Shown: in pieces, positions 1 to 64,000 of the stretch
Numbering within the stretch: position 1 is the stretch's first letter
Layout of the letters: each line of letters begins with the position of its first letter
Source of the DNA: Myxococcota bacterium
Lineage (GTDB): Bacteria > Myxococcota_A > UBA9042
NCBI GenBank assembly: GCA_049317445.1
Contig: JBMOIG010000002.1
Location: 2,635 to 66,634 of the forward strand
Length of the DNA stretch: 64,000 nucleotides
Direction: 5' to 3'
Program-made: the position numbers and the translations under genes
The notes under the pieces: model-generated
The model's input: the letters and a program-made list of their open reading frames with translations, nothing else
What the model was told of the DNA's origin: nothing
Database searches by the model: none

Positions 1-1037
1 GCCCTCGCCCGGCGCGATCGGCAGCTTGCGATCCAAGTGGACCTGCACCAACGCGTCGGTTCCCGACAGCTGCGGCTCACCCGTCAGCTGCACGATCGTG
101 CCTTCCACCTGGGTGGTGCCTACGTGCAACATCGCACGCCGCCTCAGGGGCAGCTCGTCTCGACCCGGTCCCAGCAGGTGCAGCAGGGCGTCGATGCGGT
201 CGGTGACTGGCAGGCTCCCCTCGGTCGCCAGCACCGTCCCCAACGCCACTTCGTCTACCGATACGGCGGCCAGGTTGATCGCCAGGCGCCCGGGACCTCG
301 CACGGTCGCAAAAGCCTGCCCCTGCTGCTCCAGCCCACGCACCCGCACCAGCTGTCCGGAGGGAAGAACCTCAAGCTGCTGCTCGACTTGCACCTCGCCG
401 CCGGTCGCCGTTCCCGTAACGATGGTGCCCCGTCCATGCAGCGTGAAGGCCCGGTCGACCGCCAGCCGGAACGGGCGGTCATGGCCCAGGGCCGTCGCGT
501 GCTCCAGCTGCAGATCCGCTGCAAACGCAGACAGTTGCACCTGAAGCGCGGCGATCGAGGTCGGGTCGCGCACCGAGCAGGTCCACACCGGAGCCTCCGC
601 AAGGAAGGTGCCTTCGGTCAGTCCGGCGACGTCCTCGCGCACCAGCTCCAGCATCTCGTCGTCGACCAGATCTGCCTTGGTCAGCACCACCGCCCCACGG
701 CGCACGCCCAGCAGCCGGCAGATCGCCAGATGCTCGCGTCCCTGAGGCATCACGCCCTCGTCGGCGGCCACGATCAGCAGCACGGCATCGATGCCCGCCG
801 CCCCCGAGATCATCCGCCGCACGAACCGCTCGTGACCCGGCATGTCGACCAGGGCCAGTCGCGTCGAAGTCCCGTCGGCGCAAGGCAGATCCAGCCAGGC
901 GAACCCTAGCTCGATGCTGATGCCGCGGCGTTGCTCCTCTGGCAGGCGGTCGGTCTCGATGCCGGTCAGGGCGCGCACGAGCGAAGTCTTGCCGTGGTCC
1001 ACGTGGCCGGCCACGCCCAGCGTCAACACGTCTCCTC
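1..1037 (-). CDS. selB: Selenocysteine-specific elongation factor SelB, N-terminal ~345 aa; gene runs off the window start
   Basis: Minus-strand translation from GTG at 1035-1037, preceded by aaggagga, gives [45 protein letters not shown]...DMPGHERF...LTKADL. This is the GTP-binding G1-G4 motif set and domain order typical of SelB. No stop codon before position 1. Confidence 0.8.
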
Positions 1038-1057
1038 CTTGCCCAACCCGCTGATCT

Positions 1058-2179
1058 TCATGGGTCCTCGCGGATCAGCATCGCGTCGCCGTACGAGTAG
1101 AAGCGGTAACGCTCGGCCACGGCCTGTCGGTAGGCAGCAAGCACCCGCGACCTTCCGGCGAAGCTGCACACCAGCACCAGCAGGCTGGACTTCGGCAAGT
1201 GAAAGTTCGTCATCAGCCCGCGGATCCCGCCGAAGCGGTGGCCGGGCAGGATCGTCAGGTCGGCATCCCCACGGCTCTCGCGAAACACGCCGTCGTTGCG
1301 CGGGATCACGGTCTCCAGAGTTCGGGTGGTCGTCGTCCCCACCGCCACAATCGGCCGCCCAGCCCGCCGCGCCCGCTCCAGCTGCTCGGCTGCAAGCGCC
1401 CCGACGTCATACCGCTCTGGCAACACCGCGTGCTGCCTCAGATCGTCGGTTCGCACCGGCAGAAAGGTCCCCGGACCGACGTGCAGCGTGATCCGACACA
1501 GCTCGATGCCCGCGGTGGCGAGGTCCTGCAACAGCGCTTGCGACAGGTGCAATCCCGCCGTGGGAGCAGCGACGGCTCCCGGTCGGTCCGCGAACGTGCA
1601 TTGGTAGCGCGGCCTGTCGATCGAAGGGTCGTCCTTGCCGCCGCGAATGTATGGCGGCAGCGGCACATGGCCCCAGCCTTCCAGCAGGTCGGTCAGGGTC
1701 GCTACGCCCGCAAAGTCGACGCGCGCCTTGCCGCCCGCCTCGACCCCGATCACGCGGGCGGTGGGACCCGCCGTCACGCCGTCCAGAAGCAGCTTCTGCC
1801 CCACGTGCAGCCCCTTGCTCGACTTGACCAGCACCTCGTGGCCCGTGAGATCCGCGCCCTCGCCAGCGAACGGCCGGGTCAGCAGCAGCTCGACCTTGCC
1901 ACCGGTGTCCTTGTGCGCCAGCAGCCGCGCCGGCACCACCCGCGTGTCGTTGACCACCAGCAAGGTCCCCGGAGCCAGCAGCGTCGGCAAGTCAGCAACC
2001 CCTCGATGTTCCACGACGCCCGAACGCCGGTTGAGCACCAGCAGCCGGCTGGCATGACGCGGCTCGATCGGCGTCTGCGCGATCAGGTCGTCCGGCAGGT
2101 CGAAGTCGTAGTCGGCCAAGTCGTGCGAGAGGTCTTCGGCGGTGAGGTCGAGCAAGGCCGCGTCCGGGTTCTGGATCAT
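1058..2179 (-). CDS. queA: S-adenosylmethionine:tRNA ribosyltransferase-isomerase
   Basis: 373 aa; N-terminus MIQNPD...DYDFDLPDDLIAQTPIEPRHASRLLVL matches the QueA signature. Full-length ORF. Confidence 0.9.
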   Translation of the reverse strand: MIQNPDAALLDLTAEDLSHDLADYDFDLPDDLIAQTPIEPRHASRLLVLNRRSGVVEHRGVADLPTLLAPGTLLVVNDTRVVPARLLAHKDTGGKVELLLTRPFAGEGADLTGHEVLVKSSKGLHVGQKLLLDGVTAGPTARVIGVEAGGKARVDFAGVATLTDLLEGWGHVPLPPYIRGGKDDPSIDRPRYQCTFADRPGAVAAPTAGLHLSQALLQDLATAGIELCRITLHVGPGTFLPVRTDDLRQHAVLPERYDVGALAAEQLERARRAGRPIVAVGTTTTRTLETVIPRNDGVFRESRGDADLTILPGHRFGGIRGLMTNFHLPKSSLLVLVCSFAGRSRVLAAYRQAVAERYRFYSYGDAMLIREDP

Positions 2180-2763
2180 GGCGCACCGTCCCCTTGATCA
2201 TCCGCCGGGACGTCGCACGGCTGCAACAGGTCCAGCGTCGTCGAGCCGTAGCGCCGACGGTCCATCAAACGAAACCCAGGCGCCATCCAAGCTTCCTCCA
2301 GCCCGCGACGGCTCTCGACCAACAGCCGCCCTCCCGCTTCGATGAGGCGATGACGCGCCAGCGCCTGCAGGATCGGCGGGTACAACCCGGCATCGTAGGG
2401 CGGGTCGACATAGGCAAAGGCGAACTGCTCCCCCCGCTGTCCAAGTCGGTCCAGCACGGCCACCGCATCGCCCACCTGCACATCCAGACGATCGGCCAGT
2501 CGCGTGTGGTGGGCGTTGCGGCGCAGCACATCGAGGGCCACCGGGTCGCGTTCAATCGCCACCGCCCCCGCCCCACCGCGCGACAGGAATTCCAGCGACA
2601 TCGCGCCGGTACCCGCGCACACGTCCAGCAACCGCTCCCCGTAGAAGCGACCGCCCAGAATGCTCATCACTGCGCCTCGCAGCATGTCGGAGGACGGCCG
2701 AACGTCGCGTCCCGGCGGTGCCTCCAGGCGCATGCCCTTGCGTTCTCCCGCGATGATGCGCAT
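2176..2763 (-). CDS. rsmD: 16S rRNA (guanine966-N2)-methyltransferase RsmD family
   Basis: 195 aa; MRIIAGERKGMRL...RPSSDMLRGAVMSIL...LDVCAGTGAMSLEFLSRGA...VDPPY. Small SAM-MTase with the DPPY motif. Overlaps queA by 4 nt. Confidence 0.8.
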   Translation of the reverse strand: MRIIAGERKGMRLEAPPGRDVRPSSDMLRGAVMSILGGRFYGERLLDVCAGTGAMSLEFLSRGGAGAVAIERDPVALDVLRRNAHHTRLADRLDVQVGDAVAVLDRLGQRGEQFAFAYVDPPYDAGLYPPILQALARHRLIEAGGRLLVESRRGLEEAWMAPGFRLMDRRRYGSTTLDLLQPCDVPADDQGDGAP

Positions 2764-2874
2764 GGTCGCTTCCCGGCCTCAAACGGAGCGACAGGCTCCG
2801 CGGCGCCGCCGAGGTTGCCACGGAAGGTCGCGGTCGGCCAGCGGGTGCCGGGTCCGGCGACGGAAGGAAGCGGG

Positions 2875-3844
2875 CATGCAAGGGATTCTGGCCCATCGAA
2901 TCCTCGGTTGGCTGTCTGTCATCGCGACGGTCGTCGTCGTGTCCAGCTGCTCACGCGACCCGACGCCCGACAGCACGCCTGTCTCTGCCGCTGCGCGCCC
3001 CGCTGCCGATGCGGACGTACAGCGCACGCGTCAGGCTGCCGTGACGATCCGGTTCACCTCCGGGCAGCTCGAACCGGGCAGTGTCGCGCTGGGCGCCGAC
3101 CGCTTGCAGGTCGCCGCAGTGTTCGCCGACATCGATCGCCGCGACGTCATCTTTCTGGGCGATCTGGTGGGCCAATCGCTCGAGGCCCCCGCCGTGCCCG
3201 CCGTCGACACCTGCGTGCGTCAGGCAGGGCTGTTACATCAGTTGGATGGGCGCCCGGGAACGCCGCCGCACGCTTGGGCGCAGCTGCTGGACGTCGGCAA
3301 CGTCGCTTTGCGCGCACGCGAATCGGAATTGCCCTTGCGGGTCCAGATGGTCCCCAGCCTGTTCGCGTCCGTGCGCGGCGTGCGTTACGACGCCGATCTG
3401 GACATGGGCCGCCCTTGGCTGGCGATGGGAGAACTGTCGCTGGCGGCGACGGGGGGCGACGGGATTGCGCCCTTCCAAGCCACCGTGACCGTGCCCCGTC
3501 CGGTGCGGCTGACGTATGTGGGCAACGCGCCAGTGCGAGGGGGACGGGTGACGCTTCCCAAGGACGGCGAGGAGCTTCTGCTGCGCTGGGGGTCCGTAGA
3601 CGGTTCAGCCGAACTCGAAGTCCAGCTGGGCGCAGAGCTGCCCGGCGGTCTGGGCTGGCTCCGCTGCCGACTGCAGGACGACGGGGCGTTCACCGTTCCG
3701 GCCGAGCTGGCGGCGGCGCTGCCCCTACGCGGGCCCGACAAGCCTTGGCTGATCATGGTGATTCGGTCGCGTGAGGCCAAAGTGCCCGGCTTCGGTGGCA
3801 GGCCCCTGCGTCTGGAATTGACGGACCGCGCCTACGTCTACTGA
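2875..3844 (+). CDS. Hypothetical lipoprotein
   Basis: ATG at 2875 gives MQGILAHRILGWLSVIATVVVVSSC (signal plus lipobox VSSC). No recognisable catalytic motifs. The longer ORF from 2660 overlaps rsmD in antisense and is unlikely. Confidence 0.5.
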
Positions 3845-3875
3845 ACGCCGGCGCGTGAAGGCACCGGAGGCATGT

Positions 3876-4922
3876 ATGTCCTCGAAACCGCTGACCTATG
3901 CTGATGCCGGGGTTGATCTCGACCGGGCCAGCGCGTTCATCGATCGCATCACCCCGCTGGCGCAAAGCACCCGCCGCCCCGGGGTATTGGGCGGTTTGGG
4001 CGGATTTGGCGGCCTGTTTCAGCTGGGGCGCGGCTGGAAGGACCCCGTCCTCGTCTCAGGCACCGACGGCGTCGGAACCAAGCTGGCGGTGGCCATCGCC
4101 GCCGGACGCCACTTCGGCATCGGCATCGATCTGGTCGCGATGTGCGTCAACGACATCCTGTGCCACGGCGCGGAGCCCCTGTTCTTCCTGGACTATTTCG
4201 CCACGGGCCGCTTGAACGTCGAGGTCGCCGCGCAGGTAGTCGCCGGCATCGCCCAAGGCTGCCGCGAGGCGGGTTGTGCGTTGATCGGCGGCGAGACAGC
4301 CGAGCTGCCCGGCGTGTTCACGGGCAACGGCTACGAGGTGGCCGGGTTCGCCTTGGGTGCGGTCGAGCGCGATCGGTTGATCGATGGCCGCCAAGTCATG
4401 CCCGGCGACGTGGTGGTCGGGCTGGCCTCCAACGGCTTGCACGCCAACGGCTTTTCACTCGCTCGCAAGGCCCTGTTCGAGGTCCTGCAGCGCGACCCGG
4501 CCGGCCCGGCGTTCGGAGACTTCGCGGACCTCGCGGCGGAAATGCTTGCGCCGACGCGCATCTACGTCCGTCCCGTGCTGGACCTGCTGGCCGACCAGCC
4601 GGTGCACGCCATCGCCCACATCACGGGCGGTGGGCTGGTCGAAAATGTGCCACGGGTGCTGCCGACGGGCTGCCGGGCGATGCTTGACCGCGCAAACTGG
4701 CCCGAGCCGCCGATTTTCGGTGCGATTCGGTCCGCCGGCGTCCCAGAGACCGAGCTGCAGCGCGTCTTCAATCTGGGCATCGGTCTGGTGCTTGTCGTGC
4801 CCCTGGAACGCGCTGCAGCAACGCTGGAGCGTCTAGCTGCCAGCGGAGAGCGCGCTTGGGCCATCGGCTCCATCGCGTCGGGAGTCCAAGGGTGCGATTT
4901 GGTGGGTCCACAGGCGTCGTGA
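3876..4922 (+). CDS. purM: Phosphoribosylformylglycinamidine cyclo-ligase (AIR synthetase)
   Basis: MSSKPLTYADAGVDLD...VSGTDGVGTKL...DYFATGRL matches PurM family motifs. ggagg RBS lies 5 nt upstream of ATG 3876. Confidence 0.9.
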   Translation: MSSKPLTYADAGVDLDRASAFIDRITPLAQSTRRPGVLGGLGGFGGLFQLGRGWKDPVLVSGTDGVGTKLAVAIAAGRHFGIGIDLVAMCVNDILCHGAEPLFFLDYFATGRLNVEVAAQVVAGIAQGCREAGCALIGGETAELPGVFTGNGYEVAGFALGAVERDRLIDGRQVMPGDVVVGLASNGLHANGFSLARKALFEVLQRDPAGPAFGDFADLAAEMLAPTRIYVRPVLDLLADQPVHAIAHITGGGLVENVPRVLPTGCRAMLDRANWPEPPIFGAIRSAGVPETELQRVFNLGIGLVLVVPLERAAATLERLAASGERAWAIGSIASGVQGCDLVGPQAS

Positions 4923-5040
4923 ACCGGCAGGATCCACTGCCGGCGCCGGTTCGGTGCGGGAATGTTTCGCCTCCGCCGCGGTTCGGGTAGGCTTGCGCCG
5001 CTTTCGATCCGCTTCGGTGGCATCAGGCCCTCAACTCCGA

Positions 5041-6549
5041 GTGAACCAGACCAACGTGACGTCCACCCACGCCCACTATCAGGTCGTCATCGTCGGCACT
5101 GACCTCGCAGGTCTGGTGTTGGGCGCCTTGTGCGCCAAGAAGGGCTATCGGGTTCTGGTGGTCGGTCAGGGCAGCCAAGGCAACCTGTACGAGCACGGCG
5201 GCTACACCATGTGTCGGCGCCCCGAGCTGGTGCACGGTCTGGCCAGCCCGCCAGTGCGGCGCGTCTTCGAAGAACTCAGTCTCGGCCTTGAGTTGCGCAA
5301 CCTGCCCAAGCCGATCGAGCCTGCGTTCCAAGTTGTGCTGCCGCGCTCCCGCATCAACGCCTCGACCGACCCGCGGCTGTTCGAGCGCGAGTTGCAGCGC
5401 GAATTCCCCAACGATGCGAAAGACATCGCGACGTTCTTCCGTCGCGTTCGCGAAATTGATGAGGAAGTCGAAGAGCTTCTGAAGCTGCGCCCGAATCTGC
5501 CCCCAGTCGGCGTGGTCGAGACCTTCAAGTTCCGCCGTCTCGTCAAGCGCTTCCCGTTTCTCGATGACGAGTGGGCCATCGAGGACCCGCTGTCGATCTT
5601 CCCCCACGGCCACCCGTTTCGCGCGTTTGCCCTCGCGGCTTTCCGCTTTACCTGTGGGATGTTGCCGGCGCGCCCGTACCCGGCGACCTTCGTGAGGTCG
5701 ATCACCGAGCTATTCAAGGGCGCGTGGACCTTCGACCAAGGGCCCAACACCCTGCGCAGCCTGTTCCTGAACATGATCGCGGCCGGAGGCGACGTCCTGC
5801 CTCGCGGATATGTACAACAGGTCGAGGTACAGCGCGGCAAAGCCACCCAAGTGGTCCTGCGCGACAAGCGCCAGATCGGCTGCGACCTGTTGGTCTGCAA
5901 CACCGACCCCAAGCGGTTTGCGGCGCTGATCCCGCAAGAACAGCAGAACGACGAGTACCACCACACGATCCACACGCTGCAGCCCGTCTACTACACGTTC
6001 GTGGGCAACTTTGTGGTGCGCGCTCGGGCAATCCCCGAAGCGATGGCCCGCCACGTGTTCGCCGTCGCCGACCTGACGCAGCCGCTTGAGGAAGACAACT
6101 TGGTGCACATCGCCCGGGACCTTGACGTCGCCGTGGCCACCGACGACCGCGAAGTCCGCTTGGTGACGGCGGCCATGCGCGTGCCGTTGAATGCCGCCTC
6201 GGGCGGTGTAGCGGCCGCAGAGGTCCTGCTGGATCGCTTGCAGCGGCGGGTCGAGGACACCCTGCCGTTCCTGGGTGAGCACCTCCTTGCGCGGCACACC
6301 CCGTGGGTGCGCACTGGCGACGACGCCGGCGACGAGGACGTCGACCCCAACGAGCTTCAGCCCGCCTACGGAGAAGCCATCCCGCACACGCTCGGAACGA
6401 GTCCCATCGCCACGGCGACCGGATATCGCAACATCCTCATGGGCTCCGACGCCGCATTTGCCGGTCTGGGCACCGACGGCCCCTACGTCGCAGCGCTGAA
6501 CATGTTTGGTCAGGTGCTCGAGCGCGTGCCGCTCAAGAGCGTCTTCTGA
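5041..6549 (+). CDS. FAD/NAD(P)-binding oxidoreductase (phytoene-desaturase/amine-oxidase-like family)
   Basis: N-terminal Rossmann dinucleotide motif YQVVIVGTDLAGLVLGALCAKKGYRVLVVGQG. Start placed at GTG 5041 so the GxGxxG motif sits near the N-terminus. Start uncertain (ORF is open from 4954). Confidence 0.55.
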   Translation: MNQTNVTSTHAHYQVVIVGTDLAGLVLGALCAKKGYRVLVVGQGSQGNLYEHGGYTMCRRPELVHGLASPPVRRVFEELSLGLELRNLPKPIEPAFQVVLPRSRINASTDPRLFERELQREFPNDAKDIATFFRRVREIDEEVEELLKLRPNLPPVGVVETFKFRRLVKRFPFLDDEWAIEDPLSIFPHGHPFRAFALAAFRFTCGMLPARPYPATFVRSITELFKGAWTFDQGPNTLRSLFLNMIAAGGDVLPRGYVQQVEVQRGKATQVVLRDKRQIGCDLLVCNTDPKRFAALIPQEQQNDEYHHTIHTLQPVYYTFVGNFVVRARAIPEAMARHVFAVADLTQPLEEDNLVHIARDLDVAVATDDREVRLVTAAMRVPLNAASGGVAAAEVLLDRLQRRVEDTLPFLGEHLLARHTPWVRTGDDAGDEDVDPNELQPAYGEAIPHTLGTSPIATATGYRNILMGSDAAFAGLGTDGPYVAALNMFGQVLERVPLKSVF

Positions 6550-6607
6550 CCCGCCCCGTGCCCCCGCCAGCCGCCGACAAGTGCCCGGCGCACCCAGGAC
6601 AGCACCC

Positions 6608-8242
6608 ATGACACGCGCGTCCCGACTCTCCCCCCTCCGACGCCTCAGCCTTTGGGCTGTCGTCTCAGCAGTGTGCTGCGTATCGACCGCAGCGGTCGGC
6701 GACCCCGCCGCCACCTCTGCCGTCACCGACGATGCAGCAGACGCCGCCCCACTGGTCCCCCCGCTCGCGCCGCCAATGAACGAGCCCCTGGTGCCGCCCG
6801 CCGACACCCCTCCGCCTGAGGCCGCGCCGTCCGAAGACGAACCGATGGAGCCCGCAGGCCCGGATGCCCCCTTGGTGCAGCCCGTGGTGTCGCCCCTTGG
6901 GGGCCGCATCCTGCGTTGCAACCACGAACAGTGTACCCAGCGCGCCATCCGCCGCTCGCCGCTCGTCCGCGCCGCTTCGCTCAGCTTCGACTCGTACGCC
7001 GCCAAGTTTCGAGAAGCCAGAGCCGCCCGGTGGCCCAAGATCACGATGACCGGCTTCTTCTCGATCCTGCCCACGCTCAAGGAGAACCGCGACGGCTCTG
7101 CCCCTTGGAGCGATTACGACTTCTCGCTCAACAAGCTGGGTCCGTTGGCCGTGACCGAAGTGTCCGTGACGCAACCGCTTTACACCTTCGGCAAGCTGGA
7201 CATCCTGCGCCGCCTTGCCAGCCAGGGCGTCGAGATCGGCAAGGCGACGCGGCGGATCGCCGAAGACGAGATGCGCTATCAGGTCGCCCGCGCCTATTGG
7301 GGGCTGGTGCTGATCGCGGCCATGGACGACATGATCCGCGACGGCAAGAAGATGATGGTCGAGCAGCGAGAGAAGCTGGAGAAGCAGCGCGACGAGGGCG
7401 ACGAGAAGTTCAACCAGTCCGATCTGGCCAAGCTGCAGATGTACACGGCGGATTTCGAGGACAAGATCCGAGTGACCGAGCGCTCACGGGCTCAGGCGAT
7501 GGACGGTTTGCGAATGGCGATGGACGACGGCACCGACGTCGTCATCGTGCCGCGGGACACCGACCTCAAGCCGATCCTGTTCAACATCCTGCCCACCGAA
7601 GCCTATGAGACGACCGCACTGGCCAACCACCCGCGCCTGATTGCGATGCGCCACGGTGTGTCGGCCCGGCTGCAGCAAGTCGAGCTCGCAAAGGCCAATC
7701 TGCTCCCGGACTTCGCAGCGGTTGCTCGACTCGCCGGCACCTACGCCCCGACCCGCGATACGGACACCAGCTCCATCGCCTCGAACCCCAACAACATCGC
7801 GCAAAGCGGCGCTGGCATCGCGGTGAGCTGGAGCCTCGACATCTTCCGCAACATCGTGAAGCTCAAGCAGGCGCGCATCGATCTGGCCACCCAGACGGCG
7901 CAAGAGCGTGGCGAACGCGAGAAGTTGCGCATGGAAGTTCGCCAGTTGTACCGCGAGCTGGTCGACGCCCGCGCCATGCTGCCGATTCACGAGCAGGCGA
8001 TGAAGGCCGCCCGAGGCACGCTGAACGCCGAAAACGAGATGTACGAGAACGGGTTTCAGGAGTTCGCTCCGGTCCTCTCTGCGCTCGAAGCCTACTATCG
8101 ACGCCGGATCGCTTGGTTGGACGCGATGTACAACCACAACCTTGCCGTCGCAGCCCTTTCGCGCGCCGTCGGCATGGACGTGACCCATGTCGAGACCGTT
8201 CACGTCCCTGCCCCTGCAACCGACGCACCGCCCGCCAAGTGA
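6608..8242 (+). CDS. TolC-family outer-membrane efflux protein
   Basis: ATG 6608 gives a signal peptide (MTRASRLSPLRRLSLWAVVSAVCC...). Two coiled-coil/beta repeats with conserved LYTFGKLD...RYQVARAYWGL and LLPDFAAVARLAGTYAP...IAVSWSLDIF, characteristic of outer-membrane factor (TolC-like) proteins. Confidence 0.7.
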   Translation: MTRASRLSPLRRLSLWAVVSAVCCVSTAAVGDPAATSAVTDDAADAAPLVPPLAPPMNEPLVPPADTPPPEAAPSEDEPMEPAGPDAPLVQPVVSPLGGRILRCNHEQCTQRAIRRSPLVRAASLSFDSYAAKFREARAARWPKITMTGFFSILPTLKENRDGSAPWSDYDFSLNKLGPLAVTEVSVTQPLYTFGKLDILRRLASQGVEIGKATRRIAEDEMRYQVARAYWGLVLIAAMDDMIRDGKKMMVEQREKLEKQRDEGDEKFNQSDLAKLQMYTADFEDKIRVTERSRAQAMDGLRMAMDDGTDVVIVPRDTDLKPILFNILPTEAYETTALANHPRLIAMRHGVSARLQQVELAKANLLPDFAAVARLAGTYAPTRDTDTSSIASNPNNIAQSGAGIAVSWSLDIFRNIVKLKQARIDLATQTAQERGEREKLRMEVRQLYRELVDARAMLPIHEQAMKAARGTLNAENEMYENGFQEFAPVLSALEAYYRRRIAWLDAMYNHNLAVAALSRAVGMDVTHVETVHVPAPATDAPPAK

Positions 8243-8311
8243 ATGCTGCCGGACCCGCTTGCGTTGCAGCCACCAGGAGACCAGACCGCCCCCGCCCTCA
8301 GAAGGAGTCCC

Positions 8312-9001
8312 ATGCTCACCCCAGCCCGCCACCGTCCGCAGCTCACCGTTGTGCTGCTGACCATCTGCAGCCTCGCAGTCGCTTTCAACGCCCACGCCGC
8401 CAAGCCGAAGACCAAGACGAAGCCCGCAGAGGCCGTTCCTGCCCAGCCTGCCCCTGAAGCCAAGCCCGCAGGCAACCCGGGGGACCCGCAGAAGTTCATC
8501 TCCGGCCTGTACGACCGACTGAATCAGCTGAGCCAGAAGGCGCCCAACCTCGACGTGCTCCACAGCCAAATCGGCAAGGAATTGAACACTATCGTCGACT
8601 ACACCGAGATGGCGCGCCTGACGCTGGGGGCCAAGTGGGATGAGGTCACGCCTGTGCAACGCACCGAGTTCACCGACCTGCTCGCCAAAATGGTGCTGAA
8701 CACCTACGTCCGCAGGTTCAAGCCGGGCAGCGCTGTCGAGATCGCTTGGGGTGCCGCGCCCAAGACGCTGTCCGAAGGCAAGGTCAAGATCACCAGCACC
8801 ATCACCGTGAAGAAGACCTCGGCCGACGTGCAGTACGCCCTGCTGCCCCGCGGAGGCCAGTGGTGGGTCTACGACATCGTGGTGGACGACGCGAGCCAGG
8901 TGCAGACCTATCGGCAGTCGTTCAAGAAGATTCTGGACAAGGAAGGTTGGCCTGGCCTGGTGCAGCGGATGCGCAAGGCCGGCCAGAAGAAGGCCGGATG
9001 A
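8312..9001 (+). CDS. mlaC: MlaC/Ttg2D-family periplasmic phospholipid-binding protein
   Basis: gaaggag RBS then ATG 8312; signal peptide MLTPARHRPQLTVVLLTICSLAVAFNAHA. Body (IVDYTEMARLTLGAKWDEVTPVQRTEFTDLLAKMVLNTYVRRF...WWVYDIVVDDASQVQTYRQSFKKIL) matches MlaC domain conservation. Confidence 0.65.
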   Translation: MLTPARHRPQLTVVLLTICSLAVAFNAHAAKPKTKTKPAEAVPAQPAPEAKPAGNPGDPQKFISGLYDRLNQLSQKAPNLDVLHSQIGKELNTIVDYTEMARLTLGAKWDEVTPVQRTEFTDLLAKMVLNTYVRRFKPGSAVEIAWGAAPKTLSEGKVKITSTITVKKTSADVQYALLPRGGQWWVYDIVVDDASQVQTYRQSFKKILDKEGWPGLVQRMRKAGQKKAG

Positions 9002-9909
9002 CCCGACTCGCAGCGGTGTGCCGCCTCCCCCTGGTTCGCGTGGCCGGCTTGCTGGCGTCCGCTGCCGTGCTCGTCGGCTTTGGCCCGGTGCGCCCCCCGG
9101 CTGCGGGCTTTGCATCCCTCGGTTCGGCCGATGCGCTCGCGGCTGCCGGGTCCGGAGCGGCTGCGTTGTACGCCAACCCGGCCAGCATGATCCAACTACG
9201 TCAGAACACGATCGAATTTGGTGTAACGCGGGCACCGCTGGACGGTCGCACGCCGCTCTATGTCACGTCCGTGGACGCCACCTCGGGCTGGGGAATCGCG
9301 GGCGGCATCGGCTACAGCTACGACACCGACTGGACGCTGTCGAAAGGCACCCGAGGCGGCACCGATCTGCGACTCGGACTTGCGGCCGCGATGGAGGGCG
9401 ACAGCGCCCGCGTGATGGTCGGGGCCTCGGCGCGGCGCATGGACATCACGACCGAAGACCCTGCGGGAAACCGACGCGACGTAGCCGGCTGGACCGGCGA
9501 CGCCGGCGTGACCATCGCTCTGGGCGGCTTGCGACTGGCGGGCGTCGTGCGCAACGGTCTGGCGCTCGACCCCGTGGAAGCCCCCCGCCGAGTCGTCGCC
9601 GGCATCGCTCTGGTGCAACAGAGCTTCCTGATCGAAGGCGACGGTTCCTGGGGGCTTGAAGATGGCGCCCAACCCGCCGTGCGCGTCGGTGCAGCATGGC
9701 AACCGACGGACGAGGGCCTTCAGTTGCGCGCTGGCTATGCGTTTGACGACGCCGACGCTTCGCGACGATCGCGGCATTGGGTCACCGCAGGACTCGCCTG
9801 GAACACGGCCACGATCGGACTGGGTGCCGCTGCCGCCTTCGATGTGGAGCAAGCCCAGGACTTTACAGCGACGGTCGGATTCGTCTGGCAAGTCCCTTTC
9901 GACCTGTAA
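8998..9909 (+). CDS. Hypothetical secreted/outer-membrane protein (possible beta-barrel)
   Basis: ATG 8998 overlaps the mlaC stop (ATGA). Signal peptide MTRLAAVCRLPLVRVAGLLASAAVLVG. Alternating hydrophobic pattern; C-terminal ...GFVWQVPFDL. Confidence 0.45.
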   Translation: MTRLAAVCRLPLVRVAGLLASAAVLVGFGPVRPPAAGFASLGSADALAAAGSGAAALYANPASMIQLRQNTIEFGVTRAPLDGRTPLYVTSVDATSGWGIAGGIGYSYDTDWTLSKGTRGGTDLRLGLAAAMEGDSARVMVGASARRMDITTEDPAGNRRDVAGWTGDAGVTIALGGLRLAGVVRNGLALDPVEAPRRVVAGIALVQQSFLIEGDGSWGLEDGAQPAVRVGAAWQPTDEGLQLRAGYAFDDADASRRSRHWVTAGLAWNTATIGLGAAAAFDVEQAQDFTATVGFVWQVPFDL

Positions 9910-10019
9910 CGATTCGGCAAACGCGCCAAGCTGTGCTACTGTCGCCGCACGCTCTCATGAACGCTTCGTGAGAGTGACAACCGCGCCGGACAACGGTGCC
10001 AGGAAATGGGTACGTGCAG

Positions 10020-10436
10020 ATGGGAAACAAGCTTTTTGTCGGTGGCCTGAGCTGGGGAACGACGGACGAGTCGTTGCGCTCGGCCTTCGCGGAGTGTGGG
10101 GATGTGACGGACGCCAAGGTCATCACGGATCGTGAGACCGGCCGCTCGCGCGGTTTCGGCTTCGTTACGATGGCGGACGACGCCAGCGCTCGCGAGGCTG
10201 TGAGCCGCATGGACGGCCAGGCGATCGACGGTCGCACCGTCAAGGTCAGCGAGGCGCAAGAGCGCAGCCCCCGTAGCGGCGGCGGCGGCGGTGGCGGCGG
10301 CTTCGGCGGCGGCGGCGGCGGCGGTGGTGGCTACGGCGGCGGCGGCGACCGCGGCGGTCGCGGCGGCTTCGGCGGTGGCGGCGGCGGCGATCGCGGCGGC
10401 TTCGGCGGCGACCGCGGCGGCTTCGGCCGGCGCTAG
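10020..10436 (+). CDS. Glycine-rich RNA-binding protein (single RRM domain plus RGG/Gly tail)
   Basis: MGNKLFVGGLSWGTTDESLRSAF...RGFGFVTM contains the RNP-2 (LFVGGL) and RNP-1 (RGFGFVTM) motifs. C-terminal GGGGGGGGFGGGGGGGGGYGGGGDRGGRGGFGGG repeat tail. Confidence 0.85.
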   Translation: MGNKLFVGGLSWGTTDESLRSAFAECGDVTDAKVITDRETGRSRGFGFVTMADDASAREAVSRMDGQAIDGRTVKVSEAQERSPRSGGGGGGGGFGGGGGGGGGYGGGGDRGGRGGFGGGGGGDRGGFGGDRGGFGRR

Positions 10437-10493
10437 GCCCCAGCCACGGTCCGGGATGCCGGACCGACGCAAGCTACACTGCGAGCAAGCGAA

Positions 10494-10540
10494 CAACGCC
10501 CGCGGCACCGAAAGGAGCCGCGGGCGTTGTGCTTTTTGCC
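10494..10540 (+). terminator. Rho-independent terminator downstream of the RRM gene
   Basis: AACGCCCGCGGC-accgaaaggag-GCCGCGGGCGTT followed by GTGCTTTTTG. GC stem plus U-tract. Confidence 0.6.
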
Positions 10541-10630
10541 CCAAGCGCCGCTCATAGGAGTCCGGCGGCAGGCAGGCAGGCAAGCACCCTTCGGAACTCG
10601 CCGCCCAGGCCTCCGCGCATCCCCAAAACC

Positions 10631-10672
10631 AGAACGCCCGCGGGACCTTGCGGTGCCGCGGGCGTCCTTGAG
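10631..10672 (-). terminator. Probable terminator hairpin downstream of the A3 gene (end of the A/B array)
   Basis: Inverted repeat ACGCCCGCGG...CCGCGGGCGT located 35 nt beyond the stop at 10707. The stem sequence is the same as the neighbouring plus-strand terminator. No clear U-tract on the minus strand. Confidence 0.4.
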
Positions 10673-10706
10673 TTGAGAGCGAAGCCGCTATCGGCCGAGC
10701 GGCGAG

Positions 10707-12755
10707 CTACTGGTCGTAGCCGCCAGTGGCCGTGTCGAGGTCGTCGACGTACTGCAGTCCTGCGGGCAGGGCGAGGCTGTTGTTCGTGAAGCCCAAAATG
10801 AGCGTGCGGGACGAGTTGGACTCGGGACCAGTTGTCGAGACAAAGATCACCGTGCTCGTACGTCCAGCCGGAATCGACAGGGACACATCCTTCAGGCAGC
10901 CGGCATTGCAATTGCTGTCGGACGACCAAATGTTCTGTCCGTTGAGAGCGACCGAAGCGCGCTCCGACCAGCCGGGGTAGGCCGTGTATGCGAACCGAAC
11001 CGGCCAGGCTACGGTGGCGGCGGTGGTGTTCTTGATTCGGAACAGGGTGCCAGCAAAGCGCGACTGGCAGCTGCTACAGCCACGGTTGCGGCCGTACTTG
11101 AACCACTCGGAGTACACCCGCGCGTTGTTCATGGCGCTCCCCTTGCGATTGAAGAGCGTCGCCTGAATCGACTTGTCCGCGGAGATATCCGAAGCCTTGC
11201 CCTCACCATCGGACCAAGTCGACGGGTTGACGCCGCCAAAAAGGTCCGTCTGATTGCCGAATAGCCAGCCGCCGTTGCTGTTGTACGTGCTCCAAACGCC
11301 CCACCGGTAGGTCGAGGGGGTCAGGCCGCCAATGAACTGCGCAGCCGACACCTGACCGGTCACGGTGACGTTGCCGGTCACGGCGATGTTGCTCTTGACG
11401 TTGACTGTCTTGGCAGACACCAGCGTAAAGGCGACCGACCAGCTGTTGATCGCTCCGTCGGAATTGCCGCCCGTCACAGTGCTGTCCAGAACCTTCAGGT
11501 ACCACTTGCCTGCGGGGCTCTGACCCTTCCAGACGGAAAGATCGCCGGTGGCGACCGCCGTCGGGGTCGGGTAGGTCGTCTTCAGCACGGTGCCGCTACC
11601 CGACTTGTTGTGAAGGATGTACTCGTCACCATTCGGATCGTAGAGGTAGACGACCAGCTTGCCGATGTTGGAGTTGGTCAGATCCACCGACACCGTCATG
11701 CTCTGGATGGTGCCCAGCGCGCCGGCGGTGACGGAGTCGGTCACGCCGACGGGGCTGTTGTCAGGGATCGCGATGGCGGTCTTGCCGGCCAGCGTATCGG
11801 TGACCAAGTTGGTGAGGACGCCGTTCGACACGACCACGAGGCCGTCGTTCGGCAACATGTCGGCCGTCACCGACGGCGTCGCCGCCTCGACGCACGCCAA
11901 AGTACCGTCCGCGTTGATGCCTTCCGCAAGGAAGCCGGGGTCGCAAGCGGCGTCAGTGGCCACCAGCGTCGGCAGGTCACCCAAGTCGGCATAGCTGCCC
12001 GACGACGCGACGGTGGCAAGGTCAGCTGCCAGCGCATAGGCCGTCAGGTCCGGCACGCCGGTCAGGTCCGCGTACGCTCCCGAGGTCGCGAGTGCAGCCA
12101 GCGCGGCCGCCTTGGCGTAGATCGTCAGGTCCGGCGTCCCCGCCAAGTCCGCATACGCACCCGAAGATGCGAACTTGGTCAGGCCAGCCGACTTCGCGTA
12201 GGGCGCCAGGTCGGGCGTGCCTACCAGGTCCCCGTAGGCGCCGGTCGTTGCCGACTTGGAGAGGTCTGCCGACTTGACGTAGGGCGCAAGAACGGCCGGA
12301 TCGACGCTGGTCGACTTGACGCAGCCCGTGCAGTCCAACGCCTCGGTCACGATGCTGCGCATGGCGAACGGAACCGACGACAGCGACTGTCGCGGGAACT
12401 CAGGGTCCGCCCCGACCTTCACGCCGACAAACGGCGTCGTCAGGTTCGCAAAGACCGCCGGATTGATCGGCGTCTTCACGCCCAACGTGAAGTGGTAGAA
12501 GCCGCTCTTCACGGTCACGTTGACCGGACCCTCAGCAAACACCGCAACACCGCCGGAGGACGCTGCGTAGAGGCTGAAGGTCACGGCGTAGGTGCCGTCC
12601 GCCACGGGTCCGCCGCCCACCGAGAACAGGCCGCCGTGAACGGCAAGCGTGCTGGGGGCAGCGGCGAATGCGACGCCGGGCAGCGACAGGGCCAGGACGA
12701 CGGCCATGCTGCGCAACACGCCGAGTGCCTTGGAACCAGAGGTGAAGATGGTCAT
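10707..12755 (-). CDS. Family-A secreted protein A3: signal peptide, N-domain, phage-tail-fibre-like 22-aa repeats, P-domain (proprotein-convertase type), conserved unknown C-terminal domain
   Basis: 682 aa; MTIFTSGSKALGVLRSMAVVLALSLPGVAFA signal. Four to five tandem repeats YAK.A.L.K.ATSGAYADLxGxPDL. Segment GKLVVYLYDPNGDEYILHNKSGSGTVLKTTYP...WKGQSPAGKWYLKVLDSTVTGGNSDGAINSWSVAF resembles a P-domain. C-terminal ~220 aa (TYRWGVWSTYNSNGGW...LQYVDDLDTATGGYDQ) is conserved in all three paralogs. Paralogous to 15419-17068 and 19717-21756. Confidence 0.8.
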   Translation of the reverse strand: MTIFTSGSKALGVLRSMAVVLALSLPGVAFAAAPSTLAVHGGLFSVGGGPVADGTYAVTFSLYAASSGGVAVFAEGPVNVTVKSGFYHFTLGVKTPINPAVFANLTTPFVGVKVGADPEFPRQSLSSVPFAMRSIVTEALDCTGCVKSTSVDPAVLAPYVKSADLSKSATTGAYGDLVGTPDLAPYAKSAGLTKFASSGAYADLAGTPDLTIYAKAAALAALATSGAYADLTGVPDLTAYALAADLATVASSGSYADLGDLPTLVATDAACDPGFLAEGINADGTLACVEAATPSVTADMLPNDGLVVVSNGVLTNLVTDTLAGKTAIAIPDNSPVGVTDSVTAGALGTIQSMTVSVDLTNSNIGKLVVYLYDPNGDEYILHNKSGSGTVLKTTYPTPTAVATGDLSVWKGQSPAGKWYLKVLDSTVTGGNSDGAINSWSVAFTLVSAKTVNVKSNIAVTGNVTVTGQVSAAQFIGGLTPSTYRWGVWSTYNSNGGWLFGNQTDLFGGVNPSTWSDGEGKASDISADKSIQATLFNRKGSAMNNARVYSEWFKYGRNRGCSSCQSRFAGTLFRIKNTTAATVAWPVRFAYTAYPGWSERASVALNGQNIWSSDSNCNAGCLKDVSLSIPAGRTSTVIFVSTTGPESNSSRTLILGFTNNSLALPAGLQYVDDLDTATGGYDQ

Positions 12756-12849
12756 GAGATGCCCTCTCTTGCGGCGGGGTCGGTGGCTCTGGTGTCAGTT
12801 GCGTCGCCCCGCCGGCAACGCCTACTGTGCCTCTCGGCAAGCCCTGGTC
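12756..12849 (-). repeat. Conserved ~94-nt B-to-A intercistronic leader (copy 1), ~90% identical to 17069-17162
   Basis: Direct comparison: gagatgccctctcttgcggcggggtcggtgg(c/t)c(c/t)tggtg(a/t)cagt(c/t)gcgtcgccccgccggcaacgc(tt/ct)(g/a)ctgtgcct(t/c)tcggcaagccctggtc. In mRNA sense it contains an 8-bp GC stem CGGCGGGG...CCCCGCCG just 5' of the RBS AAGAGAGGG. Confidence 0.7.
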
Positions 12850-15366
12850 TTACTGCCCGATCAGTGCGCGGAGCCAAACGTACCAACCCAACCGGGTGAA
12901 GTACTTCTCGCCACCGCTCGCTTCGCCCGTCACGACGCTTGTGCCGACGTAGGTCTGCGTTCCATAGGTGCTTCCAGCAGCATTCACGGCAGCTGTGCCG
13001 AAGTCGACCGTCGCCGCTCCAGGCTCACAGCCCTCGTCGGTGATGCCGTCGCACGTGTCGTCGATGCCGTTGCAGGACTCGGAGTTCGCCGGCAGCACGG
13101 CGTCCTTGCAGATGCCGTAGGTGCCATCCGCCTGGCAAGCCTTCAGGCCATCCTTGCACTTGCCCTTGCCCTGGTTCTTCGGGTCGCCGGGGAAGCACGC
13201 GGCCGTGGCTGACGTGTCCACCTTGTGCGAGCACCCGGAGTCCTTGGCGCACGTGTCGGCGGTGCAGGGGTTGTTGTCGTCGCAGTTCGCCGCGGCACCG
13301 GAGACGCAGGTGTAGGCCTTGGTGACAGGATTCGTTCCGCAGGCGTCGCCCGAAGTGCACGCGTTGCCGTCGTCGCACGAGGCCGCGATCGGCTGGAAGA
13401 CGCAGGTGCCGGTCGTGGGGTCACACGCGTCCTTGGTGCAGTTCTCCTTGTCCTCACAGACCTTCTTGGGGCCTGCGACGCAGGAACCGCCGGCGCAGAC
13501 GTCGTTCACGGTGCAGGCGTTGCCGTCAGCGTCGCAAGGGGCCGTGTTGACAGTGAAGGTGCAACCCGACTTGGGGTCGCAGGCGTCGTCGGTGCAGAGA
13601 TTGGCGTCGTCGCACTTCTGCGCCGCGCCCTTGACGCACTGACCGTCTGCGCAGGCATCGTTCACGGTGCACAGGTCGTCGTCCGCGTTGCAGCCCGTAC
13701 CGACAACCGCCTTGGTGACCACGCACTGGCCGTCACCAGGATTGCACGCGACCGACTGGCACTGGTTGTTCAGGGTCTCGTCGCACTTGACCACGGAGTC
13801 CAGCTTGACGTTGCAGACCCACTTCACCGGGTCGGTCTTGTCGCAGAACAGCGTTCCGTTGCAGGCGTTGCCGTCCTCAGACGCCGCGCAGTCCTTGTCT
13901 TCAGCGCAGCTGCACTGGTTGGCGCCGGGAATGCAGGTTCCGGAGGTGCACTTGTCGCCAGGCGTACAAGGGTTGCCGTCGTCGCACGCCACGCCATCCG
14001 CGCCTGCCGGGTCGTGCACGCAGCCCTTGGAGGGCACACACGCATCCACCGTGCAGGGGTCCTTGTCGTCGCAGACCGTCGCGGTGTCCACCGCTGTGCC
14101 GGTGCACTTGCCGACCTTGCAGGCATCCTGCTCAGTGCAGGCGTCGCCGTCGTCGCAGACCGGCCCGTCCAAGTTGGCGTGCTTGCAGCCCAACATTGGG
14201 TCGCAGCTGTCCGCGCTGCAGGCATCCTTGTCGTTACAGTCGATCAGCTCGCCTCCGCAGGTCGAGGAGGTCGCGTCCGAGGCCAAGCAGACGTCTTTCA
14301 TCGTGCAGGCGCTGGCATCGTCGCAGGGTGTGCCGTCGGGCCGGGCGGCCGTCAGACAGTCTCCACTCGTCTTGTCGCATGAGCCGGACAGGCAGGGGTC
14401 GCCAGTCTCACACGTCTTGACTTCACCCTTGACGCAGGCGCCGTCCTTGCAGGTGTCGGCCACCGTGCAGGCGTCACCGTCAGCGTCACAGCTCGCGGTA
14501 TTGTTGGTGAAGACGCAGCCCTTCGCCGGGTCACACGTGTCGTCGGTGCACGGATTCTGGTCGTTGCACTCAAGGGTCGGACCTGGCTCGCACTTCGCCG
14601 CCTTGGTGCAGTAGTCGCCGTTGGTGCACAGGCTGTCGTCGGCGTTGCAGGTGCCCGTCTTCACCGCGTTCTTGCAGCCGTCCTTGCCCGCGCAAGAGTC
14701 CTCGGTGCATTGGTTGCTGTCGTCACAGGTCACGTCGTCGGTCGCGGCGTTGCAGTCGTTGTCGAGCCCGTCGCAGATCTCCGCCGTGGGCGCCTTGGCC
14801 GAGCAAGCGGTCAGGCCGGCCGCCTCGCACTTGCGAGTGCCCGTGCACTTGTTGACGCCCTGGGCGTCTGCGGAGAAGCAGGTCGTGTCCCAACCGGCGG
14901 CGATGGCGGCCTCACTGCACTTGCAGACGGCTCCGTCCTTCGGCACGCACTGCTTGACGGCGGCGCCGGTCACGTCCTTGACGTCAGCGCAGCCGTATCC
15001 GTCCGCGCAATCCTTGTCGACCGCGCACTTCGCTCCGCAAAACGCGCCGTCCTTGCCGAAGTCCACGCACACCGCGTCCGGAGCGCCGGCGCACTGGATG
15101 TTCGCCACGCAGGGAGCGCACAGGTCCCGGCCTTCCGGCTTCGCGATGTCCTGGTCCGTCATGTCGCCCGCAACATCGTCGGTGCTGTCCGGCTGGGTCA
15201 CATCGCCGGTGGTGTCTGCGGTGTCCGCGGTGTCCGCGACCACTGTGTCCGCGGGAGTCTCAGTCGTGGAACCGGCGTCGCCGCACGCGACCAGGCCGGC
15301 AGTAGCCAGTCCAAGTACACACGCCGTTGCGATGCGTCCAGCAAGCAGTTCTCGAAGGGTCTTCAT
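12850..15366 (-). CDS. Family-B cysteine-rich lipoprotein B2 (MopE-like CDGxDNDC motifs plus Myxococcus-type Cys-rich repeats)
   Basis: ATG 15366 with GAGGAGTGG RBS. MKTLRELLAGRIATACVLGLATAGLVACGD (lipobox LVAC). About 20 units of C-[DN]-D-x-[ND]-x-C-T-x-D-x-C spacing. AEICDGLDNDCNAATDD and ESCNGIDDTCDGITDEGC motifs. C-terminal GGEKYFTRLGWYVWLRALIGQ. Longer ORF to 15405 adds 13 unlikely residues. Confidence 0.75.
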   Translation of the reverse strand: MKTLRELLAGRIATACVLGLATAGLVACGDAGSTTETPADTVVADTADTADTTGDVTQPDSTDDVAGDMTDQDIAKPEGRDLCAPCVANIQCAGAPDAVCVDFGKDGAFCGAKCAVDKDCADGYGCADVKDVTGAAVKQCVPKDGAVCKCSEAAIAAGWDTTCFSADAQGVNKCTGTRKCEAAGLTACSAKAPTAEICDGLDNDCNAATDDVTCDDSNQCTEDSCAGKDGCKNAVKTGTCNADDSLCTNGDYCTKAAKCEPGPTLECNDQNPCTDDTCDPAKGCVFTNNTASCDADGDACTVADTCKDGACVKGEVKTCETGDPCLSGSCDKTSGDCLTAARPDGTPCDDASACTMKDVCLASDATSSTCGGELIDCNDKDACSADSCDPMLGCKHANLDGPVCDDGDACTEQDACKVGKCTGTAVDTATVCDDKDPCTVDACVPSKGCVHDPAGADGVACDDGNPCTPGDKCTSGTCIPGANQCSCAEDKDCAASEDGNACNGTLFCDKTDPVKWVCNVKLDSVVKCDETLNNQCQSVACNPGDGQCVVTKAVVGTGCNADDDLCTVNDACADGQCVKGAAQKCDDANLCTDDACDPKSGCTFTVNTAPCDADGNACTVNDVCAGGSCVAGPKKVCEDKENCTKDACDPTTGTCVFQPIAASCDDGNACTSGDACGTNPVTKAYTCVSGAAANCDDNNPCTADTCAKDSGCSHKVDTSATAACFPGDPKNQGKGKCKDGLKACQADGTYGICKDAVLPANSESCNGIDDTCDGITDEGCEPGAATVDFGTAAVNAAGSTYGTQTYVGTSVVTGEASGGEKYFTRLGWYVWLRALIGQ

Positions 15367-15418
15367 CTGCCACTCCTCGGTCCGACGGCGTTCAGTGCTG
15401 TGCAAGTCGCAACCCGCA

Positions 15419-17068
15419 TCAGTTGTCCCAACCGTTCGCGGCGGTCTCCAGATCGTCCACGTACTCGAGGCCGTCCGGCAGAGTCAGCGTCGGATGGCGG
15501 AAGCCAAGCATGACAAGCACGTTGCCGCGTCCGCCTGGGCCGTTGCTGCTCACGAAGATGACGGTGCTGGTTCGGTTGGCCGGGATGGTCAACGCGACGC
15601 TCTGCTCACAACCGTTGCCGCAGTCGTTGCCGGATTGCCAGACGTTGCTGCCGTTCAGGGCGACGGAGGCCTGATTGCTCCACCCTGAATACGAGGTGTA
15701 GACGTACTTCACGGTCCAGGTGATGGCAGAGCCCGTGCTGTTTCGGACACGCATGAGGGTTCCGGCGAATCGCGCGGCTTGGCTGTAGTTGCCACCAATC
15801 TGAAACTGCTCGGCAACGACGTTCGCGGCAGAGCGGGCGTAGCCCTTGCGATTGAACAGCGATGCAAGCACGTTTTTGTCCGAGCTCATCGCAGCCGCAT
15901 TGGCCATGCTCTCAGCCCAGTTCGACGGGTTGACGCCGCCAAACAGGCTGGCGTTGTTGCCCCAGAACCAGTCGTTGCAGTTCAGGTAGGTGTCCCACAT
16001 GCCCCAGCGGTACGTCGCGGTCGGCACGCCCTTGATCGGCTTGGAAACGATGAGGTTGCCGGTGATGGTCAGGTTGCCGGCGGCGCTGAAGTTGTCCGCC
16101 ACCTTCAGGGTGCCGCTGACGTTCTGAAGGATGCCGTTCGAGATGGCTCCGAGTCCGTCCGGGGGAAGCGACGCGGCGGGCAGCAGACCTACCATCGCCT
16201 GGGCGCAATCCAACGAACCGTCCGCCTTGATGCCCTTGACCACCAGACCCGTGCCGCAGCTGACGCCGAGGGCGACGTGGGTGGGCAGTCCTGCGAGGTC
16301 GGCGTAGGCGCCCGTCGTGGCGACCTTGGCGAGGTTGGCCTTGACGGCAAATCCCGTAAGGTCGGGCGCATCCGCGACATCGGCGAACTTGCCTGACGTC
16401 GCGACCGTCGCCAGGTTGCCCGACTGTGCGTAGACGGCGAGGTTCGGCGTGCCCGCGACGGTGGCGTAGGCGCCCGAGGTCGCGACCTTGGCGAGGTCAG
16501 CGATCTTCGCGTAGGGCGAAAGGTCAGGCGTGCCCGCAAAGTCGGCATAGGCGCCTGAGGTCGCGGCCTTCGCCAAGCCAGCGGACTTCGCATAAGGCGC
16601 GAGCACCGCGGCGTCCAACTGACCGGACGTGATGCAGCCCGTGCAGTCCACGCCGTCGGCGGTGGCCGACCGCAGTGCGTAGGGCAGCGCACCCATCGGC
16701 TGGCGGGCCAGCTCCGGGTCGGCGCCAATCTTGATGCCGAGATACGGCGTGGCCAAGGCCACCACGACCGCGGGGTCCAGCAGCGTCTTGGAGCCGATGG
16801 TGTACTGGTAGTAGCCACCCTTCACGGCGACCACGACCGGCCCCTCAACGTACACCGGGTTTCCGCCCACGGCGGCCTGGTACAGGCTGAAGGTCATGAA
16901 GTAGTTGCCATCCGACACCGCGCCACCGCCGGCAGCGAACAACCCGCCATGAACCGCCATCGAGCTGGGCACGGCCGCAAAAGCGACGCCCGACAGCGAC
17001 AGGGCCAGGACGACGGTCATGCTGCGCAACACGCCGAGTGCCTTGGATCCAGAGGTGAAGATGGTCAT
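15419..17068 (-). CDS. Family-A secreted protein A2 (short form: tail-fibre-like repeats and C-domain, P-domain absent)
   Basis: ATG 17068 gives MTIFTSGSKALGVLRSMTVVLALSLSGVAFA, nearly identical at nucleotide level to the A3 start. Repeats LAKAATSGAYADFAGTPDLSPYAK... C-terminal ATYRWGMWDTYLNCNDWFWGN...LEYVDDLETAANGWDN. The ~110-aa P-domain segment of A1/A3 is missing. Confidence 0.75.
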   Translation of the reverse strand: MTIFTSGSKALGVLRSMTVVLALSLSGVAFAAVPSSMAVHGGLFAAGGGAVSDGNYFMTFSLYQAAVGGNPVYVEGPVVVAVKGGYYQYTIGSKTLLDPAVVVALATPYLGIKIGADPELARQPMGALPYALRSATADGVDCTGCITSGQLDAAVLAPYAKSAGLAKAATSGAYADFAGTPDLSPYAKIADLAKVATSGAYATVAGTPNLAVYAQSGNLATVATSGKFADVADAPDLTGFAVKANLAKVATTGAYADLAGLPTHVALGVSCGTGLVVKGIKADGSLDCAQAMVGLLPAASLPPDGLGAISNGILQNVSGTLKVADNFSAAGNLTITGNLIVSKPIKGVPTATYRWGMWDTYLNCNDWFWGNNASLFGGVNPSNWAESMANAAAMSSDKNVLASLFNRKGYARSAANVVAEQFQIGGNYSQAARFAGTLMRVRNSTGSAITWTVKYVYTSYSGWSNQASVALNGSNVWQSGNDCGNGCEQSVALTIPANRTSTVIFVSSNGPGGRGNVLVMLGFRHPTLTLPDGLEYVDDLETAANGWDN

Positions 17069-17162
17069 GAGATGCCCTCTCTTGCGGCGGGGTCGGTGGC
17101 CCTGGTGACAGTCGCGTCGCCCCGCCGGCAACGCTTGCTGTGCCTTTCGGCAAGCCCTGGTC
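17069..17162 (-). repeat. Conserved ~94-nt B-to-A intercistronic leader (copy 2)
   Basis: See 12756-12849. Same hairpin-plus-RBS arrangement preceding A2. Confidence 0.7.
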
Positions 17163-19649
17163 CTATTGTCCGATCAGCGTACGCAGCCAGATGTACCAGC
17201 CCAACCGGGCGAAGTACTTCTCACCACCGCTGGCGTCTCCCGTGACTGCGCTTGTTCCCATGTACGACTGCGTGCCGTAAGTCGCGCCCGTTGCGCTGAT
17301 GGCGGCGACGCCGAAACCGATCTTGGACGAACCCGGCTCGCACCCCTCATCGGTGGCGCCGTTGCAGGTGTCGTCGATGCCGTTGCAGAGCTCTGCAGAA
17401 CCCGGCAAGACGGCGCCCGTGCAGCTGCCGAACTTTCCGTCTGCCTGGCAGAACTTGACGCCGTCCTTGCACTTGCCCTTGCCCTGATTGGCCGGGTCGC
17501 CGGGGAAGCAGGCTGCCTTGACGTTCGTGTCGACCTTGTGGGCACACCCGTTGTCCTTCGCGCACGAGTCGATGGTGCAAGGGTTGCCGTCGTCGCAGTC
17601 CACGCCCTTGCCGGGCACGCAGGTGTACACCTTGGTGGCGGGGTCGGAACCGCAAGCGTCGCCGGTCGTGCAGGCGTTGCCGTCGTCGCAGGTCGCCGTG
17701 ATGCCTTCGAACACGCAGAGCGCAGACGTAGCGTCGCAGGAGTCCTTGGTGCATTCCTCGCTGTCGTCGCAGACCTTCTTGGCACCCGCGACACACGACC
17801 CGCCCGCGCAGATGTCGTTCACCGTGCAGGCGTCGCCATCTGCGTCACATGACGCGGTATTCGGCGTGAACTTGCAGCCGTTCTTCGGGTCGCAGGTGTC
17901 GTTGGTGCAACCGTTGCTGTCGTCGCACTTCTCAGCGGACCCCTTGGCGCAGATGCCGTTGGCGCAAGCGTCCTTGACGGTGCACACGTCGTTGTCGGCG
18001 TTGCACGCCGTGCCCGCCTCGGCCTGGCTGACGACGCACTTGCCGGTGGCGGTGTCGCACGCCACGCTCTGGCAGGCGGTGTTGAGCGACTCGTCGCACT
18101 TGACGATCGTGTTCTTGTTGACGTTGCAGACCCACTTCATCGGGTCAGCCTTGTCGCAGACCAGCGTTCCGTTGCAGAGATCCCCATCTTCCGCGGGTGC
18201 GCAGTCCGCATCCTTGGTGCATTGGCACTGATTCACGCCACCCTCGCACGTCCCGGCCTTGCACTTGTCGTTGGGGGTGCAGGGGTTGCCGTCTTCGCAG
18301 GCCGCGCCGTCAGCGCCGGCGACGTCGTGCACGCAGCCCTTGTCCGGCGAGCAGGTGTCGGCCGTGCAGGGGTCCTTGTCGTCGCACGCCTTGGCCACTT
18401 CCAAAGCCGCGCCGCTGCACTTGCCGGCGACGCAGGCGTCGTCGAGGGTGCAGGCGTTGCCGTCGTTGCAGACGCCGACGTCCAGAGGTGCGTGCTTGCA
18501 ACCCACCGTCGGGTCGCAGCTGTCGGCCGTGCAGTTGCTGAGGTCGTCGCAGTCCACGATCTCGCCGCCGCAGGTCGAGGTAGTAGCGTCGGAGGCCAAG
18601 CAGACGTCGGACACGGTGCAGGCGCTGGCGTCGTCGCAAGGGGTGCCGTCGGGGCGCGTGGCCTTGGTGCACTTGCCGGTCGCTTCGTCGCAGCCGCCGA
18701 TAAGGCACGCGTCGCCCGTCTCGCAGGCCTTGAGCGCGCCGGCCTGGCAAGTGCCGTCCTTGCACATGTCCCCGAGCGTGCACGCTTTTCCATCCGCGCA
18801 CTCGACCGTGTTGTTGGCGTACTGGCAGCCCTTGGTCGGGTCGCACGAGTCGTCGGTGCAGGGGTTCTTGTCGTCGCAGTCAAGCGCCTTGCCCGGCGCG
18901 CAGGTGCCGTCCTTGCACGCATCCTTGTCGGTGCAGGCACTGCCGTCGGCGTCGCACGCCGCCGTGTTGGCCTTGTTCTCGCAACCGGCGACGCCTGCGC
19001 ACTTGTCGTCGGTGCAAAGGTTCTGGTCGTCGCAAGACACGTCGTCGGTCTGGGCGTTGCAGTCGTTGTCGAGACCGTCGCAGATCTCAGCAGACGGCGC
19101 CTTTGCCGAGCACGCCGACAGGCCGCCCGCTTCGCACTTGCGGGTTCCCGTGCACTTGTTGACGCCCTTGTCATCGGCCACGAAGCACGTCGTGTCCCAA
19201 GCGCCCGCGGTGGCCGCAACGCTGCACGTGCAGAGGGCGCCGGCCTTGGGAACGCACTGCTTGACCGCCGCACCCGCCACGTCCTTGACGTCGCTGCAGC
19301 CGTAACCGTCGGCGCAGTCCGTGTCGACCGTACACTTCGCTCCGCAGAAGGCCCCATCCTTGCCGAAGTCGACGCAGACGGAGTCGGGCTTGGTCGTGCC
19401 CTGACACTGCTCATTGGCGGTGCAGGGGGCGCACAGCTCAGCGCGACCATCAGGTGCGACCGTGTCTTCGGTGACGGTATCGGGCAGGGCCACGTCTTCG
19501 GTGGTGTCGGTTGCATCGCCAACGACGGTGTCCGTGGCATCACCCTGCACGCTGCCACTGTCACCGCAGGCTGCAACACCGGTCGCGGCGAGGCCAATGG
19601 CGCACGCCGTGCCGATATGTCCCGCTAGCAGTTCTCGAAGGGTCTTCAT
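17163..19649 (-). CDS. Family-B cysteine-rich lipoprotein B1
   Basis: 828 aa; MKTLRELLAGHIGTACAIGLAATGVAACGD (lipobox VAAC). Same architecture and about 70-75% identity to B2. Ends GGEKYFARLGWYIWLRTLIGQ. Confidence 0.8.
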   Translation of the reverse strand: MKTLRELLAGHIGTACAIGLAATGVAACGDSGSVQGDATDTVVGDATDTTEDVALPDTVTEDTVAPDGRAELCAPCTANEQCQGTTKPDSVCVDFGKDGAFCGAKCTVDTDCADGYGCSDVKDVAGAAVKQCVPKAGALCTCSVAATAGAWDTTCFVADDKGVNKCTGTRKCEAGGLSACSAKAPSAEICDGLDNDCNAQTDDVSCDDQNLCTDDKCAGVAGCENKANTAACDADGSACTDKDACKDGTCAPGKALDCDDKNPCTDDSCDPTKGCQYANNTVECADGKACTLGDMCKDGTCQAGALKACETGDACLIGGCDEATGKCTKATRPDGTPCDDASACTVSDVCLASDATTSTCGGEIVDCDDLSNCTADSCDPTVGCKHAPLDVGVCNDGNACTLDDACVAGKCSGAALEVAKACDDKDPCTADTCSPDKGCVHDVAGADGAACEDGNPCTPNDKCKAGTCEGGVNQCQCTKDADCAPAEDGDLCNGTLVCDKADPMKWVCNVNKNTIVKCDESLNTACQSVACDTATGKCVVSQAEAGTACNADNDVCTVKDACANGICAKGSAEKCDDSNGCTNDTCDPKNGCKFTPNTASCDADGDACTVNDICAGGSCVAGAKKVCDDSEECTKDSCDATSALCVFEGITATCDDGNACTTGDACGSDPATKVYTCVPGKGVDCDDGNPCTIDSCAKDNGCAHKVDTNVKAACFPGDPANQGKGKCKDGVKFCQADGKFGSCTGAVLPGSAELCNGIDDTCNGATDEGCEPGSSKIGFGVAAISATGATYGTQSYMGTSAVTGDASGGEKYFARLGWYIWLRTLIGQ

Positions 19650-19716
19650 CTGACTCTCCCTGGTTCAGGGTCAGGTGGTCGAGGAGGTCCAGTCTACGCC
19701 AGTCGCGCTACCGGAC

Positions 19717-21756
19717 TTACTGCTCCCAACCGCCCGTCGCCGTGTCCAGATCGTCGACGAGTTCGAGACCATTCGGCATGTTGAGGCTGTCGTTGTAGAA
19801 GCCCAGCATGAGCGCGCGGGAGCCGCAGGATTCCGGGCCGGTACCTGCGATGAAGATGACCGTGCTGGTGCGGTTGGCGGGGATCGTCAACCCGGCGCTG
19901 GCTGTGCATCCCACGTAGCAGTCGCTGCCGGTCCAGACCGTATTGCCGTTGATCATCAAAGCCGAGCGCTCGCCCCAACCTTGGTACGAGGTGGCCACCC
20001 AGTACAGCGGCCAGTTGATGCCGCTGCCGGTCGTGTTCTTGACGCGGAATAGGGCACCTGCTCGCTTGGCCTCTGTGCTGCCAATCTGATTACCCTTGCG
20101 CCACATCTGCGCCGTGACCAACGTATTGAATTTCGCGTAACCCTTCTCGGAGAAGAGCGTAGCGAGCGACACCTTGGCGGAGGACATGTCGCTGGGATTC
20201 GGGTTGCTGTCGCACCAAGTAGACGGAGCCACACCACCGAACAACTCGCCGTCGTTGTTCATGAACCAGCCGCTACCATGGTCATAGCAGTCCCACACAG
20301 CAAAGCGGTACTTGGCCTTGGGCAAGCCGAGGATGCTGCCGCCGACGGTGATGGAACCGGCGACCGTGGCGTTGCCGACGACCGTGGCGGAGCCGCTGAC
20401 GCCGACTTTGTTCCCGGAGATCACTTGGAAGTTGAGCGACCACGCCGTGACCTTGCCGTCGATGTTGCCGTCGAGCTTGCCGCTATCGACGACCTTCAAG
20501 TACCACTTGCCCTTGGGGTTCTTGCCGATCCAGGTGGTCAGGTCGCCGCTGGCCGGACTGGTCGGGTCAGGGTAGGAGGTCTTCAGCGTGGTGCCAAAGC
20601 TGCTCTTGTTGTACAGGACGTACGCGGCGCCGGCCGGGTCGTAGAGCGTCACTTGAATCTTGGCGAGGTCGGAGTTCAAGAGGTTGATCGACACGGTGAA
20701 GGTCTGGACGATGCCGATGTCGCCAACTTCGACGGTGTCGGTCGCACCAACCGGGGTGTTGTCCGGGATCGGCAGGTTCGGGGTGCCCGAGATCTTCTCA
20801 GCGAAGACGTTGGTCAGCAGGTTGTTCGAGACCTCGTCGAGGCCATCCTTGGGCAGGTTTGCCGCAAGCACGCTGGTGATGTTCGTCTGAACGCAGTCGA
20901 GCGAACCGTCTTCCAGGAAGCCGGCCACGAGCAGGCCGGTGCCGCAGGACTGACCCACCTGAGCAACGGCGGGAGCACCGGCAAGGTCGTTGTACGAGTT
21001 GGTGGTCGCTACGGTCGCGAGGTCGGCCGCCTTGGCGTAGCCCGCCAGGTCCGGCACGCCGGTGAGGTCGGCGTAGGCACCGGAGACCGCAACCTTGGCG
21101 AGCGAGGCCGCCTTGGCGTAGATGGCGAGGTCCGGGGTGCCGGAGACGTCGGCGTAGGCGCCCGTCGTGGCAACCTTGGCAAGCCCAGCCGTCTTTGCGT
21201 ACGCCGTGAGGTCCGGTGCGCCCGTGACGTCCGCGTAGGCGCCCGACGTCGCGACCTTGGCCAGCGTGTCCGTCTTGGCGTACGGCGCCAGAACGTCTGC
21301 AGCCAAGTGGGTCGCCTTGAGGCACCCGGTGCAGCCCAGCGAGTCGCTGACCGAGGAACGCAGGGCGTACGGCACCGACGTCATGGGCAGCTTGGTGAAC
21401 TCAGGGTCGGTGCCGACCTGAATCGCCAAGTACGGCGACGTCAGCTTCGCCAGCGTGTCGGCGCTGAGCGACGCCTTGGTGCCGAGCGTGTACTGGAAGA
21501 CGCCATTCTTGACAGTGACGCCAGTGGGGCCTTCCACGTAGGCGGCGCTGCTGCCGATGGCCGACGGGTAGATGCTGAACGTCATCTGGTAAGCGCCATC
21601 TGAAATCGGCCCGCCGCCAACTGCGTACAGTCCGCCGTGCACGTCGATGAGCTTGGGCACGGCTGCGAAGGCCACGCCGGGAAGCGCAAGCAGCAAGGCG
21701 AAGGCCATGCTGCGCACGACGCCGAGAGCCTTGGAACGATGGGTGAAGATCGTCAT
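19717..21756 (-). CDS. Family-A secreted protein A1 (promoter-proximal paralog with P-domain)
   Basis: ATG 21756 gives MTIFTHRSKALGVVRSMAFALLLALPGVAFA. Repeats AKVATSGAYADVTGAPDLTAYAKTAGL... P-domain AKIQVTLYDPAGAAYVLYNKSSFGTTLKTSYP...KGKWYLKVVDSGKLDGNIDGKVTAWSLNF. C-terminal ...LELVDDLDTATGGWEQ. Confidence 0.8.
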   Translation of the reverse strand: MTIFTHRSKALGVVRSMAFALLLALPGVAFAAVPKLIDVHGGLYAVGGGPISDGAYQMTFSIYPSAIGSSAAYVEGPTGVTVKNGVFQYTLGTKASLSADTLAKLTSPYLAIQVGTDPEFTKLPMTSVPYALRSSVSDSLGCTGCLKATHLAADVLAPYAKTDTLAKVATSGAYADVTGAPDLTAYAKTAGLAKVATTGAYADVSGTPDLAIYAKAASLAKVAVSGAYADLTGVPDLAGYAKAADLATVATTNSYNDLAGAPAVAQVGQSCGTGLLVAGFLEDGSLDCVQTNITSVLAANLPKDGLDEVSNNLLTNVFAEKISGTPNLPIPDNTPVGATDTVEVGDIGIVQTFTVSINLLNSDLAKIQVTLYDPAGAAYVLYNKSSFGTTLKTSYPDPTSPASGDLTTWIGKNPKGKWYLKVVDSGKLDGNIDGKVTAWSLNFQVISGNKVGVSGSATVVGNATVAGSITVGGSILGLPKAKYRFAVWDCYDHGSGWFMNNDGELFGGVAPSTWCDSNPNPSDMSSAKVSLATLFSEKGYAKFNTLVTAQMWRKGNQIGSTEAKRAGALFRVKNTTGSGINWPLYWVATSYQGWGERSALMINGNTVWTGSDCYVGCTASAGLTIPANRTSTVIFIAGTGPESCGSRALMLGFYNDSLNMPNGLELVDDLDTATGGWEQ

Positions 21757-22189
21757 GAGCAGTCCTCTTGTGCGGCGGGGTCGGTAGCCGTGGACGTTCG
21801 CAAGGCGAAGGTCCCAGTAGGGATGCGACGGCGGCGCGTTGGTGCGCAGAGCGGGCATCGAGGAGCCGAGCGCCGAACCGAGGTTCAGTGCCAAGTTGGG
21901 CCTTCTATCCTATCAGACGGCAAACGCAAGCACTCCACGATCCAGCGGCCCGTTGATGATTCGCTGGGAGAGACCGACGAAGGTGGCAGGCTGTGCCTAA
22001 GGCATTGAAAGAATGGCTGCACACCTCTTCTTCCTGATGGTCTGGAAGACTTCCGTTCCTTACCACTACACACATAGAGTCGGTCTCAGGTCCCCTCCGC
22101 GACGTCGGCGGGTGCCCTTGCGGATCCCGGGCGGCCAAGCGACGATGCCGTCCGGGCCCCTCCCCCACGGCCCTTTGGAGTGCAACCAC

Positions 22190-23464
22190 ATGACCCGCAA
22201 GCCAGAAGGTTTCCTGGGCGACCGGCCCCTGAAGCCCGAGTCGCTGATGATGAGCTACGGCTACGACCCCCACCGGTCGGAGGGAGCTCTGAAGTCCCCG
22301 ATCTTCCAGACTTCCACCTTCGTGTTTCGCACCGCGGAGGAGGGCAAGGCGTTCTTCGAGGTCGCCTACGGCCTGCGCGAAAAGGGGCCCCGCGAGGAGC
22401 TGGGGCTCATCTACAGCCGCCTGAACAACCCCGATCTGGAGATCCTGGAGGACCGGCTGACGCTGTGGGACGACGCGGAGGCGTGCGCCGTCTTCGAGAG
22501 CGGCATGGCGGCCTGCGCGACGACCCTGATGGAGTTCGCGCGACCCGGTGAGTTCATTGCCCACAGCACGCCAATCTACGGTGGGACCGACTACCTGTTG
22601 GGCCACGTGCTGCCGCGCTTTGGGATCACCGGCGTTCCGTTCCCGGCGGGTGGTGGCGCTGTGGCCATGGAAGCTGCGCTGGAGAAGGCCGGCGCCCAAG
22701 GCAAGCTGTCGGCCGTGTTTCTGGAGACGCCTGCCAACCCCACGAATGCTTTGGTGGATATCGCGGCGTGCTCTGAGGTCAGTCGGCGCTGGGCCGCACC
22801 GGGGCGACAGGTTCCCGTCATCGTGGACAACACGTTCCTGGGTCCGCTGTGGCAGCAGCCGCTCAAGCACGGCGCCGACCTGGTGCTGTACTCTGCGACG
22901 AAATTCCTTGGTGGTCACAGTGACTTGATTGCCGGAGCCTGTTTGGGGCGCAAGGAGTTGATCGACCGCGTCCGGACGCTGCGCACCTTCCTGGGCACCA
23001 TGTCGGGTCCGTGGACGGGGTGGCTGCTGATGCGCAGTCTGGAGACGTTGAAGGTCCGCATGACCTGCCAGATGAGGAATGCCCGGCAGATCGCGGACTT
23101 CTTGAACGATCATCCGAAGATCCAGCGCGTGCACTACCTGGGGCTGCTGAAGCAGGGCGACGCGCAGTTCGACCTGTATCGACGGCAGTGCCTGGGGCCG
23201 GGGTCGATCATCACGTTTGAGGTGCAGGGCGGCGAGTTGGAGGCCTTCCGGCTGCTGAACGCGCTGGAGCTCGTGACGCTGGCCGTCAGTCTGGGCGGCA
23301 CCGAGTCGTTGGCAGAGCACCCAGCCACGATGACGCACGCGGACGTGCTGCCCGCCACCCAGCGCGAGATGGGGATCACTTCGGCGATGGTGCGGTTGTC
23401 GGTCGGCGTCGAGCACGTCGACGACTTGATTGCAGATCTGACGCAAGCGCTCGAGAAAGTGTAA
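22190..23464 (+). CDS. Cys/Met-metabolism PLP-dependent enzyme (cystathionine gamma-synthase / methionine gamma-lyase family)
   Basis: [27 protein letters not shown]...[11 protein letters not shown]...[11 protein letters not shown]...[16 protein letters not shown] has the PLP-lysine motif. Start chosen at ATG 22190; the upstream in-frame extension from 22013 is probably leader. Confidence 0.8.
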
Positions 23465-23482
23465 GCGACGTCAGGCTTTCCG

Positions 23483-23749
23483 TCACAACCCTTCGATCAA
23501 GACCGCTGAGTCGACCATCAAGTCGGCGACACCGGCGCGCACCGGATACAGCCGCTGGCCGTCGTCGCGCAGCAGCCCGAGGTCCATGTGTCGGTCGACA
23601 AGGCCGCCGCCAAGGTCATGGAGCTCGCGAAGGTCGACCTGGCGGTTCAGCTCCTGCACCAGCCGTGCCGGCGCCCAGCGCAGGGGGCTTCCGTCCTCCG
23701 GACAGGCCAACAGGGACAGAACGTCTGGGGTGAAGGGCTGGTCCATTGC
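23483..23749 (-). CDS. Trm112/YcaR (UPF0434) family small protein
   Basis: MDQPFTPDVLSLLACPEDGSPLRW... has the LLACP motif typical of Trm112-like zinc-ribbon proteins. Confidence 0.55.
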   Translation of the reverse strand, partial: AMDQPFTPDVLSLLACPEDGSPLRWAPARLVQELNRQVDLRELHDLGGGLVDRHMDLGLLRDDGQRLYPVRAGVADLMVDSAVLIEGL

Positions 23750-23765
23750 GGGCTCCTGACTCGAT

Positions 23766-24929
23766 TCACGCTTCGTCGCGAGGCAGGCGTCCTGCGGCCA
23801 GCCGGGCGAACACGGCGCGGGTCTCCAGCGCGGTGCGGTGCCAGCTGAGCTCAGAGGCGCGAACGAGCCCCCGACGCCGCAGATCGTCACGCAACTCCGC
23901 GTCTCCCGCCAGTTTTTCGATGCCGTCTGCGATCGCCTCGACCGACAGCGGATCCACGGCGACGGCCGCGCCCGCCGCGACCTCGTCCAGCGACGACCCG
24001 CGCGAGGTCAGCACCGGCGTCCCCAACGCCATCGCCTCGACCACGGGCAGGCCAAAGCCCTCGTACAGCGACGGGTAGCACAGGGCCAACGCCTCTGCGT
24101 AGAGGACCCGCAACGACGTGGCGTCGACGTAGCCCACCGAGTGGACCCGGTCACGCACAGGGGTCTCGCCCAACGCTGCGCGAATCGCGTCGTCGCGCCA
24201 GCCACGACCGCCTGCCACCACGAGGTGCAGGTCGGGAAAGCGCCCGGCGATCCGCTCGAACGCCTGGATCAGGCGCGGCAGGTTCTTGCGAGGCTCCAGT
24301 GTGCCGACCGCCAGCAGATAGCGCGGCGGCAGGTGCAGCTCGCCCCGGATGCGAGCGACGTCGGCCAGCGAGGGCGGCGGTCCGACCGGGTCGGCGGCGG
24401 CTAGCGGAGTGGCGACCACCCGACGCGGGTCGGCGGGCAGCAGGCGCAGCACGTCACGGCGGGTCGACTCGCTGGGCGTCAGGATCGCAGCGGCGTTGCG
24501 CACCAGCGTCGGCAGGGCCGCGCGCTGCAGTACGCGTTTCTTGAACGTGAACGTCTCCGGGTACAGGAACACCGCCAGGTCGTGCACCGTCAGCACGTAC
24601 GGACACGGTGGCAGCAGTGGCCCCAAGTAGTTGGGATAGAAGGCAAAGTCCGGCTTGAGCCGAAGTGCCTGCACGGGCAGCAGCGTCTGCATCCAGAGCG
24701 CGCGCACCGGGAAGCGCGGGCCGACGCGCGTGACTTGCAGGCCCTGAAGCTCGTCGTGGCCGACATTGGAGGCGGCGATCAGCTGGTCGCCGGTACCCAG
24801 ATCCAGCCACGCGCGCAAGACCCGCTCTGTATACAGTCCAACGCCGGTGCGACCCGGGACCCAGGTGGTGACATCGACGAGGATCCGCAGGGGGCGGTCG
24901 GCAGGGACGGCAGGGGGAGGTGTCGGCAT
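23766..24929 (-). CDS. Glycosyltransferase family 4 (GT-B, 'group 1')
   Basis: C-terminal EGFGLPVVEAMALGTPVLTS motif (E-x7-E GT4 signature) and N-terminal RILVDVTTW...GVGLYT typical of GT4. Confidence 0.8.
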   Translation of the reverse strand: MPTPPPAVPADRPLRILVDVTTWVPGRTGVGLYTERVLRAWLDLGTGDQLIAASNVGHDELQGLQVTRVGPRFPVRALWMQTLLPVQALRLKPDFAFYPNYLGPLLPPCPYVLTVHDLAVFLYPETFTFKKRVLQRAALPTLVRNAAAILTPSESTRRDVLRLLPADPRRVVATPLAAADPVGPPPSLADVARIRGELHLPPRYLLAVGTLEPRKNLPRLIQAFERIAGRFPDLHLVVAGGRGWRDDAIRAALGETPVRDRVHSVGYVDATSLRVLYAEALALCYPSLYEGFGLPVVEAMALGTPVLTSRGSSLDEVAAGAAVAVDPLSVEAIADGIEKLAGDAELRDDLRRRGLVRASELSWHRTALETRAVFARLAAGRLPRDEA

Positions 24930-26050
24930 CAGTTCGGCTCGCTGCGTGCGAAAGAGTCAGCAGAGACAGTGACTTGCAATGCTGATGCGGCTGTGGGTTC
25001 GGCCAGGAAGGCTGCGACGGGCGCGTAGACCTCTGCAGGGGCGTGCAAGCCAATAGCGAGGTCCCCATGACCGTAGTCGGCGCGGTGCCCGTGCTGCAAG
25101 CCTACGACCAGCAAGTGCTTCTCGGTGCCGACCGCGCGTCCCCAAGCGTCCGCTGCGGCGCCCACCGAAGACGGCGGAGCCAGCTGGTCCCCGGCCCCCG
25201 CGACGAACAGGGCAGGGACGCGCACATCCTGCAGACCGTCGAACAGCGGCGTTCCGCCGACGTCAATCGGACCACCGGCGCGGCTCCAGCGAACGAAGTC
25301 GGCGGCCACGGCGGCGGGAATGTCGCGGATCGCGTCCACGGCAGACAGCGCGGCCAGTCCGGGCGCAGCGTTGGCGAGGTTGACGGCCAAGCTGTCGTGG
25401 CGAGACCACCCCGCCGCAAACGCGAGCATCCGCATGGAAAACCGCAGCGGCACCGCGGGGATCCACGACGGTGGCAAGAGCCGATCCAGCCCCACCAGCG
25501 ACAACCGCTTGCCCAAGCCCGGCGAACCGATGAACGCCACGCGACGCACCGAGGTCTGGGGCACCGTGTGGCCGATCGACGCGTACATCAGCATCCCGCC
25601 CATCGAGAAGCCCACGTAGTCGAGGTGGGTGGCTCCGGTTCGTTCCAGCACTTGCGTGATGGCCAGCGGCACGTCGTAACGAACCATCGAGAGGAAGTTG
25701 CTGCGGCGTCGCTGGGCACGCGACAGGTCGGGCAGACCCGTGCGCAGCGTCAGGAGCCAGACCTCACGTCCTTGTCGGGAGAGGTGGCGGGCCAAGGACC
25801 AGTCGGGATGGGTGTCGAGGTTGCGGTGGTTGATGGCAACCCCGTGCACCAGCAGCACCGGTGGCAGCTCTGTCGCGGGCGTCGCGGCTGGATCCGTGGG
25901 GATCCTGCGGAGTTCAAAGGCACTCCCATCCGGCGTGGCAACGCGTTCTTCGGACGCGTAGACCATCGGCTGCGTCAGCCGCGCGGTCCAGAACCGCAGG
26001 TGCGCCCAACCGGCGACCACGAGCAGGGCCACCGCCCCCGCCCCCCACAT
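24929..26050 (-). CDS. Alpha/beta-hydrolase fold protein
   Basis: GFSMGG nucleophile elbow (GxSxG) and HGV...H region. Start uncertain (ORF is open to 26167 but would overlap the upstream GT by 88 nt). Confidence 0.6.
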   Translation of the reverse strand: MWGAGAVALLVVAGWAHLRFWTARLTQPMVYASEERVATPDGSAFELRRIPTDPAATPATELPPVLLVHGVAINHRNLDTHPDWSLARHLSRQGREVWLLTLRTGLPDLSRAQRRRSNFLSMVRYDVPLAITQVLERTGATHLDYVGFSMGGMLMYASIGHTVPQTSVRRVAFIGSPGLGKRLSLVGLDRLLPPSWIPAVPLRFSMRMLAFAAGWSRHDSLAVNLANAAPGLAALSAVDAIRDIPAAVAADFVRWSRAGGPIDVGGTPLFDGLQDVRVPALFVAGAGDQLAPPSSVGAAADAWGRAVGTEKHLLVVGLQHGHRADYGHGDLAIGLHAPAEVYAPVAAFLAEPTAASALQVTVSADSFARSEPN

Positions 26051-26079
26051 CAGCAGCGTCAGCGCGTCGCAGGGTGCGT

Positions 26080-27237
26080 TCACTGTCCCCCCCAGGATCC
26101 GCGGTTCGCGTGAGGGGCTGCGTCCAGCAGCTCGTCGTACAGCGTTTCGTAGCGGCGGGCTGTCCACCGAACGTCATAGCGCTCTTCCACCAGCGCCCGA
26201 CCGGCCTCGCCCAACCGCTGGCACTTGTCCGGCACTCGCAGCAGCTCGACCACCGCGGCCGCCAGCGCGACCGGGTCCAACGGCGGAACGCCAAGCGCGG
26301 CGCCGGCTTGCACCAGCTCGGTCAACGGAGCCTTGGTCGCAACCACGGTGGCGAGGTTTTCCGCCATGCCCTCCAGCAGCACCATCGGCAGGTCCATCTT
26401 CTCGTGGAAGCTGTCGGCCGGGAACACCTGGATGGTCGAGATGGCGAACAGCTCACGCAAGCTGCCAACTTCATTCAGGAACGTCACGTGGGCGGCGATG
26501 CCGTCTGCGGTCACGGCCTCCTTGATCCGCGACTCCTCCCGCGCGTCCTCCTCTGAGCGGATTCGGCAGGCCATGACGAAGTGCACGTCGGTCTGACGCA
26601 GCACGCGGGGCATCGCGGCCGCCACCGACCGCGCGGCAAAGCAGTGCGCGTAGTCCCCGGTGTAGATGATCACGGTCTTGTCTAGCGGGATCCGGTACTT
26701 GCGACGGATGGCGGCCTTCTCACCGGCCGGAATCGGCTCCCGCACCTCGATGCCCGGCGGCACCCACAAGGTGTGCTGGACGCCCTCTGCGGTCAGTCTT
26801 TGCTGCGTCTCTTGGGTCAGGCAGGCGATCCGCTGGCCGACCAGACCGTACCGGATGCCGACGGTCATCCGCGGAGCCCGCACCAGGGTGTGCACGACCG
26901 GCAAGCCTCGCAACCGCGCAGCAGCGCGGACGACCGTGGCCACCAACGCGTCGGCCGGCCAGAAGAGATGCACCAGATCGACCTTCTGTGCATCCATCAG
27001 GCGCGAAAACAGGCCGATGCGACGGCCGAGCGGGGTGTGACCGCCGATGCGGGGCCCCCACGCCGGAATCGTCTCGACCCGGGCGTCGCCCGACACAACG
27101 CCTTCGTGGGTGAGCACTTGCGGGCGATACCGCTCAAGGTGGCTGGCGACGGCACGGACGAGGTTCTTGTCGCTGCGGGTCCACGGCGGCTCAACCGGCC
27201 CCGACAGGTACAGGACGCGCTGACCGTGATGTGCCAT
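26080..27237 (-). CDS. Glycosyltransferase (GT4-like, GT-B fold)
   Basis: 385 aa; ...FPADSFHEKMDLPMVLLEGMAENLATVVA... resembles the C-terminal donor-binding half of GT4 enzymes. Weaker than 23766-24929. Confidence 0.55.
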   Translation of the reverse strand: MAHHGQRVLYLSGPVEPPWTRSDKNLVRAVASHLERYRPQVLTHEGVVSGDARVETIPAWGPRIGGHTPLGRRIGLFSRLMDAQKVDLVHLFWPADALVATVVRAAARLRGLPVVHTLVRAPRMTVGIRYGLVGQRIACLTQETQQRLTAEGVQHTLWVPPGIEVREPIPAGEKAAIRRKYRIPLDKTVIIYTGDYAHCFAARSVAAAMPRVLRQTDVHFVMACRIRSEEDAREESRIKEAVTADGIAAHVTFLNEVGSLRELFAISTIQVFPADSFHEKMDLPMVLLEGMAENLATVVATKAPLTELVQAGAALGVPPLDPVALAAAVVELLRVPDKCQRLGEAGRALVEERYDVRWTARRYETLYDELLDAAPHANRGSWGGQ

Positions 27238-27261
27238 GCCCTGCCCCCTGCCCGCGCCGAG

Positions 27262-29955
27262 CTAGGCGTCGCCAGGCGCGGCTTGAACGCCGAAACGGGC
27301 GCCCACCTGGTCGACCAGCCGGGCGATCTCGTCTGAGCCAATGGTCCGGTCGGCCGCGCGGCAGGTGACCCGAAACGTCAGTGCCCGCTCGGGGTTCGCA
27401 CCGGTCGCATCGTCCAGACCATAGAGATACTGAACCGACTCGACGCTGCCCGGCAAGACCGCAACCGCAACCTGACGCAGCGCGGCCGCTAGGTCGGCGA
27501 CGCGGTCGGTGCGGGGTCGCCGCAAGGTGAAGTCCTGAGTCACGGCGGGATGGGTCGGCGGCGCGGCGCCGCGCACGACCAGACGCTCGCCCTGCAGCAA
27601 GGCCCCGAGGTCCAGCTCCGCCACGACGACTTCCGCGGGCACGTCCAGACGCTGGCGCACGGCCGGATGCAGCGCCGAAACGACGCCCAACACCCTGTCG
27701 CCACTGCGGATCAGGCCGTGACGCCGCGGGTGCAGCCAGGTCGCGCCCAAGTCCGGGGCCGCGACAGGCAAGCGCAGCAGGTCCAACGACTGCGACAGGT
27801 CGCCTCGCGTCACGGTCAGGCCGCCCAACCCCGCGGCCTCGGCGACGGCCTCGAGGGCGCCGACCACGGTGCGGAACAGGCGCTCCGTCACTTCCTGCGG
27901 TGGAATCGCCGTCTTGGCCCCGTCGGCACCGCCGCCCAGCCGCTCAGCCAGCACCAGACCCAGACGGATCGGCTGCCACGGCAGGGGCGTCGCGCGTGCG
28001 GCGGCTTCGGTCACACCCAGCCGCATCTCCGGCGACATGCGGCCCAAATACGTGGCAGCAGCCGTTGGGTCGTCCAGCAGCGCCGGCACCCCACGGTCGA
28101 TGGCGGCCTGCTCGTGCGGAGCCAGCGTGCGGTCGGGCACCGGCACAAACACTCGACCGAGCTCGAACATACCGACCTGAAAGCCTTTCTTGCTCGCCTG
28201 CCGACCATCACCGGTCAGAAGGTTCCGCTCGATGGCGCTGATCAGGTTGGGCGCCAGGTTGCGACGCAGGCGGGACATCTCGCTGGAGATCGCGTTGCGA
28301 AGGCCCAGACGTGGCAGGTCGCCGCCGTCGGCGGTCGGCTCGTGCAAGCCCAGACGGGTGCGCTGCTTTTCGTCGTCGAAGCCATACAGCAGCACCTCGG
28401 TCAGACCGGCCCGCTGGACCAGAATCGCCCGGACATCGCGTTCGAGCCGGCGCAGCGGCGGCAGTTCCGGCGGCCGCGACGGGATCAACGGTGCCTTGCT
28501 GACGATGCGCTGGTAGCCGTAGTGACGCCCCAACTCCTCGACCAGGTCTTCGGCCAAGCGGATGTCGCGCGTGGCGCGGAAGCCGGGCACGGTCACGGTC
28601 AGCGCGTCGCCCTGACGATCAACTTGGAATTCGAGCGCTTGCAGGCAGTGGTCGATCCACGCGTCGGCCATCTCGACCGGGGACACGCCCAAGCGGCCGC
28701 GCAGGTACGTCGAGGTCGTCGCGATGCGAATCGGCGCGGGCGGCTGCGTGCCGAACGGACCGGCATCGGCCAGACCGCTGGTGATTCGGGCGCCAGGGCT
28801 GACCTGTAGCAGCAGACACAGGAACCTTCGGGCAGCGGTGGCGGCGAGCGCGGGGTCAAGGCTCTTCTCGAAGCGGGCCGAGCTCTCCGTCCGCATCCCC
28901 AATCGCATCGCGGTCTTGCGGATGGTCGCGGCGTCAAAGGCGGCCGCCTCCAGCACCACGGTTCGGGTGTCGGGGCGGATCTCGCTTTCTTCGCCCCCCA
29001 TGACGCCGGCCAAGGCGACGGGGCGGTCCGCGTCGGCGATCACGCAGTCGTTGGCCGTCAGCACGCGGTCTGAGCCGTCCAGCGTGCGGAGAGTCTCGCC
29101 CGGCGTCGCACGGCGCACGCGGATCGTCTGACCGTGCAGAAAGCGAGCATCGAAGGCGTGCAGCGGGTTGCCGGTCTCGAGCATGACCAGGTTGGTGGCG
29201 TCGACGACGTTGCTGATCGGCCGCACCCCCAAGCGACGCAGCCGCAGCCGCAAGTCGACCGGTGCCGGCGCGAGGGTCACGTCCTCGATGCGCGCGCAAA
29301 GGTAGCGCGGGCACAGGTCTGGCGCCTGAACCTGCAGATCGACCGGCACGCCCTGCCCCAGCGCCACGGCGAGGTCGAGCGGCTGCAAGGGCTTGTCCAG
29401 CATCGCCGCAACTTCGCGGGCCATGCCGTATTGGCCCCACAGGTCGGGTCGGTGGGTGATCGACTTGTTGTCGACTTCGTAAAGCGTGTCGGAGACTTCC
29501 ACCGCGTCGAGCAGCGGCGTACCGGCGGGCGCGGAGCAACCGTCCAGCGACAGCAGTCCCGTGTGGTCGTCGCTCAAGCCCAGATCGGCCTCCGAGGCGA
29601 GCATGCCGGGCGAACGCACGCCACGGACCTCTCCCTCGCGCACCGTGATGCCCGACGGCAGCGTCACACCCGGCGGCACGAACGGCACGCGCATCCCCAG
29701 ACGCAAGTCCGGGGCGCCGCAGACCACGCGCTCAGTGCGGCCACCCAGATCGACGGTCGCAATGTGCAGCTTGTCGGCGTTCGGATGGTCCTCGACCCCG
29801 ATTACGTCGGCGACCAGCACGTTCTCGAGCCCGGGACCCACCTGGATCACGTGGTCGATCTCTGCGACGGTGCAGGTGAAGCGGCCGGCAAAGGCCACGG
29901 GGTCCACGCCCGAAGTGTCGACCCATTGCGAGATCCAGCGCCAGGACACGAACAT
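27262..29955 (-). CDS. pheT: Phenylalanine--tRNA ligase beta subunit
   Basis: 897 aa; MFVSWRWISQWVD..., tRNA-binding domain, B3/B4 and B5 regions. Immediately downstream of pheS. Confidence 0.9.
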   Translation of the reverse strand: MFVSWRWISQWVDTSGVDPVAFAGRFTCTVAEIDHVIQVGPGLENVLVADVIGVEDHPNADKLHIATVDLGGRTERVVCGAPDLRLGMRVPFVPPGVTLPSGITVREGEVRGVRSPGMLASEADLGLSDDHTGLLSLDGCSAPAGTPLLDAVEVSDTLYEVDNKSITHRPDLWGQYGMAREVAAMLDKPLQPLDLAVALGQGVPVDLQVQAPDLCPRYLCARIEDVTLAPAPVDLRLRLRRLGVRPISNVVDATNLVMLETGNPLHAFDARFLHGQTIRVRRATPGETLRTLDGSDRVLTANDCVIADADRPVALAGVMGGEESEIRPDTRTVVLEAAAFDAATIRKTAMRLGMRTESSARFEKSLDPALAATAARRFLCLLLQVSPGARITSGLADAGPFGTQPPAPIRIATTSTYLRGRLGVSPVEMADAWIDHCLQALEFQVDRQGDALTVTVPGFRATRDIRLAEDLVEELGRHYGYQRIVSKAPLIPSRPPELPPLRRLERDVRAILVQRAGLTEVLLYGFDDEKQRTRLGLHEPTADGGDLPRLGLRNAISSEMSRLRRNLAPNLISAIERNLLTGDGRQASKKGFQVGMFELGRVFVPVPDRTLAPHEQAAIDRGVPALLDDPTAAATYLGRMSPEMRLGVTEAAARATPLPWQPIRLGLVLAERLGGGADGAKTAIPPQEVTERLFRTVVGALEAVAEAAGLGGLTVTRGDLSQSLDLLRLPVAAPDLGATWLHPRRHGLIRSGDRVLGVVSALHPAVRQRLDVPAEVVVAELDLGALLQGERLVVRGAAPPTHPAVTQDFTLRRPRTDRVADLAAALRQVAVAVLPGSVESVQYLYGLDDATGANPERALTFRVTCRAADRTIGSDEIARLVDQVGARFGVQAAPGDA

Positions 29956-29974
29956 CGAAGGCCTCGAGCTTGTT

Positions 29975-31015
29975 CTAGAATTGGGTCAAGAACCGGGTGT
30001 CTCCGGACAGCAGCAGCCGCACGTCCGGCACGCCGAAGCGCATCATCACCAGCCGCGACAGACCCAGGCCAAAGGCCCAGCCCTGCCATTCCTCCGGATC
30101 CAGCCCGCCCGCACGCAGCACGTGGGGGTGCACGAGTCCGCAGGGCAACAGCTCGAGCCAACCTGACTGCTTGCACACCGAGCAGCCTTTGCCACCGCAG
30201 ACGCGGCACTGGATGTCCAGCTCGAAACCGGGCTCAACGAATGGGAAATACCCGGGGCGCAGGCGCACGGTCACGTCGGTCTTCAAGATGGCCGACAGCA
30301 GCGTCCGCATCGAGTCCAGCAGGTGCGCCACCGACACATGGCGGTCGACCAGCAGCCCCTCGACCTGATGGAATGTGTGCTCGTGGCTCGCGTCGGTCGC
30401 CTCGTAGCGATAGACCTTGCCCGGAAACACGGCCCGGAACGGCGGCGCAAACGTCTGCATCGCGCGAACCTGACCGGACGACGTGTGCGTGCGCAGCAAG
30501 TGACCGTCCTGCAGCCAGAACGTGTCTTGCATGTCGCGCGCCGGGTGCCACGACGGGATGTTCAGCGCCTCGAAGTTGTCGAATTCGCTCTCGACTTCGG
30601 GGTAGTCCAGCACGTGGAAGCCCATCGACGAAAACACCGACTCGATCTCGGCCTGCACCAACGACAGCGGATGCGGGTGACCGCGCTTGGGCAGCAGGCC
30701 CGGCACCGTTTCGTCGAACGTGTCGTCGGCGAGCTCGGCGTCGAGAATCGCCCGTTCCAGCGCGGTCTTGCGGTCGGCCAGCGCCCGCTCGACATGGGTC
30801 CGCACGTCGCCGGCGGCGGCACCGTAGTCACGGCGCTCCTCGGGCGGAAGGGTGCCGACGCGGCGCATCAGGGCCGTGACGTCGCCCTTCTTGCCGACCG
30901 ATGCGACCTCAAGCTCGCGCAGACCCGCCAGATCGGGGGCAAGGGCGATGCGCTGCAGCCAATCCTGAGTCAACGCGTGGAGTTCCGCGCGCCAGGAGGG
31001 GGTTGCCTGATTCAT
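29975..31015 (-). CDS. pheS: Phenylalanine--tRNA ligase alpha subunit
   Basis: 346 aa; class-II aaRS motifs (...FRxxxFPFTEP-type: YFPFVEPGFELDI, GLGLSRLVMMRFGV). Confidence 0.9.
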   Translation of the reverse strand: MNQATPSWRAELHALTQDWLQRIALAPDLAGLRELEVASVGKKGDVTALMRRVGTLPPEERRDYGAAAGDVRTHVERALADRKTALERAILDAELADDTFDETVPGLLPKRGHPHPLSLVQAEIESVFSSMGFHVLDYPEVESEFDNFEALNIPSWHPARDMQDTFWLQDGHLLRTHTSSGQVRAMQTFAPPFRAVFPGKVYRYEATDASHEHTFHQVEGLLVDRHVSVAHLLDSMRTLLSAILKTDVTVRLRPGYFPFVEPGFELDIQCRVCGGKGCSVCKQSGWLELLPCGLVHPHVLRAGGLDPEEWQGWAFGLGLSRLVMMRFGVPDVRLLLSGDTRFLTQF

Positions 31016-31028
31016 GGGGTGTACCGTC

Positions 31029-32030
31029 CTACTCGGTCCGCTTCATCACGTGGTAGCCGAAATCCGTCTCGACGATGTCGATCTGGCCGACGCCTAGCGA
31101 CAGCCCCAACTGCTTGAACGGCGGCACCAAACCGGCGTCGGGCGTGACGGGATAGATGCCAGGGCCGGTGTCCTGTGTGTTCGCCTTCATCAACGCCGCA
31201 AAGTCGGCGCCCTTCTTGCGGGCCTGATGGGCGATCTGGACGGCCAGCACCTTGGCCTCGTCCTTGGTACGCGTGACCTGCGTGCCGGGAAGCGAGCCGG
31301 CGTAGCCGATCAGGATGTGCATGACGAGGGTGTGGTCCGGCTTCGGGTCGACCTTCTTCGGGCAAGTCGTCGGGTCCTCACCAGGCAGCGGGCAGGCGCC
31401 GGTCAGCACCGGGTCGAGGGGCGGCTCGAAGTCGAACGGCAGCCGCTTCATCACGTGGTAGCCGAAGGTGGTCTCGACGACATCGACCTGGCCCATGCCG
31501 AGCGAGACCGCCATCGCGGTGAACTGCGGCACGAAGCGCGTGCGGAGCGACGGAGGCAGTCCGTAGATGCCACCTCCCGGGTCCTGACTGTAGGTGCGAA
31601 TCAGATTCACGAAGTCGGCGCCGGGCATGCGAGCCTCGTGGGCGACCTTGCGCGCGAGCTCGAAAGCCTGCTCCTTGGTGCGCTCGACCACCTTGTCCGG
31701 CAGCGAGCCGTTCCAGCCGATCAGCACGTGACCGACCTTGAGGTCGTCGTCGACCTTGGCCTGCTTCGAGGGACACGCGGCCGCGTCCTCTCCCGGCAGC
31801 GGGCATGGGTCCGTCAGCACCGACAAGCTGGCGGCCTTGGCGGGCTCTGCGGCAGCTGTGGGCGACACGGCGGCCGGCGCGGAAACCGCGGGGGCCGGGG
31901 TGGCCTGTGGCACAGCGGCGGCGGCAGGCGCGGCCGGGACCGCGGCTGGCTCATCCTTCTTGCAGGCGACAACGCTCAGCGTCACGGCGACGGCCAGAGC
32001 GAGCAGACGAAGCGCTTGGGGCGCGGACAT
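31029..32030 (-). CDS. PpiC-type peptidyl-prolyl cis-trans isomerase lipoprotein (two parvulin domains)
   Basis: MSAPQALRLLALAVAVTLSVVAC lipobox. Duplicated HVLIGW...FGYHVMKR / HILIGY...FGYHVMKR parvulin motifs. Confidence 0.7.
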   Translation of the reverse strand: MSAPQALRLLALAVAVTLSVVACKKDEPAAVPAAPAAAAVPQATPAPAVSAPAAVSPTAAAEPAKAASLSVLTDPCPLPGEDAAACPSKQAKVDDDLKVGHVLIGWNGSLPDKVVERTKEQAFELARKVAHEARMPGADFVNLIRTYSQDPGGGIYGLPPSLRTRFVPQFTAMAVSLGMGQVDVVETTFGYHVMKRLPFDFEPPLDPVLTGACPLPGEDPTTCPKKVDPKPDHTLVMHILIGYAGSLPGTQVTRTKDEAKVLAVQIAHQARKKGADFAALMKANTQDTGPGIYPVTPDAGLVPPFKQLGLSLGVGQIDIVETDFGYHVMKRTE

Positions 32031-32103
32031 GGCAGGGACCTCATCGGGCAAGGGTGAAACGGGGCAAGAAGTGTGCGACGAATGGTCGAACCGGGTCAAC
32101 GCG

Positions 32104-34662
<2,559 letters not shown>

Positions 34663-34823
34663 CGGTGTCCGTAGCGGATGGGGTCGGCAGAAGGGGGCGA
34701 TCGCCTGACCCGACAGGAATCCGGTCTGCTGACCGACCTCAGCAGCGAGGTCTGGACCGGCGAGGTGCAAGAGACTAGTGCGCTCGATTCGGGACCGCAA
34801 CCGCGAACCCCTTGGCCACGGAC

Positions 34824-36353
34824 TCAGCGCGCGCCGGTCAGCGTCCAGAGTCCGTGGCGCTGGGCAGCTTGAACGGCCGACCGCTCCTCATCCGGAAGTC
34901 TGCGATCCAGCTCGGCAAATGCCGCCTTCCATGCCCCGAGACTCGCGCCGTTGCGGGCGGCCTGCAGCACCGCATGACCCGTCTGGATGCCGCCCTGCGA
35001 CAGCCGGTACTCGACCCACGCCTGTCGCGGTGAGTCAAAGCGCACGTCGACACGGCCCCCCAGACCTCGCTGAATCCGCTGCAGCTTCTTGGTCTGCGCC
35101 GCGGCCGGTTCGAAAGGGGCTTCCGCAAGTGGCGTGTGCAGCTTGGGCACGAACGGCGACAGCGTGATCGCGGACCGAACCCGCTTGGACAGACGTTGGC
35201 CGAAGTCGATCAACTCCTGGATGTCGTCGTCGTTCTCGTCGGGCAACCCGATGATCACGTAGACCTTCACAAGCTTCATGCCAACACGCCGGGCCTGCTC
35301 GGCGGCCTCCATCAGGTGTCGCTCGCGCAATCCCTTCATCATCTTGCCGCGCAGACGTTGCGAAGCCGCATCCGACGCGACCGTGAGCGTGCGGTAGCCA
35401 CCTTGGTGCAAGAGGTCGACCAGCTCGTCGTCCAGCTTGTCCGCTCGCAGGGAGCTGACGCCCACCTGCTTGCCCCGCTCCAGTGCCGCCCGCAAAATGT
35501 CCTTGAAGAACGGCCAGTCGCTGACGGCGGCCCCCACGAAGCCCACGCGCGGTGCCGCCTCAAATTCCGGCCGGTCCAGCACCGCCACGACCTGGTCGAG
35601 CTCGGGCGACCGCACCGGAGCCACCGGGGCACGCACCACGCAAAACTTGCAGTAGCGAGGGCAGCCGCGACTGGTCTCGACCAGCATCATGTTGCGGAAC
35701 TCAGCCTGCGGACTGTGCCAAACGCCGCGCGCCGGGATGGCGTCACCCCGAACCGACAGCAGCTCGGGCACCGCATCGCCGTGGATCGAGGGGACCCAGA
35801 ACCCCGGCATCCCGGCCGCCTGAGCCATCAGGGCGGCGCGGTCCGGGCGCTCCTGCAGCCAATCGAGCAGCGTGTAGACGGCGAGGTCCGCCTCTCCCAT
35901 CACCACCACGTCGGCAAACAGACCCAGCGGCAAGACGTTGGAGTTTGTCAGCGGCCCTCCCACGACCACCGGGGGATGCTGCGGACCGCGCTCGGAAGCC
36001 AGCGCCGGGATGCCTGAACCCTCGAGCATCAGCACCAAGTGGGCCAAGTCCAGCTCGTAGGCTATGGAAAAGCAGACTGCGTCGTAGTCGGCGAGCGGCT
36101 TGGCGAATTCCAGGGAGTGGACAGGGACTTGGCCCGGGTGCTCCAGGGCGTCGTCGGGCAGCACTGCACGGTGACAGGCGACGTGGTCGCGACTGTTCAA
36201 CGCCCGGTAGATGACCTGCATCCCCAAGGACGAGCCTGCCACCCGATACGTGTTGGGGTAGGCCAGCAGGACTTCGACCGGGGCGCGCCGAAGAATCGTG
36301 CCGATCTCGTCGGCGATCAGAGGACTTCGGGCGCGCGGATCGAACATGGTCAT
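34824..36353 (-). CDS. B12-binding-domain radical SAM protein
   Basis: N-terminal B12-binding-like region. Radical SAM cluster motif ETSRGCPRYCKFC (CxxxCxxC). Start at ATG 36353 (MTMFDPRARSPL...) avoids overlap with the divergent gene at 36505. Confidence 0.75.
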   Translation of the reverse strand: MTMFDPRARSPLIADEIGTILRRAPVEVLLAYPNTYRVAGSSLGMQVIYRALNSRDHVACHRAVLPDDALEHPGQVPVHSLEFAKPLADYDAVCFSIAYELDLAHLVLMLEGSGIPALASERGPQHPPVVVGGPLTNSNVLPLGLFADVVVMGEADLAVYTLLDWLQERPDRAALMAQAAGMPGFWVPSIHGDAVPELLSVRGDAIPARGVWHSPQAEFRNMMLVETSRGCPRYCKFCVVRAPVAPVRSPELDQVVAVLDRPEFEAAPRVGFVGAAVSDWPFFKDILRAALERGKQVGVSSLRADKLDDELVDLLHQGGYRTLTVASDAASQRLRGKMMKGLRERHLMEAAEQARRVGMKLVKVYVIIGLPDENDDDIQELIDFGQRLSKRVRSAITLSPFVPKLHTPLAEAPFEPAAAQTKKLQRIQRGLGGRVDVRFDSPRQAWVEYRLSQGGIQTGHAVLQAARNGASLGAWKAAFAELDRRLPDEERSAVQAAQRHGLWTLTGAR

Positions 36354-36504
36354 CGGCGGCGCAGGGTAGGTCGCGGGGGGGTCGACGGTCAACGTCAACG
36401 CTGCAGCCCTGCGGGACCACGGCGTTCCCCGCCCGAACGGTTGCCCGGACGGCGCGCTGCGTGCGAGGCTGCTGGCCTGCTCTAGCCCTTCACGGAGACC
36501 CCGC

Positions 36505-37704
36505 ATGGCCGCCGCTGCACGCACGCCGTCACCTCTCGCGCTCCCGCTTTCGCTTGACGAGGTGGAACAGCTCACCCGCTGGCGCCGGGACCTGCACGCC
36601 GCGCCAGAGCTGTCGCTGCATGAGCACGACACCCAAGACTACGTGCGCAAGGCCTTGCTCGACATCGGGTTTTCGCCGGTGGAGTCGCTGGGCGGCACGG
36701 GCCTCGTCGTCCGTCTGGGACGGGGCGACACGCCGCGCTGCCTGTTGCTGCGGGCGGACATGGACGCGCTGCCGGTGCACGAGCTGACCGGCCTGCCCTT
36801 CGCGTCGCGCACGCCCGGGCGCATGCACGCGTGCGGCCATGACGGCCACATGGCGATCCTGTTGGCGGTCGCCCAACGAATGTTCGCTCACGCACAGGAG
36901 ATTTCAGGCACAGTGGTGTTCGCGTTTCAGCCTGCGGAGGAGATCGGTCGCGGCGCGCTGGCGATGATCGAAGACGGGCTGCTGGAGCGGCCCAAGGTCG
37001 ACCACGCGCTGGGCCTGCACCTGTGGACCGGCCTGCCGACTGGCGTCGTCAGCGCCGTGCCGGGCCCGGTCATGGCGGCGGTCGACGAATTCACGGTCAC
37101 GGTACGGGGACGCGGCGGCCACGGCGCCCTGCCCCACACCGCCATCGACCCCATCGTCGCGGCTGCGGCCGTCGTCCAAGCACTGCAGACGATCGCGTCA
37201 CGGCGCACCGATCCGCTCGATCCGGTCGTGGTCACGGTGGGCAGCATCCACGGCGGCACGGCCTTCAACGTGGTCGCCGACGAGGTGGTGCTGCGAGGCA
37301 CGGTGCGCAGTTTCTCCAAAGCGCTGGCCCAACGTCTGCCGGGCCTGCTCGACGAGGTCGCCCGCGCCGCCGCCGCTGCGCACGGAGCCACCGCCGAGAC
37401 CAGCTACAGTCGCCACACCATCGCTCTGCACAACGACCCCACCACCACGCGACGGGTCGCCCGGATCGCCGCGTCGACGTCCGGTGTCACGGCTGTTGAC
37501 GACCAGATGCGCATGATGGCAGGCGAGGACATGGCCTACATCCTCGACCGCGCGCCCGGTTGCTTCTTCTTCGTTGGCTGCGGTGGGGAAGGGGCCGAGC
37601 CGCACCACAGCCCGCGCTTCCGCATCGACGAGGCGGCCCTGCCCGTCGGCGTGCAGGTCATGCTGGGGGCCGTCGCCGCCTACTTCACCGATGGCGCTCT
37701 GTAA
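36505..37704 (+). CDS. M20-family amidohydrolase (peptidase M20D; N-acyl-amino-acid amidohydrolase/hippuricase-like)
   Basis: MHACGHDGHMAILLAVA (metal-binding HxD/H), FQPAEE, GGHGALPH motifs of M20D amidohydrolases. Confidence 0.75.
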   Translation: MAAAARTPSPLALPLSLDEVEQLTRWRRDLHAAPELSLHEHDTQDYVRKALLDIGFSPVESLGGTGLVVRLGRGDTPRCLLLRADMDALPVHELTGLPFASRTPGRMHACGHDGHMAILLAVAQRMFAHAQEISGTVVFAFQPAEEIGRGALAMIEDGLLERPKVDHALGLHLWTGLPTGVVSAVPGPVMAAVDEFTVTVRGRGGHGALPHTAIDPIVAAAAVVQALQTIASRRTDPLDPVVVTVGSIHGGTAFNVVADEVVLRGTVRSFSKALAQRLPGLLDEVARAAAAAHGATAETSYSRHTIALHNDPTTTRRVARIAASTSGVTAVDDQMRMMAGEDMAYILDRAPGCFFFVGCGGEGAEPHHSPRFRIDEAALPVGVQVMLGAVAAYFTDGAL

Positions 37705-37818
37705 CCGCCCGGCTCCAACGGCGCACATCCCCATCCCGCCAATGCAATTCGTGATTGCACGGGGAGGCGCCTCAGCGTAGCCTTTTCGTTTCTGGCAGCT
37801 ACGCTGCAAGAGGTCGAT

Positions 37819-39072
37819 GTGCGCTCTTGGTCCCCGGAAAGCCCCTGTCTTTGCAAGGCAACGCCGACCCGGTGGCTGTCTCGCGTCCTTGCCTGCGCCG
37901 CCGTTGCGGTCGCAGCGTGCGCCGCATTGCCGGTGACGGCCCGCGCCGAAAGTGTCACCGACCGCAAGGCGGCGGCCGAGGCACAGGACCGTGCCCGAGA
38001 GGCCCTGCAGGCCCGTAAGTGGAGCGACGCCGTTCCTTACGCGGTCCGCGCCGCCACGCTGAACCCGTATCGGCTGAACCGATTGATGGCGGCCGTCGCC
38101 CTGTCTTACACCGATGCGTGGCGCGAGGCGGCGGTCTGGCTGCAGCCGGTAGAGGCTGACGGCAACGTCGACGACCCGGACGTCAAGCACATGCTCACCT
38201 TGCTGACCAGGCGTTCCGACGCACTGCAAGCGGCCACGCAAGACTGCTCCACGCGGCTGACGCACGAACAGTTCGCGGCGCTCACCCAGTTCGTGCCTGC
38301 GTCGGCAGAGGTGAAGGCGCGTGTGGCCAAGCGGGTTTGCCTGCGGGCGCGACTGCCGGGCTTGGGCTCCGGCGTTCGCGTGGTGCAAGCCAAGCGCACG
38401 ATTGCGGCAGATGCTGATGGACTGTACCGCGTCGCCGCCGGTCGCCTCGAGGTGGTTCCGGGCAACCGCACACCGGTACCTCTGGAAGTGCGAGGCGAGG
38501 AAGATCAGGTGGTGGCGGTTCGTCTGCCCGACGACCCGACCTTGCGCGGATCCATCATGGTGCGAGGACTGCCGGGCGACGGTGAGCTGCTGGTCGATGG
38601 CGCCCAGACCCCGCCAGACGCCGCCCACCGGCTGACCCTGACGCCAGCGACCCACGAGCTGGTGGCGCGCGCCCCCGGGCGGGTCGAGTTTCGCCAGTCG
38701 GTCGCGGTGGGCATCGCCGAGGATCGGACCGTGGAAGTTCGCCTGGCCAAAGAGGTTCCGGGCATCGCCAAGTGGCTGATGGGCGGTGGCGCGCTGCTTG
38801 CGGCTGGCGGAGGTGCCGGCTTCTGGTTGTGGGGCCTCAAGCCGATGCAGGACGACCTGGCCGCAGCGAAAACCGACCCGGTGACAGGGCGCGAGGCCAG
38901 CACGGGCTATCAGGACCGCACGGCAACCGTGGACAGCGCGAACCGCGCACAGTGGGCGAATGGTGCGGTCATCGGCGTCGGGGCCGCGGCGGCGCTGGCG
39001 GGTCTCTATTGGTGGGCGACCTTTGACGACACACCGCCAGAATGGGCGGCTGCGGGCGTCGTTGCACCTTGA
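37819..39072 (+). CDS. Hypothetical secreted/membrane-anchored protein (PEGA-like segment, C-terminal TM helix)
   Basis: GTG 37819 with agagg upstream. Signal-like LACAAVAVAACAALPVTARA. GSIMVRGLPGDGELLVDGAQ resembles a PEGA motif. WLMGGGALLAAGGGAGFWLWGL is a TM segment. Low-complexity long antisense ORF on the opposite strand rejected. Confidence 0.45.
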   Translation: MRSWSPESPCLCKATPTRWLSRVLACAAVAVAACAALPVTARAESVTDRKAAAEAQDRAREALQARKWSDAVPYAVRAATLNPYRLNRLMAAVALSYTDAWREAAVWLQPVEADGNVDDPDVKHMLTLLTRRSDALQAATQDCSTRLTHEQFAALTQFVPASAEVKARVAKRVCLRARLPGLGSGVRVVQAKRTIAADADGLYRVAAGRLEVVPGNRTPVPLEVRGEEDQVVAVRLPDDPTLRGSIMVRGLPGDGELLVDGAQTPPDAAHRLTLTPATHELVARAPGRVEFRQSVAVGIAEDRTVEVRLAKEVPGIAKWLMGGGALLAAGGGAGFWLWGLKPMQDDLAAAKTDPVTGREASTGYQDRTATVDSANRAQWANGAVIGVGAAAALAGLYWWATFDDTPPEWAAAGVVAP

Positions 39073-39113
39073 AGCGAGTGGCAACAAGTGGACACGGCAC
39101 GTGGGGGAACAGA

Positions 39114-40004
39114 ATGAAGAACGCTTGGGGCATCTTGCTGTTGTTGGTGGTCGCGCCCGGTTGCTGGGCAGAACCCCGCATGGACGGCTTTCTGTGCGCC
39201 GGCAACATCGTCGACGGTGTGTGCCAAGGCGGCTGCGCCAACCCCGCGTGGACCGGGCCGACCTGCCAGCTGTGCGTTCAGGCCAACCAGACTTGGCCCG
39301 AGTGCGGCGCGTCGGTCGGCGACCTGAGCGGGACCGATGCCACGGTGACCGACACATCAACGGCCAGCGACACCTCGACGCCGTTCGACCTTTGGGGGCA
39401 GAAGGACTCGGACACGGCCGACACGGTGACGCCGGGAACGGACGCGGTGGTCGATGTCGCACCGGATGTGCCGCCTGACGTGAAACCCGATGTCGCGCCC
39501 GATGTTGTGACGCCTGACGTGCAGCCCGACGTGCCGACGCAGGACACCGTTGTCGTCGCCGAGCCCAACGACTTGCTGCCCTGGAAGCTCAAGGACGTGC
39601 AACCGGAGAGCCCCGGCTTCAACACGACCTACGGCCCCAAGGAGCTGGCCGGCAAGCGCTTGGCCGTGATGTGCGGCGCGGGCTGGTGCGCGTCATGCGT
39701 GGCTCAGGTGGAGGTGATGGAGAAACTGAAGAAGTCGTTCGAGGCCAAGGGCAAGACCGACTTCACCATGGCAGCGATCAACGACGCCTCGGCCAACAGC
39801 CAGAAGACCGCCTTCACCAACGTCTCGACCTTTCCGATCTTCCAGGCCACCACGTCGGCGAACGGCTGGGGCGCCCAGAAGTGCGCAAAGAACGACGCTT
39901 TCGTCTATTCGGCGGAGGGCAAGCAGCTCTACTTCTTCAAGGGAAGCGCGGTCGTGAACATCACCGACTTCGAGAACAAGCTGAAGCTGTACCTGAACAA
40001 ATAG
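39114..40004 (+). CDS. Thioredoxin-fold (TlpA/redoxin-like) lipoprotein with PDV-repeat linker
   Basis: gggggaa RBS then ATG 39114. MKNAWGILLLLVVAPGC (lipobox). Linker VAPDVPPDVKPDVAPDVVTPDVQPDVPTQD. C-terminal domain with WCASC (CxxC). Confidence 0.55.
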   Translation: MKNAWGILLLLVVAPGCWAEPRMDGFLCAGNIVDGVCQGGCANPAWTGPTCQLCVQANQTWPECGASVGDLSGTDATVTDTSTASDTSTPFDLWGQKDSDTADTVTPGTDAVVDVAPDVPPDVKPDVAPDVVTPDVQPDVPTQDTVVVAEPNDLLPWKLKDVQPESPGFNTTYGPKELAGKRLAVMCGAGWCASCVAQVEVMEKLKKSFEAKGKTDFTMAAINDASANSQKTAFTNVSTFPIFQATTSANGWGAQKCAKNDAFVYSAEGKQLYFFKGSAVVNITDFENKLKLYLNK

Positions 40005-40233
40005 GCATCTCTTCCTCGACTCCTCCGCCCCGCCCGACCTCACTGCCCATCGACACGACCGCTGCTTTCGGCGTGCGGCAGGGCGGTGTTCGGAACGACC
40101 GCTGGAGCAGCACCAAGGGCAACTCGCCGTCGTATCCCAAGGGCAACGGAACGTGGAAGGTCACCGCGACCTTCGGCACCGGCGTCAGCTGGAGCACCTC
40201 GAAGGCGATGACTGAGGCTGCCGTGCTGATGTT

Positions 40234-43200
40234 CTACCGTTGACCGCGTGCCTGTGGCGACCGACGGCGCAGCGCCATGCTTGCCGCAAGGGCCAGCAGC
40301 GCCCAGACGCCTGACACGGGACCACCCGCAGCTCCACCCTGACAGCCTGCCGCCCGCCTCTCGCCCGGAACGCCAGGTGCATCGGGGACTTGCGTCACGC
40401 AGGCACCGTTCCACTCGAACCGGCCCGGCGCACACAGCAGGAACGACCGCTTGGCCATGGCCTTGTGCTTGGCTGTGTCGACCGCGGTCAAGGTGACTTC
40501 GCACGCGCCCCACGACGGCAGGTCGGGCGGCGTCACCTGAATCGCCACAGCGGCCGAGGACACCGCCAGCGGGTTGGTGACCGTCCAGTGCGAAATGCCA
40601 TCGCACTCCAGCTCCATCGACCACAGCGTCAGCCGGGTGTCGTCGTGCATGGTCGCGGCCAGATCCAGCGCCGGGCCCGCCACCAGCTTCGCCGTGAAGG
40701 AGTCGATGACCGGCCCGGTGTTGTCGACGATGGTGACGCCGTCCGAGAGGACGACCGGCGAATAGGAGGTCATGACGCCACTGACCGTGCCCGCCCGATA
40801 GGCGGCCAAGGCCACGCGGTAGGTGGTGCCCGGCTGCAGGTGCAGCCCTTTGAACTCGGTCCAAGCGGTCGCCGGGATGTTCTTCTGCGGCACAATGATC
40901 CCGCCCATGTCGTCGCGCAGCGTAATGGCGTAGCCATCGGCGCCAGGGACCGGGGCCCACTGGGCAACGATGCGTTGCGTGTCCTCCTGCTGGTCGATGT
41001 CTGCGGGGTCGCCGCCTTCGACAGGCGCCACGACCTCGCGAACCCAGGCAGGTGCGCCAAGGGCAGCTGTATCGATTGCATTCAGGAATCCGTCGCTTGT
41101 CGTCAGAAGGATCTCGACCTCACCGTCGCCGTCCACGTCAGCCGCAATGGGGTCCCCGAGCCCGCCGCCAAAGTCCAGACTCCACTGGACCGCACCGTCG
41201 GCGGCCGCCACCGCATACAGACGACCCTCAGAGGTGCGAAAAACGACCGCAGGCACACCGCCCCCGGTCAGGTCGGCCAGACCAATCAGTCCTGCGGACG
41301 AGACGATACTGGGCGCGGCTCCGGGGGCAAACGCCTGACCCTGCGCGTAGACGCGGTCCCACTGCTGTGCGCCGGTCGCTGCATCGTAGGCCACCACGCG
41401 GCTGGTCGCGTTGCTGGCCTGCACCAGCGTAAGCTTGCCCGCCACCGTCAATAGCGCGGCGGGCGAGTAATAGTAGTTCGCCCCAACCGGCGTCTGCGTG
41501 CCCCATACCAGCGTCATGTCGGCAAGCCAGGCCCCGGGCCCCTGACCAGCGCTGCCCAGCACGATGTCCAGTTGACCGTCTCCGTTGATGTCCCCAAGGA
41601 TGGGCATGCCGTAACTGCCAGTGTCGTAGGCCGGTTTGCTCTTTGCGATCAAAGCGCCGTCCGACAGCCGACAGGTGAACCGGTCCCACCACGAGGCCAC
41701 GACCACCCGCGGCGGGTTGGCCGCAAAGTCGAACGACATGTGATTGTCGGGGACGCTGGCGCACGCCGCGCCCTGAGTCCACAGCTCAGCGCCCGTCGCG
41801 CCGTCGATGACCGAATTGTTGCCCCCCTGATCCGACAGCCGCGGGGTGAACGCGATCAGGTCGGCTCGCCCGTCCCCTGTGACGTCCCGGACCATGGTCG
41901 CCTCGCCCCACGAGGTGGCTGGCTGGGGCCGTGTCCACTGCCACACCACTTTGCCCGCTGCGTTGCGGGCCCGTGCGATGCCCGAACCTACGAACGGCTG
42001 CTCGCGGATGAGAATCTCGCGCGCGCCGTCGCCGTCGAAGTCCCCGTAGAGCGGTTGCATGGATGCGGACCCTGGGACGGGGGCCTGCCAGACGAGAACC
42101 GGCGGAGTCACCGGATCGGCGGCAGCCGGGTCGAGCACGAGGACCCGGTCCACACCAGGCACCGCGATGACCGGCGTCGCATCGCTGTCGCGCCAGGACC
42201 CCACGGTCATGCGGGGGTTGGTCTCCCCCGCCACCCGCAAGTCCGCCGCGCCGTCGCCGTCGAAGTCGTTGGCCAAGGTGCCGTCGTCGCGCCACGCCGA
42301 AACCCGGCCATCCGCAGTCGCAACCAACGCCAGCGGCATCGCGTTGGTCAAGGCCATCGCCTGCAGTCTCGGCACCGTCGCAAAGGTCTCGTCGGGTCCT
42401 TGCTTCACCTTCCCGTCGGCTTGGACGAACCACCAGCGCAGGGTCTCGGTGAAGCCGTCCGCGTTGGTGTCCATGACGACCGCAAGCCTGCCCTGAGTGG
42501 CCAAGGGAACCCGATCGGCCGCCTCGGTAAACGACCCGATGCCCAGTTGTCCAACACCCAAATCGGCCACAAGCGCAAAGCCCTTGGCCCGGCTCCAGGA
42601 GACAAGACGGGTCACCACGGTTGCAGCTGTGTCTACCGTCGCGCGAGCGGTGGTGTTCAGCAGGATCGGTCCGGACTTGCCGACGCGGAAGGCGTGCCCC
42701 AACAGGGGGCCTGCATCTCCCGGCCATGCCGCACTGCCGGCCGACAGCTTGCCCAATTCGTCACCCGTCGCGAGGTCGCGGGCGTGCAGGGTCCAGCCCT
42801 TGCCGTCCCACTGGCTGAAGAGCACTTCGCCTGCCCCATCGCCGTCCAAGTCGCCCGCCGTCGATGGGGACAATCCGAAACGCTCGACGGTCGGGTCCTG
42901 GGCCAACACCTGCCACTTTCGCGCCAGGGTGCCGCCCTCGAGGCGAAACACCTGCACGCCCAGCATCATCTGGTTCGCGTTGCCCTGATAGAAGTTGCCC
43001 TGCCAGACCACCCAAGGGGTCCCGCCTTCTTGGGCGGGCACCGACACGAACGCCGTGCCGAAGGGACTCGTCTGGTCCAACTGCGGCGAGGTGGCCACCA
43101 ACTTGCCGGTCTTGCCGGAAAATGCCCCCAGCCGGCGAGTCGGTTTGCCGTCAGCACCTGGACCGAACTCCGGAATCACGATGTCCAGGGCCTTGTCGCC

Positions 43201-43887
43201 GTCGACATCCACAGCGCCAGCACCAAGACACAGCTCGAAGGCGCCGTTCGGCAGGGGATTCTCAGTCTGCACCAAGGTCTGCGCGTCCGCCGTGAACCGC
43301 CAGATCGAGATCTTGCCGGTCGGCAGTTGACTCATGATGCCGCCCGAACCGGCCGCCAGGTCTGCTCGGCCATCGCCGTCGAAGTCGCCCACTGCCGCAA
43401 AGACGACGCCGGCGGTGAATAGAGCCGCTGGTGCCGTCCACTCGACTCCGCCCGTGGTCAAGCCAATCAGCAAAGGACCATTCGTCGAGCGAACGACCAC
43501 CTCCATCGGCGGGATGCCGTCGAGCTCGGCGACTGCGACGACCGCTTGGACACCCAGCGGCTTGGTCTGCCACAGCAACGTGCCGTCGAGCTTGCGAGCA
43601 GCAAGGCGACCGCCCTCGACCAGCAGTACGTCGTCCACGCCGTCCAGATCCACGTCGGCTGTGCGGAGTCCGGAGGGAAGCAGCCCCAGAAAGGTCCGCC
43701 ACCGAATGGCCGGCGAGGCGAGGTTGGCGGGCGCCTTTGCGGTGTTGGTGCGCTGCGCGTCGTGGCGAAAGTCCATCCAGAAGCGATCAGCCGGCGACGG
43801 CAAGCCGGACGCCACACTTGCGACCAGCGACGCGCAGACCAAGGCGCACGAAAGAACGGCCAACGACAAGCGACGCGGATTCAGCAT
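40234..43887 (-). CDS. Large FG-GAP/VCBS-repeat surface protein with MYXO-CTERM-like sorting tail
   Basis: At least 7 motifs of the form [11 protein letters not shown] / [11 protein letters not shown] / [12 protein letters not shown] (FG-GAP Ca-binding loops). C-terminus ...[39 protein letters not shown]. Signal peptide from ATG 43887 (acgagg RBS). Confidence 0.75.
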
Positions 43888-44022
43888 GACGCCTCGTAGC
43901 AATGGGCGCTCGCCCCCGATGATGGTCAAGCTACCCAGAGTCCGGCCCAACCGCAACGCCCAAGACGGAGGTCAGGCAAGCAACTGTGGCGCTGCGAAGC
44001 TTTGGGGCAGGCTCGCCGAAGG

Positions 44023-44728
<706 letters not shown>

Positions 44729-44736
<8 letters not shown>

Positions 44737-45946
44737 AGCGAATCACCTGGGCTGGGTCGAGCTGCGCTGCTCTGCGGGCCGGAGCGACGGCGGCGACAAG
44801 GCCCACGACGGTCGCGATGACCGAGGCCAGCACAAAGCGAGTGGCGTTCAAGTCGACGGGGAAAATCGGCCGGCCCTCCACGTCGGTGGCCATCGTCTGG
44901 AAGAAGAGGGACAGCCCAGCACCGATCAGGCACCCGAGGAGCGACCCGACCAGTCCGGCCAGTGCCCCCTGCATCAGAAAGATGCGCATGATTCGGCCGG
45001 TGGACGTACCCACCGCGCGCAAGATGCCGATCTCACGTGACTTCTGCACGACGGCCACCACCAGCACGCTGGCAATGCCAAGCGCGACAGCCAGCACGAC
45101 GAAGAACTGGATCATCCAGCTTGAGCTGGACTGCGAGCTGAGGCCGACCAGCAGCTGCGCGTTGATACGGGTCCAAGGGTCGGCCTGCATGCCCGTGCGG
45201 TCAGCGATCTGGTCGGCGATGGTGGGGGCCGCGAAGATGTCGTCGACCTTGACCTCAATGCGCGAAACACCGCCTGGTAAATCGAGCATGCTTTGCGCCG
45301 CCCGCAGCGACAGCACGACCCAGCGCGAGTTGACTTCCTTGTTGCCCATGTCGAAGACACCCGCGATCGAGAAGACCTCGTCGCGACCGTCGTCGGTGGC
45401 CAGACGAATCTTGTCGCCCACGACCACACCGAGGTCCTGGGCCATCTCGATGCCGATGCAGACGTTGGTGCCCGCGACATCGAAGCGGCCCGCTTTCATC
45501 TTGGCCGACAGCGGAATCACCCGGTCGAAGCGTTCGGGCACCACCCCCCGCAACAGGGCCGGCAAGCGCGCCGTGCCGCGCCGGACGAAGGCGGGACCCG
45601 ACACGTTTTGGGCCGCTGCAATCACACCCGGCACCTGATCGACCAGTGCAAGCGTCTGCTGCCATTGGGGAATCGAGCGCAGCCGCTGGGGCGCCTTCTC
45701 AATCGCAGCGCTGACGGCGCGGGTCGTCGGGGGGGCCAGCTGCCGGACCTTTTCTTCCGGAGGCTCGATCACGACGTGGGCCTGCGAACCCAGGGTCTGC
45801 TCGATCAGGCTGACCTGCAGGCCGTCGATCAATGCGCCCAAGAACACGATGACGCCGACACCCACGGCAACGCCGGCGAACACGAGCACGGTCTGCAACC
45901 GCCCCTCGCGCAAGAACCGCAGGGCTACGAACCACTCGAAAGCCAT
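44729..45946 (-). CDS. ABC transporter permease, FtsX/MacB/LolCE family (DevC-like)
   Basis: [12 protein letters not shown]... N-terminal TM, large periplasmic loop, three C-terminal TM helices (FtsX-like). Overlaps the ATPase gene by 8 nt. Confidence 0.8.
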
Positions 45947-45947
45947 G

Positions 45948-47162
45948 TCAGTCCTGCCCTTTGGCGCGCACGCGCGTCCCAGGCTGCATGCGCTTGGCTC
46001 CCGGCACCAGCAGCAGTTCGCCCTCGCGCAGCCCCGAACGGATCTCGACCACGCCCTCACCCCGCGGCCCCAGCACCAGCTTGCGCTTCACGGCCATGCC
46101 GTCGGCGACGACCAGCACCCACGGCTCTGCTGAGCTTGCATCGCGCAACATCTCGACCGGGACCACCAGCACTCCGGAACGACGCCCTACCTCGACATCC
46201 ACCGAAAGCGTCATGTCCGCCCGCAGTTCCGGGTCAGGACGGTCGATCTTCAGCTTGACTTCGATGGTGCCACGCAAGGGGTCGACCGACGGGGCGATCG
46301 ACACGACCTGAACCGGCATCCGACGGTCAGGGAAGGCGTCGGCCGATGCCAGACCCTGTTGACCGACCTTGAGCACGCCCAGCTGCCGCTCCTCAGGTTG
46401 GGTGAGGATCAGCCGCTCACCGTCCGCGGCCAGCACCATCAAGGCGCGACCGGGCTGGACGACGTCTCCCTGCTCGACGGCGCGCGACAGCACCGTGCCT
46501 GCGGCAGGGGCGAGGATTTGCGTCTCGGCCAGGCGGGCCTCCGCAGCGGCCAGCAGCGCGCGGCTCTGGTCGACAGCGGCCAGGGTCAGGCGCAAGTCGG
46601 GTGCGTCCTCACCGACCCCTTGAACCTGCAACTCCGCTGTGCGCTTGCGGCCTTGCGCCAGCTCGACGGCGTCAGCAGCGGCGTCCAGATCCGTCTTGGC
46701 ACCGGCCTGAGCCTCGAAGAGCCGCTGCACACGGTCGAGCCGACGGCGGGCCTGCGCGAGATCCAGCGATGCCTGACGGGCGCCCTCGTTGGCCAGCGAG
46801 CGTGACGTCTTGCGGATCTGCTCCGCGCGCGCCTCTGCCTGAGCGACGGCTGCCTTGCGCTCGTCGACCTGGGCCTTCGCCTCGGTGTCGGACAACGCGA
46901 TGAGGAGCTGCCCCTTCTGGACGCGCGCGCCTTCGCGGACGGCCACCTCGGTGACTCGACCGACGACCACCGCGCCCACCGAAACGCGGGCCTCGGGCAA
47001 CAGTCGGCCACTGGTGACGACGCGCTGCTCCAAGTCGCGGCGCTGCACCGGGACGACCTGAACGACGGGCCCTCGGGCCATGCCCCAAACCATCCAGCCG
47101 ATGCCGGCAAGCACAGCCAGGATCGCGGTCCAACGCAGAATTCGTCGCACGGGGACAGGCAT
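45948..47162 (-). CDS. HlyD/MFP-family periplasmic adaptor subunit (DevB/MacA-like)
   Basis: N-terminal TM anchor, coiled-coil rich central region, lipoyl/beta-barrel segments. Stop 1 nt before the permease start. Confidence 0.8.
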   Translation of the reverse strand: MPVPVRRILRWTAILAVLAGIGWMVWGMARGPVVQVVPVQRRDLEQRVVTSGRLLPEARVSVGAVVVGRVTEVAVREGARVQKGQLLIALSDTEAKAQVDERKAAVAQAEARAEQIRKTSRSLANEGARQASLDLAQARRRLDRVQRLFEAQAGAKTDLDAAADAVELAQGRKRTAELQVQGVGEDAPDLRLTLAAVDQSRALLAAAEARLAETQILAPAAGTVLSRAVEQGDVVQPGRALMVLAADGERLILTQPEERQLGVLKVGQQGLASADAFPDRRMPVQVVSIAPSVDPLRGTIEVKLKIDRPDPELRADMTLSVDVEVGRRSGVLVVPVEMLRDASSAEPWVLVVADGMAVKRKLVLGPRGEGVVEIRSGLREGELLLVPGAKRMQPGTRVRAKGQD

Positions 47163-47305
47163 CGAAGGCCTCTGCTCAAGAGGAGGGAGCTAGCCTGCGA
47201 AACGTGGCAGCCAGCCGACTCGACGTATGATGCGGGGCGGTAGGGCCCAGCGCAACGGCAGCGCCTGTTCGGAGAAACTCGGCAACAATTCGGACACGAA
47301 CAGAA

Positions 47306-48424
47306 TCAACGCAACATCGCCAGCAGCGCGCCTGCCGCGATGGCCGTGCCAATCACGCCCGCGACGTTGGGTCCCATGGCGTGCATCAGCAGGTAGTTCT
47401 GCGGGTCCTCTTCCTGCGCCACCCGATGCGCGACGCGGGCGGCCATCGGTACGGCCGAGACGCCCGCAGCGCCAATCAGCGGATTGACTGGACTGCCGGG
47501 CAAACGCGACATCACCTTGCCCATCAGCACGCCGCCCGCCGTCGAGAATGCGAACGCCGCGCAACCCAGGGCCAGAATCTTCAGGGTGGAGGCGGTGAGG
47601 AACGACTCTCCCTCCATCGACACGCCCACGCACAGTCCCAGAATGGTGGTGACGAGGTTGATCAGCTCGTTCTGTGCCGACTTGCTCAGCCGCTCTGTCA
47701 CGCCGCACTCGCGCAGCAAGTTGCCGAACATCAGCAGGCCGATCAGGCTGGTAGCCGCGGGCACAAGCAAGGCACCCACGATGGTCACTGCGATGGGAAA
47801 CACGACCCGCAGCCACTTGGGCGCGTCGGTCGACTGCTCCATCCGGATGGCCCGCTCCTTCTTCGTCGTCAGCAACCGCATGATCGGCGGCTGGATCAGG
47901 GGAACCAGCGCCATGTACGAATAGGCCGACACCGCAATCGCGCCCAACAGGTGGGGGGCGAGCTTCATCGTCAGGTAGATCGACGTCGGACCGTCGGCGC
48001 CGCCGATGATGCCGATGGCCGCCGACTCCTGCGGCGTGAAGCCCAACCAGCCCGCGCCGATGAACGTGACGAACACGCCCAACTGCGCAGCAGCGCCCAA
48101 GAACAGCGTCTTCGGGTTGGCGAGCAGCGGACCGAAGTCCGTCAGTGCCCCGAGGCCCAGGAAGATCAGCGGCGGGAAGATCTCCAGTCGGACGCCGCTG
48201 AAGAGGTAGAAGAACAGACCGCCCGCCTCCTCACCGTGGGGCGCGGTCATCAGCCCGGCGAGCGGCAGGTTGGCCATCAGGCAGCCAAAACCGATCGGCA
48301 CGAGCAGCAGCGGCTCAAAATCCTTCTTGATCGCCAGCCACATCAGCAACAGGGCGACGCAGATCATCGCGACCTCACGCACGGTCAGGTGCGCGATCCC
48401 GGTGGTCAGCCAAAGCGCTTCCAT
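47306..48424 (-). CDS. Na+-translocating decarboxylase beta subunit (OadB/MmdB/GcdB family)
   Basis: Polytopic membrane protein; MEALWLTTGIAHL...LLLVPIGFGCLMANLP...GAAAQLGVFV... matches sodium-pump decarboxylase beta chains. Confidence 0.85.
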   Translation of the reverse strand: MEALWLTTGIAHLTVREVAMICVALLLMWLAIKKDFEPLLLVPIGFGCLMANLPLAGLMTAPHGEEAGGLFFYLFSGVRLEIFPPLIFLGLGALTDFGPLLANPKTLFLGAAAQLGVFVTFIGAGWLGFTPQESAAIGIIGGADGPTSIYLTMKLAPHLLGAIAVSAYSYMALVPLIQPPIMRLLTTKKERAIRMEQSTDAPKWLRVVFPIAVTIVGALLVPAATSLIGLLMFGNLLRECGVTERLSKSAQNELINLVTTILGLCVGVSMEGESFLTASTLKILALGCAAFAFSTAGGVLMGKVMSRLPGSPVNPLIGAAGVSAVPMAARVAHRVAQEEDPQNYLLMHAMGPNVAGVIGTAIAAGALLAMLR

Positions 48425-48446
48425 GCAGAGACCTCTTGCGTCCGCG

Positions 48447-48851
48447 TCAGGCGACGGGGTGGAAGCGGACGAGCAAGCCACCGACCTGCACCGGTTCTCC
48501 GGGCGAGACGCAGACTTCCGCGATGCTGCCGGCGCGAGGCGCGTAGATGTAGGTGTCCATCTTCATGGCATCGAGCATGACGACGGGTGCGTTGAGCTCG
48601 ACACGCGACTCCGCGTGGACGAACACCTTCTGGACGATGCCCGACATGGGAGAGCGCACGACGTCAGGGTCGGGACCGCCCGCCGACGGGGTACCGCTGG
48701 GTGCCGGCACGGCAGCGTACACCGGGCTCGCCACCTGCCGCGGCAAGCTCGCCGGAAGCGGCGTGGGACTGACGCGACCTTCGTCGTCCTCCAGCACCTC
48801 AACCGTAACCTCATAGACCTTTTCGCCAATGGTGACGCGAAGCTTCTTCAT
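48447..48851 (-). CDS. Biotin carboxyl carrier subunit (biotinyl domain)
   Basis: LDAMKMDT biotinylation motif (AMKM) with flanking hammerhead sequence. Pro/Ala-rich linker. Confidence 0.8.
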   Translation of the reverse strand: MKKLRVTIGEKVYEVTVEVLEDDEGRVSPTPLPASLPRQVASPVYAAVPAPSGTPSAGGPDPDVVRSPMSGIVQKVFVHAESRVELNAPVVMLDAMKMDTYIYAPRAGSIAEVCVSPGEPVQVGGLLVRFHPVA

Positions 48852-49195
48852 TTGCGGGGGGGCTCCACTCGGTGCGAGTACATCAAGTCCACTCGCCCGG
48901 CGCGCGACCAGGCCTGTGCCGAGCGGTCGCCGCTGTGCGGGTGGACGCGGTGAATGCGGACGTTCCGGCCCAGAACGCTGGACACGGCCGCCATGACGAC
49001 AGCCAACTCTTCGGCGGGAATGCCGTGGTCGGTGGGGGGCAAGTCCGCAACTGCAGCGATGGCGTCACGGCGGCGGGCCTCAGACCGGGCACGGATGCGG
49101 ACAACGAACTGCAGCGCCTGAATCGCAAGCGCCAGAATCGACAGGCCCATGAACACGATCACGAAGGCGGTCAGCGCAGTGCGCAGGTTCTCCAT
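48848..49195 (-). CDS. Sodium-pump decarboxylase small membrane subunit (OadG/MmdD-like)
   Basis: 115 aa; single N-terminal TM helix MENLRTALTAFVIVFMGLSILALAIQ. Position between the alpha and biotin subunits. 4-nt overlap with the downstream gene. Confidence 0.55.
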   Translation of the reverse strand: MENLRTALTAFVIVFMGLSILALAIQALQFVVRIRARSEARRRDAIAAVADLPPTDHGIPAEELAVVMAAVSSVLGRNVRIHRVHPHSGDRSAQAWSRAGRVDLMYSHRVEPPRK

Positions 49196-49204
49196 GGCCC
49201 CACC

Positions 49205-50746
<1,542 letters not shown>

Positions 50747-51073
50747 GAAGGTCGGCCTTGTCCGGCGGCTATGCTTTTCGCAGAGGGCCGCCGCCGTCGG
50801 GGGGTTCGGTTTGGGGCCAAACACGGATGTCACATACCACGCGACCGATCGCCGGCCGGTCAGGACGAGACGTCGGGACCGGGTCTTGCAGCGTTCCTGC
50901 AGGGCGGGCGAGCGCGGGCTCCACCTGAGCGGAGTCGCCGCCTTTACAGCACCGACCGCGGCCAACGTCAAACCTTTCGCGTGTACGCCCCGTTCGACCT
51001 CTGCAGGCCTTCAGAATCAGGCAGACCCGACCGGCACCTCGATGGTGCGCTACGGATCGGGTGAGCCCTCTGA

Positions 51074-53500
51074 TCACATTGGCTTTGCGTCGGTCGCCTC
51101 CGCCTGCGCCCGCAGCCGCTCGATCACCTGACGAACCACGACCTGCTCGGGCAGTCCGTGCCGCGCCGTGATCGTCAGCGCCTCGCCTAGCAACGACCCG
51201 CACGCCTCGCCATGGCCCAGCGCCCCCTCAACCTGCCCGGCGAGCAACAGAGCGGCCCCCAGGCTGCGTGGCTCGGCCGCAGTGCGCAGGTCGGCAATCG
51301 CGGCGTGCAGCAGTGGGGCGGCGCCGACAAAGTCGCGCTGCTGCGCACAGATGCGACCCAACAGCGCTCGGGCGTCGCCACGCGTTGCGGTGGAAAGGCG
51401 GTTGGCCAGGGCGGAGGACAGACTCAGGGAGGCCAGTCGTGCGCGGGCCGCGGCAAGGTCACCGCCCTCGAGGTCGGCCAGCGCCCAATCGGTCAAGACC
51501 GCAACGCGCTCGTCATCGCGACCGTCGGCCTCCGCCGCTTGCAGGGCGGCTTCCAGATGGTACCGCACGGCAGTCGAGTCGCCCCGAACGCGAGCTGCCG
51601 CCGCCAGACCACGCTGCGCACGGATCGACAGGGGTTGCAGGCCGGCAGCGAGCGCGTCCGTGAGCGCCTGTTCGAAGGCCGCTGTCGCGTCAGCGCCTTC
51701 ACGCGCCGCCAGCAGTGCGTTGCCGAGCTCAAAGGACGCCTCCGCCGCCAGATCTCGGCGGTGGTGCGCCAGTGCCGTCGCCCGCGACTGGTCCAGAGCA
51801 AACCGCGCCTCGTCCAGTCGTCCAAGCGCGACAAGGGCCCGGCCGCCCGTCATCGCCGCCGATGCCGAGGCCGCCGGGTCGGACCCGCGCTTCGCGAGCT
51901 GGCCCGCCTCGACGGCCCGGCGTGCGGCCAACGACGGTTCCCCCAGCCTCAGCAGAACCTGGGCCTCACGAGCGACGGCCCGCGCCTGCAAGGCCAGCGA
52001 CGGTTGCGTGTCGGCCGCGCCTACGGCCTCGTGGGCCACTTGCCGCGCCAAGGCGACGTCGTCTTGCTGCAACAGAGCCGCGACGTGCAGGTCCAACGCG
52101 GCCAAAGCCTGGGGCACGCTTCCGGTTTGCCGAGCCTCCGCCACGGCTGCCGTCGCCAGATCGACCGCGGTCAGGTCCTGCGCCGCAACCGCAACGCCCG
52201 CAAGCACGAGTGCTGCCTCGACGCTCCACTCGCCTTGACCCTCGCGCTGCGCATCCCCTTGCACCAGCAAGGCAATGCGACGGGCTGCGGCCAGACGACC
52301 GGCCGCCAGCGCCGTCCGCGCTGCCAGCAGTCGGTCACGGGCCGCGGCAGGACGGTCGCCCAGCTGCTCGCGCAGCTCGACGGCTTCGTGCAGCGCCTCT
52401 GCGGCGGCGTCCTGCCTGCCTCCGCTGGCAGCCAGAACGGCGAACACCTCGAGTCGCGCGGCCCTGAGCGCCGGCTGTTCGGCCCACTGCGGCGGCGGCT
52501 CCCGCTCGTGCCACCCCGCGGCCTCAGCCCACCGTCCTGCGTCCAGAAGCGCGAGCGCCAGCTCCGACTCCAGCAGCCACGCCATGCGCTCGACGCCCTG
52601 CTCGCGGGCAATGCGCACCGCTGCCAACAGGATCTCGACCGCCGCTGCCGGGTCGCCGGAACGACGCGCCAGCAGCGCATCCAACCGCAGCGCGTCCAGA
52701 TGCAGGCCGGGCAGCGCCAACGCACGGGCAGCTTCCGCAGCACCGGCCAGAAAGAGTCGCGCTTCCGGCCAGTTGCGACGACCGATCGCCGCTTGCGCCC
52801 GCATGACCGCAAGGCTGGCGCGGACCGCCTGGGTGCGCTGCCTCGCCTGCTCCAACGCTTCAGGGTCTTGGGGGTCCAGCGCCAGCGCCAAGTCGTGGTC
52901 CGCGCGGTCCTGAGCGGCGCGGATCAAGGCCTCTGCCACCGGCGCTTCACCAGCCCCAAGCTCGTGCAACGCAAGCCCCAGCAGGGCACGGGCGGCGATC
53001 GGCGTCGCACCGGCTGCATCGGCCAACGCGCGCGCACGCGCCCACCACGAGGTTGCGGCGCGCGGGTTTCCGCCCTGCCAGTCCAGGTCACCCAGCAGCA
53101 GGCAGGCGGCCGCGGCTCCGGCTCTCTCATCGCCCCGCTGAAAGCCGTCCAAGGCGGCAAGGCCATGGCGGTCAGCAGCGTGCAGGTCGCCGGCGTCGCC
53201 GTACAAGTCCGCGCGCTCCAGATGGATCCAACCGGCCTGCGCCGCCAGCGCAGTGGTCGGCGGCACCTGCAGGGCCGGCCACGCAAGGGCGGCATCCAGC
53301 AACCGGGCGGCCGCAACCGTATCGCCACGGGCGCGCAGCACGCGCGCCAGCGCAAGGGCATCCAGTGTGCCGGTAGAGGCGTCGGGGTCGGGAGCGAAAG
53401 GGTCCGCCGGGATGTCGCGCGGGTGTCGGGCCATCAGCGCCTCCGCCAGCCGCTTGCCCTGCCGGGTCTTGGGCCGTGGCGGCAGCGTAGTATGGCGCAA
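51074..53500 (-). CDS. Large Ala/Leu-rich TPR-like repeat protein (hypothetical regulator/scaffold)
   Basis: 808 aa of helical-hairpin-like ~34-aa repeats rich in A/L/R with recurring W/Y-LG-A-G. No enzymatic motifs. Start uncertain (ATG 53500 or 53434). Confidence 0.5.
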   Translation of the reverse strand: MRHTTLPPRPKTRQGKRLAEALMARHPRDIPADPFAPDPDASTGTLDALALARVLRARGDTVAAARLLDAALAWPALQVPPTTALAAQAGWIHLERADLYGDAGDLHAADRHGLAALDGFQRGDERAGAAAACLLLGDLDWQGGNPRAATSWWARARALADAAGATPIAARALLGLALHELGAGEAPVAEALIRAAQDRADHDLALALDPQDPEALEQARQRTQAVRASLAVMRAQAAIGRRNWPEARLFLAGAAEAARALALPGLHLDALRLDALLARRSGDPAAAVEILLAAVRIAREQGVERMAWLLESELALALLDAGRWAEAAGWHEREPPPQWAEQPALRAARLEVFAVLAASGGRQDAAAEALHEAVELREQLGDRPAAARDRLLAARTALAAGRLAAARRIALLVQGDAQREGQGEWSVEAALVLAGVAVAAQDLTAVDLATAAVAEARQTGSVPQALAALDLHVAALLQQDDVALARQVAHEAVGAADTQPSLALQARAVAREAQVLLRLGEPSLAARRAVEAGQLAKRGSDPAASASAAMTGGRALVALGRLDEARFALDQSRATALAHHRRDLAAEASFELGNALLAAREGADATAAFEQALTDALAAGLQPLSIRAQRGLAAAARVRGDSTAVRYHLEAALQAAEADGRDDERVAVLTDWALADLEGGDLAAARARLASLSLSSALANRLSTATRGDARALLGRICAQQRDFVGAAPLLHAAIADLRTAAEPRSLGAALLLAGQVEGALGHGEACGSLLGEALTITARHGLPEQVVVRQVIERLRAQAEATDAKPM

Positions 53501-53524
53501 GCGGACGGGGCAAGGCGTGTCCGA

Positions 53525-53917
53525 CTAGCCCGCGGACTTCGTCGCCTCGGTGGCCAACAAGGCGGTGACAGAGCCGTCGGCAAGGCCGCGTTGCAGGTCC
53601 TCGAAGCCGCCGATCAGGGTTCCGCGAACGAAGACTTGCGGAAAGGTCGGCCAGCCGCTCCACAGTTTGACCGCCAGGCGCGGCTTCCAGGCCGACATGT
53701 AGCTGCCGTACTCGAGATAGGTGAAGGTCAGCCCGGCCTTGTCCAAGGCCTTGCGAGCGCGCTTGACGAACGGGTTCTGCGCCATGCCGACCACGACGAT
53801 CGGGTCGCGGGCGACGGCCGCCTGAACCTCGTGCACGGTGTCGGCGTGAAAGCCTGCGATCGCGGCGAGCGCGAGGCCTTGGACTTGGCTGGCGGCAAGG
53901 ACGGGACGGTCGGTCAT
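53525..53917 (-). CDS. Glutaredoxin-like protein (Grx4-like fold; canonical CGFS active site not present)
   Basis: C-terminal WPTFPQVFVRGTLIGGFEDL matches monothiol Grx (WPTFPQLYV.GELIGG.DI). The region aligning to the CGFS active site reads ...IVVVGMAQNPFVKRARKAL with no cysteine. Confidence 0.55.
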   Translation of the reverse strand: MTDRPVLAASQVQGLALAAIAGFHADTVHEVQAAVARDPIVVVGMAQNPFVKRARKALDKAGLTFTYLEYGSYMSAWKPRLAVKLWSGWPTFPQVFVRGTLIGGFEDLQRGLADGSVTALLATEATKSAG

Positions 53918-53980
53918 CGAGAACCTCTTGGGAAAGCCGGTTGGATGGGGTAAGTCCCCGTTTGGATACGCAAAGGTCAG

Positions 53981-56900
53981 CTACAGGCCGACCGACAGAT
54001 ACACCTGACTGCCGCTGACGGCACCAAACGCACGACCCGCGCCCAGTCGCAGCACGCCAAACGGTATGTAGGCGAGTTCATAGTCCATTTTTAGTTCGAG
54101 GCCCAGCGAGCCGACGCCTCCGCCGGGCAGCCTATCACTCGCCTCGCTCCAGAACGCATAGGCCCCGTCGACAAAGCCTGCCAACCAGACCCGCCCCGCG
54201 TACACGGGCAGCACGTCCAGACCCCGACCGATGTCTGCCAGCGGCCACTGCAGCGACAGGCTGCCCCATGCCAGACCGTCGCCGCCCAGCGCGCCCGCCA
54301 GCGTGGGCAGGCCACGCACGATCGAGCCCGATGAGCCACCGCCCAGGATCACCAACGGGTCGAGCGCCGCTTGGCCCGTCACCGAGTAGGTCGCGCCGTC
54401 GTCGGGACCGATGGGGGCCAGATCCAGCCGACCCGCCAGCGTCAGCACGCGGTGATGTCCCAAAGGCCAGTGGTGGCGGGTCGTTGCGGCCAACAGCAGG
54501 CGCTCTCGCACACCTCCCAGCCACGCATGACCCACCGTCGCGCGGCCGCTGACGTAGTGCAGGCGCTCTGCGGTGAAGGAGTCGGCGTAGGCCTCAGCCG
54601 CGCCCCACGAGAGACCCAGGTCCAGCAAGCCGTCGGTGCCGGTCCATGGTTCCACAGGCACGGGGCCGCCGGGGTCATGGGGGGTGCGGCGGTCGTAGGC
54701 CTCGTCACGCAGCCAGGTCTCGACCACGCGCCAGCCGCCATCCACCGTCCAGCTGTCGCGCACGCCGGGGATGGACCATGCGGCACCCAAGCGCCCTGCC
54801 ATGCGGTGCGTGGGTGTGGAGAACCAGCGAAAGCCTCGGCGGTACCAGGCGTTGCCTTGGCTATAGGCGAACGACAGGTCATAGCGGGGCTCCCACCGCG
54901 ACACGCCGAAGCCGCCCCACACCATCGGATCGCTACCGTCGTTGCGGAGCTGGGCCGCGAGATTCCAGTCGGTGAGCTCAAGGGCGTCGCGCCCCCAAGT
55001 CGCAGCCCCCAGCCACAGACCACCGTACATCGGGTCTGTGTCGTCGCCGGTCGCCAGCAGAATCGGCTTCCAAGCGCGCGGATACAGGGTGGGCCAGGGC
55101 GAGTACGGACGGGACAGCGAGAGCTGAGAGGTCGGGGCATAGGCGACGTCGGCAAGCAAGGCAGGGTCCAAGCGATCCGGTGTGCTCGGGGTGTGCTGGG
55201 CGGGAAGTGCAACCGCCCCCGCCACCGTCGCGTCGGCATGGACCGGTTCGGGCGCGCGGTAGACCTCCAGCCCGTGACCGTGGTGTCGCGTCGTCAGGGT
55301 GACGTCGGCCAGGTGCGCGGCTGAGGCGATGCCGGTCAGCGTCCGCGTGGCCAGCTGGAATTCCACTTGCGGACTGCTGAGATCCAGTGCCGCAGCGTCG
55401 CGATACAATCCCACCTGCACCACTGCCCCCAGCCAGAAATGGCCCTGACGCCGAAACACCTGCAGATCGTTGAGCCACGACACCGCAGGAAAGTCGCCGT
55501 CGGCCGGCCGCAGCAGCGGGTCGCCTGGACGTACCCGCAGACGATGGGCCTGCGGAGCGTCCGCCAGCCCCGTGGCATCGGGCGTCAGCGCCGCCGACCA
55601 CAGGAAGCGGTTCGCGCCGGCCCCTTGGGTCCAGTACAGCCGTCCGTCATCCGTCACCACGGGAGAACCGAGTGTGTCTGCGAAGTTGGGCGCGTCGACC
55701 CACAGCGTTGCGTCTGGAGGGGGCAGGCCGCCTTGTGCCCGCTGCAGTGCCTGCGCCAGATCCAGCTTTCGGATCTGCGTCCGGCCGTCGCGCACCGCCA
55801 CGAAGATGACAAGGGTGCCCGTCGGGTCCAGCGACGGGTCGCGCAGCCGCATCCCCCGCGTCAGCTGCAACGCCGGACCTTGGGCGTGGGGCCGGCCTTG
55901 GGCATCGTTGCGCAGCGGCAGCGCCAGCAGCTCACGCCACTGGTACAGCCGGTCAGTCCGCCGCGACTCCGTAAACAGCAGCCACTTGCCATCCGGGGTC
56001 GCCATGGCCTCGTCGCAGTCCAGCTCGCACACATGAAGCACTTCTTGTGCACCTGTAATGCCCTGTATACGCACGATTCGTGCACGCCCGTCCGCCGGTG
56101 CGTGGGTTCCGACAGCCCACAGGCCGTCCCCCCAGGGTCGCAGCCGACCGCGCAGCTCGCCATCGGTCGTCAGTCGCGCGCCGTCTGAAGCCGCGACCCA
56201 CCGCGCCAGCTGCTCCGGAGAGGTGACCTCGACACCCGCCACCGCCTGCACGTCGGCCCGCACGCGCTGCTGCAGTTGCTCGACAGAGTCGCGCCACAGA
56301 CGGGTCAGGCTCTTGCCGAACACCTGGCGACTGGTGCCCTGCACGCCGAAGGGAATGGTGCGCGAGCCGTAGATGCGAACGAATTCCTTGATCTTGTCGT
56401 CACCGTAATGCTTCGCCAGATCGTCGAGCAGCAGGCTGCCGTACAGGTACCACCCGCCGCCACGCGGCCAACGCAGCGGCTGACCGGACAGCTGGTTCAG
56501 ATCCGGCACCGTGTCGTCCAGCACCGCCGCCCGCAGCAGCGCGAGGTAGGCCGGACTGTCGATGCGCCCGCCTCGCCCCGCCACGGCCCGGTCGGCCCCG
56601 GTGTGACGCGTCTCGGCCCAAGTCGCCAGCCCCTCCAGAAAGAACCGCGGCATCAACCCGTTGGGCAGCCAGACCCGCCCGAGCACGTGGTTGGCAGCGT
56701 CGGGCAGCCCCGAGACCTCTCCCATCTGCAGGATGTGCGCGTACTCGTGGAACAGAAGGGCCCGCACCCAGTCGCCGTGGTCGCCCAATTCGCTCCCGGG
56801 ATCAGGGGGATAGGCGTGCAGGTGCACGCGATCGTAAGGCACCACCGTGGCAAAGCCGTTGGCCGAGTCCGAGTAGTCGTCGATCGTCAGCTGCAGCCGG

Positions 56901-57208
56901 GGACGGTTGGCCTGCGACAGCAGCGGTCCCAGCGTGCGCTGGGCGTCGATCAGTGTGTTCAGGGCGCGGCGGGCCAAATCTTCGAGCTGGCTGGGATAGT
57001 GCACGTCGACGTCGGGATGGCGCAGCGACCGCCACTCGATCGCGCCGTCGGCCGCGTGCGCCGGGACCGCCCAAGCCAGCATGGCCAGTACAATCCAGCC
57101 CTTCCAAAGCCGCACCGCTGCCGGGGACCCTCGTCCGTCGCGCGTTCGAAAGGGGCGATCGGTCCGGGCGGGGGTCACGGGGCGTCCCAGGCTGCGCGGC
57201 AGGCGCAA
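53981..57208 (-). CDS. Large secreted hypothetical protein with HExxH motif and beta-propeller-like middle region
   Basis: 1075 aa. Signal-like ...LWKGWIVLAMLAWAVPAHA. LLFHEYAHIL (HExxH). Central region with recurring turn-rich segments reminiscent of TolB-like propellers. Start uncertain. Confidence 0.5.
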   Translation of the reverse strand: MRLPRSLGRPVTPARTDRPFRTRDGRGSPAAVRLWKGWIVLAMLAWAVPAHAADGAIEWRSLRHPDVDVHYPSQLEDLARRALNTLIDAQRTLGPLLSQANRPRLQLTIDDYSDSANGFATVVPYDRVHLHAYPPDPGSELGDHGDWVRALLFHEYAHILQMGEVSGLPDAANHVLGRVWLPNGLMPRFFLEGLATWAETRHTGADRAVAGRGGRIDSPAYLALLRAAVLDDTVPDLNQLSGQPLRWPRGGGWYLYGSLLLDDLAKHYGDDKIKEFVRIYGSRTIPFGVQGTSRQVFGKSLTRLWRDSVEQLQQRVRADVQAVAGVEVTSPEQLARWVAASDGARLTTDGELRGRLRPWGDGLWAVGTHAPADGRARIVRIQGITGAQEVLHVCELDCDEAMATPDGKWLLFTESRRTDRLYQWRELLALPLRNDAQGRPHAQGPALQLTRGMRLRDPSLDPTGTLVIFVAVRDGRTQIRKLDLAQALQRAQGGLPPPDATLWVDAPNFADTLGSPVVTDDGRLYWTQGAGANRFLWSAALTPDATGLADAPQAHRLRVRPGDPLLRPADGDFPAVSWLNDLQVFRRQGHFWLGAVVQVGLYRDAAALDLSSPQVEFQLATRTLTGIASAAHLADVTLTTRHHGHGLEVYRAPEPVHADATVAGAVALPAQHTPSTPDRLDPALLADVAYAPTSQLSLSRPYSPWPTLYPRAWKPILLATGDDTDPMYGGLWLGAATWGRDALELTDWNLAAQLRNDGSDPMVWGGFGVSRWEPRYDLSFAYSQGNAWYRRGFRWFSTPTHRMAGRLGAAWSIPGVRDSWTVDGGWRVVETWLRDEAYDRRTPHDPGGPVPVEPWTGTDGLLDLGLSWGAAEAYADSFTAERLHYVSGRATVGHAWLGGVRERLLLAATTRHHWPLGHHRVLTLAGRLDLAPIGPDDGATYSVTGQAALDPLVILGGGSSGSIVRGLPTLAGALGGDGLAWGSLSLQWPLADIGRGLDVLPVYAGRVWLAGFVDGAYAFWSEASDRLPGGGVGSLGLELKMDYELAYIPFGVLRLGAGRAFGAVSGSQVYLSVGL

Positions 57209-57312
57209 AGGCGTAGCGGCAGGCCGCAGTGTCGCGAGTCTGTCTGCCCTCGTCCAGCCCGCCGCGAAACGGTATGCTCTGCGCCCCCATCGCCACAGGA
57301 AGTCGAGACCTT

Positions 57313-58899
57313 ATGACCGATTCGCCGCTTCCGCCCCTGACCGACGCCGCCGAGACCCCGGACGAGCTGCACCAGCGACTGCTGCTGGCCACGCAGCTGC
57401 TCGAGGCGATCGCCGCTGACCGCGGGCTGCTTCGCTCGCTGTCGCACGACGATAAGACCCGGCTGATCAACGCCGCCGGCGACGTGTTCTGCCCCAACCT
57501 GGACGTGCGGCGCCAGCGGGCCAAGATCCGCGCCCGCCAGCGCAAGAACGAGCGGGTCTCGGCCGAAGAGGCGGTGCTGCAAGACGCCGGCATCCGCGTG
57601 CTGCGGTCCAAGCCCGTGTTCGTCACGCCCAACGTCTTTCCGCCGACAGAGACGCCGCAGGACGACGTGGCTGAGAACGACCCCGACTACCGCGAGGTGA
57701 CAGAGCCGCAGCACTGCTACGTCTGCAAGCGCAAGTACACGCAGGTCCACTCGTTTTACGACCAGCTGTGCCCGCCCTGCGCCGAGTTCAACTTTCGCAA
57801 GCGCACCGAGTCGGCCGACTTGCGCGGGCGGGTGGCGCTGCTGACCGGCGGGCGCGTCAAGATCGGCTATCAGGCGGGGATCAAGCTGCTGCGGGCCGGT
57901 GCGCACCTGATCGTCACCACGCGCTTTCCCCGAGACGCGGCGCAGCGTTACGCGATGGAGCCCGACTTTGCCCAATGGGCCGACCGGCTCGAAGTGTTCG
58001 GACTGGACCTGCGCCACACGCCCAGCGTCGAGGCCTTCTGCCACCACCTGATGACGACCCGCAACCGCTTGGATTACATCGTCAACAACGCCTGCCAGAC
58101 GGTGCGCCGACCGCCCGACTTCTACCGCCACATGATGGAGGTCGAGACCGCCGCGCTGCACGACCTGCCCGAGCACGTGCGCAAGCTGCTGGGTGCCTAC
58201 GAGGGGCTGCGAAGCTACGCGCTGCCCGGGGCGCCGACCACGGGGGCCTCGCTGTTGACGTCGACCGCCGCGCTGCCGGACGAGCTGGTCGCTGGCCTGA
58301 CGCGCCCGGCCCAGCTATCGCAAGCCGCGCTGCTGCCTGGCGATCTGGGCGATCAGCACCTGTTCCCGCAGGGAGAGCTGGACCAGGACCTGCAGCAGGT
58401 CGACCTGCGCGAGCGCAACTCCTGGCGGCTGACGCTGCACGAGGTGTCGTCGGTCGAGCTGCTGGAGACGCAATTGGTCAATGCCGTCGCGCCGTTTGTG
58501 CTCAACGCGCGCCTCAAGCCGCTGATGCTGCTCAACCCGGAGCGCGACAAGCACATCGTCAACGTGTCGGCGATGGAGGGGCAGTTCTACCGCAAGCTCA
58601 AGACCACGCGGCACCCGCACACCAACATGGCCAAGGCCGCGCTGAACATGATGACGCGGACCTCGGCGGCCGACTACCACGCAGACGGCATCCACATGAA
58701 CAGCGTCGACACCGGGTGGATCAACGACGAGGACCCGGCGCATCTGGCCGCCCGCAAGGTCGTCGAGCAGCGCTTCCACCCGCCACTCGACATCGTCGAC
58801 GGCGCCGCGCGCATCGTCGACCCGATTATTGTGGGCGCGAACACCGGCGAGCACGTGTGGGGACAATTCCTGAAGGATTACGCGCCGACCGACTGGTAG
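57313..58899 (+). CDS. SDR-family oxidoreductase with ~170-aa N-terminal extension containing a CxxC...CxxC zinc-ribbon
   Basis: VALLTGGRVKIGYQAG (TGxxxxxG Rossmann motif of SDRs) from about aa 180. N-terminal HCYVCKRKYTQVHSFYDQLCPPCAEF (CxxC-x15-CxxC). Start ATG 57313 (MTDSPLPPL...). Confidence 0.65.
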   Translation: MTDSPLPPLTDAAETPDELHQRLLLATQLLEAIAADRGLLRSLSHDDKTRLINAAGDVFCPNLDVRRQRAKIRARQRKNERVSAEEAVLQDAGIRVLRSKPVFVTPNVFPPTETPQDDVAENDPDYREVTEPQHCYVCKRKYTQVHSFYDQLCPPCAEFNFRKRTESADLRGRVALLTGGRVKIGYQAGIKLLRAGAHLIVTTRFPRDAAQRYAMEPDFAQWADRLEVFGLDLRHTPSVEAFCHHLMTTRNRLDYIVNNACQTVRRPPDFYRHMMEVETAALHDLPEHVRKLLGAYEGLRSYALPGAPTTGASLLTSTAALPDELVAGLTRPAQLSQAALLPGDLGDQHLFPQGELDQDLQQVDLRERNSWRLTLHEVSSVELLETQLVNAVAPFVLNARLKPLMLLNPERDKHIVNVSAMEGQFYRKLKTTRHPHTNMAKAALNMMTRTSAADYHADGIHMNSVDTGWINDEDPAHLAARKVVEQRFHPPLDIVDGAARIVDPIIVGANTGEHVWGQFLKDYAPTDW

Positions 58900-59555
58900 G
58901 CCACCCACACGCAGTGCGGACTGCCGCCCTTGCCGGGGTGGTGGCGCTCGAAGCGAAAGCCGGCGCGCCTGAGCTCGCGGTCAAAGCGGTCGTCGGACAC
59001 CTCGCCCCACACCGCGAACCACCCGTTTGGTGTCAAGGCCTTGCGCGTGCGGCCCAGCGCCGTCGGCCCATAGCGCGGGTCGTCGGGCGGCTGCGTCGCG
59101 GCGTGCGGTCCCTCGTACAGATCCAGCAGGATGGCGTCGAACGCGGGACCTGACTTCGCGTGGTGGGCGATCAGGGTCGTCACGTCGCCCATGTGCACCG
59201 AAACGCGCGGATCGGCCAGCGCGTCTGCCGACGCCGGGGCCAGCGAACCGCGACACCACCGCACCACCTCGGTGTTCAACTCCGCGACGACGACCTTGGC
59301 GTCCTGCGGCAGCACGTCCAGGGCCGCCCGCAGCGTAATCCCCATGCCCAGCCCGCCGACCAGCACCCGCGGCGCCTTGCGATCGGCCAGCCGTCGGCAC
59401 ACGTCCTCGGCCAGAAAGGTCTCGGACCGTGCGTGCTGGCTGCTCATCAGCACCCGACCGCCCACGACGATCAGGAACTCGCGCTCGCCGCGCTGCCGCA
59501 GCTCCAGCGTTCCCTCCGGGGTGTCCAGACGGTCCAGGGTGATCCAAGGGCGCAT
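58878..59555 (-). CDS. Spermidine-synthase-like (PABS family) SAM-dependent transferase
   Basis: VLVGGLGMGITLRAAL (GxGxG SAM motif) and ...ILLDLYEGP... typical of spermine/spermidine synthase-like proteins. 3' end overlaps the convergent SDR gene by ~22 nt. Confidence 0.55.
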   Translation of the reverse strand: MRPWITLDRLDTPEGTLELRQRGEREFLIVVGGRVLMSSQHARSETFLAEDVCRRLADRKAPRVLVGGLGMGITLRAALDVLPQDAKVVVAELNTEVVRWCRGSLAPASADALADPRVSVHMGDVTTLIAHHAKSGPAFDAILLDLYEGPHAATQPPDDPRYGPTALGRTRKALTPNGWFAVWGEVSDDRFDRELRRAGFRFERHHPGKGGSPHCVWVAYQSVGA

Positions 59556-59584
59556 GAGGTCTCCAAACGTGCAGTAAACGTGCG

Positions 59585-61471
59585 CTAGGGCGCTGCGGTG
59601 TCAAACGCGATGGCGTCGTCGACAAGAGGCTCGGCACGATGGCCGCGGTGGCGGGCCACCTGCAGAGAGCGCAACCGCTCGCGCAGCGGCGTCAGCAGGT
59701 ACGGCCGCCCGGACGGCTCTTCGACCAGCGCAGCGGCGTCGAACCCCAGATCCAGCTCGTCCAGCGTCGCCTCGACCTCAACGGCCACATCGGCGCGCGC
59801 AAGTCGGGGCCACGCAGTCGCAAACGTGGTGTGCAACCGATCGGCCAAGGCCGTCGAGTCCACCAGCGCCGTATCGTGCGAGAGCGCCCCCCGCACCGCC
59901 GCCAGCGTCAGACGCCGCACGTCGCGGAAGATGGCCGCCTTCGCCCAGCTGCCTGCTGCGTACCGCGCTGCGGCGACGATGGTCATCACCCCCGATGCCA
60001 ATGCCGCAAGCGCAAGGCCGACCGCCAACGCCCATGACGAGGACGGTGCCGCAAGCCCCATCGCGACAAGGCCGGAGACGACCATCAGGACCGTGCCGCC
60101 GACCAGCCGCTCCGATCCATGCAGGTGCCCTAGCGCAAGTCCGGGCAGCGCCACCGGAACCGCGCCGACCGGTTGCACCGCCCGCAGCGAGGGCACGCAC
60201 TCTGCGGCGGCAGGGCGCGAGGGGTCGGCGCCGTGGACGACCTCGCCCATCAAGGCCTCGGCAGGAAAGAAGAAGTCGATGCTGCCGTCGTCTCTCGTCT
60301 CGATCTCGCCCCCGACCGCTCCCGACAGGCGGGCACCCACCGCAAGCGCTTCGTGTGCGGGCAACCCTTCCTCGATCTGCAGGTCCAGCTGCGCCACCCA
60401 GCCGCCGTGCCGCCGTGCCCGCTCGCGCACGCGCGCAGCCATCCGGCCATCGACAGGTCGACGCGCGGCCACTGCACGGCCGATCGCCCGCGTGAGCGTC
60501 ATGACCAGATCACTCGTCGGAACAAGGCCTTCCAGCGCATCGGGAGCCGGGGCTTCGTGGGCCCAGTCGCCGGGAGACAGCTCCTCCTCGACCCGGTCTC
60601 GCCGCGACACCGCGCGCCACAGCCCCCGACCCCACAGGACCAGACCCGCCAGCGACGACAGCGCCACCGCGATCACGCACGCGACCAGCGCCGCGCCCAA
60701 GCCCTGCTTGACGGCACCGCTGACCAGCTCACCGATGGTGGCAAACACCCCCGTCCTCTCAAGATCTTGCGGGCGATCGTCGTCGTCCTGCGGCCCAAAC
60801 GCATCGCGAAAGCGCGGCCCGCCGATCCAAGGCGCCAGCACGACGCGAAACACCAGACCCAGCAGCAGGTTGAGGCCGAACACGACGGCGACGGCCAAGA
60901 GTCCCGCCAGCGCCATCAGCACCACCGCGATGCCACCGTCGTCACCCGTGAACAACATGCCACCCAGCGTCACTGCGGCCAGCGCACCGGTCACCGCCAG
61001 CGGCCAGGCCGCCCCGACGTTCGCCACAGCCGCCACCGCCATCAGCAGCCAGCGCGCCGGCCCCGACAGCAGACGCGTCCTCGCCAGCCTGCGCACATCC
61101 TCGGGCTGGAAGTCGTGCAGCAGGCGCCCTCGCTCCGTCACCTGCAGACGGCACGGCGCGCGCGACCGCCAACGGGACAGGACTTCGCCCACGACCTCGG
61201 GGTCCTCGCCCAGCGCCGCCGCCAGCGCCTGACCCTCGACGCCCTTCGGTTGGTCCAGCACCCAGCGGAACATCCGCCCCTCGACCCGGCGCACGGCGCG
61301 CTCGAACCGCCGCGTCGGCGTCCCGGCCTTGTCGTCGCGTGCGGGCAGCCCCGGCATCCGGTCCGCCGCGCGCCCCGGACGCACCCCCACCAGCGCCGCC
61401 ACCACCGCGCCGACCGCGTGAGCAACCAGCGGCGACACCGCAAGCACCAGCCAGGGCACCCAGTTGAGCAA
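59585..61471 (-). CDS. Hypothetical polytopic membrane protein
   Basis: 628 aa with multiple hydrophobic helices (LLMAVAAVANVGAAWPLAVTGALAAVTLGGMLF, VVLMALAGLLAVAVVFGLNLLLGLVF, LVACVIAVALSSLAGLVLW) and an acidic loop PQDDDDRPQD. No known motifs. Confidence 0.45.
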   Translation of the reverse strand: MLNWVPWLVLAVSPLVAHAVGAVVAALVGVRPGRAADRMPGLPARDDKAGTPTRRFERAVRRVEGRMFRWVLDQPKGVEGQALAAALGEDPEVVGEVLSRWRSRAPCRLQVTERGRLLHDFQPEDVRRLARTRLLSGPARWLLMAVAAVANVGAAWPLAVTGALAAVTLGGMLFTGDDGGIAVVLMALAGLLAVAVVFGLNLLLGLVFRVVLAPWIGGPRFRDAFGPQDDDDRPQDLERTGVFATIGELVSGAVKQGLGAALVACVIAVALSSLAGLVLWGRGLWRAVSRRDRVEEELSPGDWAHEAPAPDALEGLVPTSDLVMTLTRAIGRAVAARRPVDGRMAARVRERARRHGGWVAQLDLQIEEGLPAHEALAVGARLSGAVGGEIETRDDGSIDFFFPAEALMGEVVHGADPSRPAAAECVPSLRAVQPVGAVPVALPGLALGHLHGSERLVGGTVLMVVSGLVAMGLAAPSSSWALAVGLALAALASGVMTIVAAARYAAGSWAKAAIFRDVRRLTLAAVRGALSHDTALVDSTALADRLHTTFATAWPRLARADVAVEVEATLDELDLGFDAAALVEEPSGRPYLLTPLRERLRSLQVARHRGHRAEPLVDDAIAFDTAAP

Positions 61472-61561
61472 TTCGGGCCTCTCGAACGCCTGCGGTTCAG
61501 GGCGCGCTCGGGTCGACCGACACCTTCACGCCGAGCCCGTCAGTGTCGCGGCTCTGCACCC

Positions 61562-62944
61562 ATGCGGCAAGCACTCTGGCCGACGCTGCCCAACTGCGAC
61601 GCTTTGGTGCACACTTCGCTTCCGTCGGAGGTGCCTTTGTCCGTGACCGCCCGCATCCCGCCTGCTGCCCGCCCGCCGGCCCGACTGGTCCGCGCGATTG
61701 CCCCGTCGTCGTCCGTGGGTGCTCTGGCACTCGCGATCGCGTCCGGCTTGGGATTCGGCGCAGCGCTGGCCGCGACACCTGCCTCGATGCGCCCGGATCT
61801 CGCGCTGAAGTTCTCCGCGCTGGCGGCCTTGCCCATCCCGGTGCTGCTGCTCGATGCCGTCACGACGCCGCGCAACGCCTCGGTGCGACGCTTTTTGGGC
61901 GAGTCGGCGGCAAAGATGGTGCGGCAGGCCTTGGGGTTGGCTGCCCTGCTGGCGGTGCTGGCGCTTGGTGTGCCGGTGGGTATCGCCGCAAGCATCCCGT
62001 GGCACCCCGAAGCCTCGGCGGACCTGTGGCGCTCTACCCTGCTGTCGGCGACCACCGTCGTGCTTGCGGCAGGTCTGGCAGCGGCAAGTCTGCTGGGCGC
62101 CTTGAAATTCGTCGCGCACGGGCAACACCCTGTTTGGACGGCGCTGGGAGGCGGCGGCGCGTTTGGTCCCGCCGAGTCTGCGCCACTGCTCTACGCGCCT
62201 GCGTTTGCGCTGATTGCCGCGCTGGTTCCGGCTGGGCTGCTGGCTGCAGTGTGGGGCGCGCGTGCTGACCTCCTGTCTCTGCAATTGGGTGCCTGGGCGC
62301 TGCCGGTGGCGGTACTGGTCGCCGTGGGCGTCGCAAGGCACCAGTGGCGTGCGGTGGCCCCAGAGGTTCAGGACGCCTTGCTCGCCGTCGAGGCCGCGCA
62401 CGCCACGCCCTTTGCCCAATCCGAGCGAATGCCCGAGGCTCCGGCGTGGGTAACGCCGGGCAACCCCTCGCCAGAGCTGCAGTTTCTCGCACGGCACTCA
62501 TTCCGCACCCACCCCGGCGCCATGCCGACGACCGCGCTGTTGGTCGTTTTGGCCGCGTTGGTCCCTGGCACGTCGATGCCGCCCCTCGCCACCGGACTTC
62601 TGGCGGCCGCCATCCTGCTGCACGCGACCCTGCGCGCCGTCGCCGTGGAGTCGGGCTTGGGACTGCTGACCGCCCAGTGGCTGGGGGCACGCCCGCTGGC
62701 CCTGCGACACGCCACCGTTCGCCTCTCGGCAGGGCTTGCGCTACCCGGTCTCGCGGCTCTCGCGCTAGGGGCCTTGGGGTCCCCGCTTGCGGCAACCCTT
62801 GGGATGATCTTGGGAGCGCTGGGCGGCCTCGGCATCGTCGCTTGGGCAGGCCGCCCGGACCACCCGATTCGCCAGTCGCTGCCCCAACTTGCCCTTGCCG
62901 TCTATGGTGCTGCCCTCGCATGGGCCACGGCACTCGCCGCCTGA
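61562..62944 (+). CDS. Hypothetical polytopic membrane protein, possible permease partner of the downstream ABC ATPase
   Basis: Ala/Leu-rich with at least 8 predicted TM segments. Stop 15 nt before the ATPase ATG (ggagga RBS). Start uncertain (ATG 61562 or GTG 61644). The upstream part of the 60173-62944 ORF is antisense to 59585-61471 and rejected. Confidence 0.4.
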   Translation: MRQALWPTLPNCDALVHTSLPSEVPLSVTARIPPAARPPARLVRAIAPSSSVGALALAIASGLGFGAALAATPASMRPDLALKFSALAALPIPVLLLDAVTTPRNASVRRFLGESAAKMVRQALGLAALLAVLALGVPVGIAASIPWHPEASADLWRSTLLSATTVVLAAGLAAASLLGALKFVAHGQHPVWTALGGGGAFGPAESAPLLYAPAFALIAALVPAGLLAAVWGARADLLSLQLGAWALPVAVLVAVGVARHQWRAVAPEVQDALLAVEAAHATPFAQSERMPEAPAWVTPGNPSPELQFLARHSFRTHPGAMPTTALLVVLAALVPGTSMPPLATGLLAAAILLHATLRAVAVESGLGLLTAQWLGARPLALRHATVRLSAGLALPGLAALALGALGSPLAATLGMILGALGGLGIVAWAGRPDHPIRQSLPQLALAVYGAALAWATALAA

Positions 62945-62958
62945 ACCGGAGGACCGCC

Positions 62959-63726
62959 ATGACGACGCCCCCCTCGCCAACGCCTGCCCCCGGCCTTCGC
63001 GCAACCGGCATCGAAAAGCGCTATGGATCCCAAGAAGTGCTGCGCGGCATCGACCTCGAGCTTAGCCACGGTCAAGTCACCGTGTTGCTCGGCGAAAACG
63101 GCGCGGGCAAGACGACCCTGATGCGGGTGCTGGCGGGCGATCTGCTGGCCGACCGTGCTGCCATCCAGGTGGAAGGGCTGGACCTTCGGACGGAACCGGA
63201 GGCCGCGCGGGCCCGCTTGGTCTACGTGGCCCAGCACCCGCCGCTCGCCCCGCTGCTGACGCTGCGCGAACACGTCGAAGCTCTGGTCGCCTTCCGTCAG
63301 CTGGATCCGGCCGAAGCGAAGGGCGAGCTGACCCGTCTGGCCGTGGCCCTTGGCCTGTCGGCCGCGCTGGACAAGCCGGTGCGGGCGCTGTCGGGCGGCA
63401 TGGCCCACAAGGCCGCGTTGGTGCTCGCCTTCCTCTCCAAGGCGCGGGTCATCCTGCTGGACGAGCCGCACTCAGGTCTGGACGTGCGTTCGGCGATTGC
63501 GCTGCGCAAGTTGATCCTCGCCGCGCGCGATCAGGGTGCCGCCATCTTGCTGGCCAGCCATCTGGCTGAGGCGACGCTGGCGGTGGCCGACCGGGCTTGG
63601 GTCCTGCGTTCCGGACGCATCGGTCTCGACCTGGGACCGCAGGAATTGGCGGCCTTCGGCGGCGACGCGCGCAGGTTCGAGGAAGCCGTGTTGCGGGGGA
63701 TGACGGAGGGGTCGACTGCGGACTGA
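62959..63726 (+). CDS. ABC transporter ATP-binding protein
   Basis: Walker A GENGAGKTTL, signature LSGGMAHKAALV, Walker B ILLDEPHSGLD. ggagga RBS 5 nt upstream of ATG. Confidence 0.8.
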   Translation: MTTPPSPTPAPGLRATGIEKRYGSQEVLRGIDLELSHGQVTVLLGENGAGKTTLMRVLAGDLLADRAAIQVEGLDLRTEPEAARARLVYVAQHPPLAPLLTLREHVEALVAFRQLDPAEAKGELTRLAVALGLSAALDKPVRALSGGMAHKAALVLAFLSKARVILLDEPHSGLDVRSAIALRKLILAARDQGAAILLASHLAEATLAVADRAWVLRSGRIGLDLGPQELAAFGGDARRFEEAVLRGMTEGSTAD

Positions 63727-63765
63727 CGGGGGAGTTGCTGCCCGTACTGCCCGCTGGACCCGAGC

Positions 63766-63800
63766 CCCGCTGCGACCCCAGCCGAAGCCGGGGTCGCAGC
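63766..63800. terminator. Hairpin between convergent genes (candidate bidirectional terminator)
   Basis: Perfect inverted repeat CGCTGCGACCCC-agccgaagcc-GGGGTCGCAGCG between the stops at 63726 (+) and 63814 (-). No strong U-tract. Confidence 0.45.
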
Positions 63801-63813
63801 GCAAGCCCAGTGA

Positions 63814-64000
63814 TTACTTGAGAACGATGCGACCGACGAACGGGCGGGACTGCGTCGTGTTGATCGAGACGACACCGCCGTTGTTGTCCGTGCCCTGTGC
63901 ACCAACCACGTAGAGCGAGCCGGACTGCGGGTCGATCCAGATACGGCCCATCGACGTGAACTCCGTGTTGTTGCCACTGCAGGTCGCAAAGCTGGCGTTC
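63814..64000 (-). CDS. 3' end of an unidentified CDS (C-terminal 61 aa in window)
   Basis: Minus-strand frame ...NASFATCSGNNTEFTSMGRIWIDPQSGSLYVVGAQGTDNNGGVVSINTTQSRPFVGRIVLK* ending at TAA 63814-63816. Open to the window end. Confidence 0.4.
   Translation of the reverse strand, partial: NASFATCSGNNTEFTSMGRIWIDPQSGSLYVVGAQGTDNNGGVVSINTTQSRPFVGRIVLK

What the first reader, a model, noticed from the sequence alone, without database searches (positions are those of the whole stretch)
10707..21756. Tandemly amplified, alternating two-family gene array (A1-B1-A2-B2-A3) encoding tail-fibre-like/P-domain secreted proteins and Cys-rich lipoproteins
Five co-oriented minus-strand genes are separated by only 67, 94, 52 and 94 nt. 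They alternate between two paralogous families. Family A (679/549/682 aa) has a nearly identical signal peptide (MTIFTSGSKALGVLRSM...), an N-terminal domain (VHGGLFxxGGGxxxDGxYxxTFSLY), 4-5 tandem 22-aa repeats (YAKxAxLxKxATSGAYADLxGxPDL) reminiscent of phage tail-fibre repeats, a proprotein-convertase-type P-domain (LYDPxGxxYxLxNKSxxGTxLKTxYP...GKWYLKVxD...W) and a conserved ~220-aa C-terminal domain of unknown function ending ...YVDDLDTAxGGW/Y. Family B (838/828 aa) are lipoproteins (LxAC lipobox) with MopE-like CDGxDNDC motifs at both ends, about 20 Myxococcus-type Cys-rich repeat units (C-DDxNxCTxDxC) and a conserved amphipathic C-terminal tail (GGEKYF[TA]RLGWY[VI]WLR[AT]LIGQ). The strict A-B alternation, shared leaders and a terminator only after A3 suggest a single ~11 kb transcript built by duplication of a B-A unit. 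The architecture partly recalls the Myxococcus TraA recognition protein (Cys-rich repeats plus a sorting signal) but with a different N-domain and anchor and an obligatory A partner. I do not recognise this pairing as a described system. Candidate roles are cell-surface receptor/ligand pairs for prey or kin recognition, or an adhesin plus its maturation partner.
Basis: partly seen in the sequence, partly recalled or inferred. Interest (0 to 1): 0.85.

Follow-up and report, generated by a model that had tools for sequence, protein, structure and literature searches.

The report
Chimeric surface fibres plus lipoprotein partner
This 11-kb gene array from an uncultured freshwater Myxococcota bacterium encodes three modular, secreted fibre proteins with exchangeable binding tips, resembling the prey-recognition fibres of Bdellovibrio, interleaved with two cysteine-rich lipoproteins that were found next to such a fibre gene in every relative that could be checked and may be their unidentified partner on the cell surface.

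Summary
Five co-oriented minus-strand genes (A1-B1-A2-B2-A3, 10707-21756) alternate between two paralogous families, with spacers of 67, 94, 52 and 94 nt and one strong terminator after A3.

Family A is neither a protease nor a new kind of protein. Its architecture is that of the MAT ("mosaic adhesive trimer") chimeric fibres described in Bdellovibrio in 2024:
- signal peptide
- conserved Ig-like N-domain
- four 27-aa (not 22-aa) fibre repeats
- an optional P-domain
- an exchangeable tip

About 80 relatives share the base but carry at least eight tip types. One related MAG holds at least 42 copies. The tip here is a lectin-like beta-sandwich and shows a separate, recombinant history between strains.

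Family B is a lipoprotein with 100 cysteines (Dicty_CTDC repeats) that ends in a conserved amphipathic beta-strand tail.

The new result is the linkage. All 8 B-centred loci and all 22 tail-bearing B ORFs in A-centred loci lie adjacent to, and co-oriented with, an A gene. Most A genes have no B neighbour.

Best reading: a B→A module in which B is the conserved surface partner of the variable-tip fibres, possibly their anchor. That mechanism is inferred, not shown. The TraA analogy is not supported.

The parts
19717..21756 (-). A1, 679 aa. MAT-like chimeric fibre: Sec signal, Ig-like N-domain, four 27-aa repeats, disulfide 'mid' module, P-domain, neck, lectin-like 'c' tip. Identical to NCBI MFZ4576897.1.
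17163..19649 (-). B1, 828 aa. Lipoprotein with 100 Cys: lipobox VAAC|GD, acidic linker, Nd domain, Dicty_CTDC repeats, Cd domain, C-terminal amphipathic beta-strand tail. NCBI MFZ4576896.1 / ACOYOB_00770.
15419..17068 (-). A2, 549 aa. Same fibre as A1 and A3, with the P-domain cleanly deleted.
12850..15366 (-). B2, 838 aa. Paralogue of B1 (69% identity).
10707..12755 (-). A3, 682 aa. Paralogue of A1 (52% identity).
12306..12662 (-). A3 N-terminal domain (aa 32-150). Conserved Ig-like beta-sandwich followed by an invariant C-x-G-C motif. This is the base shared by all family members.
11958..12281 (-). A3 stalk: four tandem 27-aa repeats (aa 159-266).
11427..11705 (-). A3 P-domain (PF01483, aa 351-443).
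10710..11324 (-). A3 'c' tip domain (aa 478-682). Predicted beta-sandwich whose fold resembles PA14 and GH2 sugar-binding domains. Its evolutionary history between strains is recombinant.
12850..13017 (-). B2 C-terminal tail region (aa 783-838), ending in the conserved strand ...RLGWYVWLRALIGQ.
17069..17162 (-). 94-nt B1->A2 spacer with a stable hairpin and a GAGAGG ribosome-binding site. Nearly identical to the B2->A3 spacer.
12756..12849 (-). 94-nt B2->A3 spacer, the duplicate of the B1->A2 spacer.
10625..10667 (-). Intrinsic-terminator-like hairpin plus T-run after A3. It is the only such element in the array.

Best explanation
The array is a tandemly duplicated 'B->A' module of an adhesion system specific to one lineage.

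**A proteins.** These are secreted, probably trimeric, surface fibres of the MAT type. A conserved Ig-like N-domain forms the base. A short stalk of 27-aa repeats, a disulfide-bonded module and an optional P-domain knob carry an exchangeable C-terminal tip. In all three copies here the tip is a lectin-like beta-sandwich, which most likely binds a glycan or another surface ligand on other cells or particles. The organism keeps dozens of such fibres with different tips, and the tips are exchanged by recombination.

**B proteins.** B is a lipid-anchored, disulfide-stiffened rod ending in a conserved amphipathic beta-strand. It is the conserved partner encoded with the fibre. Most likely it is the cell-surface element on which the conserved fibre base docks, or is presented.

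**Shown:**
- gene structure, domain architecture and tip mosaicism
- family expansion
- purifying selection
- the B=>A linkage

**Inferred:**
- trimer formation and surface location
- ligand binding by the tip
- co-transcription
- above all, physical docking of A on B
For: **Modular fibre**
- The N-domain, repeats, mid module and P-domain are conserved in about 80 relatives. The 'c' tip occurs in only about 22 of them.
- Other tips include fibrinogen-like GGGWT (32 of 70), Cys-rich repeats (8 of 70), COLFI, TLD, FGE-sulfatase, F5/8C and collagen.

**MAT likeness**
- The Bdello_MAT_N model hits the N-domain of 15 of 70 members (best E 5.8e-5).
- The MAT paper describes a signal peptide, a beta-rich N-domain of about 130 aa, variable tips (including FGE, collagen-like and beta-sandwich), 21 copies per genome, and examples in Myxococcales and Bradymonadaceae.

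**Expansion**
- The genome scan found 325 relatives, with at least 42 ORFs in one MAG.
- The N-domain profile matches 39,017 cluster representatives.

**Tip**
- The AF2 model has pLDDT 88.
- Against L011, tip dS is 0.39-0.61, compared with 0.04-0.11 in the N-domains of the same genes. Identity drops to 0.75-0.86 while the rest of each gene is mostly 0.90-0.99.

**Trimer hint**
- Family members carry collagen triple helix or COLFI.
- Relatives of the repeat occur with YadA and phage-fibre repeats.

**B partner**
- All 8 B-centred loci (L008, L009, L084-L089) have an adjacent co-oriented A.
- All 22 tail-bearing B ORFs in A-centred loci are adjacent and co-oriented with A. Tail-less relatives are mostly not: 4 of 14 adjoin an A and only one of these is co-oriented.
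- 26 of 120 A ORFs have a B-family neighbour. The background is 5 B-family ORFs in 332 kb.
- B is uniformly conserved (dN 0.007-0.02) while the tips vary. This fits a partner of the conserved base.
- The MAT authors state that the N-domain must bind a still unidentified surface element.

**Operon**
-.
Against: - The match to the MAT N-domain model is far below its curated cut-off (22 versus 60 bits), so homology to Bdellovibrio MATs is suggested rather than proven.
- The afdb50 fold library, which would hold Bdellovibrio models, was unavailable.
- No multimer or complex prediction was possible, so neither the trimer nor A-B contact was tested.
- No A-B fusion protein exists among the 372 fetched sequences.
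- Most A genes have no neighbouring B. B is therefore either shared in trans or not needed for fibre display.
- Two B(long)/B(short) pairs have consecutive accession numbers, and one of them is in the window's own MAG. No A lies between them, and their flanks could not be read.
- The loci were ascertained around A or B genes, and several are orthologous, so the counts are not independent.
Confidence: 0.5

Rival explanations
1. A and B are independent surface or matrix adhesins. They sit together only because they are co-regulated and co-amplified in 'adhesin islands'. They make no physical contact, and each binds its own external ligand.
For: - Other Cys-rich proteins and tail-less B relatives also cluster near A arrays, sometimes on the opposite strand (L028, L029, L046, L051, L084-L087).
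- A arrays exist without B (L006).
- B belongs to a very large family (>5000 hits) with its own size classes.
Against: The linkage is too specific for loose clustering. Only tail-bearing B genes are involved, they are always immediately adjacent and co-oriented, and this holds across three B size classes and many MAGs.
Confidence: 0.25
2. B is the cognate ligand of the A tip on sister cells. The pair would be a self- or kin-recognition and cell-cell adhesion system, functionally like a split TraA (lectin-like head on A, Cys-rich stalk on B).
For: - The tip has a PA14-like fold.
- Tips are polymorphic between close strains.
- B neighbours are enriched for A genes with the 'c' tip: 16 of 46, against 10 of 74 for other tips.
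Against: - B does not co-vary with the tips. It stays 93-99% identical where tips fall to 75-86%.
- B also pairs with A genes that carry other tips (L045, L063, L086).
- No MYXO-CTERM, no TIGR02232 repeats and no TraB-like gene are present.
Confidence: 0.1
3. B is an assembly, export or folding factor for A, for example a surface-export or disulfide/trimerisation helper. Alternatively, A acts on B through its P-domain.
For: - The gene order is conserved, with B upstream of A.
- A has an invariant CxGC motif and a disulfide module.
- B has 100 Cys.
Against: - B is 830-1420 aa of repetitive rod-like modules, unlike known pilotins or chaperones.
- Most A genes lack a neighbouring B.
- A2 lacks the P-domain, yet keeps a B neighbour.
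- No catalytic domain is present in A.
Confidence: 0.1
4. The array is a remnant of a prophage or tailocin tail-fibre module.
For: - The repeat region gives weak hits to phrog_30808 and phrog_17509 (E 3.5e-6 to 7.7e-5).
- Relatives of the repeat carry PF22337 phage tail fibre repeats.
Against: - The flanks are housekeeping genes (queA, TolC/MlaC, metC-like, glycosyltransferases, pheST), with no phage genes.
- The proteins have Sec and lipoprotein signals.
- There are dozens of chromosomal copies.
- The N-domain has no significant viral structural match.
Confidence: 0.03

Closest known systems
MAT (mosaic adhesive trimer) chimeric fibres of Bdellovibrio bacteriovorus (Caulton et al. 2024, PMC10769870; NCBIfam NF053851 Bdello_MAT_N)
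   Same: - Signal peptide, then a conserved beta-rich N-domain of about 120-130 aa, a repetitive fibre and an independently folding exchangeable tip.
- Many paralogues per genome, some in tandem.
- Overlapping tip types (FGE-like, collagen-like, lectin-like beta-sandwiches).
- A weak but recurrent sequence match of the N-domain (15 of 70 members).
- The MAT paper's own list includes MAGs of Myxococcales and Bradymonadaceae.
   Different: - The match to the Bdellovibrio N-domain model is far below its cut-off.
- The proteins are shorter (550-680 aa, against about 1000).
- The stalk is made of 27-aa repeats, not long beta-helices.
- There is an internal P-domain and a CxGC motif.
- No S74 chaperone-protease tips were seen.
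- There are at least 42 copies in one MAG.
- A conserved adjacent Cys-rich lipoprotein gene (B) is present. To my knowledge this has not been reported for MATs.
Myxococcus TraA/TraB outer-membrane-exchange recognition system
   Same: - Myxococcota cell-surface proteins.
- A polymorphic lectin-like (PA14-type fold) head and a Cys-rich repeat stalk with a lipid anchor.
- A two-gene unit.
   Different: - Head and stalk are on two different proteins here.
- The lipid anchor is an N-terminal lipobox, not MYXO-CTERM.
- The repeats are Dicty_CTDC, not TIGR02232.
- There is no OmpA-type TraB.
- B does not co-vary with the polymorphic tip.
Phage tail fibres / receptor-binding proteins
   Same: - Modular fibres with recombining distal tips.
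- The repeat unit is distantly related to phage-fibre repeats.
   Different: - Chromosomal, Sec-exported and in a housekeeping context.
- No baseplate or other phage genes are nearby.
Dictyostelium-type CTDC Cys-rich repeat proteins (Pfam PF00526)
   Same: B matches the repeat model well above its threshold (78-83 bits).
   Different: [quoted passage not shown]
- No solved relative was found.
- The function of the bacterial members is undescribed.

Membership tests
MAT chimeric fibre superfamily | Signal peptide directly followed by a conserved beta-rich N-terminal domain of about 130 aa | tested here: met
   - The Sec signal ends in AFA|A.
- The AF2 model of aa 31-158 is a beta-sandwich, pLDDT 83.
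- The domain is conserved in all relatives.
MAT chimeric fibre superfamily | Sequence match to NF053851 Bdello_MAT_N at its curated cut-off (60 bits) | tested here: not met
   A1 scores 22.1 bits (E 1e-4). 15 of 70 family members match at E<0.01 (best 5.8e-5), and all are below the cut-off. The model is a Bdellovibrio subfamily model, so remote homology stays open.
MAT chimeric fibre superfamily | Exchangeable, independently folding C-terminal tip domains on a conserved base | tested here: met
   at least 8 tip types; tip-specific divergence between orthologous arrays
MAT chimeric fibre superfamily | Multi-copy family within one genome | tested here: met
   At least 42, 19 and 14 A ORFs in three MAGs among the best 80 loci.
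MAT chimeric fibre superfamily | Trimeric fibre displayed on the cell surface | not testable with these tools
   No multimer prediction was available. The only hints are indirect: collagen and COLFI tips, and relatives of the repeat that occur with YadA or phage-fibre repeats.
MAT chimeric fibre superfamily | Structural similarity of the N-domain to Bdellovibrio MAT N-domains | not testable with these tools
TraA/TraB (Myxococcus outer-membrane exchange) | MYXO-CTERM sorting signal and TIGR02232 Cys-rich repeats in the receptor | tested here: not met
   NCBIfam gave no hit on B1 or B2 at E<=0.1. The C-terminus is ...GWYVWLRALIGQ.
TraA/TraB (Myxococcus outer-membrane exchange) | Adjacent OmpA-domain TraB gene | tested here: not met
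   Pfam hits to the flanking ORFs scanned include an RRM protein, MlaC, an outer-membrane efflux (OEP/TolC-type) protein, a Cys/Met PLP enzyme and GT4 glycosyltransferases; none matched an OmpA domain.
Subtilisin-like proprotein convertase (the name given by JGI/NCBI annotation) | Peptidase_S8 catalytic domain N-terminal to the P-domain | tested here: not met
   Only PF01483 is found, and A2 lacks even that. The public annotation is misleading.
Dicty_CTDC repeat proteins (PF00526) | Repeat match above the gathering score | tested here: met
   B2 scores 82.9 bits and B1 77.9 bits, against a cut-off of 27, with 7 stretches each.
Bacterial lipoprotein | Signal peptide ending in the lipobox [LVI][ASTVI][GAS]C | tested here: met
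   LVAC|GD in B2 and VAAC|GD in B1, and conserved in relatives. Lipidation itself was not tested.
Prophage tail-fibre module | Neighbouring phage structural genes, or significant phage family or fold matches | tested here: not met
   The context is housekeeping genes. PHROGs gave only weak matches to families of unknown function. BFVD gave no match at E<=0.001.

The most novel reading that the evidence does not exclude
The tail-bearing Cys-rich lipoprotein B is the long-sought cell-surface docking element for the conserved N-domain of MAT-type fibres. Its C-terminal amphipathic beta-strand would insert into, or augment, the Ig-like fibre base. A few B rods would then display an interchangeable repertoire of dozens of fibres. 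This would define a general two-component 'pedestal plus swappable fibre' adhesion apparatus in predatory or particle-attached bacteria.
Probability: 0.28. Interest if true: 0.8.

Novelty: new variant of a known kind. Interest (0 to 1): 0.62.

Why it matters
MAT fibres are the only molecular explanation so far for how a bacterial predator recognises many kinds of prey. The authors left open what holds the fibres on the cell.

This locus shows three things:
- A much larger repertoire of the same design exists in an uncultured freshwater Myxococcota lineage, with at least 42 copies in one MAG and at least eight tip types.
- The tips are exchanged by recombination between close strains.
- A specific lipoprotein family was encoded next to such a fibre gene in every locus that could be checked.

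The third point gives a concrete, testable candidate for the missing surface partner.

Two practical consequences follow. The public annotation of these genes as 'subtilisin-like proprotein convertase' is wrong. The N-domain family has 39,017 cluster representatives but gave no Pfam-A match.

Tried and rejected
**Searches that gave nothing**
- Sequence searches of A3, the A tip profile, the A N-domain profile and B2 against PDB sequences found nothing significant. The only result was a marginal NEAT-domain hit at E 1e-3.
- Rfam on 9000-23000 at E<=1 gave no match, so the spacer hairpins are not a known RNA family.
- B->A spacers from other MAGs show no obvious sequence similarity by eye, so the 94-nt element is a local duplicate.
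- No A-B fusion ('Rosetta stone') exists among the 372 fetched proteins.

**Searches that failed or were poorly targeted**
- The first genome scan, with a 70-sequence alignment, failed because it had no conserved stretch. It was repeated with 20 sequences.
- The tail-only profile search of the 5.8-billion-protein set returned one 31-aa fragment, because the query was too short.
- The metagenome scan with the B C-terminal profile was mostly off-target, because the pattern chosen was the generic CDGxDNDCDG motif. Only L089 was a true tail-bearing B.
- The look-up of encoding contigs for P0003 found no record.

**Readings rejected**
- Proprotein convertase or protease: no catalytic domain.
- TraA-like receptor.
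- Prophage fibre.
- Amphipathic-helix tail: the hydrophobic moment favours a strand.

Full report
**1. Observation**

The region holds five long minus-strand ORFs at exactly the stated positions:

| Gene | Coordinates | Length |
|---|---|---|
| A3 | 10707-12755 | 682 aa |
| B2 | 12850-15366 | 838 aa |
| A2 | 15419-17068 | 549 aa |
| B1 | 17163-19649 | 828 aa |
| A1 | 19717-21756 | 679 aa |

- The spacers are 67, 94, 52 and 94 nt.
- The A paralogues are 52-54% identical and the B paralogues 69%, so the duplications are old.
- The genes are real. In-frame GC3 is 0.84-0.86, and every domain is under purifying selection against two orthologous arrays (dN/dS 0.0-0.26).
- The same A-B-A-B-A order is kept in loci from related MAGs and metagenome assemblies (L001, L010, L011).
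- A1 is identical to NCBI MFZ4576897.1. P0122 (MFZ4576896.1, ACOYOB_00770; 828 aa, same 103,585-nt contig, consecutive accession) appears to be B1, although its identity to B1 was not computed. Both are from a MAG named 'Myxococcota bacterium'.
- The flanks are housekeeping genes: queA, a purM-like gene, TolC and MlaC, an RRM protein, a Cys/Met PLP enzyme, glycosyltransferases and pheST. This is not a mobile element.

- The repeat in A is 81 nt, or 27 aa, in four copies. It is not 22 aa.
- The predicted Phage_fiber_2, TIGR02232/DUF4215 and MopE hits were not obtained. P_proprotein (A1 and A3 only) and Dicty_CTDC (B1 and B2) were.

**2. What A is**

A search with A3 returned 122 relatives, nearly all from uncultured Myxococcota. 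Domain-wise BLAST shows the following:
- The N-domain (aa 34-150), the repeats, a two-cysteine 'mid' module and the P-domain are shared by about 80 proteins.
- The C-terminal 205 aa ('c' tip) is present in only about 22.
- The others end in fibrinogen-like GGGWT domains (32 of 70), Cys-rich repeats (8 of 70), COLFI, TLD, FGE-sulfatase, F5/8C or collagen.

This is the architecture of the MAT fibres of Bdellovibrio. Those have a signal peptide, a conserved beta-rich N-domain of about 130 aa, a fibre and swappable tips. There are 21 copies per genome, and examples are listed from Myxococcales and Bradymonadaceae (PMC10769870).

The NCBIfam Bdello_MAT_N model hits the N-domain of A1 (E 1e-4) and of 15 of 70 family members. 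All of these hits are far below its cut-off of 60 bits. I therefore say that A works like a MAT and probably belongs to that superfamily, but sequence membership is not established.

Structure predictions:
- The N-domain model is an Ig-like sandwich (pLDDT 83) with no specific PDB or viral relative. The MAT authors reported the same for their N-domain.

No protease domain exists, so the public name 'subtilisin-like proprotein convertase' is wrong.

**3. Expansion and tip exchange**

- A scan of one genome per species found 325 relatives. They are concentrated in about 15 MAGs, most of them from freshwater lakes.
- Among the best 80 loci alone, one MAG (Lake Loclat bin-517) holds at least 42 A ORFs, and two others hold 19 and 14. 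Bin-517 is the closest relative of the window's organism in the genome scan, and its array is mostly 90-99% identical in nucleotides.
- The N-domain profile matches 39,017 cluster representatives at E<=1e-3.
- Between the window and its closest orthologous array (L011), the three tips fall to 75-86% nucleotide identity while the rest of each gene is mostly 90-99%.
- Tip dS is 0.39-0.61, against 0.04-0.11 in the N-domains of the same genes, and tip dN/dS stays at 0.16-0.26.
- The tips therefore have a separate history, which points to recombination rather than decay. B1 and B2 are evenly conserved (dN 0.007-0.02).

**4. What B is**

B has the following features, from N- to C-terminus:
- a lipoprotein signal
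- an acidic linker
- a conserved Cys-rich Nd domain
- 15-16 CTxDxC repeat units (Dicty_CTDC)
- a mid module
- a Cd domain
- a G/T/S-rich tail of about 56 aa, ending in ...G[FW]YxW[LI][KR]xx[LI]G[LKQ]

It contains 100 cysteines. The last 14 residues have a hydrophobic moment of 1.4-1.6 as a beta-strand and 0.1-0.5 as a helix. B has more than 5000 relatives in three size classes that share Nd, Cd and the tail. It has no solved relative and no NCBIfam match.

**5. The A-B link**

A-centred census, 74 genome loci:
- 26 of 120 A ORFs have a B-family neighbour: 16 of 46 with the 'c' tip and 10 of 74 with other tips.
- The background is 5 B-family ORFs in 332 kb lying more than 5 kb from any A.
- All 22 ORFs with the full B architecture and tail are immediately adjacent to and co-oriented with an A. 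Of the 14 tail-less relatives, only four adjoin an A and only one of these is co-oriented.

Reverse test, using B proteins picked only for long contigs:

| Locus | Gene order |
|---|---|
| L084 | B -> Ac |
| L085, L087 | B(long) -> Ac -> B(short), syntenic in two MAGs |
| L086 | B(1422 aa) -> A |
| L088 | B -> Ac -> B |
| L008 | Ac -> B -> A x5 |
| L009 | split A -> B |
| L089 | B -> Ac ... A |

That is 8 of 8. So B implies A, whereas most A genes lack a B.

Caveats:
- The loci were ascertained around A or B genes, and some are orthologous.
- Two B(long)/B(short) pairs with consecutive accession numbers have no A between them. One of these pairs is in this MAG. Their flanks could not be read.

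**6. Mechanism**

Shown:
- The genes are secreted or lipidated by sequence signals.
- The fibres are modular, with a conserved base and recombining tips.
- The B->A module is conserved.
- The genes are co-oriented and closely spaced, with one terminator after A3 and nearly identical 94-nt B->A leaders carrying a hairpin and a ribosome-binding site.

Inferred:
- The A fibres are trimeric and on the surface, and they bind external ligands through their tips.
- B is a lipid-anchored disulfide-stiffened rod that partners the conserved part of A. The favoured role is the docking element that the MAT study could not identify.

The pattern of 'variable tip, constant B' favours a partner of the base over a cognate tip ligand.

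Rival readings are an adhesin island with no physical contact, a self-recognition pair, an assembly helper and a phage remnant. They are scored in the rival explanations. The last is excluded by the genomic context.

**7. Verdict**

A is a new, strongly expanded variant of a known kind, the MAT-type chimeric fibres. The conserved lipoprotein partner appears to be undescribed: full-text searches found nothing. It is the part worth following up.

Noticed in passing
window 12306-12662 (A3 N-domain) and relatives: The N-domain profile matches 39,017 representative clusters (16,012 at E<=1e-10) in the 1.84-billion-protein library, yet no Pfam-A model hits it. NCBIfam has only a Bdellovibrio-specific model. 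A very large domain family seems to lack a general model.
   Followed up: partly
L010, L012, L015, L017, L029 and others (assemblies CAYURO01, CAYHHL01): Two MAGs titled 'uncultured Enterobacteriaceae bacterium' carry arrays about 90% identical to this Myxococcota locus, plus dozens of A genes. Their taxonomic label is almost certainly wrong.
   Followed up: no
window 17069-17162 and 12756-12849: The two 94-nt B->A spacers are nearly identical. They fold into a stable hairpin (-36 to -38 kcal/mol) whose 3' arm abuts the ribosome-binding site, and the last ~30 nt recur upstream of A1. There is no Rfam match, and no obvious sequence similarity to the B->A spacers of other MAGs. They may be an mRNA processing or stability element.
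   Followed up: partly
window aa 142-145 of A1-A3 (e.g. 12321-12332 in A3): An invariant C-[ST]-G-C motif sits at the junction of the N-domain and the stalk in the 20- and 33-sequence family alignments (nearly invariant among 70). It could form inter-chain disulfides or a metal site on the fibre axis, or a redox link to the Cys-rich partner.
   Followed up: no
L003/L004 12114-16186: One 'c'-tip A gene is followed by a DUF7379 protein and a 908-aa Dicty_CTDC protein that lacks the B Nd domain and tail. This is a different Cys-rich neighbour.
   Followed up: no
L009 7911-9983; L013 9830-11902: An A gene next to a B gene is split into two ORFs in two related assemblies. It is either a conserved frameshift or pseudogene, or a programmed frameshift.
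   Followed up: no
L085 and L087: The B(long)-A-B(short) unit is syntenic in two MAGs, lying between ribF/aroE-like genes and a pseudouridine synthase. It is followed on the opposite strand by a protein of about 1850 aa with MopE-type motifs.
   Followed up: no
window 53981-57310 (-) and 40234-43971 (-): Two further large ORFs lie in the window. One is 1109 aa with no Pfam match. The other is 1245 aa with FG-GAP and beta-propeller repeats. Both are possible further surface proteins.
   Followed up: no
window 9978-10436 (+): A small RRM-domain RNA-binding protein gene lies just downstream of the array's terminator, on the opposite strand.
   Followed up: no
window 13643-14614, 17488-19305 (+): Long antisense ORFs with GC3 of 0.85-0.90 lie inside B1 and B2. 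They are most likely artefacts of the high G+C content and the Cys/Asp-rich repeats, not genes.
   Followed up: no

Follow-up and report, generated by a model that had tools for sequence, protein, structure and literature searches.

Protective intercistronic hairpins have precedents in papBA, malEF and puf (Dar & Sorek 2018, PMC5927463), and wobble positions beside such protective structures are reported to be unusually conserved (PMC5927463). The malE-malF REP and puf structures are 3' "decay terminators" shielding the upstream cistron. The elements described here are two 94-nt leaders found in the 64,000-nucleotide stretch of DNA that was analysed (the window), each carrying a GC hairpin before an internal gene. 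An initial annotation had suggested that a hairpin in this place could be functional, acting on translation or as a processing site. The data presented below show that the leaders are real cis-elements, maintained by selection, of the internal A cistrons; a functional role of the hairpin within them is plausible but unproven, no compensatory pair being found.

The five-gene array and its relatives

The array is encoded on the reverse strand of a window with a GC content of 67.7%, in the order A1-B1-A2-B2-A3. The promoter-proximal A1 (19717-21756, -) contains a P-domain (PF01483), and A3 (10707-12755, -; 682 aa) is secreted and has a proprotein-convertase P-domain (PF01483, E=9e-11). In A2 (15419-17068, -; 549 aa), the protein alignment shows the P-domain segment to be deleted; the missing stretch of about 130 residues holds the P-domain in A1 and A3, and A2 has the same form in all three lineages compared below. 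B1 (17163-19649, -) and B2 (12850-15366, -) are Cys-rich repeat proteins with PF00526-type repeats, the B2 start codon having been chosen against B1 and the L006 and L008 gene calls. Signal peptides are present on the A proteins and a lipoprotein-type cysteine motif, LVAC, at the N-terminus of the B proteins. Neither A3 nor B2 gave a match when searched by sequence against the PDB. The A proteins also contain tandem 27-residue repeats at residues ~155-260 (consensus ~LAKVATSGAYADLxGxPDLxxYAKxAx), visible both in the protein alignment and as 81-nt DNA repeats at 11925-12305 (-).

The spacers within the array measure 67, 94, 52 and 94 nt. Its neighbours in the orthologous contigs are a divergent Cys/Met-metabolism gene on the upstream side and a convergent RRM gene on the downstream side. 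Since these same-strand spacers lie between divergent and convergent neighbours, the simplest reading is that A1-B1-A2-B2-A3 forms a single five-gene operon, whose genes would be co-transcribed. A canonical intrinsic terminator is found 3' of A3 (10623-10666, -), where ACGCCCGCGG / CCGCGGGCGT form an all-GC 10-bp stem with a 12-nt loop, then a U-rich tail. The unit would be limited by the divergent gene upstream and by this terminator downstream, and the two 94-nt spacers would be the 5' leaders of its internal cistrons A2 and A3. The same stem sequence is present in a hairpin at 10490-10527; the two hairpins stand back to back, separating A3 from the convergent RRM/RGG-tail gene at 9996-10436 (+), itself ending in a long GGC-repeat tail, and they look like the terminators of two convergent units.

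A genome scan and exact-protein look-ups recovered the array, with all five genes, from three lineages: the window, L002 with L006 and L007, and L001 with L008. The closest relatives are Myxococcota/Myxococcales MAGs. L001 (CAYURO010000036.1) is publicly entitled 'uncultured Enterobacteriaceae bacterium' and carries a high-GC Myxococcota-type array like that of the Myxococcales MAG L002; its Enterobacteriaceae label is probably wrong. Pairwise identity at third codon positions between the window and L001 or L002 is 78-91%.

The A family is widespread among Myxococcota MAGs, the MTIFT signal peptide and the leader being limited to the close clade. The distant arrays have the orders A-B-A-A-A (L003) and A-A-A-A (L005), and L004 is a second A locus of the L001 MAG. 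Neither a homologous leader nor an equivalent GC stem was found in L003, L004 or L005; the single B-to-A spacer of L003 has a modest hairpin (z +0.8). When a covariance model of the leader was run on the window and five other loci, it recovered the two window copies and no others, a 19-bit match in L005 being rejected for its many non-canonical pairs. A REP/BIME-like dispersed repeat was also rejected, with two copies only in the window and none in the five other loci. Two further A genes, P0007 and P0014, are solitary and lack a B-to-A junction, and a protein-pattern scan of metagenome contigs for relatives at intermediate distance found none. The tandem A paralogs at 12450-19218 in L005 and 11144-15119 in L003 share 87-99% identity in their first ~1250 nt, and their last ~230 codons are unrelated (~40% identity), a mosaic, tip-swapped architecture that recalls the Bdellovibrio MAT fibres. 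A1 itself matches NF053851 (Bdello_MAT_N) weakly, at 22 bits for a cut-off of 60, which does not establish membership.

Paralog identity and selection on the leaders

The leader running from the B2 stop to the A3 ATG (12756-12849, -) and the B1-to-A2 leader (17069-17162, -) are both 94 nt long and are identical without gaps at 88 of 94 positions (93.6%), in agreement with the ~90% given by the initial annotation. They belong to an identity island of 184 nt (12666-12849), composed of the leader and A codons 1-30, which is 93.5% identical. The earlier description had carried the identity through the first ~60 A codons and, at high level, into the 3' ends of the B genes, and both extensions proved too generous. 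A2 and A3 differ at 6/90 positions in codons 1-30 and at 25/90 in codons 31-60, with 25-38 differences per 90 nt beyond codon 30, and the B genes share ~78-82% identity over their last 60-120 nt, slightly above a background of 69%. Of the fourfold sites of A2 and A3, 18/20 are identical in codons 1-30 and 48/102 further on. The two share an exact run of up to 52 nt (12787-12736), longer than any obtained in 2000 shuffles (maximum 41). The island is thus beyond chance, it being understood that the two leader and hairpin copies in the window do not represent independent events.

Outside the island, the B-A units are 69% identical and their fourfold sites 47% identical, near saturation. The very recent duplication formerly offered as an explanation is refuted by these values, and the island must result from local conversion, from selection or from both. 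A local island with a sharp drop-off in otherwise diverged paralogs, as expected of gene conversion, is indeed observed (93.5% vs 69%). The neutral divergence between orthologues also expected of it is not. Across the three lineages, 33.7% of the fourfold-degenerate sites (n=1807) are variable, against 4 of 94 sites in the A3 leader and 3 of 94 in the A2 leader (P ~1e-12 for each at the fourfold rate). According to established population-genetic theory, neutral concerted evolution does not lower the divergence between orthologues. Gene conversion, the other explanation previously proposed, is therefore insufficient when taken alone, given leaders with 3-4/94 variable sites, and the comparison across lineages indicates that purifying selection acts on the nucleotide sequence of both leaders.

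Some gene conversion is nevertheless plausible. That the A2 and A3 leaders are nearly identical to each other (vs ~80% to A1) is probably due in part to old conversion between the internal units, and the A3 leader of the L001 lineage has A2-type bases at positions 26, 28, 55 and +20 together with A3-type bases at 62 and +52. With three lineages, this patchy distribution is compatible with conversion and equally with lineage-specific substitutions.

Tight constraint is not limited to the leaders. The A1-B1 spacer has 10/67 variable sites in the three lineages and the A2-B2 spacer (15367-15418, -) only 1/52; the latter, conserved like the leaders, has no notable hairpin (z -0.33), so that such constraint is not peculiar to the spacers that carry one. 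In the interval -94..-31, which includes the 5' arm of the hairpin, 3-4/64 sites are variable before A2 and A3 versus 15/64 before A1. This difference indicates that a feature specific to the internal leaders, outside the block shared by all A genes, is also under selection. More generally, near-identical paralog leaders can mean selection and not recent duplication.

The initiation block, the GC hairpin and their interpretation

In the orthologue comparison, the strongest constraint falls on a block from -30 to +60 at all three A starts, made up of the 3' arm, the Shine-Dalgarno sequence (SD), the ATG and the first 20 codons (A3, 12696-12785; A2, 17009-17098; A1, 21697-21786; all -). In successive 30-nt bins, the invariance among the three lineages is 1.00, 0.97 and 1.00 for A3, 1.00 throughout for A2 (0/60 coding sites variable), and 1.00, 1.00 and 0.97 for A1, where it falls sharply to 0.77 upstream of -30. 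The third positions of codons 1-20 show 0, 0 and 1 variable sites in A1, A2 and A3, respectively, and the 52-nt exact run lies inside the A3 block. The block starts with the C-rich CCGACCCCGCCGCA, which includes the 3' arm of the hairpin, and its SD, GAGAGGG in A3 (12762-12768, -; 6 nt before the ATG) with an equivalent in A2 (17075-17081, -), stands outside the GC hairpin in the folds. In A1, only this RBS-proximal half exists, as originally reported: CCGACCCCGCCGCA is at 21784-21771 and CCGACCCCGCCGCACAAGAGG is present without an upstream arm, no CGGCGGGG occurs in the 416 nt upstream, the sole 1-mismatch site being at 22099, and beyond -30 nothing is shared with the internal leaders. Since the 3' arm shows the same invariance in A1, its conservation does not need the stem; the best-supported functional core is the initiation block common to all A genes.

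In the A3 leader, the hairpin (12772-12814, -) joins CGGCGGGG (12814-12807) to CCCCGCCG (12779-12772), and its counterpart in the A2 leader (17085-17127, -) has its arms at 17127-17120 and 17092-17085. The 8-bp stem announced by the initial annotation is present in both leaders with a loop of 27 nt instead of 28, and it stops 1 nt short of AAGAGAGGG and ~5 nt short of the GAGG core, where 2-3 nt had once been stated for the distance to the RBS. Folding of the leader RNA with RNAfold, suggested at the time as a check, places the stem in the MFE and centroid structures of both copies with the SD outside. The 50-nt MFE of the hairpin reaches -24.0 kcal/mol in A3 and -24.9 kcal/mol in A2 (lowest 2.4% and 1.6% of local windows, respectively), so that the hairpin is moderately unusual, in the top ~2% of local 50-nt folds. 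Compared with dinucleotide shuffles, the folding energy is not better (z -0.52, -0.66, -1.23 and -0.84). The A1-to-B1 spacer (19640-19730, -, A1 stop included) gives a stronger thermodynamic signal than the B-to-A leaders flagged at the outset, with z = -2.37 and 3/200 shuffles as good.

No change affects the stem in the six orthologous copies from the three lineages, and the variation in the hairpin (positions 50, 55 and 62, at which the A2 and A3 copies of the window differ, and one insertion) is confined to the loop. An unchanged 10-nt 5' arm among ~10 variable sites is not significant (estimated P ~0.2). The search for covariation gave 0/39 compensatory pairs with RNAalifold in the six leaders of the three lineages (covariation term +0.11; one pair broken in 2/6 leaders), the leaders being at least 96% identical, a divergence too low for zero covariation to count against the structure. 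As for conservation of the stem in other arrays, it is absent from the distant ones, and the close ones are uninformative because the surroundings of the stem are invariant there too.

A smaller hairpin, GCUUGCC-GAGA-GGCA.CAG, occurs 8 nt after the B2 stop (12824-12842, -; A2-leader equivalent 17137-17155), with a GNRA loop (GAGA or GAAA) and one pair alternating between G-U and G-C. Its support is weak, since two lineages have a U-A pair broken to A-A in their A2 leaders. Two other structures were discarded: an alternative partner for the A1 3' arm, whose best upstream duplex is ~375 nt away (-20.3 kcal/mol) and is attributed to chance in GC-rich DNA, and a hairpin sequestering the SD/AUG in A1, A2 and A3 alike, the paralog folds being different and one apparent compensatory change, ACGA/UCGU versus ACCA/UGGU, being offset by an A-A mismatch in A2. 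An Rfam cmscan of 10000-23000 at E<=1 returned a single, unrelated snoRNA match (E=0.99).

Taken together, these data lead us to favour, tentatively, a lineage-specific translation-initiation leader, the hairpin of which may be a papBA-like 5' protective structure or an insulating one. The primary selected unit would be the ~90-nt block -30..+60, that is CCGACCCCGCCGCA, the SD, the ATG and 20 signal-peptide codons. In A2 and A3 only, the complementary CGGCGGGG is placed 27 nt upstream of the block, so that the first 8 nt of the block could pair stably and be locked in a stem (~-24 kcal/mol) leaving the SD single-stranded. If formed in vivo, the stem could hold the A initiation region open whatever the B sequence or the terminating ribosomes do and, following an upstream cut of the polycistronic RNA as in the papBA model, it would become the structured 5' end of the A segment, with a possible effect on translation or decay. 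The GC stem would in this case be a plausible, unproven addition specific to the internal cistrons (CGCGCCGG designates a mutant form of its 5' arm CGGCGGGG).

It is possible, and nearly as likely as the papBA-like or insulating role, that the hairpin is incidental: selection would act on the primary sequence of the A initiation region and of the spacers, the additional similarity of A2 and A3 would be a conversion tract, and the CGGCGGGG/CCCCGCCG complementarity would be fortuitous at 68% GC. The most invariant block, found in all A genes including A1 with its missing 5' arm, is what this predicts, and neither covariation nor significant z-scores point to the structure. A perfect 8-bp stem is present in 3.8% of 94-nt windows, the 12+12 nt inverted repeat has 25 metagenome matches, all in unrelated, GC-rich coding DNA, the patchy A2- and A3-type bases of the L001-lineage A3 leader are typical of conversion, and near-identical 5' parts recur in the tandem A paralogs of other arrays. 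Fortuitous pairing accounts less easily for an internal -94..-31 interval (3-4/64 variable) far more conserved than the same interval of A1 (15/64) or the fourfold sites, and for a stem that is free of every variable site of the hairpin region.

The selection on the leaders could also concern the DNA itself, acting either as a promoter inside the operon or as an inverted repeat bound by a regulator and giving each A gene its own transcription, and each A copy of L005 is indeed preceded by ~250 nt of conserved DNA with a promoter-like TTGACC-N18-CATCAT. We consider this unlikely, as a promoter scan found no sigma-70-like site anywhere in 10000-23000, the half-sites are 27 nt apart, which is atypical of a dimeric regulator, and the A1 upstream region has no sequence in common with the leaders beyond -30; nor can GGCAC...TTGC be read as a sigma-54 site, its G-to-G spacing being 15 instead of 12 nt. 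Rather improbable, though it would concern the same block, is a docking site for a dedicated trans-acting regulator (an RNA-binding protein, or an sRNA whose seed is G-rich), which would co-ordinate or switch the alternative adhesive-fibre paralogs of a predatory Myxococcota lineage, the internal CGGCGGGG arm serving as a decoy or anti-target that sets a threshold different from that of A1. The position of a GC-rich stem between two cistrons might suggest a leaky terminator or attenuator lowering transcription into A2 and A3; with a 27-nt loop, no U-tract, CAAGAGAGGG coming after the stem and a negative terminator scan of the leaders, it would be very different from the genuine A3 terminator, with its 10-bp stem, 12-nt loop and U-rich tail, and we give it little credit. 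An overlapping gene in another frame would explain the frozen synonymous sites, and in both copies a 102-aa ORF (12532-12840 and 16845-17153, -) starting at a TTG in the leader does stay open across the leader and the 5' end of A. Such an origin of the conservation is nonetheless hardly credible: long open off-frames are expected at 68% GC, the Arg/Pro-rich product shows no recognisable features, the A1 block, lacking a comparable start context, is just as frozen, and the conservation of A falls past +60 when the ORF runs to +220. These 102-codon ORFs probably represent the open off-frame that is usual in GC-rich DNA.

If the stem of the favoured initiation leader tunes the output of A2 and A3, it would provide a simple, operon-internal and post-transcriptional control of stoichiometry in Myxococcota. 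The gene family concerned, secreted P-domain fibre proteins and Cys-rich lipoproteins, may relate to prey or surface recognition. For the engineering or expression of the A genes, the native -94..+60 context should be retained, because selection acts at the nucleotide level on the leader and codons 1-20 of each A gene.

Comparison with described systems

Tandem A paralogs with conserved N-terminal and divergent C-terminal parts are reminiscent of the chimeric MAT fibres of Bdellovibrio (PMC10769870). The island described here differs in measuring only 184 nt and in including a non-coding leader, and its conservation across lineages indicates selection, in contrast to homogenisation alone as in concerted evolution.

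With the malE-malF REP and puf elements, the leaders share a stable GC stem situated within an operon shortly after the stop of the upstream (B) gene and devoid of a U-tract. However, the leader stem abuts the downstream RBS and not the upstream stop, and its loop is of 27 nt. REP elements are moreover dispersed and multi-copy, whereas the leader element is found only at the two B-to-A junctions.

The closest likeness is to papBA of the E. coli pap operon. The host here is by contrast an uncultured Myxococcota lineage, and the resemblance is drawn from sequence and predicted folds. The 94-nt leader contains no AUU or UUU; the RNase E motif RN|WUU is the enterobacterial one and may not be that of the Myxococcota enzyme. 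In both systems an intercistronic hairpin lies just upstream of the RBS of the downstream cistron, and both leaders do have a stable hairpin (~-24 kcal/mol) directly in front of this site. In either case, an abundant secreted structural protein of fibre or pilus type is the product of the downstream gene, which ends in a strong terminator, here that of A3, and wobble positions adjoining the structure are conserved here as in PMC5927463. The leader is in this respect a lineage-specific case of a known kind of operon feature.

Follow-up and report, generated by a model that had tools for sequence, protein, structure and literature searches.

Related Surface Systems

The mosaic adhesive trimer (MAT) fibres of Bdellovibrio allow this predator to recognise diverse prey (Caulton et al. 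2024, PMC10769870). Their N domain was proposed to bind an element of the cell surface, the partner being stated as unknown, and the paper mentions no cysteine-rich lipoprotein partner for the Bdellovibrio MAT genes (PMC10769870). The MAT proteins of Bdellovibrio bacteriovorus are secreted, combine a constant N-terminal domain with a repetitive stalk and swappable C-terminal binding domains, and are encoded as multiple paralogues per genome. A eukaryotic system of interest is Entamoeba histolytica's Gal/GalNAc lectin, a membrane-anchored surface adhesin whose elongated, flexible, cysteine-rich arm belongs to the heavy chain and whose ligand-binding site resides in a separate subunit (PMC12948311). 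Within the Myxococcota, TraA of Myxococcus xanthus, known from the TraA/TraB receptor of outer-membrane exchange, is a cysteine-rich repeat surface protein whose partner gene, traB, lies alongside. In TraA, TIGR02232-type repeats are combined with an N-terminal variable domain of PA14-like type and a MYXO-CTERM as sorting tag; the partner protein, TraB, is OmpA-like. Finally, the disulfide repeat of the Pfam family Dicty_CTDC (PF00526) is found in extracellular matrix and prespore proteins of Dictyostelium as well as in many bacterial "cysteine-rich repeat proteins".

The locus described here resembles each of these systems in part. One kind of its proteins (A) has the overall layout of the MAT fibres, including the multiple paralogues per genome, and the other (B) shares the repeat unit of the Dicty_CTDC proteins and the partner gene alongside known from TraA, and recalls the cysteine-rich arm of the Entamoeba lectin.

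Organization of the Locus

The locus lies in a 64-kb stretch of DNA (the window) from an uncultured Myxococcota metagenome-assembled genome (MAG), and not from Myxococcus, the genus named in the initial annotation. Five genes follow one another on the minus strand in the order A3-B2-A2-B1-A1, and both B reading frames were recovered at the positions and in the A/B order first assigned to them. B1 (12850..15366, minus strand) encodes an 838-aa cysteine-rich lipoprotein (Dicty_CTDC, E 1.3e-23) of the same length as NCBI entry MFZ4576894.1 (ACOYOB_00760), which is labelled hypothetical protein. Its paralogue B2 (17163..19649, minus strand; 828 aa, 69% identity) is identical to MFZ4576896.1 (ACOYOB_00770). 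The A genes, all on the minus strand, encode a fibre-like protein of 682 aa that is predicted to be secreted (A1, 10707..12755), a 549-aa family member without a P domain (A2, 15419..17068) and a 679-aa member with one (A3, 19717..21756; NCBI MFZ4576897.1). The intergenic gaps among the five genes measure 52-94 nt and contain Shine-Dalgarno-like sequences; between these genes, neither a sigma-70-like promoter nor a terminator that convinces turned up in a scan for such sites. The strict alternation of A and B proposed earlier holds at this locus but not elsewhere, where the orders A-B, A-B-A5, B-A-B, B-A-A, B-A and B-A4-B occur.

Architecture of the B Proteins

B1 starts with a signal peptide that ends in the lipobox LVAC (residues 1-28; 15283..15366, minus strand), and B2 with one that ends in VAAC (19566-19649, minus strand), the lipid Cys being residue 28 in both. 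The common MKTLRELLAG start and lipobox on which the initial annotation relied are thus present in the two proteins: the lipoboxes conform to the PROSITE PS51257-type rule, and K/R residues lie within the first seven positions, as in lipoprotein substrates of Lgt and LspA (SPII), in which a positively charged n-region and a hydrophobic h-region lead to a lipobox [LVI][ASTVI][GAS]C whose Cys is residue 15-35. A lipobox is also found in 67 of 77 tail-bearing relatives, with positions +2 to +4 biased towards G-D/E-D/E. An acidic, Thr/Asp-rich linker follows (residues 29-80; 15127..15282, minus strand), which is predicted to be disordered (AF2 pLDDT 26-42) and is the least conserved region of B: B1 and B2 share 49% identity here, and different strains 80%. 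With the linker excluded, B proteins of different strains are 96-98% identical.

The highest identity between B1 and B2 (80%) is seen in the cysteine-rich N-terminal domain (residues 81-215; 14722..15126, minus strand), whose cysteines are invariant. It is closed by the first of two MopE-like motifs, AEICDGLDNDCNAATDD (residues 195-211; 14734-14784, minus strand), which follows the pattern AEICDGLDNDCNA(A/Q)TDD in B. The second, CNGIDDTCDGITDEGC, is held by the C-terminal knob (residues 723-780; 13027..13200, minus strand), a region conserved across the B family and 76% identical between B1 and B2; its pattern is E(S/L)CNGIDDTC(D/N)G(I/A)TDEGCEPG (residues 762-782). Two such motifs had been reported, and both exist, although the first sits at the end of the N-terminal domain and not at the N-terminus. 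The resemblance of these CDGxDNDC(D/N)G sequences to MopE is sub-threshold (PF11617 Cu-binding_MopE, cutoff 27 bits; first motif 22.5 bits, E 1.4e-4; second motif 21.5 bits, E 2.8e-4), with nothing alike beyond the motif.

Between these domains extends a rod in two parts (residues 216-482, 13921..14721, and residues 559-722, 13201..13692, both minus strand) made of Dicty_CTDC-type disulfide hairpin units. By motif, eight C-x-D-x-N-x-C-T-x-D-x-C units alternate with eight C-D-A-D-G-x-A-C-T-x-x-D-x-C units as eight pairs; the disulfide repeats announced earlier are therefore present, but number 16 and not about 20. PF00526 matches B1 above its gathering threshold of 27 bits with 82.9 bits over seven stretches (E 1e-23), and B2 with 77.9 bits over six (E 5e-22). 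Each of the two proteins contains 100 cysteines, of which 98 follow the lipid-bearing one, and AF2 models the rod of B1 as beta-hairpins (pLDDT 72-87). The two parts of the rod are separated by a central module (residues 483-558; 13693..13920, minus strand), reading CSCAEDKDCA...CNGTLFCDK... in B1 and C(S/Q)C(A/T)(E/K)D(K/A)DCA...CNGTL(F/V)CDK in the family, with cysteines invariant in 31 members. Already described as distinct, it has no match to any Pfam or NCBIfam family. For B1 and B2 as a whole, Pfam detected Dicty_CTDC only and no PA14-like domain, and NCBIfam, TIGR02232-type repeats included, gave no match at E up to 0.01.

In a Foldseek search of the PDB with the B1 model, the sole significant match was the heavy chain of the Gal/GalNAc lectin from Entamoeba histolytica (PDB 9gjg, 9gjc and others; E 1e-6, probability 0.82-0.89). 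The TM-scores are very low (0.07), and therefore the likeness is one of the local repeat and not of the global fold. A profile search of B against PDB sequences gave no match, so that no sequence homology to the lectin is detectable. The anchoring differs as well, since the lectin uses a transmembrane heavy chain and a GPI-anchored light chain whereas B has an N-terminal bacterial lipid.

More than 5000 database relatives of B1 were found, with E values down to 0, and the features of B1 and B2 are not due to chance. B is an unnamed, undescribed protein family, in which the rod differs greatly in length from member to member (544-1462 aa). While the Dicty_CTDC-type unit is common to thousands of Myxococcota MAG proteins, the conserved base domain at the N-terminus, the central module and the knob with its tail are specific to the B subfamily.

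The C-Terminal Tail

B1 and B2 both end with GGEKYFxRLGWYxWLRxLIGQ, the last part of a conserved, family-specific tail of 58 aa (B1 residues 781-838, 12853..13026, ending ...GGEKYFTRLGWYVWLRALIGQ; B2 17166-17339; both minus strand). A profile search recovered the tail in only 41 protein clusters among 1.84 billion (1.84e9), and every match lay at the extreme C-terminus. The 26 of these 41 proteins that were read all belong to the cysteine-rich repeat kind, the N-terminal region differing in one. The tail is kept in relatives of about 830, 925, 1230 and 1420 aa. The initial annotation had described a conserved segment other than a MYXO-CTERM, and this description stands: the tail occurs well beyond this locus, and no NCBIfam or Pfam model, including MYXO-CTERM, matched the last 100 aa of B1 or B2 even at E up to 10. 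The tripartite MYXO-CTERM signal consists of a short motif, a membrane-spanning hydrophobic helix and a basic cluster; the tail contains about 10 hydrophobic residues only and ends without an Arg/Lys cluster. A MYXO-CTERM tag was dropped as an assignment for want of any model match, an outer membrane protein (OMP) beta-signal because the aromatic cluster is not terminal, and Slam-type surface lipoprotein export because no DUF560 gene lies nearby.

The invariant residues of the tail are G814, G827 and W831. AF2 predicts, with low confidence, four short strands (785-814) and then a Trp/Leu-rich helix (827-835, pLDDT ~60). Such low confidence would be expected of a segment that folds upon meeting its partner, and is not specific to that situation. 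The earlier description of the tail as amphipathic holds in part only; the hydrophobic moment is moderate (0.32-0.34), on a hydrophobic background. In the L018 variant family, the tails stop right after an FGF motif. No similarity was detected by hhalign between the tail profile and the A profile.

The A Proteins

Besides its signal peptide, A1 has an N domain, a series of 27-aa AYADLxGxPDL repeats, a P domain (P_proprotein, E 9e-11) and a beta-sandwich tip. The repeat region of A2 matches PHROG 30808 (E 2.4e-12). Across the A family, the N-terminal 63% of the protein is conserved and is joined to at least six different tip domains: a novel tip at this locus, COLFI, fibrinogen-C, DUF4215, TLD, F5/8-C and FGE-sulfatase have been found. 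The constant N-terminal part and interchangeable tips that define MAT-type mosaicism are thus both present in A. Mosaicism of tip versus N-terminal part is also seen at the strain level, the A1 tip being 81% identical between strains. Between strains, B is the constant partner and the A tip is the variable element. The A proteins appear to be secreted mosaic fibres with interchangeable C-terminal tips.

The comparison with the MAT fibres has its limits. A has a stalk of 27-aa AYADLxGxPDL repeats and an internal P domain, it lacks the S74 chaperone domain, and its host is an uncultured member of the Myxococcota. Matches of the A N domain to the NCBIfam model NF053851 (Bdello_MAT_N) lie far below the cutoff of 60 bits: A3 reaches 22 bits at E 1e-4, and for the N domain of A1 the score is 15.8 bits at E 0.009. 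The match is weak but recurs, as six of 33 family members give one with E no higher than 0.01, each of them under the cutoff. An alignment search with the A N domain returned short fragments only and no Bdellovibrio proteins, a result that has no bearing on homology to MAT. The AF2 monomer model of A1 is poor in the repeat region (residues 127-262, pLDDT <50); Foldseek with the full-length model gave non-specific jelly-roll matches in the PDB, except that the P domain resembles the Aeromonas sobria protease; in BFVD the matches were divided among phage tail fibres, P domains and capsids and were not decisive. A profile search of A against PDB sequences yielded two weak matches that are probably spurious.

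Genetic Linkage of A and B

A genes adjoin tail-bearing B genes with readable flanks in all seven independent lineages (the window with L003/L004 as one lineage, L001, L005, L006, L008, L009 and L210). Adjacency is thus found outside this locus as well. The negative control consisted of tail-less Dicty-repeat proteins, which made up 70-odd of the 80 loci obtained by scanning genome contigs; the scan relied on generic repeat patterns, and for this reason its loci are mostly tail-less. With three exceptions, these loci (about 70) are without A genes. B differs from most Dicty-repeat proteins, which have neither the tail nor A neighbours. The functional link between A and B put forward in the initial annotation is supported by the conservation of the tail together with this adjacency in other organisms, and the adjacency suggests a two-part cell-surface appendage.

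The stoichiometry is variable, ranging from one B with six A genes to two B with one A. In L210, two B genes flank several A genes, and tandems of two B genes are present in L207 (a 3.5-kb contig) and at ACOYOB_08685/08690. L207 was the one real locus among 120 retrieved from metagenomes with the pattern GFYAWLK, the rest being chance matches. Three more distant A genes (L087, L088 and L089) have no tail-bearing B within 10 kb, and therefore A can exist without an adjacent B. Exact look-ups of B1, P0002 and P0054 returned nothing from the contig index.

A Proposed Stalk and Fibre Model and Its Alternatives

The reading that we prefer, with a probability of roughly 0.4, is that B is a lipid-anchored stalk working with co-transcribed A fibres, and that its cap and tail dock the N-terminal part of A. 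The N-terminal lipid would hold B in the envelope through a flexible acidic tether of ~50 residues. The cysteine-rich base domain would then lead into a rigid rod, its Dicty_CTDC hairpins stapled by disulfides, which would end in a cap formed by the MopE-like CDGxDxxC knob and the 58-residue tail known from this family only. The A proteins would be Sec-secreted, anchorless, fibre-like adhesins whose binding tips are swapped. As a constant, membrane-tethered scaffold, B could hold or present these variable fibres at the cell surface, its cap and tail docking or assembling with their conserved N-terminal part.

The anatomy of B, the restriction of the tail to this family and its fixed position, the linkage to A genes in seven lineages and the contrast of a conserved B with a mosaic A speak for this model. 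Against it count the A genes that lack an adjacent tail-bearing B, the variable stoichiometry, the low confidence of the tail model and the sub-cutoff likeness of the A N domain to MAT. In this scheme, the tail is a candidate docking element for A, and the end of B that touches A would be the C-terminal one. Physical contact between A and B, an adhesive role of the system and the surface exposure of B are likewise inferred; to our knowledge, the surface exposure of myxobacterial lipoproteins is not predictable from sequence. It is doubtful that the pair forms an undescribed two-component appendage of uncultured Myxococcota in which the B cap and tail dock a MAT-like A, so that B would be the first example of a fibre-anchoring "surface element".

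The presence of more than one B gene in some clusters (the B genes flanking A in L210, and the tandems in L207 and at ACOYOB_08685/08690) and of A genes without an adjacent B could also be expected if B were an independent surface or matrix adhesin, merely co-regulated with A, whose tail serves self-association (for instance as a trimer or a lattice) or association with membranes or lipids, be it those of its own outer membrane or of a target cell. The short terminal helix, in which Trp, Phe, Tyr and Leu abound between flanking Lys/Arg residues, would suit such a role, and one relative, P0087, bears the name "extracellular matrix protein" in its source. However, a helix of ~9-10 residues with a moment of 0.32-0.34 is too short to be transmembrane and weak for an interfacial one, and an independent adhesin gives no account of why it is the tail, and not the Dicty repeats in general, that tracks adjacency to A. 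This explanation is unlikely, yet it is the strongest of the alternatives.

Rather less probable is a role of the tail in sorting or export according to the logic of MYXO-CTERM, PEP-CTERM, the T9SS CTD or the OMP beta-signal, in which B would be exposed or released by a machinery dedicated to this C-terminal signal and the tail perhaps cut off afterwards. Its position at the extreme C-terminus in 41/41 clusters, the few invariant Gly/Trp positions, the low AF2 confidence and the end of the L018 variant tails just after the FGF motif would all agree with a signal of this kind. Against it, the tail lacks the membrane-spanning hydrophobic stretch and basic cluster of MYXO-, PEP- and GlyGly-CTERM, matches no NCBIfam or Pfam sorting model at E up to 10, and continues for 6-8 residues after its aromatic cluster, whereas the aromatic residue of the OMP beta-signal is terminal. 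Moreover, no sortase-, exosortase- or rhombosortase-like gene, nor any other conserved one, was found in any neighbourhood, and the co-encoded A proteins have no such tail.

The recognition role by analogy to TraA that had been proposed for these genes was not upheld. A TraA-like polymorphic receptor for cell-cell (kin) recognition would agree with a cysteine-rich repeat protein of the Myxococcota present as two divergent paralogues at one locus, but B1 and B2 have no PA14-like variable domain, MYXO-CTERM or TIGR02232-type repeats, no OmpA domain and hence no TraB-like partner was found in the five A/B genes, and B, nearly invariant between strains save for the linker, is the half of the pair that stays conserved and not the polymorphic one, the variation lying in the A tip; such a function is very improbable. 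There is equally little chance that B is a MopE-like metal-binding (copper/calcium) protein of the periplasm or surface with CDGxDNDC as its functional sites: both motifs resemble the "Putative metal-binding motif" of PF11617 and, in their Asp-rich character, calcium-binding loops, but the matches stay below the Pfam cutoff, comprise 2 x about 17 of 838 residues with no MopE similarity outside, would more likely reflect structural metal binding, if any, and leave the linkage to A unexplained.

Implications

The analysis sets apart a protein family so far without a name, and a new motif at its C-terminus, among genes whose products are now annotated as "hypothetical protein" or as "subtilisin-like proprotein convertase family protein", the latter label being misleading. 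It places fibre genes of a modular design similar to that of MAT consistently beside one kind of lipoprotein in a widespread lineage of uncultured freshwater Myxococcota. The C-terminal module of B together with the N-terminal domain of A offers a concrete, testable candidate for the anchor or scaffold of such fibres. If the pairing of A and B is physical, the system would represent a bacterial counterpart of Entamoeba-lectin-like adhesins, in which a cysteine-rich arm is combined with a separate ligand-binding subunit.

Organization of the A–B Gene Cluster

Five co-directional genes on the minus strand, spanning positions 10707–21756, encode the cysteine-rich lipoprotein paralogues B1 and B2 and the secreted fibre-like proteins A1–A3 in the order A3 (19717–21756, 679 aa), B2 (17163–19649, 828 aa), A2 (15419–17068, 549 aa), B1 (12850–15366, 838 aa), and A1 (10707–12755, 682 aa). 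The gaps between them measure 52–94 nt and contain no terminator-like site, and a purine-rich Shine–Dalgarno-like sequence is present at every start. Ordinary housekeeping genes flank the cluster (a Cys/Met-metabolism PLP enzyme, glycosyltransferases, pheS/pheT, glycogen phosphorylase). B2 is identical to the NCBI entry MFZ4576896.1 (ACOYOB_00770), and the counterparts of B1 and A3 are MFZ4576894.1 and MFZ4576897.1. These three entries derive from one metagenome-assembled genome (MAG) labelled 'Myxococcota bacterium', where the annotation reads 'hypothetical protein' or 'proprotein convertase P-domain-containing protein'.

In the ≈1.7 kb downstream of A1 (9000–10700), no open reading frame (ORF) shows the elevated third-position GC that characterises the genome, and a 146-bp (GCG)n/33-bp tandem repeat of >80% GC is located at 10276–10421. 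The contigs of near-identical strains (L003 and L004) stop 0.3–0.7 kb past the A1 homologue, close to the GC-rich repeat tract. A second locus of the same MAG holds an adjacent B-family pair, P0018/P0054 (ACOYOB_08690/ACOYOB_08685), composed of a long (1213 aa) and a short (931 aa) protein, which brings the tail-bearing B proteins of the organism to at least four.

Anatomy of the B Proteins

Both B proteins begin with MKTLRELLAG and obey the PROSITE PS51257-type lipobox rule, the lipid cysteine being residue 28 in each. A lipobox is also found in 67 of 77 tail-bearing relatives, usually with G at +2 and D/E at +3 and +4, which bears out the N-terminal lipid anchor proposed in the initial annotation. 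The anchor is followed by an acidic, Thr/Asp-rich linker (residues 29–80), predicted by AlphaFold2 to be disordered (pLDDT 26–42), and by a conserved cysteine-rich base domain (residues 81–215) with the terminal motif AEICDGLDNDCNA(A/Q)TDD. The rod is built from two related unit types in alternation, recognised by Pfam as Dicty_CTDC (E 1e-23 and 5e-22), and contains 8 + 8 = 16 units rather than the roughly 20 originally estimated. It is interrupted by a central module (residues 483–558) with cysteines that do not vary among the 31 relatives aligned. At the C-terminal end, a conserved knob with CNGIDDTC(D/N)G(I/A)TDEGC precedes a 58-residue tail that ends in GGEKYFxRLGWYxWLRxLIGQ. Beyond the lipid cysteine, mature B1 and B2 carry 98 cysteines each, enough for 49 disulfides.

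Two earlier descriptions hold in part. The label 'MopE-like' is fair for the CDGxDNDC motifs as such, but does not amount to a family assignment, since both match the Pfam model PF11617 (Cu-binding_MopE) below threshold (21–22 bits; cutoff 27). The tail, described as amphipathic, has a helix predicted by AlphaFold2 at residues 827–835 (pLDDT ≈60), but its hydrophobic moment is moderate (0.32–0.34).

Between B1 and B2, identity reaches 80% in the base domain, 76% in the knob, and 71% in the tail, versus 62–70% in the rod, whose length spans a nearly three-fold range across the family. This pattern, with two conserved ends separated by a less conserved, length-variable rod, is what would be expected if B were a spacer that interacts through both of its ends.

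The C-Terminal Tail Across the Family

More than 5000 relatives of B1 are present in databases, all from metagenome-assembled Myxococcota or 'Deltaproteobacteria', and the same tail module terminates 79 of the best 120. Tail-bearing relatives fall into size classes of ≈830, 925, 1230, and 1420 aa, and their tails follow the consensus PTGFxARxGNAxVxGxGxKxxxRAxxGxSxxxGxxxGxKxxAxxGFYxWLxxLLG(K/L), in which G814, G827, and W831 are invariant (31-sequence alignment). The module is unique to these proteins: a 61-position tail profile searched against 1.84 billion cluster representatives retrieved just 41 clusters at E up to 1e-3, with the match never more than a few residues from the C-terminus. All 26 of the matched proteins that were read are cysteine-rich repeat proteins (162–1462 aa, some of them fragments), one with a different N-terminal region. 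The last 100 residues of B gave no match to Pfam and NCBIfam, C-terminal sorting-tag models included, even at E up to 10. The tail is therefore conserved far beyond the locus of the window and, as first suggested, does not correspond to a MYXO-CTERM; it is a hallmark of the family and not a local oddity.

A natural variant occurs at locus L018 (JAWLBL010000041.1), where the tail of three B-like cysteine-rich proteins is truncated: it stops at ...RVRFGF, and the YxWLxxLLG helix is missing. The three proteins adjoin a 1100-aa ORF (stop to stop) matching the hidden Markov model (HMM) of the A N domain. Comparison with these proteins could help to work out what the tail does.

Linkage of Tail-Bearing B Proteins to A Genes

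HMMs of the tail and of the A N-terminal domain were built, and all fetched loci were scanned with them. A genes adjoin a tail-bearing B gene in seven of seven independent lineages. The arrangement is A-B-A-B-A in the window and in the strain variants L003/L004, A-B in L001 (a different organism, with a B protein 55% identical), A-B-A-A-A-A-A in L005, B-A-B in L006, B-A-A in L008, B-A in L009, and B(1228 aa)-A-A-A-A-B(934 aa) in L210. A further locus, L207, has two B genes in tandem, but its 3.5-kb contig is too short for the neighbours to be judged. As a control, ≈70 loci with tail-less Dicty-repeat proteins were taken from the scan of genome contigs, and only three of them (L016, L018, L063) contain an A gene. 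The proposed adjacency of B and A genes is thus found well outside the window.

The association is asymmetric, as three loci of more distant A genes have no tail-bearing B within 10 kb: a solitary A gene (L087), two A genes in tandem (L088), and an A gene among tail-less Dicty-repeat proteins (L089). No other conserved gene was found around the A–B module in the loci examined. The solitary A gene of L087 (7679–9703) is divergent from a gene for a 674-aa protein that contains multiple DsbA/thioredoxin domains in tandem, a neighbour that could bear on the oxidative folding of the disulfide-rich proteins. Several MAG records with Myxococcota-type genes of this sort (L009, L010, L012, L023, L029, L030, and L078) bear the name 'uncultured Enterobacteriaceae bacterium' or 'Klebsiella pneumoniae', probably because the deposited bins are taxonomically mislabelled.

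The A Proteins

The A proteins carry a type-I signal peptide and lack a lipobox. Their N domain is modelled as a β-sandwich (AlphaFold2 pLDDT 70–83) and is followed by a stalk of 27-aa AYADLxGxPDL repeats, which derive from 81-bp tandem DNA repeats and are poorly modelled as a monomer. Such 81-bp repeats occur inside A2 (16391–16599) and A3 (21025–21282), and their copy number could vary by slippage or recombination. At the junction of N domain and stalk, a C-x-G-C motif (A1 residues 142–145, ≈12321–12332) is invariant in 33 of 33 aligned A proteins; speculatively, it might link the chains of a trimer through a disulfide knot, by analogy with some collagens. The total cysteine count is odd in A2 (7) and A3 (9), and A1 has 8. 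A P domain (PF01483) is present in A1 and A3 and absent from A2. The N domain, the repeats, and a related tip are nevertheless retained in A2.

The tip, a C-terminal β-sandwich, is confidently modelled. Across 120 A relatives, the N-terminal 63% is conserved, and the tip is swapped for COLFI, fibrinogen-C, DUF4215, TLD, FGE-sulfatase, or F5/8-C domains. Compared with its relative P0121, A1 is 99% identical in the N domain and 81% in the tip; versus P0122, the pattern is reversed (88% and 95%). These opposite identity patterns suggest recombination of tips onto N-terminal parts between otherwise near-identical strains.

The only named family touched by the A N domain is Bdello_MAT_N, the NCBIfam model for the N domain of the mosaic adhesive trimer (MAT) fibres of Bdellovibrio. 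It is matched by A3 (E 1e-4) and by six of 33 A relatives (E up to 0.01), all far below the curated cutoff, and membership of the MAT family is unproven. The repeat region matches the phage protein family PHROG 30808 (E 2e-12). Taken together, the conserved N-terminal part and the exchangeable tips suggest that A works like a mosaic adhesive fibre.

Proposed Role and Outlook

In the best-supported reading, with a probability of about 0.4, B would be a lipid-tethered stalk, the constant part of a surface structure with two components, and A would supply exchangeable binding heads; the candidate docking or assembly element would be the C-terminal cap and tail that are specific to the B family. 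The analysis establishes how B is built, that its tail is unique, and that the B and A genes are linked. Surface exposure, physical A–B contact, and the contact site are what we infer from evidence that is entirely genomic and comes from uncultured organisms. Among solved structures, the B1 model has a single significant match (E 1e-6), to the heavy chain of the Entamoeba Gal/GalNAc lectin in its elongated cysteine-rich arm. The TM-scores are very low and place the similarity at the repeat level. In this lectin, the ligand-binding site resides in a separate subunit (PMC12948311).

B may instead be an independent matrix or adhesin protein, with a tail for self-association or membrane binding. 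The tail's aromatic and basic residues and the existence of B-B arrangements would suit this role; we nonetheless regard it as rather unlikely, because the helix is short, its hydrophobic moment is modest, and it would be left unexplained why A is tied specifically to the tail. It is doubtful that the tail is a C-terminal sorting signal: its position fits, but its composition does not, and neither a model match nor a conserved processing gene was found. A TraA-like kin-recognition receptor, the link drawn in the initial annotation, is highly improbable, as B has none of the TraA features tested for and is the conserved rather than the polymorphic partner: between strains it is nearly invariant (96–98% identical outside the linker), and it is the A tip that varies. 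Equally improbable is a MopE-like metal-binding protein, the likeness being confined to the motif level.

Disulfide-repeat surface proteins and mosaic fibres are already known as kinds of component; what is new is their conserved pairing in A and B, together with the C-terminal module. In a full-text literature search, neither bacterial lipoproteins with Dicty_CTDC repeats nor this tail nor an A–B module was found described, and database relatives are named 'hypothetical' or, for A, 'subtilisin-like proprotein convertase family protein', which is misleading. The A–B pattern is real and widespread, and it provides a testable candidate for the anchoring of MAT-like fibres.
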